Source of the DNA: Mobula hypostoma
Taxonomy: Eukaryota
DNA length: 64,000 nucleotides
Assembly (NCBI RefSeq): GCF_963921235.1
Contig: NC_086097.1
Location: forward strand, 154,010,001-154,074,000
Reading direction: 5' to 3'
The position numbers were made by a program, and so were the translations under genes. The notes under the pieces were generated by a model. That model worked only from the letters and a program-made list of their open reading frames with translations, was not told where the DNA came from and searched no databases. This document shows positions 1-64,000 of the stretch, one piece after another; within the stretch, counting starts at the first letter, position 1, and the number at the start of each line of letters is the position of its first letter.

Positions 1-1475
1 ACTTTGAATATGATGCGACTGGGAATTCAGAAGCCAAATGGTGTGGAGGAAGACCCTGTTTCTCATTCTGACCATTCTTGTTTTTATACATTGTAGTCTC
101 CTGTGTGATGGTAGAAAGTCAAAGAAGATGCTAGATCAATGGGTGGGACCCTTAATAACACAAGAGCCTTGCATACGCAGTGCTCCTGATAAATGTTCCC
201 AATGGATGGTAGAGAGACTCCTATGATCCTCTCAACTTTTCTCCCAGTCCTTTGTAGGGATTTCCGGTCCAATGCTGGACTGCACCCATACCAGATGGAG
301 ACACAACTTCTCAGGACGCTCTCAATGGTGCTTCTGTAAGATGCTTCAGTTAAGATGACAGGGTGCCTTGTTTGCCTCAATCTTCTTAGGAAGTGGAGGC
401 ACTACTGTGCCGCCTTGTTCAGGGAGGTAATATTAAGGGACCAGGTGAGGTCATCCATGAGATGAACTCCCAGGAATGGTGCACTTAACTCTTTCTACGA
501 AGGAGCTGTGTATTTGCAGAGAGAGATGGTTTGTCTGCACCTTACTGAAGTCCACAATGATTTCCCTTGTCGTCTCCATGCTCAGGCTTACGTTGTTCTT
601 CCCACACCGATCCACCAGCCGCTTCACTTCCTCTCCATACGCCGTCTCGTCATTGTTCTTGATAATCCCAATCACTGTTGTCATCTGCCAAATTGATGAC
701 GTGGTCTGAGCTGGATCCTGCGATACAGTCACATGTCAGCAGCGTGAACAGCAGTGGGATGAGCACACAGCCCTGGGGAGCACCACTGCTCAGCGTAATG
801 GGTCTAGAGACATTGCTGCCCACACGGACTGACTGTGGCCTTTCTGTTAAGAAGTTCAGTATCCAGTTGCAGAGGGAGGTGTTGAGACCCAGAGAGGACA
901 TTTTCCCTACCATTTTCTGGGGTATGATGGTGTTGAATGCTGAACAGAAGTCAAAAAACAGCAGACTGGCATATGAGACCCCATTTTCCAAGTAGGACAA
1001 GACAGAGTGGAGGGCAGAGGCTATTGCATCATCAGTGGATCTACCTGAGTGATAAGTGAACTGGAAAGTGTCCAGTGAAAGGCTTCAATATTTCCATGAC
1101 CAGCCACTCAAATTACTTCATAATGGTTGATGTTAATGCCACCGGATGATAGTCGCTTAGGCAGGTTACTGTTGCCTCCTTTGACACTGCAATGATGATT
1201 GCTACCTTGAAAACCAAGGGTCTGTGGATTGTTCCAGAGAGATGTTGAATGTATCCATTAACACCACCATCAGCTGGGTTGCACAGTCTTTCAGAATTCA
1301 ATAAGCTCAGCAGCTTTGTATGGGTGTTCCTCCCTCGGCTTCAGCCACTTGAGTGTCTGCTCCCCTGGGGGGAGGGGTGCCTCCCTCGCATTAAGCCAAG
1401 TATTGACATTCAGCCTCTCGGGGAGTGAAGCTTCCTGATCGCTGACTAGTGGGGAAAATCCTGACAGAGGGACAA
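1..1475 (-). mobile_element. Rex1/Babar LINE fragment (RT region, decayed)
   Basis: ORF pieces [48 protein letters not shown]. Confidence 0.9.
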
Positions 1476-3349
1476 CATAAATGCCAATCACTCAAAATTG
1501 AAGTACATTCTACGGAATGTACTTCAATTGAAATTTTTTTCTCACAAAAGGTGGTGACCGTCTGGAATGTTCTGCCCTGGAAAATTGTGAGGCCAAATTG
1601 TTAAAACTATTTAAAGTAAAAGTAGGCAATTTTTTTGTTAAGCTTTGGAATTCTGGAATGAAAGAGAAGTTTTAGGTCTGGTGGAGATCAGCCATGATCA
1701 TTTTGATTTGCAGGGTAGACTTGAGGGATTAGGTGACCTGCTCATATCCCTAGTGTTCCTTGACAGTTTGAAACACTAACTGAAGTAATACACCTACATC
1801 AAAATTAGGGACAAGTTTAAAGTTACAATCTGTGCCTAAAATTTAGACATCTGTGTGTAGTGCCTGCAGGCGCTCAGGCATTGCTGCTTACTAAGGCAAA
1901 AACATGCAGCAACACCAAAAGAACATTTGTTAATGCAGGTGGTACCTTGCAAATAACAGCAGTGGCTTTACAACAATGTATCAAAATTTATATCATATGA
2001 TGCTCTCTGTATTAGATGACACAATAATTTTACTAAATTGTATACTGCATAGTTTCCCCTTAAAAGAGTAAGCAATCTATGCAATATAATATAAATTTAA
2101 CCAAATATAGATTTATGTGGGGTGCTGGTCTTCAACAAAACATTTCACCATTTACTGTAAGTATTTCTAGAAATTATCCACTTATACTGATATTTCTGTT
2201 GAATCACTTCTCTAGTTAGTCTTCATAGAAATTTGATCTCACATCTTGTGACGTAATTGTCTCCATAATCTTCATAATCGTGCAATAGATTATATTGTAC
2301 ATTTTCCAAAGAGGTTACTAAAGCTTATTAACTGCTATCGCAACTAAAATTGTACATTGCATAATTATTGTGTTATTTAATACTATGAACTAAGTCCTGG
2401 TAGCTCTTTGGCTTCATGCCTTTGCTTTGACAGAGTTTTGCATTGTGACTTGCACTCTGACTTTAGGTATATATCTAACAATCTTCTAGAATTCACTGAG
2501 GCATCTATTTGACTTTATCTATCTTCCTTGCCTCCAATTCTTCAATACTGTCATGCCAGCTTTCAGTCTGACCTGCTGTACATTGGCTCAACTTTACTTG
2601 GCTGACATCAGGAAGTTCAGACCAGCTGTACATCGAAGTTTTTGAATTGCTTCCACATTGTGGTGGTCTTCACTGTTAAGACAACCGCTCATGATTCAAT
2701 CTATCCAGTAATTCTGTAAACAACAAAAACCTTGTGGCCATTGATCTATTCCAAGATCACATGTAGTCCCACTTTCTGGCTTGCCTGTGCTCATCTCAAT
2801 CAATATTACCTTGCTGCAACACTCCATAACAAGACTTCTGCCCTTCCACCTTATCTCTGGGTTCTTGCAATGGCTTAGCCACTGTCCTGATAATCTGGTG
2901 AACCAGCACTCTCATACTGTCCAAATAAATTACACAGTCTACCTTTGAACTGTGGAGAAATGTGAATATTCCCATTGATATGTAAATACTAAATCACTGT
3001 CCAAATAATGCTTTGAGCTCGGATGAGTTCATAACATTCCACATTCCACTCTATGACCTTTCATCCCAATCGAAACCAGCAGACAGCTTGTTACTTTTCT
3101 TTGTAGATTGGTTTCCTAACCTCATAGTGTCCTCCATGGATACCTCTATAAAGGATGCCGTAAGCCTTAGTTTTTCTGTGCCTTCATATGGACTAATTGG
3201 CTCAATTACAGCTTTGCAGGGAAATGGACACAAGTCCAGCCCTCACTTGGCAGACACATGAAGAACACCATTTTGATTCCACGATTTCCGAAGAATGTTC
3301 TTAGATTTGTTTTTCTACCAGGGAAGTATATACGTTCCTGTTGATATCA

Positions 3350-5300
3350 TAGAGTTGTATAGCATGGTATAGCCTTTTCTGCTCACCTTAACCATGCTGA
3401 CCTGCTTGACTATCTACACTAATCCTATTTGCCTGCATTAGAACCATATATATTAATTTCTTATAGTTTATTTCAGTTTGTGTGTAAATGCCTTATACCA
3501 CCATCTTTCTTATTCCACTACCTTTTTTGGCAGCGTGTTCATTAACCACACCCTATGTTTTTAAAAAAAACAACTCACCACTCATATTCACCTTAAACCT
3601 CCTTCCCTTCATCTTAAACCTATTCTCTCTTGTTTTTGGTAGCCCTACCATGGGAGAAAGATTTTGACCATCTATCTATACCTCTCATCATCTTATAAAC
3701 TTTTATTAGGTTGCAGAGTTACAATCAGAAAAGCATCTTTTCCATCATTACGCTCTGTCTCCTATCATTTAAATTCATTTTGGTTAGCCAACTTGCCTTG
3801 GATCCAATGTGCCTTAAACTTCACGACCAACCTACGATACAGCACCTTGTCAAATGCCTCCTATAGGCAAAGTCTACTGCCCGGCCCTTCTTCAATATTT
3901 TTAGCTACATCCTCAAAAAACTGAAGTTAATGAGATTAGATTTCTTTCAACAAAGCCATGCTGGCTATTTTCTAATTAGCCACTGCTTTTGTAAATTTTG
4001 GAGAAAATCACAAGAAATGGGATTTATGTACATTCACACTACTGATATATAGCTCATCAGCCAATAAGTTACCTGGCTTATCCCTGCTGCCCTTCTTAAA
4101 TGAAAGTGCAACATCAGCTGTTCTCTAGTCTTCTAGAACCTCACCGATTACTGATGAAGATGCAAAAGACACTCAGGACACCAGAGAAGGAGCTAAGATT
4201 GTTTTGAGGGTGACTTCTTTGAGCTCATCAGTGAAACAGCTTAAATTCTTCTCTTTAATGGCTCGTTATTCCTTTTCAAGGTGGTTGGGGTCACGTTGGA
4301 GCCCGTGACCTACATACAACTGCACTCAAACTGCAGTTCTACACGGCAGTGGATTCCCACTTCGGGAGCTTACCGAGCAGCCTAGTATTTTTGATATCTC
4401 CAGGAATGGCCTGGAAGACATGTGCCCCTGGGGTCTTGGGAGGCCACTGTGGACAAATCAATTCCTTGCTGGTGTCACCAACAGGAACGTCGTGGAACAT
4501 CGACAGCAGGAGCAACTGTCGGAGGCCTCTACACTATGGGGACTGGGGGGAGAGTCTACTGATTCTTGAGAAGGATGAGCTTGAATAAATGTTGCTTCAG
4601 ACTGTAATATTGAAACAGTGATCTGTTGTCTCCCTGTCCTTGTGGAAAGAGTAACACCTCTCTATCCCTTGTTAGTGAGAGAGAGAGCCTATGGCATGTC
4701 AAAGTGCTGGTTTTTTTGTTGGACTGCAGATCATGGGTTCTCTGGGGCTTTTCCATTGTTTGCTTGGCGGGTGGTGGGTGTTGATGCTTCCTGCAGTGAC
4801 AAGTGGGGGTAGGGGTGTGAGAGGGTGGATGCTTTACTACTGCTTCTGCATGGGAAGAGGATGGGCGTGCTTTTGGGGTTCTGATGTTGTCATTTATTCT
4901 TTGGGGTTTACTTCTGTTTCGTGGATATCTGCAAAGAGTTAGATATTCTGATTGTATACTGTACAGTATACCTTCTTTGATATTAAATGGAACCATTGAA
5001 CCATGCTTCCCAGTCTGTGATAGATCTCATTGGGCCCTATGGGTTTATCAAATCTAATGAAAACATTTAACATCTCCACCTGTTCCAATAATAACCTGTT
5101 CCAAAATATCCACATTCGCCTCCATGAATTCCATGTCTTCTTCATTCCTCGTTACTGTATAAAGATAAGAAATATTCATTTAGGATCGTGACTTTATTGA
5201 CTGGTTCCACACAAATATTACCTTTTGGTTTCTAACGATATTATTTATTTTCCTGGCTACCCTCTTATTCCTAATATAATTATGGAATATTTTAAAGGCC
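3350..5300 (-). mobile_element. Old CR1 LINE fragments, interrupted by the 4186-5003 element
   Basis: CR1-type minus-strand motifs (accttgtcaaatgcct, caaagccatgctggctat, ctgcccttcttaaat) and a CR1-like 3' tail near 3350-3700. Confidence 0.7.
4186..5003 (+). mobile_element. ~800-bp non-autonomous retroposon with Rex-type tail, diverged copy
   Basis: Colinear with 40147-40945 (gaaacagct, tagtgagagagagagcc, gggttcttgatgttgtcatt-like blocks). Ends in aaccattg repeats. Confidence 0.75.
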
Positions 5301-7214
5301 AAACCATATAGCTTCCTCAGTCCTTGAAGTTACACTTATGTATGTGACAGTCAAAAATTGTCATGAGCATGAAACACTATAGTGCGAATCATGAAAAAGT
5401 AGGATAAGATGAGTGAAGATAGTTTTTTATTGTCAGGAATCAAGGAAATAAAGGAATCTTGAGGTGGAGAAGGAAAGTGGCTAAAATTAGCTATGATCTT
5501 TTTGAGTGGGAGCTGTGTAAAGTGGCCAAAACCTACCTCTGAGTCTTATGTTCTGATGTTATAAAATATCAAGAAAGTAAACGATCTAAAGTATAATGAA
5601 TAGACAGTCCGTGATGGGTCAGAAGAATCTCAAATTGGCTGTCAAACAAGATTTATTCCCTGAGTCTTCAAAAGCAAAGGAGCTTGGTCATGCTAATTTT
5701 CAAGCTGCATGACTGATTAAGGTTGCATATATTATTTAGTGTTAATTAAACTGATTGGTAGATATGTGCCACCCCAGAGTATCCCACAATAAACAGGTTT
5801 TTGTTAATGAATGCAAATAAAGGTGTTGCCAGTAGCTGTACATCGGTGATTTTATTGACATTTGGCCTCTTTTCTGAACAGAGAAAGAGATGTATTTGAC
5901 AATACTTGCCAAATTAAATCATTATTCATTTGAATGTCAGTTTTGATTGTGCATCATTCCTTCCTCCTGCAACCTACAGTTTTTCAAGGATGTAGTGCTC
6001 TTTGATTCTTTTTGACTTCTTCCCATCTTCCTACCTACCCACCCTATCCCCATATTATATTTGGACTGGGCTTTAAACTTAGATTTTTAAATAAGCTGAG
6101 GGAGCCTACTGGAATTTATAAAGTGGAAGCAAACAGAGATGCTGGAGAATTAATTACGTGAAGCATTCCACCGGAGCCAGAACTTGCCTTCACCTAGACT
6201 CCATTTACAGGCTCTTGCTTGCAGGAACACAAAACAATATTCAAAAATACTGACTGTAGCTCAGAGGCAACAGAGTCAATTTTAGCAGGAGCTACTGCAA
6301 CTCCAGATGAAATTAGCTAATTTAGTACAGAGAAAGCATGAATGATATAAAATGATTGTTGGACTGTGCAGCATTGAATAATTAAATATCGACAAGAAGT
6401 ATATTATTTGATTATGCCTGTGCTCAAAGACTAGATTAATTTAGAAATCCCTGTGGCAAACTCACAAGAGCTATTCACCAAATGAGAACATTTTATATGT
6501 TTTAATTATGGAGTTTGTGTTTTACAGTTAAGCTATTAAAACTAATGGGTATGGTTTAAGTATATATTTTAATGAGAAAGTCTTTTCATGTGCTTTACGG
6601 GTCATTTGGCTTAGTTACAGTGTTCTTGTCTTTGTAAAGGATTCTGAGTTCAAACTTCCTATAAGAGTGTTGTGACTGAGTAAAGCTGTGCCACTCAGAA
6701 CCAGTAACTGGGAAATATTAGTCTTTATTCACATAGCAAACCTCCAAGAGGGAGAGACCAGGAGGATCCAAGAGCACTAACTCTCCTGATATGATAGTTT
6801 ATACTTCAACAAAAAGGGAACAATAAATTAATAACTACAGCTTCAATTATTACAATCACCTACTTAACCTTAGCATTTGAATACATTCAGGTAAATTTAT
6901 AGAATGACATATTTACGATGTGAGCACATCCCAAGTAGCAGAACCCTCTTTTGAATATTCAATACTGGTGTCCATTCCAAAAGATACCCCTTTGGTTACA
7001 GTGTTGAAGGATGGCTCCATGAATATACAACTAAGAGACAAAACAGATTTGTTCTGAACTGTGTATTAAGTGATAGGGATATAGCTTTTAAAATGTGCTA
7101 CCAACAGGAGCATTTAGTTATTGTCTTCCCCTATGTAGTTTCAATGGGGGAGAATCAGAATGTCTTACCCTCTATGATTGATTTCATGAGCCACACAAGA
7201 TCAGTTGGAAGTTA

Positions 7215-7556
7215 AATTGAGAGGGGATCTCATTAAAGCATATTGAATATTGAAATACCTATATAGAGTGAATGTGGAAAGGATATTTACGATAGTGGGG
7301 GAGTTTAGAAATCAGAGGGCACAACCTCAGAATAAGACATCCCTTTAGAACAGAGATGAGGAGGGCTTTCTTTAGCCAGAGGGTGGTAAATCTGTGGAAT
7401 TAATTGCCACGTGGCTTTGGAGACCAAGTCACTGGGTACATTTAAATCAGAAGTTGATAGGTTCTTGATTAGTACGAGTATTGAAGGTTACAGGAATAAG
7501 GCAGGAGAACGGGGTTGACAGACTTAATGGTCTCATTCTGCTTCTATGTCTTATGA
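7215..7556 (+). mobile_element. CR1 LINE 3' fragment
   Basis: gagaggggatctcatt...agccagagggtggtaaatctgtggaat...ttctatgtcttatg. Confidence 0.85.
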
Positions 7557-7659
7557 TGTACAGATTTTACTTTCTGAAGACTGGTTCTCATTTTAGTTAA
7601 TCCATGATTATGTTATCCATAAAGTCATAACTCCAGGATGAGGATAGGACATCCTGAAT

Positions 7660-9378
7660 GTTATTACCTACAAAGCAAAACTAAGAGGCATATGTGTTAC
7701 AACAAGTGTTGCTCCCAGATGAGCTCAATGCCGCTTATGTTCACTTTGACCAACAGAACATGGAGGCACCTTCACAAAGTCCTACAGTTTCTGATAACCC
7801 TGTGATTTCAGTCTCTGAAGCCAACATGAGATTATCATTCAGGAGGGTGAACCCACAGAAAGCATTTGGCTCAGATGGTGTACCTAGTCAAGTACTGAAG
7901 ACCTGTGCTTATCAACTGGCTGAAGGGTTTACTGACATCTTTAACTTCTCACTTTGACAACCTGAGGTACCCACTTACTCTAAGCAAGCTTCAATTACGC
8001 AGGTGCCCATGAAGAGCATGACAACCTGCCTTAGTGACCATCATCCAGCTTCACTTCCATGCACTGGAAGTACTTTGAGAGGGTGGTCTTGAAACATATC
8101 AATTTCTGCCTGAATAATGACTTAGATCCACTGTCCTACTTTTCCTACTGTCACAACAGGTCAGAAGATGCAGAGATTGGGATGTTCTTCATTGACTATA
8201 GCTCAGCATTCCCTCAACACCATCACCCCCTCAAAACTAATTGAGAAGCTCTGAGACCAAGGCCTCAATAGCTCTTTGTACAACAGGATTCTCAATTTCC
8301 TCATTTGCAGCACCTAATCAGTTCAGATTCACAAAAACATCTCCTCCACAATCGCCATTGGTACCACAAGGCTGTGTCTCTACACGCTTGCTCTACTCAC
8401 TTTATACTTACTACATACAGCTCCAATACCATAGTTAGCACGAGTGTTGGTGCCTGAATCAAGTGTGGTAGTGAATCAGCATATTGGAGGGAAATTGAAA
8501 ATTTGTTCAAATGGTGCCACAACAACAACCATTCACTCAATGTCAGTAAAACCTAAGAGATGATGATTGACTTCAGGCAGAAGAAACCAGATGTCCATGA
8601 GCCAGTCAGTCCTTATTAGGGGACCAGAGCTGGTGAGAATCAGTAAATTTAAATTCTTTGGTGTTATCATTTCAGAGAATCTGTTCTGGGTGCCATTAAG
8701 AAAAACATCTCAGCAGTCCTCCACTTTCATAGAAGTTTGCACAAATTTGGCATGTCAACTGAAATCTTGACAAACTTCTATAGATGTGCAGTGGAGAATA
8801 TCCTGACTGGTTGCATCATGGTCTGGTGTGGAAATATCAATGCCCATGAACGGAAGCACCTACAAAATGGAATGGGTACAGCCCAGGCCATCACGGGAAA
8901 AAGCTTACCATCATTGAGCAAATCTATAAGGATCATTGCCACAAGAAAACAGTATCTATCATCAAGGACCACGCCTTCTAGTCCATGCTCTTACCTCATT
9001 GCTGCCATTGGGAATAGGCGTAGGTGCATTAGATTGCACGTCACCAGGTTCAGCAACAATTGTTACCCTTCAACCACCAGGCTCTGGAATCAGCTTGGAT
9101 AAATTCATTCAACACCAAACAGACTCCACAACCTATGGGTTCACTTTCAAGGACTCTACAACTCATGTTCTCAATATTATTTATTTATAGTTAGTGTATT
9201 TTTTTGCATTTGCACAGATTATGTTTTGCACATTAGCTGCTGGTCCGTCTTTGTGTGTAGTTTTTTCATTGATTCTATTGAATTTCTTTGTTCTACTGTG
9301 AATATCAGCAAATGTACAGACTGTTGGGAAGTAAATGGTGTCACATACTTACTTAAAAAAATTTGCATTGAATTTTGA
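7660..9378 (+). mobile_element. Rex1/Babar LINE, 5'-truncated and decayed
   Basis: LPDELN, FRRVNPQKAFGSDGVP, FIDYSSAF, TNFYRCAVENILTGCIMVW; Rex-type tail. Confidence 0.9.
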
Positions 9379-10629
9379 TTCCTAACAAAGAGCACTAATC
9401 AACCTATTAGTTTGGTGCACTGCTAAGAAATGTCACATTGGCACAGTATTATAGATGAGATACCAGGCTTCAACAAAGAAGGGAGAAAAGACTTACCTGA
9501 GGTTGTGGTGGAGTTGGAGCAAATTCTCACACCTAGTTCCCAAGGGGAAGTTAAATGCAAGGTTAAGGGAAGGAAAATGGGATTTCCAAGGGAACATTGC
9601 AGAATGAATGTAACTCCAGCTGATGACTTCAATTCATTTTATTAGCATTCAGGATCAACCGTTAAAATAGAATTAATACATTGATTTGCTTTTGTTTTCA
9701 TGGTAATCTAATAGGGATTCCAACTAGGAAATCGTCCAACAGAAAGTATCTTTCCAACAAATCCAGGGGAAGTTAATGAAACTGAAAAGCTACCTCAAGG
9801 AAAATCTCTAAAATGTTTTATATTTATAAAAGGCTCCATCTTATGAAAGATTCTGAATTACCGCTTTGTTTAAAAACCATACCCAAGTTCAGCTTCAAGC
9901 TGGAACTCCGAAACTGTTAAATTGTCCTAAAAGGTGGTTCCACATCAAAAAGCAAGATTTAGATGCAGATTTGTCCATCAGATAAGAAAGCAACATTTAA
10001 GAGGCATTTAGACGATATATGAATAGGCAGGGAACAGAGGCACACTGACCATGAGGAGATATGATTAGTTTAGTCTGGCATCATGATTGGCACCAAAATG
10101 GAGGGCTGAAGGGCCTTTTCCTGTCGGTGTTTTTCACTGTGTCTATATTTCAAATTAGAATGAGTGATTTAGAAAGTTGTTGTTTATCTTGCAAACAATA
10201 TGGTCTGGGCATCAGAGTAGGCTAATTAGACCCTTGTTGCAGTAATTTGTTCCCCTCGCTCTCTTGGTTTCATCTACCCACCACACACATAGTTCATTAA
10301 CAGGCTTCCCCTCTTTTTCCTACCTTTCTCCACCCTTTCTGGTTTTAGTTCAATCTGCCAGTCACCCCTCCCAAAATGTCTTTTATTATCACCTCATTTA
10401 CTAAACAGGTTCCAGTACTGGTAATTGGATGGGTTTCCTGCATATCACCCTCTAGTAACTGACTTTAATCTTCTGTGTCCCCTCCCCCAGCTTGTTTCAA
10501 TTGCCTTTTTTTTAAACTTTTTTTTCTCTCTGTTTGGCTGTTTTCTCCAAACTCTACCCACCATCTCCTCTGTTATCTGGAGCAACCTGCCCATCATTTT
10601 TCACCCCTTCCCAGTCCACTAATCATTCA

Positions 10630-10790
10630 GCTTCCTGACCACCACTCACTCCCTCCTCTTCACACTGGCCATCTACCCACTCTCAGTCTTGAACAAGGAT
10701 TTTGACCCCAAACCTCGACAATTCCTCCCCCCCTGCCCCCCCACAAGTGTTGCTTGACCCACTGAATCCTCCAGCAGACTGCCTTTTGCA
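10630..10790 (+). mobile_element. Old Penelope-like terminal fragment (eroded hammerhead)
   Basis: cagtcttgaacaaggattttgaccccaaacctcgac...tgcttgacccactgaatcctccagca. Confidence 0.55.
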
Positions 10791-11311
10791 AAGGGGATGG
10801 CAGATTTTGTAGATTTTGAGGTGACTGTTGTAGGTACCTTATCTTCATAGTGTCTGTGGTGTTCCTTGTTTAACTATATACATCACTATTCATAAATCTA
10901 AAGATTTAAGGCAGTTTTATTATAATTATTTTCATTGGTCCTCTCTGAAAGTGAGAGCTTTTTCTCTTCTCTTTGATATTTCACCAACTCCCATCCACAT
11001 ATATGAGCTGATGCAACTATTACCATTGTCATATGTACACACACAAATCCATTCGGGTTGGGGTCTGCAAATGTTCTATAATTGCAAGTCTTCGGGGGGG
11101 GGGGCATACTTAAGAAACTGAATGTGCCACATGTCTCTTTGTATGTCCAATGCATGATAGCAATTTACAAACAAATGGCAATTATAATGTCCAGATAAAG
11201 TACTTGTAAAGTCAATTTTAAGTTAGTTAGTTAATTAATTATATAAACTAGTTTGAATCAATACAAAGTCTTCATTATCTACACAAATACCAATTATAAT
11301 GCAGCTCTGTC

Positions 11312-11437
11312 ATCGTCTTCTTCTTCATGTGCCTTGCACATTACACGCTTGGGCGCTCATGGCTTTCCACATCGAACGATCCCTCGCAGCGTCAATGATA
11401 TCTCGCACACTTAGATCTGTTAGTTCTTTCACAGTGT
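11312..11437 (-). mobile_element. RTE-clade LINE 3' end with TSD
   Basis: Minus strand encodes DTVKELTDLSVRDIIDAARDRSMWKAMSAQACNVQGT* followed by an (aga)n tail. TSD ctctgtc at 11305-11311 and 11438-11444. Confidence 0.8.
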
Positions 11438-12569
11438 CTCTGTCGTAAATAGTCAAAATTAAATTAGTTAAGAAGTTTAAGATCACAGTTAAGAAGATAC
11501 TCCAAATTCACTTCTGCTTCATGAAATGCATGGGAATGGGTGAGAATGTGCTGGAAAATACAATAAGCACTACCTCTAACCGCTGGAATTTACAATTGGC
11601 TTGTCACATGTTTCAACAAGTTCAAGACGCCTGTATGAATGCAAATGTCTTGAATTTGCTGGCTGGCATCTGACAGTATTTTCCTGGCTACCCTCCAACT
11701 TTGGAGCTCAGAAACAGAGCTTGAACCTACTGAATCCGTTAGCACTTACGCTAGAAAAGTTGCCTGTTGACTTGAATGGAAAGGAATGTCTCCAAGGGGA
11801 AAGTTAAGTGTAAAGTCAGTACCTTATTTTTAATTGTTTTAAATTAATTACAAGTGGTTTTATTTCCAAGTGCTTTCCTAAGTAATGTTGGTAGTGTCTT
11901 TTGTGAAAGCTTTAAATAATAAATAGTTTTTAGTTGTCTTGAAATATTTGTCAATTTTGGTAGCATTCAAAAGAAATTAAAGTTATTGACACCTTGTAAA
12001 ATTGTTACTCTGTCAATTGTCAAATGCCCTTGCAGCTGTTGGATGATGGAGTTTATGCTTAGCCATTCAAATTTCTGTCAGATTCCACAGTTTGTCTTGT
12101 TAGCACATTGAACTTGACATTATTTAGCAGCACTCCAGCATCAGGAAATCTGCATTATTAAGCACAAGTGTTCTTTGTCAGCATTGATTGTGGATGGCTT
12201 ACCTCTGGCAACATTTTCTAGAACATATTTTACAATAGTTTAAATATTATCTGCAATGTAATATGCAACCTTATGCAAAGTATTTTTTAAGAGAAACAGG
12301 CCATTTGATCCACTGAGTTGATACTAGCTTTTTGAATAATCATGTTTGCATTCTCTAACTCTTCAGCCACTGCAATGCGTTTTGCATTTCCAAGTGTCTG
12401 TCCGAATTCTCTTTTACAGACATTGCTTCTCTTACACCATCCTTGCAAGTATGGAATTTCAGATTTAAGACAATAAATTAATCTTCACATTTCCCTTTTA
12501 TCTGTCATCTGGGTGAGAATGCTTCCTCTATTCATCGTGAAGTAGTCATGATCTTTCTGTGATTCCTTG

Positions 12570-13235
12570 GTTCAAGTTCCTTGGTGTCAAGATCTCTGAG
12601 GACCTAACCTGGTCCCAACATTTGATGCAGCTTTAATAGCAGGCAAGACAGCGACTATACTTCATTAGGAGTTTGAAGAGATTTGGTATGTCAACAAAAA
12701 CACTCAAAAACTTCTATAGATGTACTATGGAGAGCATTCTGACAGACTGCATCACTGTCTGGTATGGCGCAGGGGGCTACTGCACAGGACTGAAAGAAGC
12801 TGCAGAGGGTTGTAAATCTAATCAGCTCTATTTTGTGTACTAGCCTACAAAGTACCCAGGACATCTTCAAGGAGCAGTGTCTCAGAAAGGCAGTGTCCAT
12901 TGTTAAGGACCTCCAGCACCCAGGGCATGGCCTTTTCTCACTGTTACCATCAGATAGGAGGTACAGAAGCCTGAAGGCACACACTCAGCGATTCAGGAAC
13001 AGCTTCTTCCCCTCTACTGTCCAATTCCTAAATGGACATTGAACCCATGAACACTACCTCACTTTTTAAATATTATTTCTGTTTTTGCATAATTTTTTAA
13101 TCTATTCACATACGTATGCTGTAATTGATTTACTTATTTAGTTTTTTCCTCTATTATATATTGCATTGAATTGCTGCTGCTAAGTTAACAAATTTCACGC
13201 CATATTGCGTTGATAATAAACCTGATTCTGATTCT
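12570..13235 (+). mobile_element. Rex1/Babar LINE 3' fragment
   Basis: HPGHGLFSLLPSDRRYRSLKAHTQRFRNSFFP; tail aataaacctgattctgattct. Confidence 0.92.
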
Positions 13236-13289
13236 AAAATGACTGAAATGTGTAGGAAATGACTCTGTATAAATTCAAGCAATTAAATA

Positions 13290-13522
13290 AATCTGGAATG
13301 AATCAGTAATAGTAATTATGAAACCCCTGGATTGTCATAACAGCGCATCGGCTATCCCAAGCTGGTCTGGCCAAAATGTGACTGCTACCCCATTAGTATG
13401 ATTAGCTTCTGTCCTTCTTTTTGAAATGGTCTGGCAAATACTCAGTTCAGGGAACAATTATTGATGGGCAGTAAATGCTGGCCTTGATAGTGACATCCAC
13501 ATCTTGGAAATTGATAAGTAAA
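13290..13522 (+). mobile_element. Ancient SINE remnant (Meta-domain-like)
   Basis: ctggtctggccaaaatgtgact...gatgggcagtaaatgctggccttgatagtgacatccacatc resembles a widespread shark/fish SINE core and tail. Related pieces lie near 19430 and 43085 on the minus strand. Confidence 0.5.
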
Positions 13523-15540
13523 GTTGGTTGATACATGCTTGGGTACAATCACATTTTCAGGATGATGAGAACGGATAATCCACAGCTTAAAGCCTACTTT
13601 TAATTAATATGTGTGTTTTAATTAAATTAACGTGTTTAACTTTGAAATCATGCTCAGTTTGGCTGAATGAAAGTGACTTTTGCGTGTTTACACTTTGTGT
13701 GAACTGCTGTACATTTGGAAATCAGCAGGCACTATTGTGTGTACTAGTCTACTTGTGGAAGACACTATTAACGTAACAGTTGATTGGAGCAGAGATGTAT
13801 AAAATTTCAAGTTCCACACCTAACCAATCTGTTCCCATGACAGATGGAATTATGTGGGGCACCCTAGGCACTCTGTCCAGATACTATGCAATGGGGTTAT
13901 AAATAGAACCTCAAATCTTTGTTGGAAGAAACTTCGCCACAATAGAGAATGCAGTTATTACTGAAGCATATAAATAATTTGCGAGTCTGTTTTTTCTCTC
14001 TCAGCATTTACTGCAAGGTTAAGCTGCTTTTATCTTAATCTCTTGCAATGGAAGTTAAGTTCCACTAAATCCTGCTGCGTACATTTCCTAGTTAAATAGA
14101 TTTTCTTGATTAAAGATCTAATTGAGAATTTGTTTCCAATGAGTACTTAAGTGAAAGCCTTTATAGCAAATGGTGTATTACATATAATCTTTGAGATAAC
14201 AACAGGAAATTTATTCATCATCGTCAAAAGCTGAGGACCTCTGATGACCCAGCAATAACCCTTGATTATGATAGATGCCAGTAGCTCCAAATTTTTGGAA
14301 AAGTGCACAGCGGTTGGCTCCAATTCTGCAGAGCAATCTCATAGTGCCATCTTCTGGTAATATTATACTAATACAACGCCCATAAAAACAACATATGAAC
14401 TGTTCTATGAATGGTGCAGAGCAAGGAATATATCATCAAATTCAGTATTATTGTTAGCTACTTCTCTATTTGTTTTTTCTGTTTTCATACTTATTGCATA
14501 ATACTTGCTATGAGTTTTTAAGTCTCCTTGGATATGCATAGCTGTAGCTATCTGCTATATGCCCATGATGTGATGTTGGGTGGTGAAAGTCAGCAGCTTC
14601 ATTATCTAATAGGATGTTTTCTATGTGTTGTATCTCTTGCTACCATATGCACTTCAAAAGCAACCAGACAAAGTTACAAATTGCAAGAACTTCAAATAAA
14701 AAAAGAGACTAGTTCATTCACATTAAAGCACTGGTTTTGAAATGGCCTTATATGAATGTCAGTGGAAGAATTGCTAATTGACTGTAAATCAATTCCTTTG
14801 CTGGGTTAGTTTAAAAAAAAATCTCCATCCATTACCTCTATAGAACTAAAGATAAAAGTTTTTGAATATTTCTGGTTTTCAAGTTTGCACATGGATCTTT
14901 CAACAACCATTTCAAGGACATTACTTGATGTTCAAAAGGAAGCAAAGGGTTAGATTGATCTTAGAGCTGGTTAAATTGTTGGCAGGGCATCACAGACTGA
15001 AGGGCCAATACTGTTCTTCCATGTTTCATAGTGAATGGTTCATAGCCTGTGGTCCAAGTATTTGGTCATTTTTAATACTAATGCCTATCTTTCTGCTTTA
15101 ATTTGTATCTCTGGTTATCAAAGGGCTACCAAGTGAATAATGTTGATCAGAAAAATGTGAGTGTGAAGTCATTTCACCACTGCTTGACCCACTGAGTTCT
15201 TCAAACATTGTTTTATGCTTCACAATATCAGCCTCTGCAGCCACTTTTGTCTTTATCAATCAAATTCAGTTTTTACCAGACTGGGATAAATTAGAGATAA
15301 ACAAATTTAAAGATGTAGGTCAGAGGTGAGAACCAAAGAATCAGCCCCTAATAGCTTGGAATAAAGGAAATATTTAGATACAGAAAATAATTATTACAGA
15401 AGTGGTAATGATGCAGGGAGTGATAGATGTGAGCAGGAAGTGTTAAGGGGGCAGACAGTGCAATCTAATCAAGGGAGGGGTGTGGGTAGAAATAAATATT
15501 GGGAACCTGAATAATCTGTATCCCTGACCTGGAACAGCTA

Positions 15541-16490
15541 ATGATCAGATGCTGACCATTCTATTTACCAAGGGAGGACTCCTGTGTGATCCTGGCCACA
15601 GTTCACATACTACCATCGGCCGAATGTTATCAGGCACTTGAGATACTGCATGCTGCCCTCACTAAACAAGAAGCAGTCCACTCAAATCATTTCATTCATA
15701 GTCAGGGACTTCAACTAGGCTAGTTTGGGGAAAAAAAACTCTGTCCAATTACCATCCCCATATAATCAGTAGCACCAGAGGTCCCAACACGTTTGATCAA
15801 TGCTATACTGGGATAAGGAATGCCTGCCATTCCATGCCCAGACTGCACTTCAGGAAATCTGATCACCTGGCTGTCCTTTTCCCACCTGTTTATAGGCAGA
15901 GCCTAGAGACCAAGGCACCAGAGATGAGGACAATGAAGAGGTGGTCTCCAGAGGCAGTAGAATGAATACAGGATTGCTTTGAGTCACTAGACTGGGCCAT
16001 GTTCAAGGGCTCATCTGTGGATTTGAATGAATACACTTCCGTTGTCATGGCCGTTATAAAAACTGTCATAGACGAGTGTGTCCCCACAAAATCATTCAGA
16101 GTCTTCTCCAACCAGAAGCTCTGGGTGAGCCAAGAGATCCACGATCTGCCAAGGGCCAGATCAGTGGTATTCAGATCTGGCGTCCAAGTAAAACACAAGA
16201 GGTCCAGGTACAATTTTTGGAAAGTCATCTCACAGGTGAAGTAGCAATTCTGGACTAAACGTGAATCAATGAAGGATGTTCGACAGCTGTGGCAGGGCTT
16301 GAATGCTATTACCTCTTACCAAGTGAAATCAATCAACAAAGGTGACAACAGGGCTTCACTTCCAGATGAGCTCAATGCCTTCTGTCCCGACTTTGACCGC
16401 AAAAATATGAAGGATCCTTCATGAACTCTCATAGCTCCCAATGAGCCTGTCACTGAGGTCGACATGAGAGCATCCTTCAGAAGGGTGAAC
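15541..16490 (+). mobile_element. Rex1/Babar LINE internal fragment (endonuclease-RT linker)
   Basis: gggacttcaac (GDFN), ggaaatctgatcac (GKSDH), CVPTKSFRVFSNQKLW, LPDELNAF. Confidence 0.88.
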
Positions 16491-16730
16491 TGTTCACAAT
16501 ACTCACGATGAGGCCTCACCAATGTCTTATTAAGCCTCAGGATCACACCCCTGCTCTTGTATTCTAGACCTCGAAATGAATGCTAACGTTGCATTTGCCT
16601 TCCTCACCACCAACTCTACCTGCAAGATAACCTTTAAGGTGTTCTGCACAAGGACTCCTAACTCCCTTTGCATCTCAGATTTCTGGATTTCTTTTCTCCG
16701 TTTAGAAAGCAGCCTGCACATTTATTTCTA

Positions 16731-17485
16731 CACAATGTCAGTAAGACAAAGGAACTGATTGTGGACTTCAGGAAGGGCAGGAAGAAGGAACACATACCAA
16801 TCCTCATAGAGGAATCAGTAGTGGAGGGAGTGAGCAGTTTCAAGTTCCTCGGTGTCAAGATCTCCATGGACCTAACCTGGTTCCAACAATTCAATGCATC
16901 TATAAAGAAGGCAAGACAGCAACTATACTTCATTAGGAGTTTGAAGAGATTTGGTATATCAACAAGAACACTCTAGAACTTCCATAGATGTACCATGGAG
17001 AGCATTCTGACAGGCTGCATCACTGCCAGGTATGGGAGTAGGGGCTACTGCACAGGACCGAAAAAAACCTGCAGAGGGTCATAAATTTAGTTGGCTCCAT
17101 CTTGGGTACTTGCTTAGAAAGTACCCGGGACATCTTCAAGAAGCAGAGTCTCAGAAAGGCAGCATCCACTATTAAGGACTCCCAGCACCCAGGGCATCCA
17201 CTTTTATCATTGTTACCAACAGGTAGAAGGTACAGGAGGAACTGTTTTTTCCCCTCTGCCATCTACTTTTTAAACAGACATTGAACCCGTGAACGCTACC
17301 CCACTTTTAAAATATATATTATTTCTGTTTTTGCACGCTTTTCAATCTATTCAATATATATATACTGTAATTGATTTACTTTTACTTTTTTCTTCTATAT
17401 TAGATATTGCCTTGAACTGCTGCTGCTAAGTTTCCAAATTTCACATCACATGTCAGTGATAATAAACCTAATGGTGATTCTGATA
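16731..17485 (+). mobile_element. Rex1/Babar LINE 3' fragment inserted in CR1
   Basis: NVSKTKELIVDFRK, FKFLGVKIS, KKARQQLYFIRSLKRFG. Same subfamily as 12570-13235. Confidence 0.92.
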
Positions 17486-18020
17486 CTAGCAAAGTGCATG
17501 ACCATGCTTTTCCAACATTGTATTTCTTTTGTCACTCCCTTGCCCATTCTCCAAATGTTTCTAAGTCCTTCTGCAGCCTTCCTGTTTCCTCAACACTTAC
17601 CCATGAGCTGCAGGCAATGGTGGTGGAGGCGGATACGATAGGGTCTTTTAAGAGACTTCTGGATAGGTACATGGAACTTAGAAAAATAGAGGGCTATGGG
17701 TAACCCTAGGTAATTTCTAAGGTAAGTACATGTACGGCACAGCATTGTGGGTCAAAGGGCTTGTATTGTGCTGTAGGTTTTTCTATGTTTCTATGTTACT
17801 CCTCAATCAAACTTCGTATCAGCTGCTAACTTGGCAACAAAGCCATCTATTCCATCTTCTAAATATACAGCATAAAAAGAAGCAGTCCCAACACCGACCA
17901 CTGCGGAACGCCACTAGTGACTGGCAGCCAACCAGAAAAGGTTATTTTTATTCTCATTCGCTGCCTCTTACCAACCAGCCAATGCTTTAACCATGCCAGT
18001 AACTTTCCTGTAATAATATA

Positions 18021-18230
18021 GCAACATACATCAAAGTTGCTGGTGAACGCAGCAGGCCAAGCAGCATCTATAGGAAGAGGCGCAGTCGACGTTTCAGTCC
18101 TGACGAAGGGTCTCGGCCTGAAACGTCGACTGCGCCTCTTCCTATAGATGCTGCTTGGCCTGCTGCGTTCACCAGCAACTTTGTTGTATGTTGCTTGAAT
18201 TTCCAGCATCTGCAGAATTCCTGTTGTTTG
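18021..18230 (+). mobile_element. Penelope-like terminal insertion with inverted 5' arm and 15-bp TSD
   Basis: TSD cctgtaataatatag at 18007-18021 and 18231-18245. Arms 18021-18097 and 18118-18194 match 76/77. Confidence 0.88.
18095..18132 (+). ncRNA. Minimal type I hammerhead ribozyme motif
   Basis: cagtc CTGACGA agg-gtctcgg-cct GAAAC GTC gactg: helix I cagtc/gactg, intact core, helix II AGG/CCU, loop-less palindromic helix III (ACGU). Predicted cleavage after C18127. Confidence 0.8.
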
Positions 18231-18374
18231 CCTGTAATAATATAGGTTGTTAGATATCTGGCGACCAAGTAAAATACAAGAGGTCCAGGTACAATTTTTG
18301 GAAAGTCATCTCACAGGTGAGGTAGCAATTCTGGACTAAACGTGAATCAATGAAGGATGCTATGGTTTGTTAGA

Positions 18375-18627
18375 GATGCAGCACTGGAGGTCGTTCCTGC
18401 CTGTGGCCATCGAACTTGCAGCTCCTCCCGTGGAGGGTCAGACACCCTGAGCCAATAGACTGGTCCTGGACTTATTTTCCATCTGGCATTGTTTGCATTT
18501 TGTTGTTTGATTGTTTGTAGTTTTTGTATTGCTATATTTACGCTCTATTCTTGGTTGGTGCGGCTGTAACAAAACCTAATTTCCCTCAGGATCAATAAAG
18601 CATATCTATTTATCTATCTATCTATCT
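18375..18627 (+). mobile_element. Rex1-type LINE 3' tail with (tatc)n
   Basis: ggtcgttcctgcctgtggccatc (RSFLPVAI)...aataaagcatatctatttatctatctatc. Confidence 0.75.
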
Positions 18628-20789
18628 GTTAACTTGGTAAGCAGCCTCATGTGTGGCACCTTGTCAAAGGCCTTCTGAAAGTCCAAATATACAACATCCA
18701 CAGCATCCCCTCTATCTATCATACTTGTAATATCCTCAAAGAATTCTAACAGGTTCATCAGGCAAGATTTTCCTTAACAGAAACTATATTGACTTTGTCC
18801 TATCTTATCTTATGTCACCAAGTACTCCATAACCTCATCTTTAACAGTCCAACATCTTTCCAACCACTAAAGTCAGCCTAACTGGTCTATAATTTCCTTT
18901 CCCCTGCCTTCCTCCTTTCTTAAGGGAAATAATATTATATCCAGATGGTTATTATGGATTGTCCAATCTATTTATTATTATTTTTGCTCTCTCTTGTATT
19001 TGCACAGTTTGTTGTCTTTTGCACACTGATTATTTGTCTGCCCTGTTGGGTGAGGTCTTTCACTGATTCTTTTATCTTTTGTGGATTTACTGAGTATGCC
19101 TGTAAGAAAAAGAATCTCAATGTTTTATATAGTGACATAAATATATTTCTATAATATATTTACTGTGACCTTTGAACTGTACTAAGAATAGCTGAAGTGG
19201 AAGAACTTGATTTTGAACCTGGAAGTCTAGAGTGTGCCCATTGGACGATGAGGTGTTGTTTAGTTTGAGCTTTGATGGCACTGTCTAGAGCTACGTGACA
19301 GGGAATTGAAGTGACAGGTAGCTGGAAGCTTTTGGTCACCCTTGCAAACAGAATGTTTTGAAGAATACATTAAACCACCTAGCATAGGCATTGTCTCCTT
19401 TTGTAAGAAACCATAGTGTTTTAAAAAAATTGTTCATGGGATGTAGGTATTGCTGGCAAAACAATTAATTATTTTCCTTTGAAGATTTTATCTGAGAGCT
19501 CTGGCACACCTGAGTCTAGTGCTACCTACAGGCTAGTCAAGATAAGATGGGTCAGCTTCTTCCCAAAAATATAAACTTTAGATACCAAGTATAACCAAGT
19601 AAATCAGTGCCTTACTGCAGAAAGTGACAGAGCTAAAGGAGAAATGGTTCAATGAGTGTTTGGACAAATAGAGGTAAGTAAGGTTCTTAGGGCTCTATTC
19701 AATCATTGATCAGAAAGGGTAACCTTGTTCTTTTCTTCACATTCTGTCTGACTTGCTTCTATATGAAGGAATTGAAAATAACCTTATGACTTCATTTGGT
19801 AATTGGATGGGCAGTAGAAATTAAAGGTAGGAAATGAAATTAAAGGTTTAACAATAGCAGGCTATGATAAATGGTGCTCTGAAGGATTTGAACTGGAGTC
19901 TCAACTTTGCAGAATAAATGTGTGACTTGTGTTGATGACGAGAGATGCATTCATTACCATCATATCCAATTATTTAGCAATAGCAACATAACAGGAACAT
20001 TCTAAAGTTGTTGAGTGTTATCAAACAAAAACTTGATATTAATCCACAGCAGAAAATAATATCAGGCATCAAAAGCTTAGCCAAGAGGTAGGTCTATTAG
20101 CAGGTGGAGAATAATTCAGTTCGTGCTTGTCTATTTTGATAGAGGATTGGAAACTTGAAAGTCGATTCAGAAGGGAGAAAAGCTTAGTTGGAAGTGGAAG
20201 ATGGAATTTCGGTTGAAGAGTTAAGTAGGGAGGTAAAAGAAAATGGTGAAGGCCTATGACAGTGATACTGATTATTAAAGATGATCAGGAAAGGACCAAG
20301 TATACAAGCATAGGAGTACACTAAAATTTTGTCAGATAAAATAAAACCTGTAGTTTATTTATCTGAGTACAGACAGCATTCTTCACATATAGGTATAGTG
20401 ATGACATATGGTTCGGTAGCCATTATGCAGATCGTACCACGGACTATCCACCATGCAAAGTGGATAATGCATAGTGTGTAACATCTCTGAAGAATATGGA
20501 AGAAAATAGTCTCTGGGTAATTGATTCATGAAGGTTGAGAACAATCCAAAAGTGAAGAACGATATTGGCTCGAAAGCTCGAGCTGTAGAATCATTTTAAA
20601 CAGCGAAGAAGACTCCCCCCCCCCCACCCCCCATGTTCATGTCATTAGATTTGGGTTGAGGGTAGAATATTTGGTTATGAAAATACTGTCTGAAACAAAA
20701 GCAATTACAATGGTATGAGGATAGGGGAAAAATATATAAAATGAGAGATGGGTAATTTGAGGAGAGGGGAAGTCACGAGAATACATACT

Positions 20790-21405
20790 AATCCGCCACT
20801 GGTATGGGGTTAGCAGTGGAAAAAGTGAATAACTTAAAATTCCGGGAAGTGAACATCTCAGGGGATATACCCTGGGCCCAATTCATTGATGCATTCATGA
20901 AGAAGGTACACCAGCAGCTCTAATTTGTTAGGAGTCTGAAGATTTTCACTATGTCACCAAAGGCACTTACAAATTTCTCCAGATGTATGATGGAAAGGTT
21001 GTATCAAGGATTGGTATGGAGACTCCAATGTCGAGGATCGGAAGAAAATGCAGATGCTTGTAGACTTAGCCAGCTACATCACAGGCACAACTATTCCTAT
21101 CATAGAGGACATCTTCAAGAGGTGGTGCCTTAAGAATTCAGCGTCCATGACCAAGGACCCTCAATATCTGGTTCCTGCCTCTTCTCATTACTTCCTTTGA
21201 CCTGAAGACCCACACTCAAGGATTTAGGAATGGGTTCTTCCCATCTGGCATTAGATTTCCAAACAATCCATAGAAAGTCCATTAAATTTTTCACTATTTA
21301 TTATTTGCCATTTATAGTAGTTTTATGTCTTTGCACTCCAGTGTTACTGCAAACGAGCACATTTCATGTCCTAGAAGTCAGTGATAATAATTCTGATTCT
21401 GATTC
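20790..21405 (+). mobile_element. Rex1/Babar LINE 3' fragment, old
   Basis: MSPKALTNFSRC; tail gtgataataattctgattctgattc. Confidence 0.8.
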
Positions 21406-21599
21406 ATAAACCTGTCCCTGAACCTGATGGAAAATAATTTCAGGCTTTATTTTAATCTTATGCCCAAAAGGAAGGTGGAGAAGATAGAATGCAGTAGATA
21501 GGTCTTTGATTATGTTGGCTGCTCTTCTTAAGCAGGAAGAAGTGTCAACTTAGTCCATGGAGGGGAGGCTGATTTCTGTGATCTGCTGAGCTGTGTACA

Positions 21600-21840
21600 G
21601 ATGAGATGGGGAGAATCAGCTTTTCCCAGAGAGTAGTGAATTTGTGGAACTCTCTGTCCAGGGCTGGCAACCTCATTAAATGTATTAAAAAGACAGTTGA
21701 ACAGATTTTTTGCAAATGAGGGGAAATTAATGATTATGGAGAAAATGCAGGTTGGTGGAACTGAGTCACAGCCAGATTAGCCATCTTATTGATTGGCAGA
21801 GCAGGCTTAATAAACTATATGGCCTACTCCCGATCCTAAA
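21600..21840 (+). mobile_element. CR1 3' fragment abutting the Gypsy 5' LTR
   Basis: cccagagagtagtgaatttgtggaactctctg...ggcctactcc. Confidence 0.75.
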
Positions 21841-22069
21841 TGTGGTAATGTGAGCATTATTAAAGGTAAGTTAATACTAATTAGGATAATGGGGAGTTCT
21901 ACTTCCATTCTTTTTACTTCTGGTGTGCTTTTATATACAGTGTGCCTGCCATGCCGTACGGGTTCTAAAAGCCTCTGTATATACCTATCGGTTTTGATGT
22001 TCGAGATAAAGTTGTTTCTTTAGGCACAAAGTTGTCGAGTGTGTCTTTTTCAAAGTAGAAGTTACTACA
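21841..22069 (+). repeat. Gypsy 5' LTR
   Basis: tgtggtaatg...gttactaca. Aligns without gaps to 26057-26285 with 24 substitutions by manual count. Confidence 0.96.
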
Positions 22070-22075
22070 AATTTT

Positions 22076-22086
22076 TGGCAACGAGG
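22076..22086 (+). promoter_or_regulatory. Primer-binding site, probably tRNA-Ser
   Basis: tggcaacgagg just after the 5' LTR. One CpG-type change from TGGCGACGAGG, which is complementary to the 3' end of tRNA-Ser(GCU). Confidence 0.7.
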
Positions 22087-22159
22087 TGAACTGGTTTTGT
22101 GGATGTGTCGGTGCGTTTTGAACGGGAGAAGCAGCACCGATAAGGGCCCTCACATTCAG

Positions 22160-25100
22160 ATGGCTACATTTGGGACTATCGGTGATTTTGTGGAGTTAAT
22201 GGAGGACTGGCCGGAGTATGTTGGGACACTTTTTCTGTGCTAATGGAGTTACTGAGGAGGCTAAGAAGCACTTGATTCTCCTGAGTGTGTGTGGGGCAAA
22301 GACGTACTAGCTAATAAGGAATTTAGCCATACCGCGGAAACCGGGGGACATTCCATATGATGAACTGATCAAGCTCATGGGAAACCACTAGAATTGGAAA
22401 CCTTCTGTGAAAGTCCAACGGTGTAAGTTTCACAGCCGTTTCAGGAAGTCAGGTCAGTCTGTGGCCAATTTTGTGGCCGAGCTTCGGCAGCTGTCGGAGC
22501 ATTGTGATTTTGAATCGGTGTTGGAAAACATGCTCCATGATAGATTGGTATGCGGCATTAATAATGACGGCGTACAACACTGCCTGTTAGGGGAAACCCC
22601 ACTGTTGACTTTCAAGAAAGCCTTAGAGATTGCCCAAGGCATGGAGATGGCTGCTAATAATGTCAAGGATATCCAGAAAGGACATGGGGGGTCGCACCAA
22701 GTCAGGAGGGAGACTGGTAAACAGGCAAAGCGGGTGGAATGTTTCCGGTGTAGAGGGAAGAACTATGCAAATGATTGCAAATTCAAAGACACTGTCTGCC
22801 ATTCTTGTTGCAAAAAGGGACATTTAGCTAAAAAGAGCAGAAGTTGATAGGGTAAGATTAAGCCTGGGCAGGGGAAAGCTCAACAGGCTCAGGCAGCCAC
22901 ACAGCATCTAGAAGATGCAGATGAAGAGGCAGCCTGTGCCTACAACGTGTTTGCAGTGGAAACAGATGAGGAACCACCTGAACCGTATTATGCCACAGTC
23001 ACTGTCAGGGGAAAGGACATTACGTTTGAGATTGATTCAGGGGCTACTGCATCGGTCATTAGTGAGGAGACCTACAGGAGGAAACGGGGGGTCCAACCTG
23101 CCTCCTACCAGACCATCAAATCTCAAACTCAGGACCTGTACGGGGCAGCCCATACCTCACTTAGGGGTGTTATATGTGGACATTTCAGCCGGGGGTCAGA
23201 AGGCTGAAGCCAGGCTAGTGATAGCTAAGGGCAGGAGGCCCAGTCTTTTGGGTTGCGATTGGCTTCACAAAATCCGGCTAAACTGGCATGAAATTAAGTA
23301 TCCACACACGACGGAGGACATTCTGCAGTGGTACAGTGACGTTTTCAGGGACGAGCTGGGAACACTGAAGGGCGTGACAGTGAAACTCCATGTCGACCCT
23401 GAGGCTACACCATGTTTTTTTAAGCCCAGGTCGGTGCCCTATGCCATGAAGGGCAAAGTCAAGGAGGAGCTGGAACGTTTACAGAGGCTGGGCAGTATTG
23501 AGCCCGTCCAGTTTTCAAGGTGGGTGCTCCCATTGTTCCTGTTTTGAAGGCAGACAAAATGGTGAGGATATGTGGGGATTATAAGCTTACAGTGAATCAG
23601 GTCTCTAGGCTGGAGGAGTACCCATTGTCACAGGTGGATGACCTGTTTGTGACCGTCAGGGGGTAAGCTGTTCACAAAGCTGGACATGAGCCACACCTAC
23701 AAACAGCTGCTGCTCAACGAGGATTCAAAGGAGTACGTCACAATTAATATGCACAAAGGATTATTCAAGTAAATCGCCTGGTGTTTGGAGTGGCGTCCAG
23801 CCCTGCCATTTTCCAAAGGACAGTGGACACTTTGCTACAGGAGATTCCACACGGAGCAGTGTACCTTGATGACATTTTGATCACGGGGGCTACGGAGGTG
23901 GAGCATCTGGTTAATTTAGAACGGGTGCTGAAGAGGCTCTCAGACGCAGGGCTGCGGTTGAAACGCAGAAAATGTGTATTCCTGGCATCAAGTGTGACTT
24001 ACCTGGGACACAAGATCACAGCTGAGGGGCTTTGCCCTGTGGAGGACAAAGTGAGAGCTATTAAGGAGGCCCCAAGCCCCAAGACCGTCACGGAACTCAG
24101 ATCATTTTTGGACATGGTGAATTATTACGGCAAGTTTCTTCCTGATGTCTCAAGGGTTTTGACCCCACTGTATAAGCTGCTTCACAATGACACTAAGTGG
24201 CAGTAGGGTGAAGTGCAGGAGAAAGCTTTCAAGGAAGTGAAAGAACTCTTCCACTCAGTGAAGCTGCTTGTTTACTATGACCCAGACAAGGAGATCACCC
24301 TTGCATGCGATGCCTCGCCCTATGAAGGTCAGGGCTGTTCTCTCACATGTAATGGAGGACCGTTCAGAGAAGCCTATTGGTTTTGCTTCACGTACCCTGA
24401 CAGCTGATGAGAAGGGATATTCACAGCTAGACAAAGAAGGTCTGGCCATTGTTTTTGCAGTCAAACGCTTTCATCAGTACCTTTATAGAGGCATATTTAC
24501 AATTTATACAGACCATAAACCACTGATGAGCCTGTTCAGTGAGACTAGATGCATCCCATCGCTAGCCTCAACCAGGATACAGCGTTGGGCTGTTACATTG
24601 TCAGCTACCAGTACGCTATAGTGGGGATATAGCGGGTGGGGATAATGCAAACGCTGATGCACTGAGTCGGCTACCTTTACCTGAGACACCTGTTGCTACA
24701 TATGTGCCTCCAGAGACTGTGTTTTCATTGGAGAGGCTGTCAGAGACACCTGTAAAGGTGACCCAGATCAAGCAGTGGACACAGAGGGACCCAGTCCTGT
24801 CCCAAGTCAAACTTTTCTTTTACAAAGTTGGCCCAGAGTCATGGAAGGAGAGGAACTGGGGCCTTATGCCAAATGCAAGACAGGACTCAGTCTGCAGGAT
24901 GGCTGCATTTTCTGGGGGGGCGAGGGTCATCGTGCCTCCCCTGGCTGTTCACAGATTGTGGAGGAAATTCATGAGACTCATCCAGGGGTGTCGCGAATGA
25001 AAAGCCTTGCTAGATCCTACATTTGGTGGTCAAGAATGGATCAGGATCTGGAGAACAAGGTAAAATCATGCACGCAATGTCAGACTAATCAGAATATGCC

Positions 25101-25821
25101 ACCACCAGCTCCTTTGCACCCATGGGAGTGGCCAGACCACCCCTGCTCTAGGCTACATTTGGACTTTGCTGGCCCTTTTATGGGGCAGATGTTTCTTGTA
25201 ATGGTAGATGTGCATTCTAAATGGATCGAAGCTCACATCATGAGCAACATCCCAGCCCCCTCAACCACAGACAAACTCAGGCAAGTGTTTGCAGTCCACG
25301 GGTTGCCTGACACTCTGGTCACTGATAACAGCCCGACGTTCACCAGTGAGCTGTTCGGTAAGTTCATGCCGCAGAATGGCATTCGTCACATTCGGACGGC
25401 CCCTTTCCACCCAGACTCCAATGGTTTGGCTGAGCGGGCTGTTCAGACAGTGAAGGAAGACCTGAAGTGGATGACAGAGGACTCTCTTAGCATTTGGCTT
25501 CCACGTTTCCTGTTTAAATACTGCCTCCTCCTCATGCCACAGACTACGACTGCCCGCACTCCAGCAGAGATGCTGGTGGGGCGTAGGCCCAAGTCAAGAT
25601 TGGACCTGCTGTGCCTGGACATGAAGGCAAAAGTGAGACAGACTACTGCGGAAGCATGTCCACCAGTGACTTTGCCAGAGGGCGAGACGCTGGCAGAGCG
25701 GTCGGGGTCCCCTGAGGAGGATGGACATTCTCACGCAGACACACAGACCCCTCTCAGCCCCCAATACCAGACCCACCCAAAACACCATCACCAGCGGTGC
25801 CTGCGGGGTCACCATGGGTAG
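22160..25821 (+). pseudogene. Gypsy gag-pol, disrupted by stops and frameshifts
   Basis: Starts MATFGTIG. Contains degenerate zinc knuckles (CFRC.../CHSCCKKGH), protease FEIDSGATAS, RT YLDD, RNase H LACDAS, and integrase HHCC (HETHPG...CTQC) plus DDE core (LHLDFAGP, VTDN, AERAVQ). Confidence 0.95.
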
Positions 25822-26056
25822 TGCGCAGATCACAGCGCACTGGTAAACCTCCTGACAGACTGAATCTTTGACAGGACAGTTTTTTTTGTTGTTGTTAGAT
25901 TGAATGTTGAATCTGTCATGTTTTCCAGATGTTTTGTATTGGTAAACTGTTGCTGAGATACTACTATACGTTTCTAGGGGTATACAAGTTAATAACACTG
26001 TTTTTATTTCCTAGTTTTTTACATTTTGGGAATGTTGGATTTTAAAGGGGGAGAAG

Positions 26057-26285
26057 TGTTGTAATGTGAGCATTATTAAAAGTTAGTTAATACTAATTAG
26101 GATAATAGGGGGTCCTACTTCCGTTCTTTTTACTTCCAGTGTGCTTTTGTATATAGTGTTCCTGCCATGCCGTACTGGTTCTAAAAGCTTCTGTATATAC
26201 CTGTTGGTTTTGACGTTTGAGATAAAGTTGTTTCTTTGGGCATGAAGTTGTTGAGTGTGCCTTTTTCAAAGTAGAAGTTACCACA
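26057..26285 (+). repeat. Gypsy 3' LTR
   Basis: tgttgtaatg...gttaccaca, preceded by the polypurine tract aaagggggagaag (26044-26056). Confidence 0.96.
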
Positions 26286-26287
26286 CC

Positions 26288-26375
26288 AAACACAATAGAT
26301 TCTGCAGATGCTGGAAATCCAGAGCAACACACACAAATTGCTGAAGGAACTCAGCAGGTCAGGCAGCACCTGTAA
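26288..26375 (-). mobile_element. Penelope-like terminal fragment
   Basis: gattctgcagatgctggaaatccagagcaacacacacaaattgctgaaggaactcagcaggtcaggcagca. Confidence 0.75.
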
Positions 26376-26399
26376 AATGGTCTTGATCCTGTTTCTAAA

Positions 26400-27285
26400 G
26401 TGTCCACAACTTTCTGCAGTTTCTCGTAGCAATGTGCAGACCAGTTGCAATATCAAGCTACTGGTGCATTTAAAGAGGATGCATTCTATGGTGCATCTAT
26501 AAATATTGATGTGGGTCATTAAGAACATGCCAAATTCCATTAGCCTCCCGAGAGAAACAAAAGTACTGGTGCACTTTCTTGGTGACGTTGTCCATGTGGT
26601 TGGCATAAGACAGGCTGTTGGAAATGCTCAACCACAGGAACTTGGAGTTCAACTTTCTTGACCTCATTACCAAGGTAATCACCCCACAGACACCATGACT
26701 TCCTGAGGTCAAAGGCTTATGCACTACTTTTAAAGAAATGCTATAGAAAGTACTCTGGCTGCAACTCAACCTAGAGTAGCAACTACTTGTCTCTGACTTG
26801 TCAGATTCTGTAGGAATGGTAAACATTGCTCAGTTCATCGGGGACTCATCACTTCCATCCAGTCCATTTTTGTGCTGCGTTGTCTCAGGATATTTACTAC
26901 CATCAAAGACGCCTGCCACCCTGGACATTCCCCTTTCTCTCTTCTACCTTCTGAGAGAAGATGCAATTTTTTGAAAGCCTAGAAACCTGATTCAAAAATG
27001 GTTTCTTCCTCTCTGTCTTCAGACCTCTGGACCAGTCGCCTTTTTACACACCCTTCCCAATAGTGTTGCTACATTCTTGCACTCTTAATTCTACCTCTCT
27101 GTTCGTCCATTATTGTCATCTTTGCCCTACTTCAGATTGCACTGCTTTCCTTCGTTGTAGCACTCTATGTGATGCGTGTTGCTGTAGTTGTTATGGCCAT
27201 GAAAACTATTTACTCTGTTCTTCACCCCAGCAAGGAATTTTGTTACACGCTGATGTGATAATAAAGTCAATCCACCTTATGATTC
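26400..27285. mobile_element. Old Rex1 fragments in opposite orientations
   Basis: 26400-26700 on minus (NIYRCTIECIL); 26800-27285 on plus (caccctggacattcc, HPGHS). Confidence 0.65.
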
Positions 27286-27710
27286 AATCAAGTTGCCTGA
27301 CTCTTTTAAACTCCAACGGATTCAAAACTAGCCATTGCAATTTCTCGAAGTATCCATCCTGAAACACCTCCAAGTTCAGTAAACCTTCACTGAAATGCTT
27401 TTGGTGCAGTTACATTCTTGACTAAGAAGATCAGTAGGACATGTAGGTGAGACAACATCTGGAGTACTCTGTCTGAAGTGTAAACGCCTTGCTCTGTATC
27501 TAATTCCCCTCACTATGCATAATAGCATGTTGGTTAGCTTTCCTAATTACTTGTACACCACCTTACTGGTCACTTGCAAATCATATACTGGGGTATCCAG
27601 ATGCCAGACCACTGCAGTATGCACCCTCTTCAACTTGGACATATGTAGTTTTGGTCTCAACCTTCATTTGGCAGTCATTCTGGCTTCAAATTCAGAAGTT
27701 CCTGGCCTAA

Positions 27711-28520
27711 AGTTATCCACTTTGGTGGCAAAAATAGGAAAACAGATTATTATCTGAATGGTGGCCGATTAGGAAAAGGGGAGGTGCTACGAGACCTGGG
27801 TGTCATTATACACCAGTCATTGAAAGTGGGCATGCAGGTACAGCAGGCGGTGAAAAAGGCAAATGGTATGCTGGCATTTATAGCGAGAGGATTCGAGTAC
27901 AGGAGCAGGGAGGTACTACTGCAGTCGTACAAGGGCTTGGTGAGACCACACCTGGAGTATTGTGTGCAGTTTTGGTCTCCTAATCTGAGGAAAGACATCC
28001 TTGCCATAGAGGGAGTACAAAGAAGGTTCACCAGATTGATTCCTGGGATGGCAGGACTTTCATATGAAGAAAGACTGGATGAACTGGGCTTGTACTCGTT
28101 GGAATTTAGAAGATTGAGGGGGGATCTGATTGAAACGTATAAGATCCTAAAGGGATTGGACAGGCTAGATGCAGGAAGATTGTTCCCGATGTTGGGGAAG
28201 TCCAGAACAAGGGGTCACAGTTTGAGGATAGAGGGGAAGCCTTTTAGGACCGAGATTAGGAAAAACTTCTTCACACAGAGAGTGGTGAATCTGTGGAATT
28301 CTCTGCCACAGCAAACTGTTGAGGCCAGTTCATTGGCTATATTTAAGAGGGAGTTAGATATGGCCCTTGTGGCTACAGGGGTCAGGGGGTATGGAGGGAA
28401 AGCTGGGGCGGGGTTCTGAGTTGGATGATCAGCCATGATCATAATAAATGGCGGTGCAGGCTCGAAGGGCCAAATGGCCTACTCCTGCACCTATTTTCTA
28501 TGTTTTCTATGTTTTCTATG
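27711..28520 (+). mobile_element. Young 5'-truncated CR1 LINE with intact ORF2 C-terminus
   Basis: Uninterrupted 211-aa ORF 27784-28419 (RDLGV, LVRPHLEYCVQFWSP, RRLRGDLIETYKI, FFTQRVVNLWNSLP); (ttttctatg)3 tail. Confidence 0.95.
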
Positions 28521-30440
28521 TAATTCCAGGTAACTCTGCTCATGCTCTAGTCTGGCATTTCAGTACAGCATTTCCCAAGATACACTGTAATGACTGGGAT
28601 TGTAAACTGAAGACCTGTCTACATCTTAAGCGGATTTCAAAGAAACTCTGGACTATCTGGGTAGGATCTGATAACTTAAAAATTTGAACAATATTGCACT
28701 GGTAACTTGGAGCATAAAAGCTCTGCAACACAAATGGTAAATTATACGTTTATTCCTTTGATAACTCATTTACTGTTTGTACTAAGTTCACTGTTAACTG
28801 GGCACCATTGACCCCCTCAAAAAAGATCAGCAAAACATCTTTGAACATTTTCACAGTCCTGTTGAAGGATTTCATTACACTGTTAAAATGATAACATTTT
28901 GAAGACAGCTGGTTGGTGGCTGAGCTCTTTGCAGATTTCTGGGATCATAAAATCTGCCATAAAAATGCCTTCCTTTCTTCCATTAGGAGAAAAATACAGC
29001 CTGAAGTAGATAACAATGAATGGATTGTGACAACATTTTTGACATTTTACAAGGAGTGAGTAAAAAGGACTTTTGTGGCTCTATTTATTTCTAGTTCCAC
29101 CCCTTTCCCTCAACAACCAACACCCCACCGCCGACCACTTCCGCTTTATCTAATAGACTTCACGCTCGAGTTGTTTTTTATTTGATTTCCAGAAGAAATC
29201 AACAGATGGTGAACAGCATAAGACAAGACAGTGAAGCCTCAACAGATTTGTTTTGCTTTTCTTCTCAAAGCATTTTGTGATATCACTATTCTAGATCCAT
29301 AAGGAAGGAATTAACATTGGTAACACTGGGATTTTTCCTGGTTTGTGTCATTTAAAACACATGCCACTCTGAGTCACCTGTTGAACGCAGAAGACTTAGA
29401 TGGACTTTCCATTTTTTTTTAAACAAAGCATGTTTTATTTAGCACTTCTCAGTAAGAATTATAATACAGCCAATAATTGGGAAGTCAGTAGATACATTGC
29501 ACATCGCTAGTTGGATCTATTATGTCTTGTTGTAGCCAGCTATATGACCTAATTAAATGAGAAGAGCATCTTGCATGGATTTCCTTTTGAATTAATTTAA
29601 GACAAAGTGAAATTGTGTGTTAGAATATTGCAGTACCTCCAAGTGATAAGAGAAAAACAATTTCCATAAATTGCATTAAATGCAATGGCAGTTATTACAA
29701 GATTATTAAATCACAAGCCCATTTCTGTCCCTGAAGGAAGTCTACAGGTCACAGGGGGCAACTCAGCTCTGCCGGCTAATAATATCTTAAATTAGGTGTT
29801 GAGCAATTGCAGCTGACAAAAAAAAACTATTGTAAGAAATTAATTATAATGAACTTGTTAATTATTCTGTTATTCAGAGGTGTCAAATGGAAGAGTGTAA
29901 TGACAGAATTCAGACAAGTAAAGGAGCTTTATATCTTCTGAACCTCACCAGGGAACTTCTCTCACTGTGTGTAATGGGAAACCAATTTCTTCTGGGCAAA
30001 ATATTGTCAATTTTGTATTCAAGAAAGTGTCACTTTCATTACAGTTTATTCCGGAACTTTATTGTTTCTCAGCATTGCATTGAAGTGAACAGGATATCCA
30101 TGGCTTTCAATCATCCTTCCAACTTCTCTGGGAATTTAATTGTAATGCTGCCTTTTCAGCAACAACCCCCTACCCTTCTTCCCATGCATAAGCCACACTG
30201 ACTTCCCCACTGCCTAACCAAACTCGCAGAGCTTCTTACAATTTCCAGGCTGTACCTCATTCTCCAATGGCTTTGTTTGATGCACTAGACACACTTTAGT
30301 GCATTGTGAAAACTTCAAACTGTTCAGCTCGTGTTGCTATGAAAAGCAAATGTAATATTACAAGAAGTGGCCGAAAAAAATTTGTGTCACAAACAGCTGC
30401 CCCTGGGGAGTTCACCTAGAACAAGAAACACCAATTTCCT

Positions 30441-30720
30441 CCTGTCCCATGATCCTCTCATATCCCCTTTGCCAATCACCTGTCCAGCTCTTGGCTCCAT
30501 CCCTCCCCCTCCTGTCTTCTCCTATCATTTTGGATCTCCCCCTCCCCCTCCCACTTTCAAATCTCTTACTAACTCTTCCTTCAGTTAGTCCTGACGAAGG
30601 GTCTCGGCCTGAAATGTCGACTGTACCTCTTCCTAGAGATGCTGCCTGGCCTGCTGCGTTCACCAGCAACTTTGATGTGTGTTGCTTGAATTTCCAGCAT
30701 CTGCAGAATTCCTGTTGTTT
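30441..30720 (+). mobile_element. Penelope-like terminal insertion with hammerhead motif and 13-bp TSD
   Basis: TSD acaccaatttcct at 30428-30440 and 30721-30733. Motif agtc CTGACGA agg...cct GAAAtGTC gact at 30587-30622. Confidence 0.88.
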
Positions 30721-31170
30721 ACACCAATTTCCTTTGTCATGCATGAGTTTCATTAGGATTTCAAGCAGGAAATTAAATGATTAACTTCAGTTTTCTCACC
30801 AATAGACACTTGATATTAGATTTAGTCTGGAACAGATTTGTCTGGTGGCTATTTTCAGGTGAAATCAGCCCTTCAAGAAGTAGGACAGACCACTTCCGTG
30901 TAACTGTTTGTGTTCGACTTCCTGATCTTTGTCCAGATGCACACCTAGGGCTGTTACTAGTTGTGCAACACTGATCTCCTTCCTGATTGGTTTAAAATGG
31001 CACTTTTGAGTACAACTAGCAAATTTGCTATTTTTGAATTCTTTTCTCTGTCTGTTAAAAGGACAGTCTGCAGCTTCACAACTCACAACAAAACGCAGGC
31101 TGTTCAGATGCCTTCCAAGGGCCAAAGAATGCTTAGATGACCAGGGACTGCTCCTTTCATTACTTTCTTT

Positions 31171-31560
31171 CTTTGGTCGGCCCCAAACTTGATGATCTGC
31201 CAGCACATGGAAATGTCCGTGGGAGAATGCTGCCAACTGGCACATTCTCGGCTGCAGGAGTACGTGCTGAGGGACGCACAGAAACTTGGGGCAGCCACTG
31301 CAAGGGTCTGGTGGGGAAGGATCATGGTTTAGGGTTCTTCTCCCGCAGGAGTGGGGGGGGGGGTTGGTGGGGAGTATACCTCTCAAAAATGGTGTGGAAA
31401 GATGAAACAACAGAGCGCCACATGGGTGGCTAAAAGTGTGGGAGTATAAAGCCCGTAATGGAAACATCTGTAAAGGATTGAGAGTCAACGAATGATTTAT
31501 TGTACATAATTTTATTTTTGAATAAAGTATATTTTGAAATAAAAATTCCAAAAAAAAAAA
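31171..31560 (+). mobile_element. Tx1/L1-clade LINE 3' end with poly(A)
   Basis: Encodes LWSAPNLMICQHMEMSVGECCQLAHSRLQEYVLRDAQKLGAATARVWWGRIMV*, then AATAAA and an A-tail. TSD ttctttct at 31165-31172 and 31561-31568. Confidence 0.8.
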
Positions 31561-32084
31561 TTCTTTCTGACACGCTCAATATGTTTCCCAGCAATGATTC
31601 CATTGGCAGTACCCCTTTTCCTCGTGATGTGTGTAGTCATGCAGGAATGGTTAGGGACATTTGACCAAGAAATAGATTTTCTCATCAGCTTATTGGCTAC
31701 TTGTGCATAGTGGTCTGAGATGAAAACTGAAACTCCCCAATGAGCAAACTATTCATAGGCTCAGGTTATCTGAGGGCGTGAAATGATGTAGGAGGGCATT
31801 TAGCCTCATCCTCATGTATGGACTACTCTCTCTTTCATGGTAAAGGTCATGTTAACCCTTGATCTCTTCATCCCAGCCTATTTCCAAGCAGGTTCAACAG
31901 ATATGTTAGGAATCCCAATTTTATTTTTGTTAATAGCATTTTTTTTTTTTGCTATGATTTCAGAGAGAATAAGAGGCATCTTGGACTCTGATATTTACCA
32001 TGATTGCTGGCTTGTCGAAAGTGCATGCAGTAATTAAGTAATTGCAATTGTGGACTTTTAATAAAAAGGAATGGATTTAAGGAT

Positions 32085-32590
32085 TGAACACAAGAGATTT
32101 TGCAGATGCTGGAAATCAAGGGCAACTTACACAAAATGCTGGAGGAACTCAGCAGGTCAGACAGCATTTTATAGAAATGTGATAGGCAGGTGATGAGAAG
32201 AGGTAAGAGGGAAAATAAGGGAATAGAAGAAGAGGGGAGGTGGAGGGGGAAAATTTACCAGAAAGAGAAATTGATTTTTATGCCATCAGGTTGGAGGTTA
32301 CCTAGACAGTGCTGCTCCTTCAACCTGAGAGTGGCCTCATTGTGGCAGAAGAAGAGGCCATAGACTGACATGTCAGAATGGGAATGGAGATAGGAATTAA
32401 AATGATTGGACACCGGGAAACTCTACTTTTTATGGATGGAGTGGAGGTGCTTGACAAAACGGTTCTCCAACTTATATTGGGCCTCAGCAATGTAGAGGCA
32501 GCGGGACAGGATACTGTAGGTGACTTCCAGCAGATTTGCAGATGAAGTTTTGCTTCACCTGGTGGGACTGTTTAGGGCCCTGAATGGAGC
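32085..32590 (-). mobile_element. Penelope-like element 3' portion (decayed GIY-YIG region and terminus)
   Basis: gatgctggaaatc...ggaggaactcagcaggtcag terminus. ggtctcca/tattgggcctc...atgtagagg and caggatactgtag resemble the GIY-YIG-coding part on the minus strand. Confidence 0.65.
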
Positions 32591-32921
32591 TTTTCCCTCA
32601 TTAGGGAGAGAGAGAGAGCTTGTGGTATGTTGAATACTGGGTGAACAAGTTGTCTTTGGGGTACTGCATCTGTGTCTTTATTAATGCTTTGCTGCATGCT
32701 TGAGTACTTAGTGGGGGGCACCAATGCTTTTTTGTTGGTGGGGGAGGGGTGTTGTTGCTTTGCTGTTGCTTGTGTGTGTGGGGGGGCTTTGGGGTTCTAA
32801 CTGTCATTCGTTCTTTGGGACACTCCTCTGTTTTCATGGATGTTTGCGAAGAAAGGGAATTTCTGGATGTATATTGTATACATTTCTCTGACATTTAATG
32901 TACCTGTTGAAACCTATTGAA
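32590..32921 (+). mobile_element. 5'-truncated copy of the ~800-bp Rex-tail family
   Basis: Matches 40600-40945 (ttccctcattagggagagagagagagc...catttctctgacatt). Confidence 0.85.
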
Positions 32922-34019
32922 ATAGACAAAGTCTAAAAATGAAAAGATAAATCAAGTACTATAAAAAGGTGAATTTTATTTTTGTTCCCTCCTGAAATAT
33001 GCTGTCTGAAGAAAGATTAAATTAATTCAAAGGAAGGTTGTGAGGCTGTATGAAAATGTATAGTGGATAAAATATATTTAAAAAAAAGGATGATTAAGGA
33101 TTTCAAGAATAAAGGAATGGAATAAATATTTTATCACAATTGTCACAGCACAGATGAAAATTTACAAAAATAGCAGAGCAGTAGGTTCAATAAGTTAAGA
33201 AATAAATAAGAGCTTGCTTGTGGGAATTCAAAGGGAAGGTGTTGAGTACATAAGAATCATTTCAGGATACTTGGTAAAAAAAATGGGAAAATGCAGGCTG
33301 TAATTACAATATATAAAAGCTTGGAAATTGTATTAGTGATGTTAGAATGACAGTGATAAAATGGAGAAACAATCAGTTGGAATAAGTCAGCAGGTCAAGC
33401 AGCATCTGGGCAGGCAAGGAGATAACTGACATTTTGGGTTGAAACCCTGCATCAGGACTGAGGGCGTAGAGCAGAGATAGCTGGTAAGGAGCAGTGAAGG
33501 AAGGGTGAGACTCTTCTAAAAATATTTGCAGTGAATGACCTATTTCACTTTGACTTTTACTACATGTAAAAATGGCACGGGGAGACTTTACTATCAGCAT
33601 TAGCAAACAACAGAAAAAGAGAAAAGAATGTGATTTCAAAAGGAGAAAAGTAATTAAATTAGGCAAACATCATTCAAACTCAAAACGCAACATGAAGTGT
33701 TTAAAATGATTAAATATAGAATCTATATAATTGAGAAGGAAAGAGGAAAAAGGCTTTTCTGGATGGTTTGCACATACAGTGGGGAAAGATAGTAGACCCA
33801 GTTTCCTAATGTGAAGTCTCAAGTTCCATTCGGTACAAGCCTGTCTTGTGTAGTTAATGGGGGAAATACTACCATAGGATCTAGGTGAAAGCTCTTGTAG
33901 ATGGTTTTTAAATAAAACATGAGTCATAGGAATTTTGACTGGGGAAGGAAAATATTTTAGTGTCTAACACGGCTACTGAAGTGCATAAAGGTGAGGGCAG
34001 AGGTTCTGCAGATTAAAGA

Positions 34020-34147
34020 CACAAGATTCTGCAGACGCTGGAATTCAGAGCAACATACACAAAATGCTGAAGGAACTCTGCAGGTGAGCAGACATCTATA
34101 GAAGGGAATAAAGAGTCGACATTACGGGATGAGATCCTTCATCAGAA
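34020..34147 (-). mobile_element. Penelope-like terminal insertion with mutated hammerhead
   Basis: TSD cagatt(a/c)aaga at 34009-34019 and 34148-34158. Minus strand reads ttctgatgaaggatctcatcccgtaatgtcgac. Confidence 0.78.
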
Positions 34148-37109
34148 CAGATTCAAGAGCAGTGTAGTTCAAGAAGAGGAACTGACAAGGTCTGTGAGAT
34201 CTTGGGCAGGGTAGGAGAATGCAGCCAGGCTTTGGAATAGACTAGTCATTGAATGGAAGAAGAGTATGATCAGAAATTCTCAAAGACTCTCCTGTGGGTT
34301 CCCATTACAAAATGACAGACATATATAAGACTGGATTTGATAAACTGAATTGTATCCACTGATAACATCAGTATGGAGCGGATGATCTGAAAAACTTGCT
34401 TCTGTTCTACATGCCTATATAAATGACTGCCTTACAATGGGAGCTAAACTTTTGCTTTCACATTGACCGTGGTACCTGCCAGACTATGTTCTAGAATTCT
34501 AACCCCTACTTTAAATAAAAAAGCAACACGTTGGGGGGTTGATGCTGATACTGTCATTATGGATTTTGCACATTTTCCCTATTGTGGCATGGAATTTTCC
34601 AAATCCCTCTCCACCATGCAAAGTCATGCTGTTTGTTAGGTTAATTGTCTATTCTAGATCTCCTCCAGTGTAGATTGTTGGTGGGAGAATCAATGGGGTG
34701 ATGGTTGCCTTGTGAGAGAGAATGAGTGACAGGGAAATAAGTAGAGGAATGGCTGACTGAGACTCAGTAGGTTGAAAGGCCTCCTATGTAATACTAAGAC
34801 CTTGCCCTCACTTTAAAATTCATCAATGGCCTTGTTAAAACATAGAAAACAATTAAATATAAATTAAAATAGATTAAGTTCAGTCTATGTTGCAGCCCCT
34901 TTACCATTGATTCTTCTGCAATCATCATCTCTGCCCATTATTTCTGAATTGTAAGTATTGCTAACAAAGCAGCCCAACATCTACTTTGCTTTAAAACAAA
35001 GAGGACATTTCCAGGCATGTCTTTGTATTACTCCATACCTGAGAGGCATTCTAGTGGACCAGTACTGCATCCTCCATAGCCAATATATTCTTCAATTAGC
35101 AGAGCCTAAAACTTTAGCCATTGCTCCATTTGACGATATTAGAAACTAAAAAATTCAGAAATTAAAACATGTTCTTGTCACCTACTGGCTGATGTTTACC
35201 TGCCTGCTGGAAAACAGAAGTCAATATTAGGAGAACAGGAATGTCACAAGTGACCCATAACTTATCTATCCTGCGCATTTTCTGCCCATCTTGGTCTAAG
35301 AACTTGAGGCACATATTTTTAACAAAAAAAATCTAACAATGAAGTCAAAAGGATTTTAATTGTACATAAAATAAAGCAATAGAGTCTGAATTCTGCCTTT
35401 ACTTGAATTAAGGCTTAAAATTATTGACTTACTGCCTTGTATAATCAATGACTGATCCAGAAATTGGCATATGGAACCAGAGTAAATGCCTTTTGTGGTA
35501 TCTATTTATAAAATAGATAATAAGCCTGGTTTTGCTGAAGGTTGCAATTGTGTTAATTGTCCCCATTAGTCTGGGATGCCCAACAGCTGTGGAGATGACT
35601 CTATTTTCAGCTAGTAAAGAAAATGCCAATTTTAACTTTGTCTTGAATCTATATTGCTAAAAGCAAAATTAAGTAGAAAAAGAGAAAATGAAAATTGCTT
35701 TCCTTGAGCAGCTCAGTTTTACAAAAATCAAATAAGGTTACATGCAGACACAATCCACTAATGGTAATTGCACATTTTAACAGTGAATGCCTGAAATGTA
35801 TAATTCAGTTAACATTAAAAAATATACTGTCACTGCAGATTTGCTGAAAATCAGTCGTTTTCCTTGTTTGGTATTCATTCCTTTATTTCAAGTACTGGTT
35901 TGAAATATGATAGCATAGTGCTTAAGTGACTGGTGTAATTGTCAGTAGTGCAGAATTCAAATCTCATCATTGTAAGGGACTTATCAGGGTGAGGATTTAA
36001 ATTGAGGAAATCTGGAATCTAAGAAAAATATTATATCATTAACCATAAGATTATTATAAAAGTAATCCAGTTTAAGACAACATATGAACAGGTAGGGAAT
36101 GGAATGATATCAACCATATGCAAACAGATGTGCAGTGTAAATTGGCATCATGGTCGGTACAGACATCGTGGGTTGTAGGGTCTGTTGTATGTCCCTGCAA
36201 TGGCATTTTTCTATGCTACCAATGCTCTGTCAGTGCATCTATTTTTTGTTGCTACCATTGTTCATTTCAGCTAACCTAATAGGATATGAAGTATTCTTGA
36301 GTTTCAATAGGAAACATGATATTTATTACCATAGTGTATATCTATCACCTTTTCTTTCTCTTTTCAATGGACTGTAAAGTCAGATGGGGAAGGGGAAATT
36401 GAATATTACCTGGCTACCTTGCTTAGACTGCACTGGTTAAAATGGTGGGAGGGTAAGGTGGCATTTCATCAACTGCGATAGAGGTGTGGGAGTTCATACA
36501 GTACATGCTTATTTCGTATGTAGATATAAGAATAATGAATAATGTGTTCTGGTCTAACGCAGGAAATCACTAATTAAAACAACAAGACAAAAACACCCTA
36601 GAAACTCAACAGTTCAGACAGCATCTGCAGAGACAGATTGGGCATTAATGATTCATTTTTATTACCGTAGAAGAATAGACTTCAGCTACTCCTTTGCTAA
36701 CCCTGCTTTGACCACTAGCAACCTTAATCCACTTTTCCCTTACAAAGTCAGCCCACTTCACCTTATCAAGTTTAAAATATTAATGGATCTGAAAAGATGA
36801 ATAAACAGGTAAAATAAGCTGAAGACAAATTATGCTTCAACTGCATAATAGTACTAAATGCTTGTTAGGGAGTGTTCTGGAGTTATGTGAATATAGCGGC
36901 TATTAATTCAAACAAGAACTAGTCTTCAGTTCTTGATGTGGATTGTAATTTGCAAGCAGTAAGTGAAGTTAAAAGCACACCTTTTCAAATAAACAGTCTG
37001 GTCCACAGACTGAGATATGGATTGCAAAATGAAGACCATGAGATGATTGTATTTGTATCAGCCAAATGTTAAAACAATGGGGTTGTGTTAATTATCCTGT
37101 ATCAAACTT

Positions 37110-37848
37110 CTTTTGATGAGGGTGGTGAGAATGTGAAACAAGCTGCCAGCACAATGGTGGATATGATTTCAATGTCAATATTTAAGAGAAGTTTGGGTAG
37201 GTACATGAAGGGGAGGGGTATGATCCAAGTGCAGGTCAATGGGACTAGGCAGTTGAAATGGTTTGGCATCGACCAGATGAGCTGAAGGGCCTATTTCTGT
37301 GCTGTAGTTTTCTATGACTCTAAACCAGGCAACATGGGCTAGGCTATCTGCACCATTATGACTTGAGTTCAAGCTGGCAGACCAGACTGATTTTGTCGCA
37401 AGGATGCTGCTGGGTCTGGAGGACCTGAGTTATATGGAAAGATTGAATAGGTTAGGACCTTATTCCTTGGAATGTAGAAGATTGAGAGGAGATTTGATAG
37501 AGGTATTCAGAATTATGAGCGGTATAGATAGGGTAAATGCAAACAGGCTTCTTCCATTAAAGTTGCGTGGGACAACTTGAGGTCATGGGTTAAGAATGAA
37601 AGGTGAAATGTTTAAGGGGAACATGAGGGAAAACATCTTCACTCGGAGGGTTGTGAGAGTGTGGAAGGAGCTGCCAGCATATTGTGCATGCGATTTCAAT
37701 ATTTAAGAGAAGTTTGGATCGGTACATGGATGGCAGAGATATGGAGGGGTATAGTCCCGGTGCCAGTCGATTATAGTTTAGATGGTTCAGCATGGACTAG
37801 ATGGGCAAAGGGCCTGTTTCTGTGCTGTACTTTTAAATGACTATGACT
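37110..37848 (+). mobile_element. Two CR1 3' fragments
   Basis: agaagattgagaggagatttgatagagg, ttcactcggagggttgtgagagtgtgg; tails gggcctgtttctgtgctgta. Confidence 0.85.
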
Positions 37849-39125
37849 TAGCACATCAAACATGATCACAGATATAGGAAATCAATAGATTTTTGTGTAC
37901 TCAAGGACAGCCTTGCAACATTAACTTTGGGAGTCTGGCTGTCTCTCTCTTCAGAAGCTTTTAAACTATTTGTGTGAATTACTTTGTGACAAAGGTGTTT
38001 CAACATTCCAAAATGACTCCCACTGTAGATATGTAATTCATAGGAAACAGTGCCAACCCAAAATACTGAAGTGAGTGACGTCATTGTAACTATTGAAATC
38101 ATATTGAATCATCTCCTGTTACCTTTGATTTTAAGGGTATAAAAATGTGATGTACTTTCAGGTTTGTGAGCCTCTTCCTAGGATGTCTCCAGAATGAAGC
38201 CTGCTTGTTCTGGTGAATAAAGACTTTTACCTCACCTGGTTCAGTGTTCCTCTGGTGACTGATCACAGTCACAACAGGCTCAAGTAATGAAACATTACAT
38301 CAAACAGTGCATAAAAGCAGGCTGATTTTATCCTGTCAACATAATCCTGAACTTGATTTCATCGCTATTGGATGCTGATAGTATTCAATCAAAAATTTAA
38401 TATTTTATCAGTTTGTTAACCAAAAAGTAGGCATTGCCCTCAATATCAGGCAACATTTACACTCCCTTAGAGGTCACTACGAAGTGCTAGGGAGGAGTCC
38501 ATATTTGAAGCTAGGTTAATGTGTGGCTGATTGTGCAAAGCTACTTATTTGGAATTAAGATTAATCCCACATTTTTTTGAGCAGATGTAATGAGTTTTTA
38601 AGTCAAATGACAAAATAAACAATGTAAAATCTTTAAAGATTAGATAAAATGGTCATTGAAGAAAAAATTTATAATACTCCACCATCTGCCAGATTGCAGG
38701 CATGAATCCTATCCCACAAAGTTATTTTTGTTTTTTTTTCTTGTTTCTATGTGGTTCATTATCAAGTAATATAAAAGTAGCACATAGCTATAACAGCACA
38801 CCCCCCTCCAGAATTCCCATCAAGAAACAGTGCTTGGTGTCCCTCGCTGTTTGGCAAGGATCAGGTTTGTAATTTGTTAGATATTTTCCTCATCACACTC
38901 TTTTTGGCATTGTTGCGTTCAACAGCACTGCGCTGGCACCCACCCACCAAGGCACAGGCTTCATAAAAAGCTGAATTTCCAAGTGGAATACCACCTATTT
39001 AACCCGTCACCGAGGACAAATTACTCCCTCTGATTTCCCCCATGTATCTCTTGCTTTACGTTTTCACTTCTTTATCAAAGGATCACTAACACCTAGTACT
39101 GCTGATTGAACAATTAACTTAATAT

Positions 39126-39260
39126 CAAACAAGAAGAAATCTGAAGATGCTAGAAATCTAAGTAATACACATAAAATGCTGGAGGAACCTAGCAGGCCAG
39201 GCAGCATCTTTGGAAAAGAGTAAAAAGTTGACATTTCGGGCTGAGACCCTTCATCAGGAT
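39126..39260 (-). mobile_element. Penelope-like terminal fragment with hammerhead motif
   Basis: Minus strand reads cCTGATGAagggtctcagcccGAAAtGTCaac. Confidence 0.78.
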
Positions 39261-40146
39261 TAATAACTTGAAGGTGTTGAATGACTGGCAAGAACAGTGT
39301 AATAGTACAGAGTCTTCTCAACTCTGTTCCTCTGGTTGCTATTACAAAGGTTATGACTATTCTTTATTATATCTTACCTTGTAATTACAAGGGATTTTTG
39401 TGCGTCATTCAAGAATCCACACTTGAAGAAATTCAAAGGTTTCCTTGAGATCAGGGCGTTGTTACTGTCCTCAATCAACATTGTAAAACTAACCTCCTGC
39501 AGGTTCAGAGTTTTAAAAAGCCAGTTGTTTTGTTTAGTACTTTGAGATTTTGTCCTTTGACAATGCTATCTGACAGTCTGTCTGAGTAATAGAATACTGG
39601 TCGAAAGTTGTGGGTGGCATCCTACTCCAGAGATCCAATGATCAAATGGACAGTACAAGAGTTGGGATGTTATGACAACCATAAAAGATGCTGCTCAGAT
39701 CACACATGGATATAAAACAGACAATTCAGCCCATGATGATGAACCAAACATATTAAACTAGTAGTTAAATACCTTACTAAACTAATCAATACTGTCTACA
39801 TGATGTTGATGTTACCAGGACTGAAAGGTTAAGTTTTAAGGATAAATTGGATAGAGTGAGACTTTATTCCCTGGAGTGTAGGAGGCTGAGGGGTGTCCTT
39901 ATAGAGGTATATAAAACTATGAGGGGCATAGATGAGATGAATGGTCAGTCTTTTTCTCAGGATAAGGAAGTCAAAAAAACTGGAGGACAGTCTAAAGTTA
40001 GAGGGCATTAATTTAAGGTTTGTGGGGGTGAGAGACAAAGAGGACCTAGGGGCAATATCTTCACACAGGTGAGTACGCTGGGATGTGGAATTATCTGCCA
40101 GAGTAAGTAGTGAAGGCAGCTACAATAAAGGCTGCTAAGTCCCTTA

Positions 40147-40945
40147 GGTGGAGCTTAGGAGACAACGGTACCTAACGGCGACTCCTTTGCTAGCATCTTC
40201 GGAAACAGCTCTAGTTCTATCTTTAATGTCTCTACTTCTCCTGTTTCAGGGTTCCTTTGAAGACCCTGACCTGGAGTTACAAGCTGACTTCGGTTCTTTG
40301 CAGGAATGGGACCCGCTGTCAGGCTCTCACTGTTGGCCGTTCTTCGATATGCCAAGTACGCAGCCTAGAAGATTAGCTCACCTTCGGAGTTTCAGGATTT
40401 TGTGGCTCTGGAGGTGGGCAGAATCGAGATCAGTGCCTCTGCAGGAAATCGGTGTGTTGTGGGAGATGGAAAATCTTTGGCTGTGTGCCCAGAGACCCGA
40501 GTTCTTTGGCCACAGAGCTCTGACACAATAGAATTTTAACATCATAAATCAGTGAGCTATTGTTATGTCTCCCCTCTCACTGTGAAATGGGGACACCCCT
40601 TTCTCCCTTATTAGTGAGAGAGAGAGAGAGCCAGTGGTATGTTCAATACCGGGTGAACAAGTAGTCTTTGGGGCACTGTAAGTCTGTGTCTTTATTGATG
40701 CTTTGCTGCACGCTTCAGTGCTCAGTAGGGGGGGGGGTGCCAATTCTTTGTTTTTGCTGGTGGGAGAAGGATTGTTGCTTTGCTGCTGCTTACACGTTTG
40801 GCAGGCTTTGGGGTTCTAACATTTAACTGTCATTCATTCTTTGGGGCACACCTCTGTTTTCATGGATGGTTGCAAAGAAAAAAAAACTCAGGATGTATAC
40901 TGTATACATTTCTCTGACATTAAATGTACCTTTGAAACCTTTGAA
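40147..40945 (+). mobile_element. ~800-bp non-autonomous retroposon with Rex-type tail, inserted in a CR1 remnant
   Basis: ggtggagcttagga...cctaacggcgactcctttgc head and acctttgaaacctttgaa tail. No recognisable coding content. Confidence 0.85.
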
Positions 40946-41229
40946 TAGCAATGGTTAAAATATATTTGGGCAGGTACATAGACTGGAAATGCTTATAATT
41001 ATACGGGCCAAATACAGGAAAATGAGATGAGCTCATGTAGGCATTTATGAGATAGACAGGATGGTCTGTTACCATGACATGTAACTGAACAACTCCATTG
41101 AAGTCAGAAGCATTGTCTCTTTTGATGACAGGATTTGTCAAGGGCCCTGTTCATTCCCCCAGTTAGTATTTAGTGAGAAGCAAATAGGTTTTCTGGTAGC
41201 CTCCTTCATGTTTACACCTCATCCTGCTT

Positions 41230-41380
41230 CATTAAGACCTTACATTTTTTAAAGACTTTGCAATGTGCAAATCGGTTGCTGCATTTCACACATGATATTG
41301 AATATATGATATTACATGCACTTCAAAGGCTATAAATCATGCATTTGAAAGGCATTATGTAAACACTAGCTTTCATTTAA
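41230..41380 (+). mobile_element. Ancient Deu-domain-type SINE 3' remnant
   Basis: gtgcaaatcggttgctgcatttc...cacttcaaaggctataaa...tgaaaggcattatgtaaa resembles SacSINE1/AmnSINE-type tails. Confidence 0.45.
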
Positions 41381-42004
41381 TACTCCGTTATAAGAAAAGA
41401 TTTATGAAGCATTGTAAATTAAAAGAAGTTAATTGGAAAGATGTTACTCAATCCTCCTTTGGGTATTTAAGTTTCATTTAAATAAACTCAATGTATAAAT
41501 CCACAATTTCTGTTTCTATTGCAGACCTGAAGCATACTTGTTGTCTATTGTCATTTGCATTGCTTAATCTTGATCAATATTTTTGATGAAAATTGTAGCC
41601 TGAAATAGAACATTTATTGATCAAAGTGGCCATGAAACTCAGACTGATATCCTCTGAGGTATCTTTGTCCAGGCTAGAATTTATTGCTCCTTCCAGAAGG
41701 CCCTTTGAGAAGGCTTGCTGTGAATCTGTAGGCACAAAGGCTAGACTTGATAAACACAGAACATGGCGCAGGAATAGACCCTACAGACAAGAATGGTGCT
41801 CTGAGATAATAAAGCCACACATTAAGTGCCTAACTAATCCCTTCTACCTATACAAGGTCCATTTATCTCCATTCTCTGAATGTTCACACGCCTATCTAAG
41901 AAGCTGTTAAATGTCTTTTGCCTCCACTGTCACCCCTGTCAGCATATTCCAGGCACTCATCTCTCTCTGTTCCAGAAAAAAATTATTGCACGTCTTCTTT
42001 GAAC

Positions 42005-42813
42005 TTCAAAGGTTCAAAGGTCGAAATTAATGTCAGAGAAATGTATATAATATACATCCTGAAATGCTTGTTTTCGCAAACATCTACGAAAACAGAGAAG
42101 TGCCCCAAAGAATGAACGACAGTTAAATATGAGAACTCCAAAGTCCCCCCCAGCTCCCCCTCCTGCGTGCATGCAGCAGCGAGCAACGATTCCCTCCTCC
42201 CCCACCAGCAAAAAAAAAGCACGCATCGGTACCATCACTGAGTCCAAGCTTGTACTAAGCAATAGCAAAGACACAGACCAAAGTTACCCCAAAAGCTTCG
42301 CATTTCATCCGACATTCGACAAACCACAGGCAACTGAGAGGGAGGTGTCCCCCATTTTCACAGCGAGCAGGAGACATAACAACCCGCTGGTTTACGATGT
42401 TAAAAGTCCATTTTGTTGCTTTTTTTGAGCTCTGTGTCTGAAGATCACAAAGACCTTGGGCCTTTGGGTCCACGGCAAAAGATTTTCCGGCCTCCCCGAC
42501 AACACACAAGTCTCCTGCCGTGACACTGACCCTCAATCCGCCCATCTCCAAAGCCCCGAGATCTTAGGCTTCCGAACACGATTGAGACTCTCAGGCCAAA
42601 CCCTTGGCAAGTCGAATAAAGGCCAGTCCTGGAACCCTGAGAACGGGTTCCATTCCTGCGAAGAACCGAAGCCTGTGTGTAACTGCAGGTCAGGGTCTTC
42701 AAAAAATCCCTGAAAGGGAAAGATAAAGATATTAAAGGTAGAAATAATGCTGTTTCTGAAGATGTAAGCAAAGGAGTCGCTGTTAGGCGCCATTATCCCT
42801 CCTAAGCTCCGCC
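42005..42813 (-). mobile_element. ~800-bp non-autonomous retroposon, inverted copy, inserted in a CR1 remnant
   Basis: Reverse complement is colinear with 40147-40945 from head (gcaaaggagtcgctgttaggcgcc...cctaagctccgcc) to tail (ttcaaaggttcaaagg). Confidence 0.88.
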
Positions 42814-43374
42814 TTAAATTTAAGTGCATGCCCTAGAGTATGAGATATTTCCACTCTGTAGAAAAAGATACTGCCTCTCTAACTATGCTACTCCTAATTT
42901 TATAAACTTTTAACAGGTCTCTGGTCAACTTTCTCCACTTCAGACCCAGGCAGCAGCTTGGTAAAACTCTTCAGATCCTCTCCCAAACTTTCACATCCTT
43001 CCTATAATGAGCAACTAGAACAGAAGGTAATGTTCCAGATGTGCCCTAACCTAACCAGTTTTAAAAACCTATTAAAATAGTCGTTTTCCTTCCCTGAAGA
43101 ACATTAGTGAACCACATATGGTTAGGTGTATATTAAGATATGGAAGTTTCTTTGTCATCTTCACTAGTAATTCTATTCAATTATTTGAATCCCCAGCTGT
43201 TCTGGGGGAATTGGTCCACAGGTCAATAGCTTATGACACTGGAATTTAGTCCAGCAAATCTTTTTCTGGTATTTGCATTTTGTGATGCATTGATTAGCCT
43301 ACATCTACCACAAAATTGAGTTCCAAGTCTGCGTATCTCAAGTCCTGACATTCGCTTATCATGTCTCACAGTCT

Positions 43375-43640
43375 TCAATTCTGACTTCCAGTGATGTCTG
43401 TATAGAGTTCACATGTTCTCCAAGTTTCAGAGTTTCTTCCCAATTCCAGAAATGTGCTGATTGTTAAGTTAATATTTTTCTGTAAATTGCTCCTCATGTA
43501 GGTGACTAATAGAAAAATAAAGGTCTTTGTGTTAAAAGAGTAGAAGTAACAGGGAAATAAATGGGACAATAAGTTTGATAGAATTGCACTGAGAACTGGC
43601 TTAGACCTGACAGACGGTATGGTTTCCTAGGTTGTATGGA
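43375..43640 (+). mobile_element. Old V-SINE (HE1-like)
   Basis: tgtctgtatagagttcacatgttctcc...gtttcttccca...taagttaat...tgtaaattgctcctc. A related remnant lies near 34580-34790. Confidence 0.55.
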
Positions 43641-46600
43641 AATGTGAATATTGGTTGCAATATTTTATATTTCAAGTTAAAGGATATTTACTATATAATA
43701 ATTTTCTATGGAAATTACAAGAGAAGAGATACACACCTGTTTTATAAGTAATTTCTAGTTAGGGACACAGACAAACAAGTTATAAAAAGTTATTTCTGTA
43801 TGAAAAATCAACCTTTCCACCTACATCATCTCGCAAAGCAGAAAACTGAATTGGAACCTGAAGGAAGGTGGGAGAAGGTTCAGCTATTTAAGGCATTATT
43901 TAGTTATAGATGAGCATTTGTAATATTGATTCTCCTCATGTATGAACAGATTTAATAAAAAAAATCTGCTAAAGTCTATCAACAAAATTCTTTTGAAGGT
44001 ATCTCCCATCAGGGAGACTGATTAAAGATAACTGGAATGGTATCAATTATCTGCATAAGAGAAGCTGGAAAAAGAGCTGCTAATGAATTCAAAACAAGAA
44101 ATACTCTGCAGGTCAGATTGTATCCATGGAGAGCTAAAGATGGATAATTAATGCCTTGGATAAATGATCTTTCATCAGAATTCATCAATTCTTCTTGTTT
44201 AATGATTTCACTTGCCAGTGGAAACATAAATGATAGATAACTATTGCCAAGTTTAGCTTACTCTGATGTATTGAAAGACAACACAAACTGCAAATAAAGT
44301 AAGCCAAGAACTTTATTCAATTTGTACACAGAACACAAGCCACCACGAATGATGCAAAAGCAAATGTAGAAAAATAGTAGAATCATATTGGTATTGATGA
44401 TTATCCATTCTGTACAGTTTTACTCAAAATAAATAGATTTCCATCTTGCATTGACATCAGTGTATACAATAAACCAATGCTTCCATTTACATGAATAAAG
44501 GACTGGAAATTCCTTGGTGCTACTCCCGCATTACTTCACTTGAATGATATGAATTACATACACCTATTCTGCCCGCAACTCCAAGGAAATTCTCAAAGAC
44601 TGAACACCCCACCTTGCTTTTTATCCAATCTGTTAAATCAATCAGTTGTGGTGCTTGCTCCAAAATGATCAATTACCATTAAGATGATTGGATATGGTTT
44701 TGGCAGAATTTCAAAATGCTAGTTGCTTGTAGATTGCTAATATGGTTCTCTGCACACAATGCACCTTTAATATTAAGGGTAGGATTCTGGGAAGTATAGA
44801 TGGCTTTGCTAGTGATAGCACTTTTGACATGTTACAGAGCCAAGTCAATATCTGTAAATCCTGAATCAAAAAAAGAGGTGCGAATATTGGAAATCTGAAT
44901 TTAAACCCAGAATTAAGAGGAAAGGTTAAATAGCATCTGGACTTGAAAACAAATATATTAATCATTAATTTCTTTTTGTAAACTGTCTTGCTCAGAATAT
45001 TACAATTTCATGTTCTCATTGACCTGCTCTCCATTATGAAGAATTTCCTGCTGAGTGAGAGTTTCATTCCTGACCTGTGGTGTGCTCAAATACTTTTATG
45101 TAGTTTGAAAAAATGCTTAGCCTCTTTAGTTGAAAGGGAAAGTCCAGGCATAATTAACTTTTAGACTGACAATAAGACTCATTTATGTGATGATTAAGAA
45201 TACAGGCAAAATGGGCACCAGGCAAGTTTAAAGAGAATAGGGTGAGGAAAGATGAAGATAATAAGAAGCTTCCTTTTGCAACTTGGAAGTTACAAGTGAA
45301 AGTGAAATTTAAGTATATAAAGTTTGACAATTTTGAGCTGTTGCAATTTTTGATATGGCTGATTTCATAACTTGAACATAGGGAAAATTGTACAAAATGG
45401 TGAATTATGGGATTAGAAGATACAATGGACAATTTAGAGAAGAAACACATATGCTGCAGTAGGCAGAAGAGGGAAACACTGGATAAGAAAGAGCGGGCTA
45501 CCATTTGTCATCGGCTATGTAATGGGATCTGTAGGAGATAACAAGATATAAATGAAAAGAATAACAAAATCCAGTCTGTTGGTCCATGTAATGTGAAGCC
45601 TTTGATTAGGAAGATTAAAATGAAAAGCTGCTATCTAATAGATGAATGTCTCTGGTAATAATTTAATCACAGATTCACCTGTGACCCAGCACAACGTATT
45701 TGGGTTATTGTAGATCATATGTGAAATTGTGAAAAGCTCACTTATTGTTTCCAAATTTGAAATGGGTTGAGAGTTCATGTCTCATTCAATTTACTCAAAT
45801 TTGAACCAGGATTGCTGGTTTTTGTAAAGTGCACATCCTGTCTGCTTAGTGACAAGGCTAATGAAATTTCAAGATGTAATTTCAACATGTGGCAAAATGT
45901 CAAAGTGTGACAAAGGCCCAAAGAGGCATGAGATAATTTGTAATTGCTCCAATGAAATGTTAAAAACATCATTATAAAGCAATAAATGCTAACATTAATT
46001 GGTTTAAAGTGTTAAATAAGAATGCATTAAAAGCCTCTTTATGACTTTTTTCATTTTATTGAATATGCAGATAAATCTTGCTAGCCTTCACTATAGTTAA
46101 TGAATATTGCTTTGTTGATATTGACATTGTATAAAACAGGGGAAGCTGCAGATCCCTTTATGCTCTATTTATGAGTATAATCCCAGATATATTCTTAAAC
46201 CCTCAAGTAATGGGTCTGCTGCACAACTTAACACCATTCTGACAGGAGGGTAACCAGTCCATGTAAGAAGTCAGAAATTCTGAGACCTTACAGAGAGGTT
46301 GACGCTGCAGTTTCAGTGAATCCAGCAATGCTCACAACCAATTTGGGACAACAAAATATGTAGCCCATCAGGCAACAATGCTTCAATGACCTTGCCATGT
46401 CAAACGTGAGGCAGCTCACTGAGCTCCTTCTTGCCGTTGGATTTAGTAAATAGCCCGGTTGATTGTGTCTTTAACCGCGACACCCACACACAAAAAAAAA
46501 TCAATACAAATTGACAGGCAGAAAAGAACGTTAAATGCAGCCACTACTCCTCATAATGGTTTGAAATTGAAATAACCACACACACTCAGCAATGGGCATC

Positions 46601-47649
46601 TCTAAGGCTGTCCTTGACATTCGATTGCATTACAATAATCAGGTCCTGAACCATCAACGACCTGAAGATGAAGGATTGGTGGGTGGAACATTACTGGACT
46701 AGCTGCAGAAATAATGAAAATGCAAAAGAAAATCAGTGTCTGTGGCAAGTGATTTGCTTTTTGACACACTAAAGATTTTCTGCCATCCACATAAAATTGT
46801 TGAAAAATTCTCCTTGTGCATGAATGAGTTCACAACATCTAGGTTAAAGAATCCACTAACTGGGGGCATTTCTACCTCGGGAAATGGGTTCTTGTATTCG
46901 GAGTATCATTTTAAATAATAGTGCACACTACGATAATAGCTGTATTGGGAATAGAGAATGAAGCTTAACATCATGTTTTAGCCAGGAAGAACAGTATGTA
47001 GGAATACCATCTAATGGGAAGCTCCCTTAGAAAGAATGGTTAATGGCAATATATCATCTCAAAGAAGTAGAAATTCAAAAACTAAAGTAATAGAAAGATA
47101 ATTACATTAAATTTGTGCCAAAGACAAAGCAGCCTGTTGATCAGACCTTCAATAGATTGGTTAGAATATGAAGGAAATTTTGCAAGGAAGCTACCAGAAA
47201 TACTTCGGTAAACTTTCTAAAGTCATAGTTCTGGTAGAATGAATTTTATAATACACCATTACCTGTATTTATTAAACTGAATTCAGACATACTATAATGT
47301 GTGGTCTATGCAGTCTGGCAGATTAATCTTGAATACGTAAAGATAAAAGTTAACCTTTGTGTTAATTCCCCTTCAGATGCTGATCAACTCATTCAGTAGC
47401 TTACACTTCAGATTTCCAGTATTTCTTCCTGATCTTGAAAATGAACTTTTTAGGAACAACATCTTCCCCGCGACCATCAGATTTCGGAATGGCCCATGAG
47501 CACCAACTCATTATGTTACTCTCTTTTTGCACTGTGTATTTATTTTTTATATATATCATTGTAACTTACAGCCATGTTTTATCTATTGCACTGTTGCCGC
47601 ACGACAACAAATTTCATGACACATGTCAGTGATAATAAACCTGATTCTG

Positions 47650-50600
47650 ACGAAGCAGAATTGAAATTTTATGCTGGAAAAGAATGGGAGCTGGACAAAA
47701 GGCAAAATGTAACAGCACCAGACCTGCTTTGTGAGTAGGAAAATACTTTGTGTATTTTACTGACAATTAATACCCAGTTGGATGATATATTTCAATGTTA
47801 ATTGCAAGCTTCAGTTAATCACAGACTTATAATACACAAATATGGTGGGTCCAAAGTAACTACCATCCAGATAATGTACTCTTTTTGTGTATATATTATG
47901 TCCACATCATTTGCTACCCTGGCATTTCAGTAAAAAAAAAACACATTTGAATGTGCAAGTTATAAACTGGATTTTACATTCAGTAAACTGGTTCTTACAT
48001 GTACAATCTCAAATACTGTAGGATTAATATTACCATACTATTATATATTAATTTAAATATTAATTATTATGGAAAGATAAACAGTTCATATAGGCAGTAC
48101 ACTATCATGATATGGATATATTTAATAACAAATAACACTGATTTCGGATATGGCACTTTGACAATTTACTAAAAGAGATCGCAAACACAACATAATTCAA
48201 CCAAAACTGAGCATTAAAATCAATTCTCCAATAATACTTTAGATTCAGAGTAAATCTTCGATCTTTGCCCTTCAAAGATCTTCATGCTAGGAACAACAGA
48301 GGGCTGGAAATGTTACATAAGACAGTAGCATACTTGTTACATTTCTGATAACAAGATTCTGAGTTGTTCAGCAACTTAATTTGTAAATCCAACCTGCAAC
48401 TGAATTTGCACAACATGTCTCATGTTCAGTAATGAGTAGATAAACAGCCAGTTGATCTTCAGAAGTGTGTAATCAGGTGATGAATTTTATACTCTCTACC
48501 CCAAAAGCAACTACCTTTCTTTTGGAAAGGAATTTAGATAAATGCAGAAAAACAAACAAAATTGTCTCCCTCAACCCATGCATAGAAACAGGTGAGCAAT
48601 TAATGAATCCCGAGAGGTTGGTAGATGGAGAGGTGGAAGGGGCTTAATTCATTTATTTTAACAGGATTGTGCACACACTTTAATATTAAATGCTTAAATT
48701 TCCTGAGGCTTGGAAACCCAGTGGCTGAAAGGAAGTGAGGATTGCTAGATTTAGCAGGTTAATGCAAGAAAGTTAAATTGCAGCATGGACCGAGGATTAA
48801 GCCACAAGCCAAAACTTTTAATATATCTTGATAAATCACACTTCCCCACATACTCAGTGCCTGTGATATCCTTCTCCTCCTTGCTTCTCCATACCTTCTA
48901 CATAATGCTCTTTAATCTTCTCAACATCTTTGCCAATGTCCCTGCTCTTACTGTGACCTAGTTTCTTTTTTAAACACTTCTCTGAATATGAATTAACAAA
49001 GTCAGTTTGTTTCCACTTAAAGATTCTTTTTTTTTACAGTTTAAAAATTATCAATATTTCTGAAACTACAGTCTTGTAAGTTAACCTACTTTGTTTTTAG
49101 CGGTTAGATCTTGACTTTGCATCATAGATAAACTGGGTATTTTGGACACATGAGCCTGTTTCTGACCTTCTGCTTTTATAACAACAGAGTTAGCAATGTA
49201 GCAATCCAGATTTTACAGGGAACTATCTGCATTTACATGCAGAAGACTATACACATTCCCCAGAGTAACTTATGCAACAACCTAGGAATTCCCACATGAA
49301 TGCATGTGATCACGAGATGTGGTCATTCATTTGTTATTTTTTTTCTGCATGGACACATGATGGCCTTGAATGGCAGGCCTTTCTTGTTCTACTCTTTTGG
49401 AGTGTAAACTTGATGTATACTGGAAAAGTTGAATTAATATCGACACCAGGATAGAAATGACACAGGAAGTGCTTCCCCATTCACTTTAATGGTGCGAGAC
49501 AGCTGTGAAGAATTCAGGAATGCAATAGTTAATTCAGAATTCTTCAACAACTTGTGTATTTAGACAATTTATAGTTGAAGAAAGGAACTCAAATGTTGTA
49601 AATTTACTTTGATTGTTTTTGTACAAGGAAGATTTAAACATTTGTCAGATTTGTCAGATTGTGATTAGGTACCCTCCCCTTTTCCTTTAATTGCCTATTA
49701 TCTCCAACCCTTATTCCCTTCCATTTCCACCTACACGATTCGCCCATTGGGCGATGGATGATATGACTTTGCTGAAGCCTCTATTATTAGCGGGTTTCAA
49801 AGCTGAGAATCCCAGTAAATTCCTTATCCCAAAAAATTCCTTATCCTTTGGGAGGTTAGGGGATGAAAGGGGCAGGAGCGGATGGGTAATCATGTCAGTT
49901 AAATGTCAATTTTACTCAGTGATCTGTGACGAGCATGGGTCCATAAATAAAGAGTAAAAAGTACAGAGTTCTGCTTCATGCAGCCTTCAAAACAAAAGCT
50001 TTACCTATTCCAAGAGTGATTCATGCTAAAACATAGTATAGTGTCCATCATTAGGTTAAGATTCCATTCTTCATGGCTGGTATTTCTGACATGCTGAGCT
50101 CATGAACAGTTTTTCTCCCCAATTTCAAGTCACAAAGTGTGGCAAAGATTGGCCACATATTCTTAGTTATGGCTGGCTACAGATAATGTTAATTAATTAG
50201 TGGTGTGATGTTGGCTAGTCTTTTCTCACTACTTGGTGACATCCAAATCCTATTAATAAGCATTTAGAATTGTGAATATATTCACACATCATTCCCTCTG
50301 TCTCCTGACTCTGCATGAAATAGCTCTCTTTAAAATGTGCAGCTGTGACAGGAAAGGCTTCTACAGAGAAATCTGTGCGTAAACTGACACAAGCACAATG
50401 CAGGTGATTAGAACTCATCTTATAACATGTATAGTCTAAGAAACCATTTTATTCCAAGGGGAAGCAATTAACAAATGTTTGTTTCCACATGGTGATAGAT
50501 GTGACGCTTCAAAAATAAATATGAACATAAATTAAAATTGCGTACTCAAGTCATTTTTCGTAGAAAGCCTAGTGATAATTTCTGTGAATTTAAGGCAGGA

Positions 50601-50798
50601 AAGCAGTTTTAGATAAATTTAATCTGAAGTGTAAATTTCTTTTGGTACTATTTACAACACAATCATTTTGATCGCATGGGTTAATACATGGATGATGCAG
50701 AAACGAATCAATACCGACTCAGTCCATGCTTTCCCACAAGAAAGCACCTGTAAATGTTGTCACGAGGACGCTCGGGTACCGTGAGTCAAGCAGTAGTG
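47650..50798 (-). other. FAM135B: Probable FAM135B 3' UTR (may extend to ~44290)
   Basis: Follows the stop codon. About 3 kb with no recognisable transposon in an otherwise repeat-saturated window. Minus-strand AATAAA at 50448-50453 and 48652-48657. Confidence 0.55.
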
Positions 50799-51140
<342 letters not shown>

Positions 51141-51409
51141 TTATCAAATCAGCTTAATGTATTTTAATTTACAAACTCTGGATTTGCAAAGTATCAGATT
51201 TTAATAACAGAGGAATTGCAGACTGAGAAATGGTCATGAAAGTGCACCATATCCTTTCTTGGTAATTGTAGCAGTTGACTAATTGTCGTAATCAATTGTC
51301 CAAACAGATACAGGCATGATATGAAATCAAAACCTTATTGCAACCTCAGGTTCAAACTTCTGTGCATGCTGCACTTACCATGTCATCACTCCACATTGTA
51401 TTTTAATTT

Positions 51410-51650
51410 TATTTTTATTGAGAGATAGTGAGGAACAGGCCACTCTGGCCCAACAACCTACCTTTTTAACATTGGTCTATCCCACAGGACAATTTAACCT
51501 ACTAACCAGCACATCTTTGGAATGTGAGAGGAAACCACGGCACCCAGAGGAAACCCATGCACTCATGGGAAGGATGTACAAACTTTCTACTGAATTGAAC
51601 TCTGAACTCTGACACCACGAGCTGTAAGGTCATTGTGCTATGCTACCTTG
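51410..51650 (-). mobile_element. V-SINE in the last FAM135B intron
   Basis: catctttggaatgtgagaggaaaccacggcacccagaggaaacccatgca...tgtacaaact is the reverse of the V-domain. A similar remnant lies at 61350-61480. Confidence 0.7.
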
Positions 51651-52048
51651 GCGCTCAGAAAAGTAAGAGGGTTTTCATAAGGAAAAAGTAATTGGATTTG
51701 CATTCACTGTCCACAGATTAATTTTGAATGCCCCCTTGTGAATTACAGGTTCTTGCTATCAGTCATTCTGTTTGGGATAAAGTGAAATCACTAACCACTA
51801 CCATGGAGCTTAAATGGGGCAACAAATTAAAATAAAATTACCCTCATCTTTGTTTTCAGCAAGAATATGACGAGATTCCAGGATCCTGTATCAAGTTAGT
51901 GAATGACTAGTAAAAGACAAGAGTTATAACCGTAGCTGTTATAACATATTTGCCTTGGTTGTTATCTATAATCACAGGAATCAATTGTGGGCGGGCTTTT
52001 CCTCCTCTATTTCCATCACTCCCCACCATTCGGTAATGGTAATCATGT

Positions 52049-52130
52049 CCTGAAGAAGTGTCTCAGCCTGAAACGTCGACTGTTTACTCTTCTCCGTTGA
52101 TGCTGCCTGGCCTGCTGAATTTCCAGCAAA
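52049..52130 (+). mobile_element. 82-bp Penelope-like hammerhead-bearing insertion with 10-bp TSD
   Basis: TSD gtaatcatgt at 52039-52048 and 52131-52140. Insert begins cCTGAAGAagtgtctcagcctGAAACGTCgac. Confidence 0.85.
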
Positions 52131-52601
52131 GTAATCATGTTTTACTTTCTGGGAAACTACAGATGATGGGCAAAATGCACAATATAATAAACTGTAACGC
52201 TGAACCAAAGTAGAGGATAAACTAAGCCTGGATGCCAGGTATCCAACGTTGTTTAAAATGTCTTAGACACCAAGGGGAAGGAAAATTGACAATGGTAGTG
52301 AGCTCTGCTGCTGTGATGTTCAAGCAATGATTTACAATGAGGGATTGAGCAGCCCAAGTGAAATAAGAGGAACAGTTGCTGGACTATTATAATAGGATTG
52401 ACACCAAATTGGGATGCAAGTGAACTCAAACATATTATCATGATGTCCCTTCCCTGTCCTTTGCTCTCTCAATATTCCTGTAATAGGTATTTTAAACCCT
52501 GTTACCCAAGCACTTGTGCTCCCCTAATTTTTGCATCAATTTAAAAAGTAGCAGTAAAAGCTTATGAGGCTTGCAGACCAAAAACACAAGAAAATTATTC
52601 A

Positions 52602-52811
<210 letters not shown>

Positions 52812-55394
52812 TCATGGAGCTATCTGTTGCTGAATAGAACTAGATAGTTGAATCCGGGACTTAAAGTCACTCTTAGGTTGACTGAGGGGATGTTCCTGAA
52901 AGCAAATAATCAGAAGCCAACCTTGATTTTCCTCCTCCTGCTACCTCTACAACCTACAGCCCCTACCCACCACTGACAAAGGTCACACATATGAACCAGT
53001 CACTGAGTACTTTCATGTATCTATCTGATTTTTGTTTTTGAAAATAACGAGATAAGTTTGATGACTGGAAATGTGTCTAATACACAACCTATGGTTGTTG
53101 CATATAATTCTAGTATAATCTTCCTTCTTTTATATTCAATGCTGATTAAAAAGTTTCCAATATGCCTTGTCAGCCACTTTACTGACCTTGCCTGACATTT
53201 TTAAATGTATAAAATTCTTATGAGGCTTATTAAGGCAGATGTGGGAATGATATTGCCCAGAATTTGCAGACTCAGGCAAGCAGACATTCAGGATAGAGAT
53301 GATTTATTTAAAAAAATCCACACAGACAACAGCGAATCTTAGAATCTGTTTTATCAAAGGTCGTGGAAAATGAGATGCTTATCCAAGATAGAGCTTGGAA
53401 GAATTTTGGCTAGTTAGGGAATTAAGAAATTAATATGGAAACATGACACTAATGCTAATGATCAGCCACTATTTATGTTCAGCAGAACAGATCCTGATGG
53501 CTCACTACTGCTTCTGGTACTTATCTTTTTGTGTTCTTATGGACGTGGTGATCAAGTAAATGTTGAAGTAAAAGATCTGATATGATCTTACTGAATGGTG
53601 GAGCAGGCAGAAGAGGTCAAATGGCTTGCTTCAGTTTCTGCTTGCATCGATGTAGCTAATCAGACAGGCCTTCCCTTACCACTGTCCCTGGTTTAATAAA
53701 TGGGGAGAATGGGGGATTGGTTTTCTCATTATCTTTATCCTTGAACAAACAGACAAGCATCGTCAGGAAGGCACTTTCAGATTTAAAGAATGGGCTATTT
53801 GACAAGATAACTTTTGATCGTTAATGCCCATGATACCGCTCCCATTCACACCAGTCCTTTCAAGGCAGGGAGAGAATAAGATTTGAAAGGAAAAAAAAAT
53901 TACATTTATGTTTCTATTGGAATGATATGACAATGTCAACTAGTTTTTAAAGGACAAAGCATGATATCTTTAAAAGAAACCATCTGAAGGATTGTAAACA
54001 GAGCATGAACTGTGTAATATAAGAAATGTCTATTTGTCAACCTTATATGCCAAGACTTGCTGAGTCAGAGCCTCTAGTTGTTTACCTATCCGTTGGAAGC
54101 AGTAACCTTCCATTGAACATGACATTTAGGTAGTAAGATCTCTGTTGTTTTGGACAGTGATCTTTTTCTCTGAATGCAGTTTTTTTTCTGTTACATTTCT
54201 TGTGATTTCACTATTTGTGCTATTTAGAGTCACAGAGTTACAAACACCATAGCACAGAAACAGGCCCTTCAGCCTGTCCATTCAGTGCCGAACCACTAAT
54301 CTGCCTCGTCCCATTGTCCTGCACCCAGACGATAGCCCTACTTACCCCTCCCATCCATGTTGCAATCCACCTCTTGCACTGGCAGCTTGTTGCACACTCT
54401 CACCATCTTCTGACCCTCACCCAACCTCAGTGTTTGCATTCACCCTATCCATACCTCTCATAATTTTGTATACCTCTATTAAAACTCCTCTCAGTCTTCT
54501 ATATTGTAGGGAATAAAGTCCAAACCTATTCAAACATTCCCAATTACTCAGGTCAAGTCCCAGCAACATCTTTATAAGTTTTCTCTGCACTCTTTCAATC
54601 TCATTTACATCTTTCCTGCAGGTAAGTCACCAAAACTGTTCACAAAACTCCAAATTAGGCCTCACCAACATCTTATACAATTTCAACATAACAATTTCAG
54701 CAGTACTGAATACATTGATTTATGAAGGCCAATATGCCAAAAGCTTTCTTTACGGCCCTAATAGCCTGTGACACCACTTTCAAGTAGTTATGAATCTGTA
54801 TTCTCTGATCACTGTTCTACTGCACTTCTTTGTGCCCCACCATTCACTGCGTAAAACCTACCCTGGTTGGTCCTCCCAAAATACAACACCTTACACTTGT
54901 CTATATTAAGTTTCGTCTGCCATTTAACTGGTCCTGCTGATCCAGAACCCACAGCAAGCTTGACAGTTTTCTTTGCTGTCCAATACAACCCCAATCTTGG
55001 TATCTTCCACAAATTTGCTGATCCCATTTACCACATTATCATCCAGATTGTTGCTATGGATGACAAACAACGAAGTACACAGCACCGATCCCTGTGGCAC
55101 TGCACTGGTCACAGGCCTCCAGTCAGAGAGGCAACTACCACTGTATGCCTTCTCCTGTGAAGCCAATGCCTAATTCAATTATCTACCTCATCATGAGTTC
55201 CAAGTGACATTCTTGATCAGCCTCCCATGTGAGACCTTGTCAAAGGCCTGGCTAAAGTCCATGTAGGCAACATCCACTGACTTGCCTTCATCAGCTTTCC
55301 TGGTAACTTCCTGGAAAAACTCTGTAACATTGATTAGACACTCACAAAGCCACGTTGACTATTCCTAATCAGTCCCTGTCTATCTAAATACTAA

Positions 55395-55718
55395 TGTCAC
55401 CGTGTGAGTTGACAGGCGACACTGAACTCAGGTTCAGAAAAATAACAGACCCCCATGTAGAGGCTGAAACAAGAGTTTATTCCAACAGAATATTGATGGT
55501 TTGACTGAACGACACTGCGAGATGAATTCTTCTCGGAACACGCAAGGAGCCTACGATCTGCACTAAATGGGAGTCTGCTTTAAATGAGCACAGTATGCTG
55601 AAAACCCATACCAGTCAATGTAAACTTGTCAAGATTAAGAAAGCACAAGAGCTTAATGACTATAGATAAGACAACAATTAACAAATACAGGTGCAGAGGC
55701 TCACATTGCATATGTCAA
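55395..55718 (-). mobile_element. Possible solo LTR inserted in CR1
   Basis: Non-CR1 block starting tgtcac. Minus-strand AATAAA (agtttatt) and an AT-rich TATA-like tttaaat occur in LTR order, and CR1 resumes at ttatatatcc. No clean TSD. Confidence 0.45.
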
Positions 55719-55849
55719 TTTATATATCCTGACCCTTAGAATACCTTCCAATAAATTTCCCAAAACTGATGTTAGGGCCACCAGCCTATAATTTCCCGTC
55801 TATTCTTAGAACCTTTCATAAAAATGGAAGAACAATAGCTATCCTTCTT

Positions 55850-57505
55850 TGATGACTCAGCAATAGTTGTGTGTATAATGGGAGGAAGAGAGGATGAATA
55901 CAGAGCCCTTAAGGAAGACTTTGTCAAATGGTGCAAGCTGAACCATCTGCAGCTCAACATCAGTAAGACAAAGGAGATGGTGATGGACTTTAAGCCTGCA
56001 TTGCTTTCTGTTATTATTGATAGTGTGGATGTAGATATGGTGAGGACCAACAAGTACCTGGGCTGCACCTGGGTGAAAGACTTGAGTGGAGGACTAACAC
56101 AGAGACTGTGTACAAGAAGGGCCAGAGTCACCTCTCGTCGTCATCGTGGCTATCCCTCGAGGTCGAGGATGATGGTCTTCATTCTGTTGATCTACTTGTG
56201 GGCTCTCAAGTGGCTTATGAGTCCAATCTTGACTTTGAAAGTTCTTCTGCATTCAGGACAGGTAGTTCCAGATGGCAGATTGGGCTTTCGTTGTTGCTGC
56301 CTCTCTTTCCATTTTCTTCTCTTTTCTTCTAATTCTGCACATCTGTTGGCTTCGGAAGTTGCTGTTCCTTCTTGGATGATGGCTCACCAGAGTTTCCTGT
56401 TCTTGGCATTGGTTTCCCGATTGTTGATGTCGATGTTACATTTCTTCATGTTGGCTTTTAAGATGCTTTTGAATCTCTTCTGTTGTCCGCCTCTTTTACA
56501 TTTGCCTTCTTTAAGCTGGGATTAGAAGATTAGTTTTGGCAGATGTTCTTCTTTCATCTGAACATGACCGCTCTATCTTAGTTGGTTCTTGATGACGAAG
56601 GCTTCAATGCTTGTTGTTTTTGCTTCATTTAGCACACTGACGCTGGTTCTTCTATCTTCCCAGCTTATGTTTAAGATGTTTCGAAGACAGCGTTGATGGA
56701 ACTTTTCAAGTGCCTTCAGATGTCGTAGGTATGTTGTCCAGGTTTCTGATGCGTACAGGTGCGTTGGGATTACCACTGCTTTGTACACTAACATTTTGGA
56801 GTCTGTTCGGATGTCACGATCATGAAAGACTCTTGTTCGGAGACGTCCAAAAGCTGTTCCAGCACACTTTCTATATCTTGGAAGTCATTTCTCCTCCAGT
56901 GTCGGCCTTAATGACGAGATCCACCATTGTCTTAAATGCGCTGGAACAGCTTTTGGACGTCTCAGTCGCCTCTTTTTCCTGAGCAGACAGGTCATTTAGA
57001 GTATGCAGGCCTCTCATTCACATGTCCTACCAGTCTGTTGTCACCAGTACAATCTTCGATGCAGTAGTGTGCTGGGGCAATAGCATCAACAAGGGTGATG
57101 CCAACAGGCTCAATAGACTGAATAGAAAGACTGGCTCTGTTATAGAAGTTAAACAGAACACACTGGACACAAAGGACCCTATGGAAAATGCTGACAATTC
57201 TGGACAACGTTTCTCACCTTCTGTATGCCACCTTGACTAAACAGGGGAATACTTTTAGTAATAGACTAAGACAACTGTGCTGCTCCAAAGAACGCTATAT
57301 GAGGTCATTCTTACCTTCAGCCATTAGGCTCTATAATGAGTCAACCTTTAGTCATGGAAGTGATGACCACCTCCTGTTAGACTGTGTATGGTAACTTATT
57401 TTTTATTCTTTCTACTAGTCTTCTAATATTTATATCTGTGCACTTTTAATGCTACTGTGACACTGTAATTTCCTTGCGATCAATAAAGTATCTATCTATC
57501 TATCA
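55850..57505 (+). mobile_element. Rex1/Babar LINE 3' fragment nested in CR1
   Basis: WCKLNHLQLNISKTKEMVMDF, KKGQS|RLF split by the RTE insert, RYMRSFLPSAIRLYN; (tatc)n tail. Confidence 0.9.
56136..56963 (-). mobile_element. RTE-clade LINE with 5' inversion, nested in Rex1
   Basis: VYKAVVIPTHLYASETWT, FHQRCLRNILNISWEDR, IGLISHLRAH. TSD agtc(a/g)cctct at 56126-56135 and 56964-56973. Confidence 0.9.
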
Positions 57506-60437
57506 TCCTCCGGCACCGCACCAATGGCTAAGGATATTTTAAGCAATCTCTGCACACTAGCCTCTCACAGGATCCAAGGGGACACCTTGTCAGACCCTGG
57601 GGATTTATCCACCCTAACTTGCCTCTCAACCTGAGGATCAAATCTATCCATAATTGCCTTGAAACAAACGTCAAAATGATATCTAGGTTCAAAGTGTTCT
57701 CCTACAAAAACCTCTGTCAACTTTCCTGCTTCATTCCCTAATAGGAAATCTAGTATCACACACTCTATTGTTGCAACTTCAATGTATGACTAAGGAAACT
57801 GTTCTGAACACATTTGACAAACTCTGTCCCATCTAATCCTTTTACAGTATTGGAGTCTCAGTCAGTACGTGGAAAGTTAAAATCTCTTACTATAACAGGC
57901 TTAAATTTCTTGCAACTGTCTGCAATATCTCTACAAATTTGCTCTGCTATATCCCACGGACTGTTGGGTGGTCTACAATATAATCCCATTAATGTGGTCA
58001 AGGCTTTTTTATTCCTCAATTCTACTCTTAAAGCCTCACTAGATGAGCTGTCCAGTCTGTCCTGGCTGAGCATTGCTGTGACATTTTCCTTAACTTGTAA
58101 CGCCACCCCTCCCCCTTTGATTCCCCTTGCTCCATCACATCTAAAACAATGGAATCCCAGAACACTGAGCTGCTAGTCCTTCCCCTCCAACAGCCAAGTC
58201 TCACTAATGGCCACAATGTCATAATTCCATGTGCTGATCCATTCCCTAAGCTCATTTGCCTTTCCTACAATACTCTTTGCACTGAAATATACACAGCTCT
58301 GAATATTAGTCGCACCATACTGATCCTACTCATTCTTTTGATTCTAAACTTTCTATGTAGGCTTAGCAACATCTTTCTCCTCAACCACTCTACTATCTGT
58401 TCTGGCATTCTAGTGTTCTAGTTCCCATCCCCTGCAATCTAGTTTAACCCCCACCCATGCAGCATTAGCAAACCTTCCTGCTAGGGTATTAGCTCCCCTC
58501 CAGTTTAGGTGCAAACCCTTCTCTAGAGGTCCCACCTTCCTTGGAAGAGAGTCCAAAAATTCAAAAATCTAAAGACTTCTCTTATGCATCATCTCCTTAG
58601 CCAACTGTTAAACTGAAACTGTATGATCTTCCTATTTCTGGCTTCATTGGCACATGGCACGATCACAATTCTGGAAGCCCTGTCCCTTGACTTGGCACGC
58701 AATTCCCTAAACTCACTTTGCAGGACCTTGTCACTTCAATGCAAGAACTTGGATCAATTTGCAACTGGTTGCATTGATGATCAGTAACAGGCATTCATAG
58801 ACAATGCTCAAAATACTAAGATGGAAACCACAGTTCCCAACACCCTGCTCCAGTACTGTTCCTCAGTTACAATCCTAACAATTCACATCTCATTGCACCA
58901 GTGTGACATTTATACTTTCCACATCAGAATTGTCATGGCCTCTGCAAACCAGATTGTCAATTTAATAGCCCAGTATCACAGAGTCATACAGTAAAGGAAG
59001 AGACCCCTTGGTAAATCAAGTCCATGCTAACTCATCTATGCTTTTCTCATTTACTAGTACATATTCCTTAGCTTCTGTTACCTTGGTGATTCACATGGTC
59101 AGCTAGATACTTTTATTTTGTGTTTCTACCAGCTTCTACCATCTACCATCTACTCAGACTGTGGGTAATAATAGCTTCTGGCTGTGGGCTTGCAGATACT
59201 GGAAGCTGAGTTTAAGCTGTTCAAAATTAATTTCACTATGAGCCACAATAACCCAGGAAAAAGAAAGGCAAGTAATTTGCTGAGCGCAGTATTCAATCTA
59301 TTCTGTTCTCATTATTGACACGATGCATGTGCACACCACTGGGGAAAAAACAGAAACATCAAATCACAATGAAGGACTGGTGAAAATTCCGGGTTCCTTA
59401 TTCTTAGTGGGTTTGCAGCTTTGAACCAAGCCTCACGGTTCAACTAATAATTCAGCTATCAACAACTGAAACATATGTCTAATTTACTAAAAAAAAACAG
59501 GCCAGGTGCCTCCTTTTGAAAATGTGTTATTGATTGAAGAAACTGTTCATGTAATCAATGCTGGCTAGATTTGATGACACAACAACCTCAGCTGTGTGAA
59601 GTAATTTATTGTACCTGATGTTTTTGGAGATTTGACTGTTGCGTTGAGCATCATGAATTTCTGTATTTTAGGAAAACCTCTGAAGTTCATTCACTCTATG
59701 GGCAGTAAATTATTTGGTAGATATTGAGTTTAAATTGCCAGGTACCCCAACAAAGCCAGGCTCAGTTTGTGCATATGCTATGCCACACTTACTACTGCAG
59801 AAAGTCAGAAGGTGCTTTCTTGGTCTGTCTCCTGACAGAATTTCAGCTGATTTCACATGCCAGATATTTCAAGACAGTTGTTGTGACCTTTTTTTTTATT
59901 AGAAGTAATGAGTTTTGTCATGCAGATTACATTACATCTTGGTGAATAACAGTTAATAAAACTGTCAGTGCAACATTTATTGCTGCATGATATTGTGCAT
60001 CTGTCTCAGTTTTTTTTAAAAACAGATGCTCCTACTTTATTAGAACCTACATAATATTTACATACATATGCATATAAATGGCTGCCATTTAAACCTCTAT
60101 TTCAAATTTAAAGATGTATATTGACTTTACCAATTTGATTAGTAATTTTGTTCTGGAAACCTTCTGACAAAAGTCAGAAGGCTGCATTCCAGCACAAAAA
60201 TCTAGGTGACTTCAGGACACAGGGAAGTTCAGTAGCCGTTTTCTCTTTCCCTCTCCAAATAACTCCTTTAACACAAATTTCTTATTATAATTGATCCAGC
60301 GATATTCAATGAAAGCCTCATGTGCCTTTGTTTCCTCCAGAATATATCATTCGAATATGCATTTGTGGCTAGAGTTTCAAGTTCAATAACAGGCCATAAT
60401 GTGTAAAAGCAACACTTCTAGACAAGAATATGAAGAG

Positions 60438-60620
60438 AAAATGCTGGAAACACTCAGTAAGTCAGGCTGCATCTGTCAAAAGGAATAGAATTCATGTTTC
60501 AGGTGAAGTTTGATGAAGGGTCTCAGACCTGTTTCTCTGTCAACAGATGCTGCCTGACCTATTGAGTGTTTCCAGCATTTTTATTTCTTATTATTTGAGA
60601 TTTTCAGCATCTGCAGTAAT
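60438..60620 (+). mobile_element. Old Penelope-like insertion with inverted 5' arm
   Basis: Arms 60438-60476 and 60543-60581 match 36/39 and flank a truncated tgatgaagggtctcag. Confidence 0.75.
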
Positions 60621-60635
60621 TTTTTAGTTTTCATT

Positions 60636-61190
60636 AGTGGGCTGGTTCATGCAAAATTACTGGCCGGCTGCAAGATTTGAATCAGCTTGTTCTGGACATC
60701 TCAGCTTGCACAGTCAGTTGCAGGAGAGATCCTGGCAGCTGGGGGATCTCCTGCTTCCCCAGTGGAGTTCAGGGGCAGAGAATTTTGCATCCATAACTCT
60801 TGCTTTACAACAGGGGTACCAGCAGGTGGGGGTCAGCAGCCCACGTAGGAAAAGGAAAGCCCTGATTTTAAACTTCCGCTGCCTTGTGGCCATACCCACC
60901 CATGGGAAAGGCTTTGGGACTGAACCCCGAGGAAGAAATCCGGAGCCGGGGCAGTTTGATGTTGTTTACAACTTCACTCTGGCAACCTCTGCAATGACAC
61001 TGGTGCCAAACTGTATCAGTACTTGCCCTTCCCTTGGACTACATTAGTGACGTGGAGAGGGGGGAACCCACTGCATGGGCAACAGTCAGTTCTTCAAATC
61101 TTCCCATCCAGGCTTGTTTCCTGGAGAAGACACAATCCACCAGAGGCTCAAGCCCATGATCCTCTGGGATCGACGGCTGCCTACTCACCG
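60636..61190 (+). mobile_element. GC-rich non-coding interspersed element, possibly RTE-related
   Basis: Sharp GC-rich block ending gggatcgacggctgcctac, with a taggaaaaggaaagccctgattttaaac motif reminiscent of RTE 5' UTRs. Single copy in this window. Confidence 0.4.
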
Positions 61191-62121
61191 AGCATATGTA
61201 GCAAACCCCCATTCAGTAAGTACCTTGATTGAAAAGATTAATGGCCGATTTCTTTTTACTTGTTTTACTTAATCTTCGTGTGTTTAATTAAGTTCTATTT
61301 CTGAACTACGTTTTAAATTCCTATACTCAGGGCAATGTGAAAATAACAATTATCCAGCCAGCACATCTTTGGTATATAATGGGAAACCTGAGTACACACA
61401 GAGAATGAGCCTCCTCCAAACAGACAGCAGCAGAGGCCAGGATCAGGCAGGTCAAATACAGCAGTGCAGCTCTCGATGCCGTCTTTCACTGGGAGCTTTT
61501 TACTCAGCATTTACCCAAGAGGACATCCCATAGTGACTTTCTCAGTGTAATCACTCCACTGCACTCAAGGAATAATTTTAAGAATGGTGAGACCCCAATC
61601 CCAGGTTCACCAACTCTCATATGTAAAACAATTATTATATATTTGTGAATAACTATGACATTCATAGTCAGCAGTATGTTCTATTAATAAAAGGAAACCT
61701 GCCTAAAATGTATACACATCTTTTTCTCAGTAAAGAAAATCTAAAAAATTTGCAGCTATTCAATTAAATAATCATTATCTCAGTGAGAGGGGCTACTGTG
61801 CCTGTGCTGGGTTTGACCTGGTGTCAAGCAATTTCCTATGGAGTTCACGCTGAGAAACCCAGCAGTGAGGGCACAGGGGTAACCAGCGGGATAGGAAGAA
61901 CCAGCAGGGTAGTTGGAAGTTCACAAATTGCCACTGCCAGCTTTAGTCTTCACAGGAACCTGAACACTGAGTAACCCTGGGCTAACACTCAATTACAGTC
62001 CTTGTCACTGACGTAGGAACGCAAGATCCAGCACAAACATCTTAGACATTTAAAAACAATCATAACCAAAAATAATTGCAACCTATAACAGTTACAAACA
62101 TAATAAAGATATTACATTTAA

Positions 62122-62189
62122 GATATTGCGTTCACCAGCAACTTTGATGTGTGTTGCTTGAATTTCCAGCATCTGCAGAATTCCTGTTG
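62122..62189 (+). mobile_element. Very short Penelope-like 3' terminus with 12-bp TSD
   Basis: TSD tattacatttaa at 62110-62121 and 62190-62201. After five extra 5' bases (gatat), the insert is identical to the end of the 30441-30720 copy. Confidence 0.85.
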
Positions 62190-63606
62190 TATTACATTTA
62201 AAACTTTTTTCTAAAAGTCATTATCTAATTCTTACCATGGTCTCTCACAACGGTCTACTAAATGTAAAGTAATGGGGAATCTTTCTTTACACTATACCCA
62301 ACCTGGCACAGGATGTTGATGAAGATTCCCATTGTAAATTGTGGGGAATCGCTGAAGCCTCTTATTTCCATGGTCTGTATTAACAACACTGCTGGCAAAA
62401 TAATAGTAAACCATTCACAGCAACTTCTGGATTTCTATGCTTCTGTGTATATGTGTGAAAATCTACCAAATGTTGACAGATTTTTCACTAGTTTTGCTGA
62501 CAGTTCCCTGCAAAACCATGGGCCACGCTTCTTATTGTCACTATTCATTAATTGCTCATTCTAAGGTGTTCTACCAGTTGAGAATGCAAATTGTGTACAT
62601 ATTTACTTTTTTGGAGTATGATTGAGTTGCAATTTGTTCATGATTGGTAGAACACTTCATTTTCAATAGGACATTGTATGAAGCAACCAGACCTTTAATC
62701 TATTGCTGAATTTCTGAAACATGCCAGCACTGAAATCTCTGACAGCATTACATATACCTTGAAGGAAGTACTGATAGATTCTATGGAGAAATTATTGAAT
62801 TAACTCTACACAATTATAAAACCTGAAAAGTGTAAATATGCTTCTTGCTGACTAAGCCCCATAGTACTTAGGATACACGACAAATGAATTAGATTTTATA
62901 TGCTGTGGGAATAAACGGATAATTGTTTAAGCCTGCGTTAAATTGTTCAGCATGTCATATTCTTCTATTGAATTAACATATGGAATACCTGTAAGAAATT
63001 CTAAAATGGATTTGAGTTATGATTCAACACAATGAGAATTAATTGTCAGGTTTGAACTGCTACCTTTTAAGAGATAAAGTGAAAGCATGGTATTAAACTT
63101 TTGAGGGAGGACAAAGCTATCTGGGCTTTGAAAGAGAAAACAGTCTCAAAATTGCCTGAATTTGAATGCAGATGTCGGATGATGAAAGTATGAATTTCAA
63201 AACTCACTGTTGTTGGTTGGCTTCCAAACACCACCAATTAGTGATGCATGAGATGAAGATCCCCTTGAATGGTATGCTGTAGGTATGAGAACACCTGTGT
63301 ACACAACTGTAGTTATTTGCTTTCAAGGCAAAAATAACTAATGAGGCTGTAATAAGAAGGAGTAAAGCAGAGCACACACTACGTAAAACACAAAGGCTTA
63401 TCTCTGGCCAGCATCCATCTGGAAGCTCTGTTCTGCAGGATCCATTGCTTGCAAGCCTTGTGCACCCAGGCCCACACTATCTTCAAGGCTCCATTCTCCA
63501 GGGACATGTTTCATTTGACATCTCCAACCCTCTGACCCCAAGTATCTTGCCAGCCAATGCTCTAAACCAGCCCCAGCCTAGTCCCATTCCCAGCTTCGTA
63601 CTTCTA

Positions 63607-63858
<252 letters not shown>

Positions 63859-64000
63859 TCAAGCAGTTTTCCTGTCAGGCTTAACAATCACGATTAAAGA
63901 GCTAAAAAACAAAGACTGGATCAGCAACAAATTTGCACATATAATGCTCATCTGAGAGTTCTTTATCCCTGGGTTGAATCACACACTTGAGGGGCTTAGA

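Follow-up and report, generated by a model that had tools for sequence, protein, structure and literature searches.

At 18007–18245 of the window (the whole stretch of DNA analysed, 64,000 nt) we identified a fold-back insertion in which a forward and an inverted copy of the same element end meet head-to-head at a 2-nt AG overlap (18096–18097), the point at which the forward homology begins (Table 1). Direct alignment confirmed the arms given in the original prediction, 18021–18097 being the reverse complement of 18118–18194 at 76/77 positions with a lone mismatch at 18031/18184; a repeat search stretches the arms to 81 nt at 98% identity. Also reproduced were the 20-nt loop between the arms (18098–18117), which holds the CUGACGA half of a hammerhead core (CTGACGA, 18100–18106), and the 15-bp target site duplication (TSD), whose copies 18007–18021 and 18231–18245 are identical and cannot be extended on either side. 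A 36-nt tail (18195–18230) without inverted counterpart separates the right arm from the TSD; it went unmentioned in the original prediction and is the most diagnostic part of the unit. TSD and element overlap by 1–2 bases: the AG at 18020–18021 pairs also with 18194–18195, and family contigs continue through 18231. The insertion itself is without an ORF. Folded as RNA, 18007–18245 has an energy of −171.8 kcal/mol (z = −22) that was matched by 0/200 shuffles. The DNA hairpin of the unit has −107 kcal/mol, a value uninformative on cruciform extrusion, which requires supercoiling.

Table 1. Coordinates of the fold-back unit, its surroundings and related TSD-bearing copies in the window.
Feature	Position	Strand	Remarks
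Decayed LINE reverse-transcriptase fragment (host)	17810–18015	−	resumes at ~18629
TSD, left copy	18007–18021	.	AT-rich; final AG pairs also with the forward-arm end
Inverted 5'-truncated copy of the Penelope-like element (PLE) end	18021–18097	−	from the helix II 3' strand to the tail boundary; holds GAAAC-GTC, lacks the CUGA box
AG microhomology at the head-to-head junction	18096–18097	.	part of a 4-of-5 quasi-palindrome with 18115–18119
Forward 5'-truncated copy of the PLE end (pseudo-LTR 3' part)	18096–18230	+	95% identical to 30587–30720
Putative minimal type I hammerhead motif without helix III	18096–18131	+	predicted cut after 18127; published descriptor (PMC4209133, available text)
Spacer between the arms, 20 nt	18098–18117	.	
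Right arm of the inverted repeat	18118–18194	+	bears the one derived change (18184)
One-sided tail, 36 nt	18195–18230	+	missing from the inverted copy; compare PMC8557442, PMC11167929 (available text)
TSD, right copy	18231–18245	.	
Older insert (earlier split of the LINE fragment)	18240–18628	.	includes a 104-bp, 97% copy of 16175–16278; ATCT repeats at its end
Other TSD-bearing copy	30428–30733		TSD 13 bp
Other TSD-bearing copy	62110–62201		TSD 12 bp
Other TSD-bearing copy	51087–51152		TSD 11 bp
Other TSD-bearing copy	52039–52140		TSD 10 bp

The target of the insertion was the junction of two sequences, the first 9 bp of the TSD continuing the decayed LINE frame and the last 6 bp belonging to the older insert. 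Since it spans two unrelated sequences, the TSD is best read as a true target duplication. From its motifs we take the host LINE fragment to be of CR1/L2 type; its short pieces had no Pfam match. The segments 16175–16278 and 18256–18359 are direct copies of each other (104 bp, 97%, 2081 bp apart), and the latter, placed on the 5' side of the LINE-splitting insert, resembles a locally templated patch. The window further contains an LTR retrotransposon at 21838–26285, presumably Gypsy-like, whose terminal repeats of 232 bp are 89% identical and whose gag-pol-like frames are broken, and a small inverted repeat at 56840–56963 with 30-bp arms that are 93% identical and 64 nt apart. A weak NUP210_Ig Pfam match at 45157–45507 (minus strand) lies below the cut-off and, after translation and a blank structure-sequence search, was attributed to chance.

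The forward copy has ten other matches in the window with identities of 74–97%, of which 30587–30720 (95%) and 62127–62190 are the closest. Flanking direct repeats of 10–15 bp were found at 5/10 family copies tested (15, 13, 12, 11, and 10 bp), and no TSD at the other five. The copy at 52049, too, starts 1–2 nt upstream of the CUGA box, and the copy at 51098 extends scarcely beyond the tail. In contigs, AT-rich sequence follows the family 3' end. An older copy (32097–32177, within the minus-strand region 32097–32591), from which the hammerhead segment is deleted, continues upstream into a broken frame (32261–32591), read as the C-terminus of a GIY-YIG endonuclease, that finds 79 homologous proteins. 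Twelve of these were scanned and six had a GIY-YIG match (above the cut-off in two); one homolog consists of RVT_1 followed by GIY-YIG and aligns back to the frame (tblastn, E 1e-9). The endonuclease fragment by itself had no Pfam or PDB match and was placed via these homologs, and tblastn with 9 of the 79 homologs as queries found no PLE reverse-transcriptase fragment in the window. Because this related copy is joined to a GIY-YIG frame, the family appears to be the end of an endonuclease-positive PLE, a link that runs through an older subfamily (~80% identical over 84 nt) and not through the locus's own. The family patterns had 0 matches in viral, genome, and metagenome collections (four scans). 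The unit combines a head-to-head inverted 5'-truncated copy, a one-sided tail within the 30–40-bp range, an AT-rich TSD and, indirectly through the related copy, a link to an ORF with reverse transcriptase and GIY-YIG. Arms, 36-nt tail, TSD and the GIY-YIG link of the family all support the original reading, in which the unit is Penelope-like, has a 5' repeat in inverted form and is flanked by a TSD.

Three other classes were considered and rejected. In a MITE, terminal inverted repeats abut both TSD copies, and here the right arm is held off the TSD by the 36-nt tail. As a microRNA precursor, the unit gave miRNA matches far under the gathering thresholds (e.g., 45.6 vs 92 bits) and the scores of a generic hairpin. 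Non-LTR retrozymes are defined, in the available text of bioRxiv 10.64898/2026.07.22.740005, as head-to-tail tandem arrays in which every unit carries its own complete type I hammerhead, whereas this unit is head-to-head and has one complete core.

At five positions the two arms agree with each other and differ from the closest sister copy (30587), which points to one template or source locus. Private variants of the locus lie at 18133, 18134, 18145, 18155, and 18188. The mismatch between the arms is a derived change in the forward arm, and the inverted arm retains the family base. This single change among the 184 duplicated bases of the locus shows the youth of the insertion, not selection. 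Taken as a whole, the unit very probably goes back to one fairly recent retrotransposition event of an abundant Penelope-like element, and codes for nothing.

The hammerhead assignment was made by pattern with the published minimal descriptor (PMC4209133, available text) and not with Rfam, which found no hammerhead at the gathering threshold in the whole window and none at E ≤ 10 in 17800–18500. The motif comprises helix I (18096–99/18128–31), the core (18100–07), helix II (18108–11/18116–19), and GAAAC-GTC (18120–27), and between 18100 and 18127 contains CUGANGA, GAAA, NUH, and a palindromic 15.2–16.2, with no helix III. In place of the conserved G10.1–C11.1 pair, helix II is closed by a G18108–U18119 wobble, which the inverted arm and the 30587 copy have as well. 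The inversion junction had been predicted to fall within the ribozyme; this holds for the inverted copy, which is cut inside helix II, and not for the forward copy, whose ribozyme is complete in sequence and has the junction at its 5' edge. In the unit, the hammerhead geometry can be imposed at a cost of 31.3 kcal/mol, compared with 4.0 kcal/mol in the forward arm alone and 8.3 kcal/mol in the uninverted copy at 30587. The predicted sequestration of the ribozyme is borne out by this comparison of folds, and burial in a plus-strand transcript of the unit is well predicted. The same effect had been claimed for a transcript of either strand, but a CUGANGA box, and therefore a ribozyme, is missing from the minus strand.

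Whether burial would switch anything off is probably moot. Because monomers are reported inactive, helix II closes with a G-U pair, and a tandem partner is missing nearby (the next same-strand core is 12.5 kb off and mutated), the monomeric motif is probably already inactive, with little activity left to lose. In the available text of PMC4209133, single minimal hammerheads showed no detectable in vitro cleavage and dimers showed little; the PLE ribozyme of the anole cleaved only with the element's protein and was dispensable for insertion, according to the accessible part of PMC11167929. We infer that the unit has no function and is most likely a by-product of insertion, the burial of the ribozyme being a side effect and not a switch. 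Just upstream of the hammerhead of the longer copy, 30567–30588 holds a branch-point-like TACTAAC, a pyrimidine tract, and two AG sites. For the Penelope of D. virilis, an intron that ends at helix I is described (PMC4209133, available text).

The structure suggests how such a product could arise. The GIY-YIG endonuclease of the element would have set staggered nicks ~15 bp apart in AT-rich DNA, as judged from the TSD. Reverse transcription would then have halted ~135 nt in, on reaching the 5' edge of the hammerhead; the end position can be read from the DNA, and the stop itself is presumed from it. A second, inverted copy, 36 nt short of the 3' end, lies joined to the first at the 2-nt overlap and would have been made in the same event. 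Two routes may have led to it. In the first, which we rate just short of an even chance, both nicked strands would prime, each from a different one of the two start sites flanking the tail, and their products would anneal at the AG. In the second, which we hold possible at somewhat lower odds, the first cDNA would fold back and prime itself, as is proposed in the available text of PMC3846280. A hairpin at the cDNA 3' end is predicted exactly in the register of the junction (pair probability 0.30–0.39); it is weak (−2.4 kcal/mol) and ranks 14 of 210 possible cDNA ends. Self-priming by itself does not explain the stop at the tail boundary. Two-ended priming fits the 1–2-nt target overlaps at the outer ends as well as the published data on the element PAc, whose tail is bounded by two reverse-transcription start sites and which cuts and extends both strands at an AT-rich target (PMC11167929, accessible part). 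In the parts of PMC8557442 and PMC3846280 available, the origin of the inverted ends of PLEs is called unresolved. A passing transcript of the finished insertion would form a 77-bp hairpin that buries the ribozyme motif.

A second fold-back, at 60424–60620, belongs to a related subfamily and is older, with arms that are 70% identical. In the alignment, its inverted arm ends in the column of the tail boundary, as at 18021–18097, and begins in nearly the same column. The forward copy there begins at a CUGA-like box, and its GAAAC half is lost. Further joints were taken from contigs of four DNA runs from two organisms, and the best-supported 15 of 381 joints were evaluated; two of these lie in flanking repeats and were left out. 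The remaining 13 lead from an inverted arm of 22–56 nt into a forward copy, several of them at identical coordinates in both organisms. Eleven of the 13 land at 18095–18111, overlaps of 2–3 nt occur in 8 of the 13 (14% expected by chance), and no joint among the best 15 of 381 falls at the predicted cleavage site (18128). In these eleven joints, at this locus and in the second fold-back, the forward copy begins within ~16 nt at the 5' half of the ribozyme, not at its cleavage site. The reference contains no family sequence upstream of 18096 and 18118–18194 fits two places, so that the clustering of joints may partly be a detection effect; individual joints may be short-read fold-back chimeras, and contigs give no copy numbers. 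For the family sequence upstream of 18096, the copy at 30587 served together with loose ends, 91 in run X1 and 88 in run X2. The upstream regions of seven copies had no mutual similarity above shuffles, so that the start of similarity at the core in older copies may mark the limit of homology and not a truncation.

It is conceivable, if rather unlikely, that the hammerhead region sets the point at which the reverse transcriptase stops and turns, with the folded motif, a bound protein, or an upstream splice-acceptor-like site halting the enzyme and offering a self-priming hairpin. If this were true, the many fold-backs would amount to a naturally recorded map of how Penelope elements insert, and would form a large pool of short hairpins. 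No study of where junctions lie with respect to the hammerhead in cartilaginous fishes turned up in the main texts of the literature searched (mostly open papers); supplements may hold such structures.

The original prediction went further and proposed that the hairpin, when transcribed, would silence its ribozyme and could feed Dicer or ADAR against the whole family. The near-perfect 77-bp stem with its −171.8 kcal/mol, the 31 kcal/mol that hammerhead geometry would cost, and the many such fold-backs in these genomes are all compatible with this idea, and inverted Penelope repeats do give siRNAs in transgenic D. melanogaster (PMC3681739, available text). The Dicer part of the idea is accordingly not new, and the siRNAs published there for Drosophila Penelope silenced inefficiently. 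No host exon or transcription unit was found with Pfam in 40 scanned frames of the window's 274 frames of at least 60 aa, the ribozyme is limited to one strand and of a monomeric type reported inactive, and the low divergence of the duplicated bases reflects youth and not selection. We consider a functional hairpin of this kind improbable.

The inverted arm could also be a later addition to the inserted element, made at its quasi-palindrome by break repair or by template switching during replication, a route with which the AG overlap inside that 4-of-5 quasi-palindrome and the shared private variants, as expected from copying in cis, would agree. The arm lies entirely within the TSD, however, and ends at the tail boundary, at the column where the inverted arm of the independent fold-back at 60424 ends too. 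There is no reason why copying in cis should halt there and spare the TSD, which counts against a post-insertion origin and makes it very improbable. Perfect inverted repeats are a known class of assembly artefact, and the junction of this locus is spanned by none of the listed contig pieces; nor is there a joint that skips the insert (empty site) among the best 15 of 381. A fold-back chimera of the assembly is nevertheless hardly credible: the arms differ at one base, at which the inverted arm has the family base, the TSD is intact, the arm stops at the tail boundary, an old copy with the same layout is present at 60424, and the unique left flank (17914–18000) is exact in contigs of the DNA runs X1 and X2. 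Equally remote is the creation of a new monomeric hammerhead of type III topology by the inversion (palindromic GTCGAC, with the left arm giving GUC at 18085–87 and stems I and III), for which all required pairs can be drawn (stem I of 3 bp, stem II of 4 bp, stem III into the long helix) and which was rejected on energy (15–33 kcal/mol): the penalty is 33.3 kcal/mol for the full-length transcript and does not drop below 15.3 kcal/mol for any of the 6 prefixes tested, with a stem I of only 3 bp and helix II closed by G-U.

The preferred reading therefore stays that of a single retrotransposition product. As a single locus it is of little weight; its value is that of a clean, young specimen with an exact TSD, a tail boundary, a junction overlap, and private variants. 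With many siblings in the genome beside this specimen, junction counts could help to decide between self-priming and two-ended priming. What deserves to be kept in view is that junctions cluster at the 5' edge of the ribozyme; as a mechanism, we regard this as rather unlikely.

L1 elements leave 5' inversions by twin priming, with an inverted 5' part inside one TSD and microhomology at the joint. In L1, the inverted part is the sequence upstream of the forward part, whereas here it duplicates the forward part and so yields an inverted repeat. The insertion pattern described here is already published for PLEs, and the locus is its shortest form. PLEs typically leave an inverted 5'-truncated copy and a one-sided tail of 30–40 bp (PMC8557442, PMC2377424), and Pen2a-type insertions of Adineta vaga have TSDs of 8–10 bp, head-to-head copies, and palindromic junctions (PMC3846280), as far as the available texts of these papers go. 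The unit shares with these inverted pseudo-LTR insertions (Adineta vaga Pen2a, D. virilis Penelope) the head-to-head copy, the tail (36 here), the TSD, and the junction palindrome or overlap. It differs from them in having no ORF left and only 135 nt of forward and 77 nt of inverted sequence, and its TSD has 15 bp instead of the 8–10 bp of the rotifer insertions. With the minimal hammerheads of metazoan PLEs, as described in the available text of PMC4209133, the motif has in common CUGANGA, an extra base before helix II, GAAAC-GUC without helix III, a palindromic ACGU, and a short helix I, and differs in its 4-bp helix II with a G-U pair, the missing tandem partner nearby, and its burial in a hairpin. 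Both the unit and the green anole Poseidon element PAc (PMC11167929) have a tail between two fixed positions, an AT-rich target, and a hammerhead just upstream; PAc was studied in vitro as a full element, and inverted products are not described for it in the accessible part of that paper. The Drosophila Penelope copies that yield siRNAs (PMC3681739, available text) are likewise inverted copies and a potential source of dsRNA, with long repeats transcribed from the promoter of the element, whereas the repeat described here is 77 bp long and known from DNA only.

Follow-up and report, generated by a model that had tools for sequence, protein, structure and literature searches.

Minimal hammerhead ribozymes (min-HHRs) were described in the pseudo-LTRs (pLTRs) of metazoan Penelope-like elements (PLEs) by Cervera and De la Pena in 2014 (PMC4209133). 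The min-HHR consensus comprises a nucleotide that sits between residues 9 and 10.1, a G10.1-C11.1 pair and palindromic 15.2-16.2 nucleotides; monomers were found to be inactive and dimers weak (PMC4209133). The hammerhead of Poseidon from Anolis carolinensis cleaves with the element protein and is rescued by the C3G/G8C exchange, and an uncut template was reported for this element in vitro (Frangieh et al. 2024, PMC11167929). Inserted endonuclease-bearing (EN+) PLEs have been described as carrying an inverted 5′-truncated copy, a tail of 30–40 bp at one end and target-site duplications (PMC8557442, PMC3846280), and self-priming has been inferred for their inverted junctions (PMC3846280). Retrozymes have been reported in one chondrichthyan genome (2026 preprint, bioRxiv 10.64898/2026.07.22.740005). 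The role of the ribozyme in the Penelope cycle is described as unclear (PMC8557442, PMC11167929). A literature search outside subscription journals returned no relevant paper on the motif in elasmobranchs, whether sharks or rays. The supplement text of PMC4209133 that was searched has no entry for a shark, a skate or Callorhinchus, and the remaining supplement may list examples.

The window, that is the whole stretch of 64 kb analysed here, contains at 18022–18230 a 209-bp insert whose anatomy is that of a truncated Penelope insertion carrying a min-HHR (Table 1). Very probably, this insert is a fold-back of the hammerhead-bearing 3′ end of an abundant Penelope-like element (likely Neptune-type and from a ray), predicted to be masked by its own arm and likely inactive. 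The original reading of a TSD-flanked insertion is borne out by an exact 15-bp target-site duplication (TSD) that bounds the insert, but it overlooked an 81-nt inverted repeat around the motif (18020–18100 versus 18115–18195, 98% complementary). Mismatches between the two arms are confined to 18031 and 18098, and two nucleotides of microhomology at the outer end, together with an imperfect microhomology at the inner junction, extend the pairing to 18020–18100. The forward arm outruns the inverted arm by 35 nt, and contig ends from sequencing runs fall at 18020 and at 18230/18231. The insert shares with EN+ PLE insertion units (PMC8557442, PMC3846280, PMC8969392) the head-to-head inverted, 5′-truncated copy, the one-sided tail within the 30–40 bp range, the TSD and the junction microhomology. 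It differs from these units in that no ORF was found in 18022–18230 and in that the junction lies at the 5′ edge of the hammerhead; the TSD measures 15 bp here and 8–10 bp in the rotifer examples.

Table 1. Coordinates in the window of the focal insert, its parts and the other copies of the family.
Feature	Position	Strand	Evidence or character
Minimal type-I hammerhead motif	18095..18132	+	sequence, descriptor and shuffles, pair counts
Left target-site duplication, 15 bp, AT-rich	18007..18021	+	exact repeat at 18231–18245
Right target-site duplication	18231..18245	+	exact match to 18007–18021
Inverted, 5′-truncated, tail-less element-end copy (fold-back arm)	18022..18096	-	complementarity
Forward Penelope-like 3′ end (pseudo-LTR), 5′-truncated 4 nt before C3	18096..18230	+	alignment
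35-nt tail, forward arm only	18196..18230	+	arm alignment, contig ends
Young sister copy	30441..30720	+	150 nt native upstream, 13-bp TSD, without inverted arm
Older sister copy	32085..32591	-	decayed GIY-YIG C-terminus, then family 3′ end
Second, old fold-back copy	60424..60630	+	self-inversion, arm alignment
Short older copy	52049..52130	+	10-bp TSD, begins 3 nt before C3
Older copy, hammerhead core present, helix I decayed	39124..39262	-	
Older copy, A13 mutated	34026..34150	-	
Old divergent copy, A9 and G12 mutated	33388..33460	-	
Young and very short copy limited to the 3′ end, with 12-bp TSD	62127..62190	+	

The family 3′ end is present in 11 copies within the 64 kb, five of which have an exact TSD of 10–15 bp. 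The forward arm is 94.8% identical over 134 bp to 30587–30720, within the young sister copy, and the local alignment of the focal copy to this sister begins at -4 from C3. The sister hammerhead (30586–30623) has C15.2 changed to U. At six of the seven positions where the forward arm differs from the sister, the inverted arm shares the forward letter; five shared letters remain once the sister's own change at 18124 is discounted, and 18184 is private to the forward arm, the inverted arm carrying there the sister letter. The shared letters indicate that both arms come from one template, with about one substitution gained since. The perfect TSD and this single arm substitution bear out the youth originally claimed for the insertion. 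No empty site was seen among the 15 joints listed of 251, and contigs carry two upstream types, with C before 18095 and with T before 18096, respectively.

All the core letters that had been predicted (CUGACGA / GAAAC / GUC) are present. CUGACGA occupies 18100–18106 (C3 to A9) and GAAA 18120–18123 (G12 to A15.1, with G12 to A14 at 18120–18122). The palindrome ACGU, claimed as a loopless helix III, was found at 18123–18126 with no loop III, and C17 is at 18127, which supports the cut after C18127 as a prediction from the motif. The segment 18095–18132 thus contains the min-HHR core CUGANGA ... GAAA ... UH, a palindromic 15.1–16.1 without loop III, and a helix I of 4–5 bp that closes the ends. 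For this helix the original cagtc:gactg pairing is correct in that the 5-mers 18095–18099 and 18128–18132 are complementary, but only the four pairs 18096–18099:18128–18131 are native. The outermost base, C18095, derives from the inverted arm, and the sister has T at the corresponding position (30586). The fifth pair, U-G in the sister, is C18095:G18132 here and in this copy is therefore made by the junction.

A minimal type-I descriptor matched twice in the window (at 18100 and 30591), both times in the same Penelope-like family, against two matches in 300 dinucleotide-preserving shuffles searched on both strands (0.007 per window). The motif itself is therefore well founded. A search with Rfam covariance models, proposed as a check along with the original prediction, did not recover it: the whole window gave no match at gathering score, and the nine matches obtained in 17900–18350 at E≤10 did not include hammerhead families. 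Rfam models presumably expect loops that minimal hammerheads do not have, which would explain this null result. Matches to miRNA precursors (E 1e-7 to 1e-8) were rejected, being far under gathering scores and reflecting the hairpin only. The stability of the isolated 38-mer is ordinary compared with shuffles (z -1.63).

Base pairing was counted in the six window copies that align gap-free, out of seven that retain some trace of the core; the one at 60511, which has a deletion, was excluded. These counts led us to reject helix II as first drawn (agg:cct), since its closing pair A18107:U18119 forms in three of the six copies versus six of six for G18108:Y18119 (three G-C and three G-U, with G-U in the focal copy). 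The A18107:U18119 register is thus probably wrong. In the better register, 18108–18111 pair with 18116–18119 and A18107 is unpaired, so that both the additional nucleotide separating 9 from 10.1 and a pair at the G10.1-C11.1 position are found. Folding favours this bulged-A register by 1.2–1.4 kcal/mol. In four runs, C accounts for 20%, 30%, 19% and 75% of the contig depth at position 18119; T>C at this position breaks the A-U pair but keeps the pair with G, as fits the G18108:Y18119 register. In helix I, 70% of the cells are paired across the six decayed copies. ACGU is kept in two of the six (the focal copy and 52045), the other four showing a CpG-type change. Pairs changed on both sides number zero in the six decayed copies, a sample too small to decide on covariation; the result does not exceed the shuffled control, and the contigs give no linkage between positions.

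The motif agrees with the min-HHRs of PLEs (PMC4209133) in its core boxes, its helix I of 4–5 bp, the palindromic 15.2–16.2, the lack of loop III, the unpaired nucleotide between 9 and 10.1 and the G10.1:C/U11.1 pair, and also in occurring, as most of them do, as dispersed single copies from truncated elements. In contrast to the Schistosoma families, where helix II has 7–8 bp, helix II has 4 bp here (PMC4209133). The young subfamily further differs from the published PLE motifs in that G10.1 pairs with U, and the focal copy in being, by prediction, masked by its arm. The cut site sits within a 6-bp palindrome, 18125–18130, that overlaps ACGU (region 18122–18132); this palindrome may offer an alternative, inactive dimer interface.

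The Penelope-like origin originally proposed is supported by the older sister copy, which joins the family 3′ end to a GIY-YIG frame whose relatives contain both RT and GIY-YIG domains. Its decayed endonuclease C-terminus (32264–32591) has one stop, one frameshift and a short deletion. A C-terminal GIY-YIG upstream of the pLTR, as in EN+ PLEs, is thus seen by homology in 32085–32591, not in the focal insert. This copy is without the hammerhead segment, and no single window copy has both the frame and the hammerhead; the link between them is an 84-bp 3′ end, 80% identical to the focal one. The 87-aa decayed frame in 32085–32591 gave 145 HMMER matches at E≤0.001 (best 6e-16). Among the 14 of these relatives that were scanned, two (P0114 and P0120) have RVT_1 and GIY-YIG above the Pfam cut-off and four further ones have a sub-cut-off GIY-YIG match. 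P0114 and P0120 are full-length, with RT, Cys linker and GIY-YIG. A direct Pfam scan of the decayed frame found no GIY-YIG match, two word-index protein searches with it found no match, and no RT fragment of the family was found in the 64-kb window, RT being seen only in P0114 and P0120. The claim of a chondrichthyan family is supported by the relatives that were looked up: eight of the ten come from Hypanus, Hemitrygon, Rhincodon or Rhinoraja (stingrays, skate, whale shark).

The motif CX2-5CxxC, which marks the linker of Neptune/Nematis elements (PMC8557442), is found in the top relative and in 70 of the 145; the window copy ends before the linker. Judging from these protein motifs, the source element is likely of the Neptune type, although the GIY-YIG domain alone also fits Nematis and Naiad. 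As in Neptune-clade PLEs, its C-terminal GIY-YIG is encoded on the strand of the ribozyme and upstream of it; unlike in these elements, linker and RT are absent from the window.

The source is likely a very abundant Penelope-like retroelement of a ray. Contigs matching 17850–18420 number 79,462 (a DNA run), 54,000, 7,477 and 21,412 in four public runs, with depth concentrated on the insert; contig depth is not equal to copy number. In organism A, about 29%, 32% and 20% of depth carries the focal letters at 18134, 18155 and 18188, compared with 4%, 12% and 5% in organism B, frequencies that suggest a recent sub-lineage. Pattern scans for further copies gave no match in viral contigs, nor in metagenome contigs with the ribozyme pattern. 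A 19-nt family pattern gave 114 matches in metagenome and 75 in prokaryote contigs; these were rejected as chance, none of the 189 loci aligning to the family beyond one 28-nt low-complexity stretch. Among ray proteins, predicted isoforms of host genes (P0160, P0161, P0002, P0011 and P0056) terminate in stretches translated from this Penelope family, and P0160 and P0161 include apparently exonised pieces of the ribozyme region. The genes concerned are RecQ5, STARD3NL, mucin-2 and the neuromedin-U receptor, with the ribozyme region in either orientation. Such protein ends could be due either to exonisation or to gene-model artefacts.

The structure of the insert suggests how it was formed. The GIY-YIG endonuclease of the element would have nicked the AT-rich site, as the TSD and the results obtained with Poseidon (PMC11167929) suggest, and reverse transcription would then have copied the tail and the pLTR through the predicted cut site. 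The insert spans 18127, so the template was likely uncut RNA. Synthesis would have stopped 4 nt upstream of C3, whereupon the 3′ end of the cDNA may have folded onto its own complement of 18118–18119 and been extended into the inverted arm. This arm ends before the 35-nt tail and joins the target via the 2-nt microhomology. When folded, the native cDNA end at 18096 gives a weak structure (-2.9 kcal/mol) in which the two terminal bases lie on the complement of 18118–18119, and the predicted register is the one whose extension yields the observed arm. The cDNA hairpin is weak, and a template switch may have taken the place of self-priming. Poseidon (PMC11167929) likewise has a pLTR hammerhead, an AT-rich target, two 3′ end points that define the tail and inserts that span the cut site. 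It belongs to another clade, and its ribozyme has been assayed (protein-assisted), whereas the focal one is predicted from sequence.

This course of events raises the idea, tentative and in our view rather doubtful, that the hammerhead doubles as a reverse-transcription stop and a self-priming signal: cDNA made on uncut RNA would halt upon reaching the ribozyme's 5′ edge, and the arm would be primed by the folding back of the helix I/helix II complement. If so, the head-to-head insertions of Penelope elements would be explained by the structure of the ribozyme itself, and each fold-back would be a self-silenced ribozyme and an 80-bp source of double-stranded RNA across ray genomes. The data show only weakly that 5′ ends cluster at the edge of the ribozyme. 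By eye, 5 of the 11 window copies end there (simulated P 0.0008, a value on which we do not rely). By automatic alignment, 4 of 11 lie within -4 to +1 of C3, only two of these four being TSD-bounded, and two other copies have their 5′ ends at -13 and -56.

The designation of the focal copy as an intact ribozyme does not agree with its predicted folding. Folding of the whole insert yields -171.8 kcal/mol (z -23.7) and places GAAAC-GUC together with helix I inside the stem. As the arm lies 5′, it is transcribed first, ahead of the motif; it pairs with GAAAC-GUC and with the 3′ strand of helix I, so that read-through RNA is predicted to form a long hairpin. Opening the hammerhead form would cost 19.8–31.4 kcal/mol with the arm versus 4.2–4.5 without it, and 2.6–9.7 for the sister in its native context. 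The minus strand has no CUGANGA box. Under equilibrium folding, the focal copy is thus likely inactive, its motif locked by its own arm. It is very unlikely that RNA from this locus nevertheless cleaves after C18127, in trans with sister RNA. Such activity would be in line with core letters and ACGU that are all intact, ACGU being kept only here and in 52045 among the six copies, and with the presence of family sequence in a run presumed to be RNA (the one with 7,477 contigs). An RNA starting at 18093–18096 would pay only 4–6 kcal/mol, a start at 18093 or later escaping the masking, but 10 nt or more of arm would raise the cost to at least about 20 kcal/mol. The dimer helix ACGU/ACGU contributes -1.7 kcal/mol, free co-folding of two 38-mers gives a different structure and not the hammerhead dimer, and published min-HHRs are weak as dimers (PMC4209133) or protein-dependent (PMC11167929). 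By analogy with these, the motif of the source element would probably be a weak type-I hammerhead assisted by a dimer or by protein. An improbable reading, to which we nevertheless give some weight, is that the motif is merely hammerhead-like and conserved for a non-catalytic role (protein binding, RT stop, self-priming). Covariation was not seen in the six copies, the insert reads through the cut site, ribozyme mutants of Anolis Poseidon still insert in vitro and no RNA-seq reads from Anolis are reported to stop at the cut site (PMC11167929). Against this, the core positions, the 9.1 insertion and the palindrome all agree with the published consensus, an agreement not given by chance, and the Anolis motif does cleave with protein, with rescue by C3G/G8C (PMC11167929). 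Catalytic and non-catalytic roles are compatible with each other.

We find it hardly credible that the palindrome replicates as a non-autonomous element in its own right, MITE-like or retrozyme-like, with a fixed junction. Fold-backs do recur. The old copy at 60424 is self-inverted at 70% over 60424–60595; its apex (60511) has a decayed hammerhead, and its forward arm alone bears a tail. In addition, 11 of the 15 joints listed (of 251) link an inverted arm to 18095–18111. Joints at 18095–18097 are biased by the reference, which has no native sequence further upstream. These 11 rows however show 10 different arm ends, with loops of 38–76 nt versus about 22 in the focal insert, as expected for repeated independent events and not for one replicating palindrome. 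A DNA-transposon or MITE reading was rejected because of the one-sided tail and the variable junctions, and a one-sided tail with a long TSD fits Penelope, not a cut-and-paste element. The sole protein match to the fold-back frame spans the forward arm only. Non-LTR retrozymes, which originate from pseudo-LTRs and have been found in one chondrichthyan genome (bioRxiv 10.64898/2026.07.22.740005), resemble the insert as non-coding units with a type-I hammerhead and Penelope ancestry (also PMC7229834). They form tandem direct repeats, each with a hammerhead, that give circular RNA, whereas the focal locus is a single fold-back in which no tandem array was found.

Taken as a truncated Penelope fold-back, the single locus matters little, since min-HHRs in PLE pseudo-LTRs and inverted 5′ copies with a tail have already been published. 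Its use is as a young and cleanly bounded record of one integration (nick, copying of an uncut ribozyme, stop, fold-back, tail loss). The family is abundant enough for the role of the ribozyme in the Penelope cycle to be tested statistically.

Several other repeats were observed in the window. The insert is hosted by an older LINE-type RT fragment on the minus strand, with halves at 17820–18015 (to 18021) and 18629–18900; by its motifs we take it to be LINE/CR1, and Pfam gave no match for a 52-aa piece of it. The two halves are about 610 bp apart, separated by the Penelope insert and about 380 bp of other repeats, indicating nested insertions. A 104-bp direct repeat (97%) is present at 16175–16278 and 18256–18359, 2,081 bp apart, with no further copy in the window. 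Its second copy begins 10 bp past the right TSD, and sequencing-run contigs show that it is itself repetitive. Further downstream, 22392–25821 holds the decayed remains of an LTR retrotransposon, with matches to RVT_1, integrase zinc finger and rve; a direct repeat of 89% identity on either side (21838–22069 / 26054–26285) may represent its LTRs. An open frame of 256 codons at 27649–28419, for which Pfam gave no match, resembles the C-terminus of a LINE ORF2 in its motifs. Finally, an 800-bp inverted pair (40146–40945 / 42005–42814, 70%, about 1 kb apart) is related to 32591–32938 and belongs to another old repeat family.
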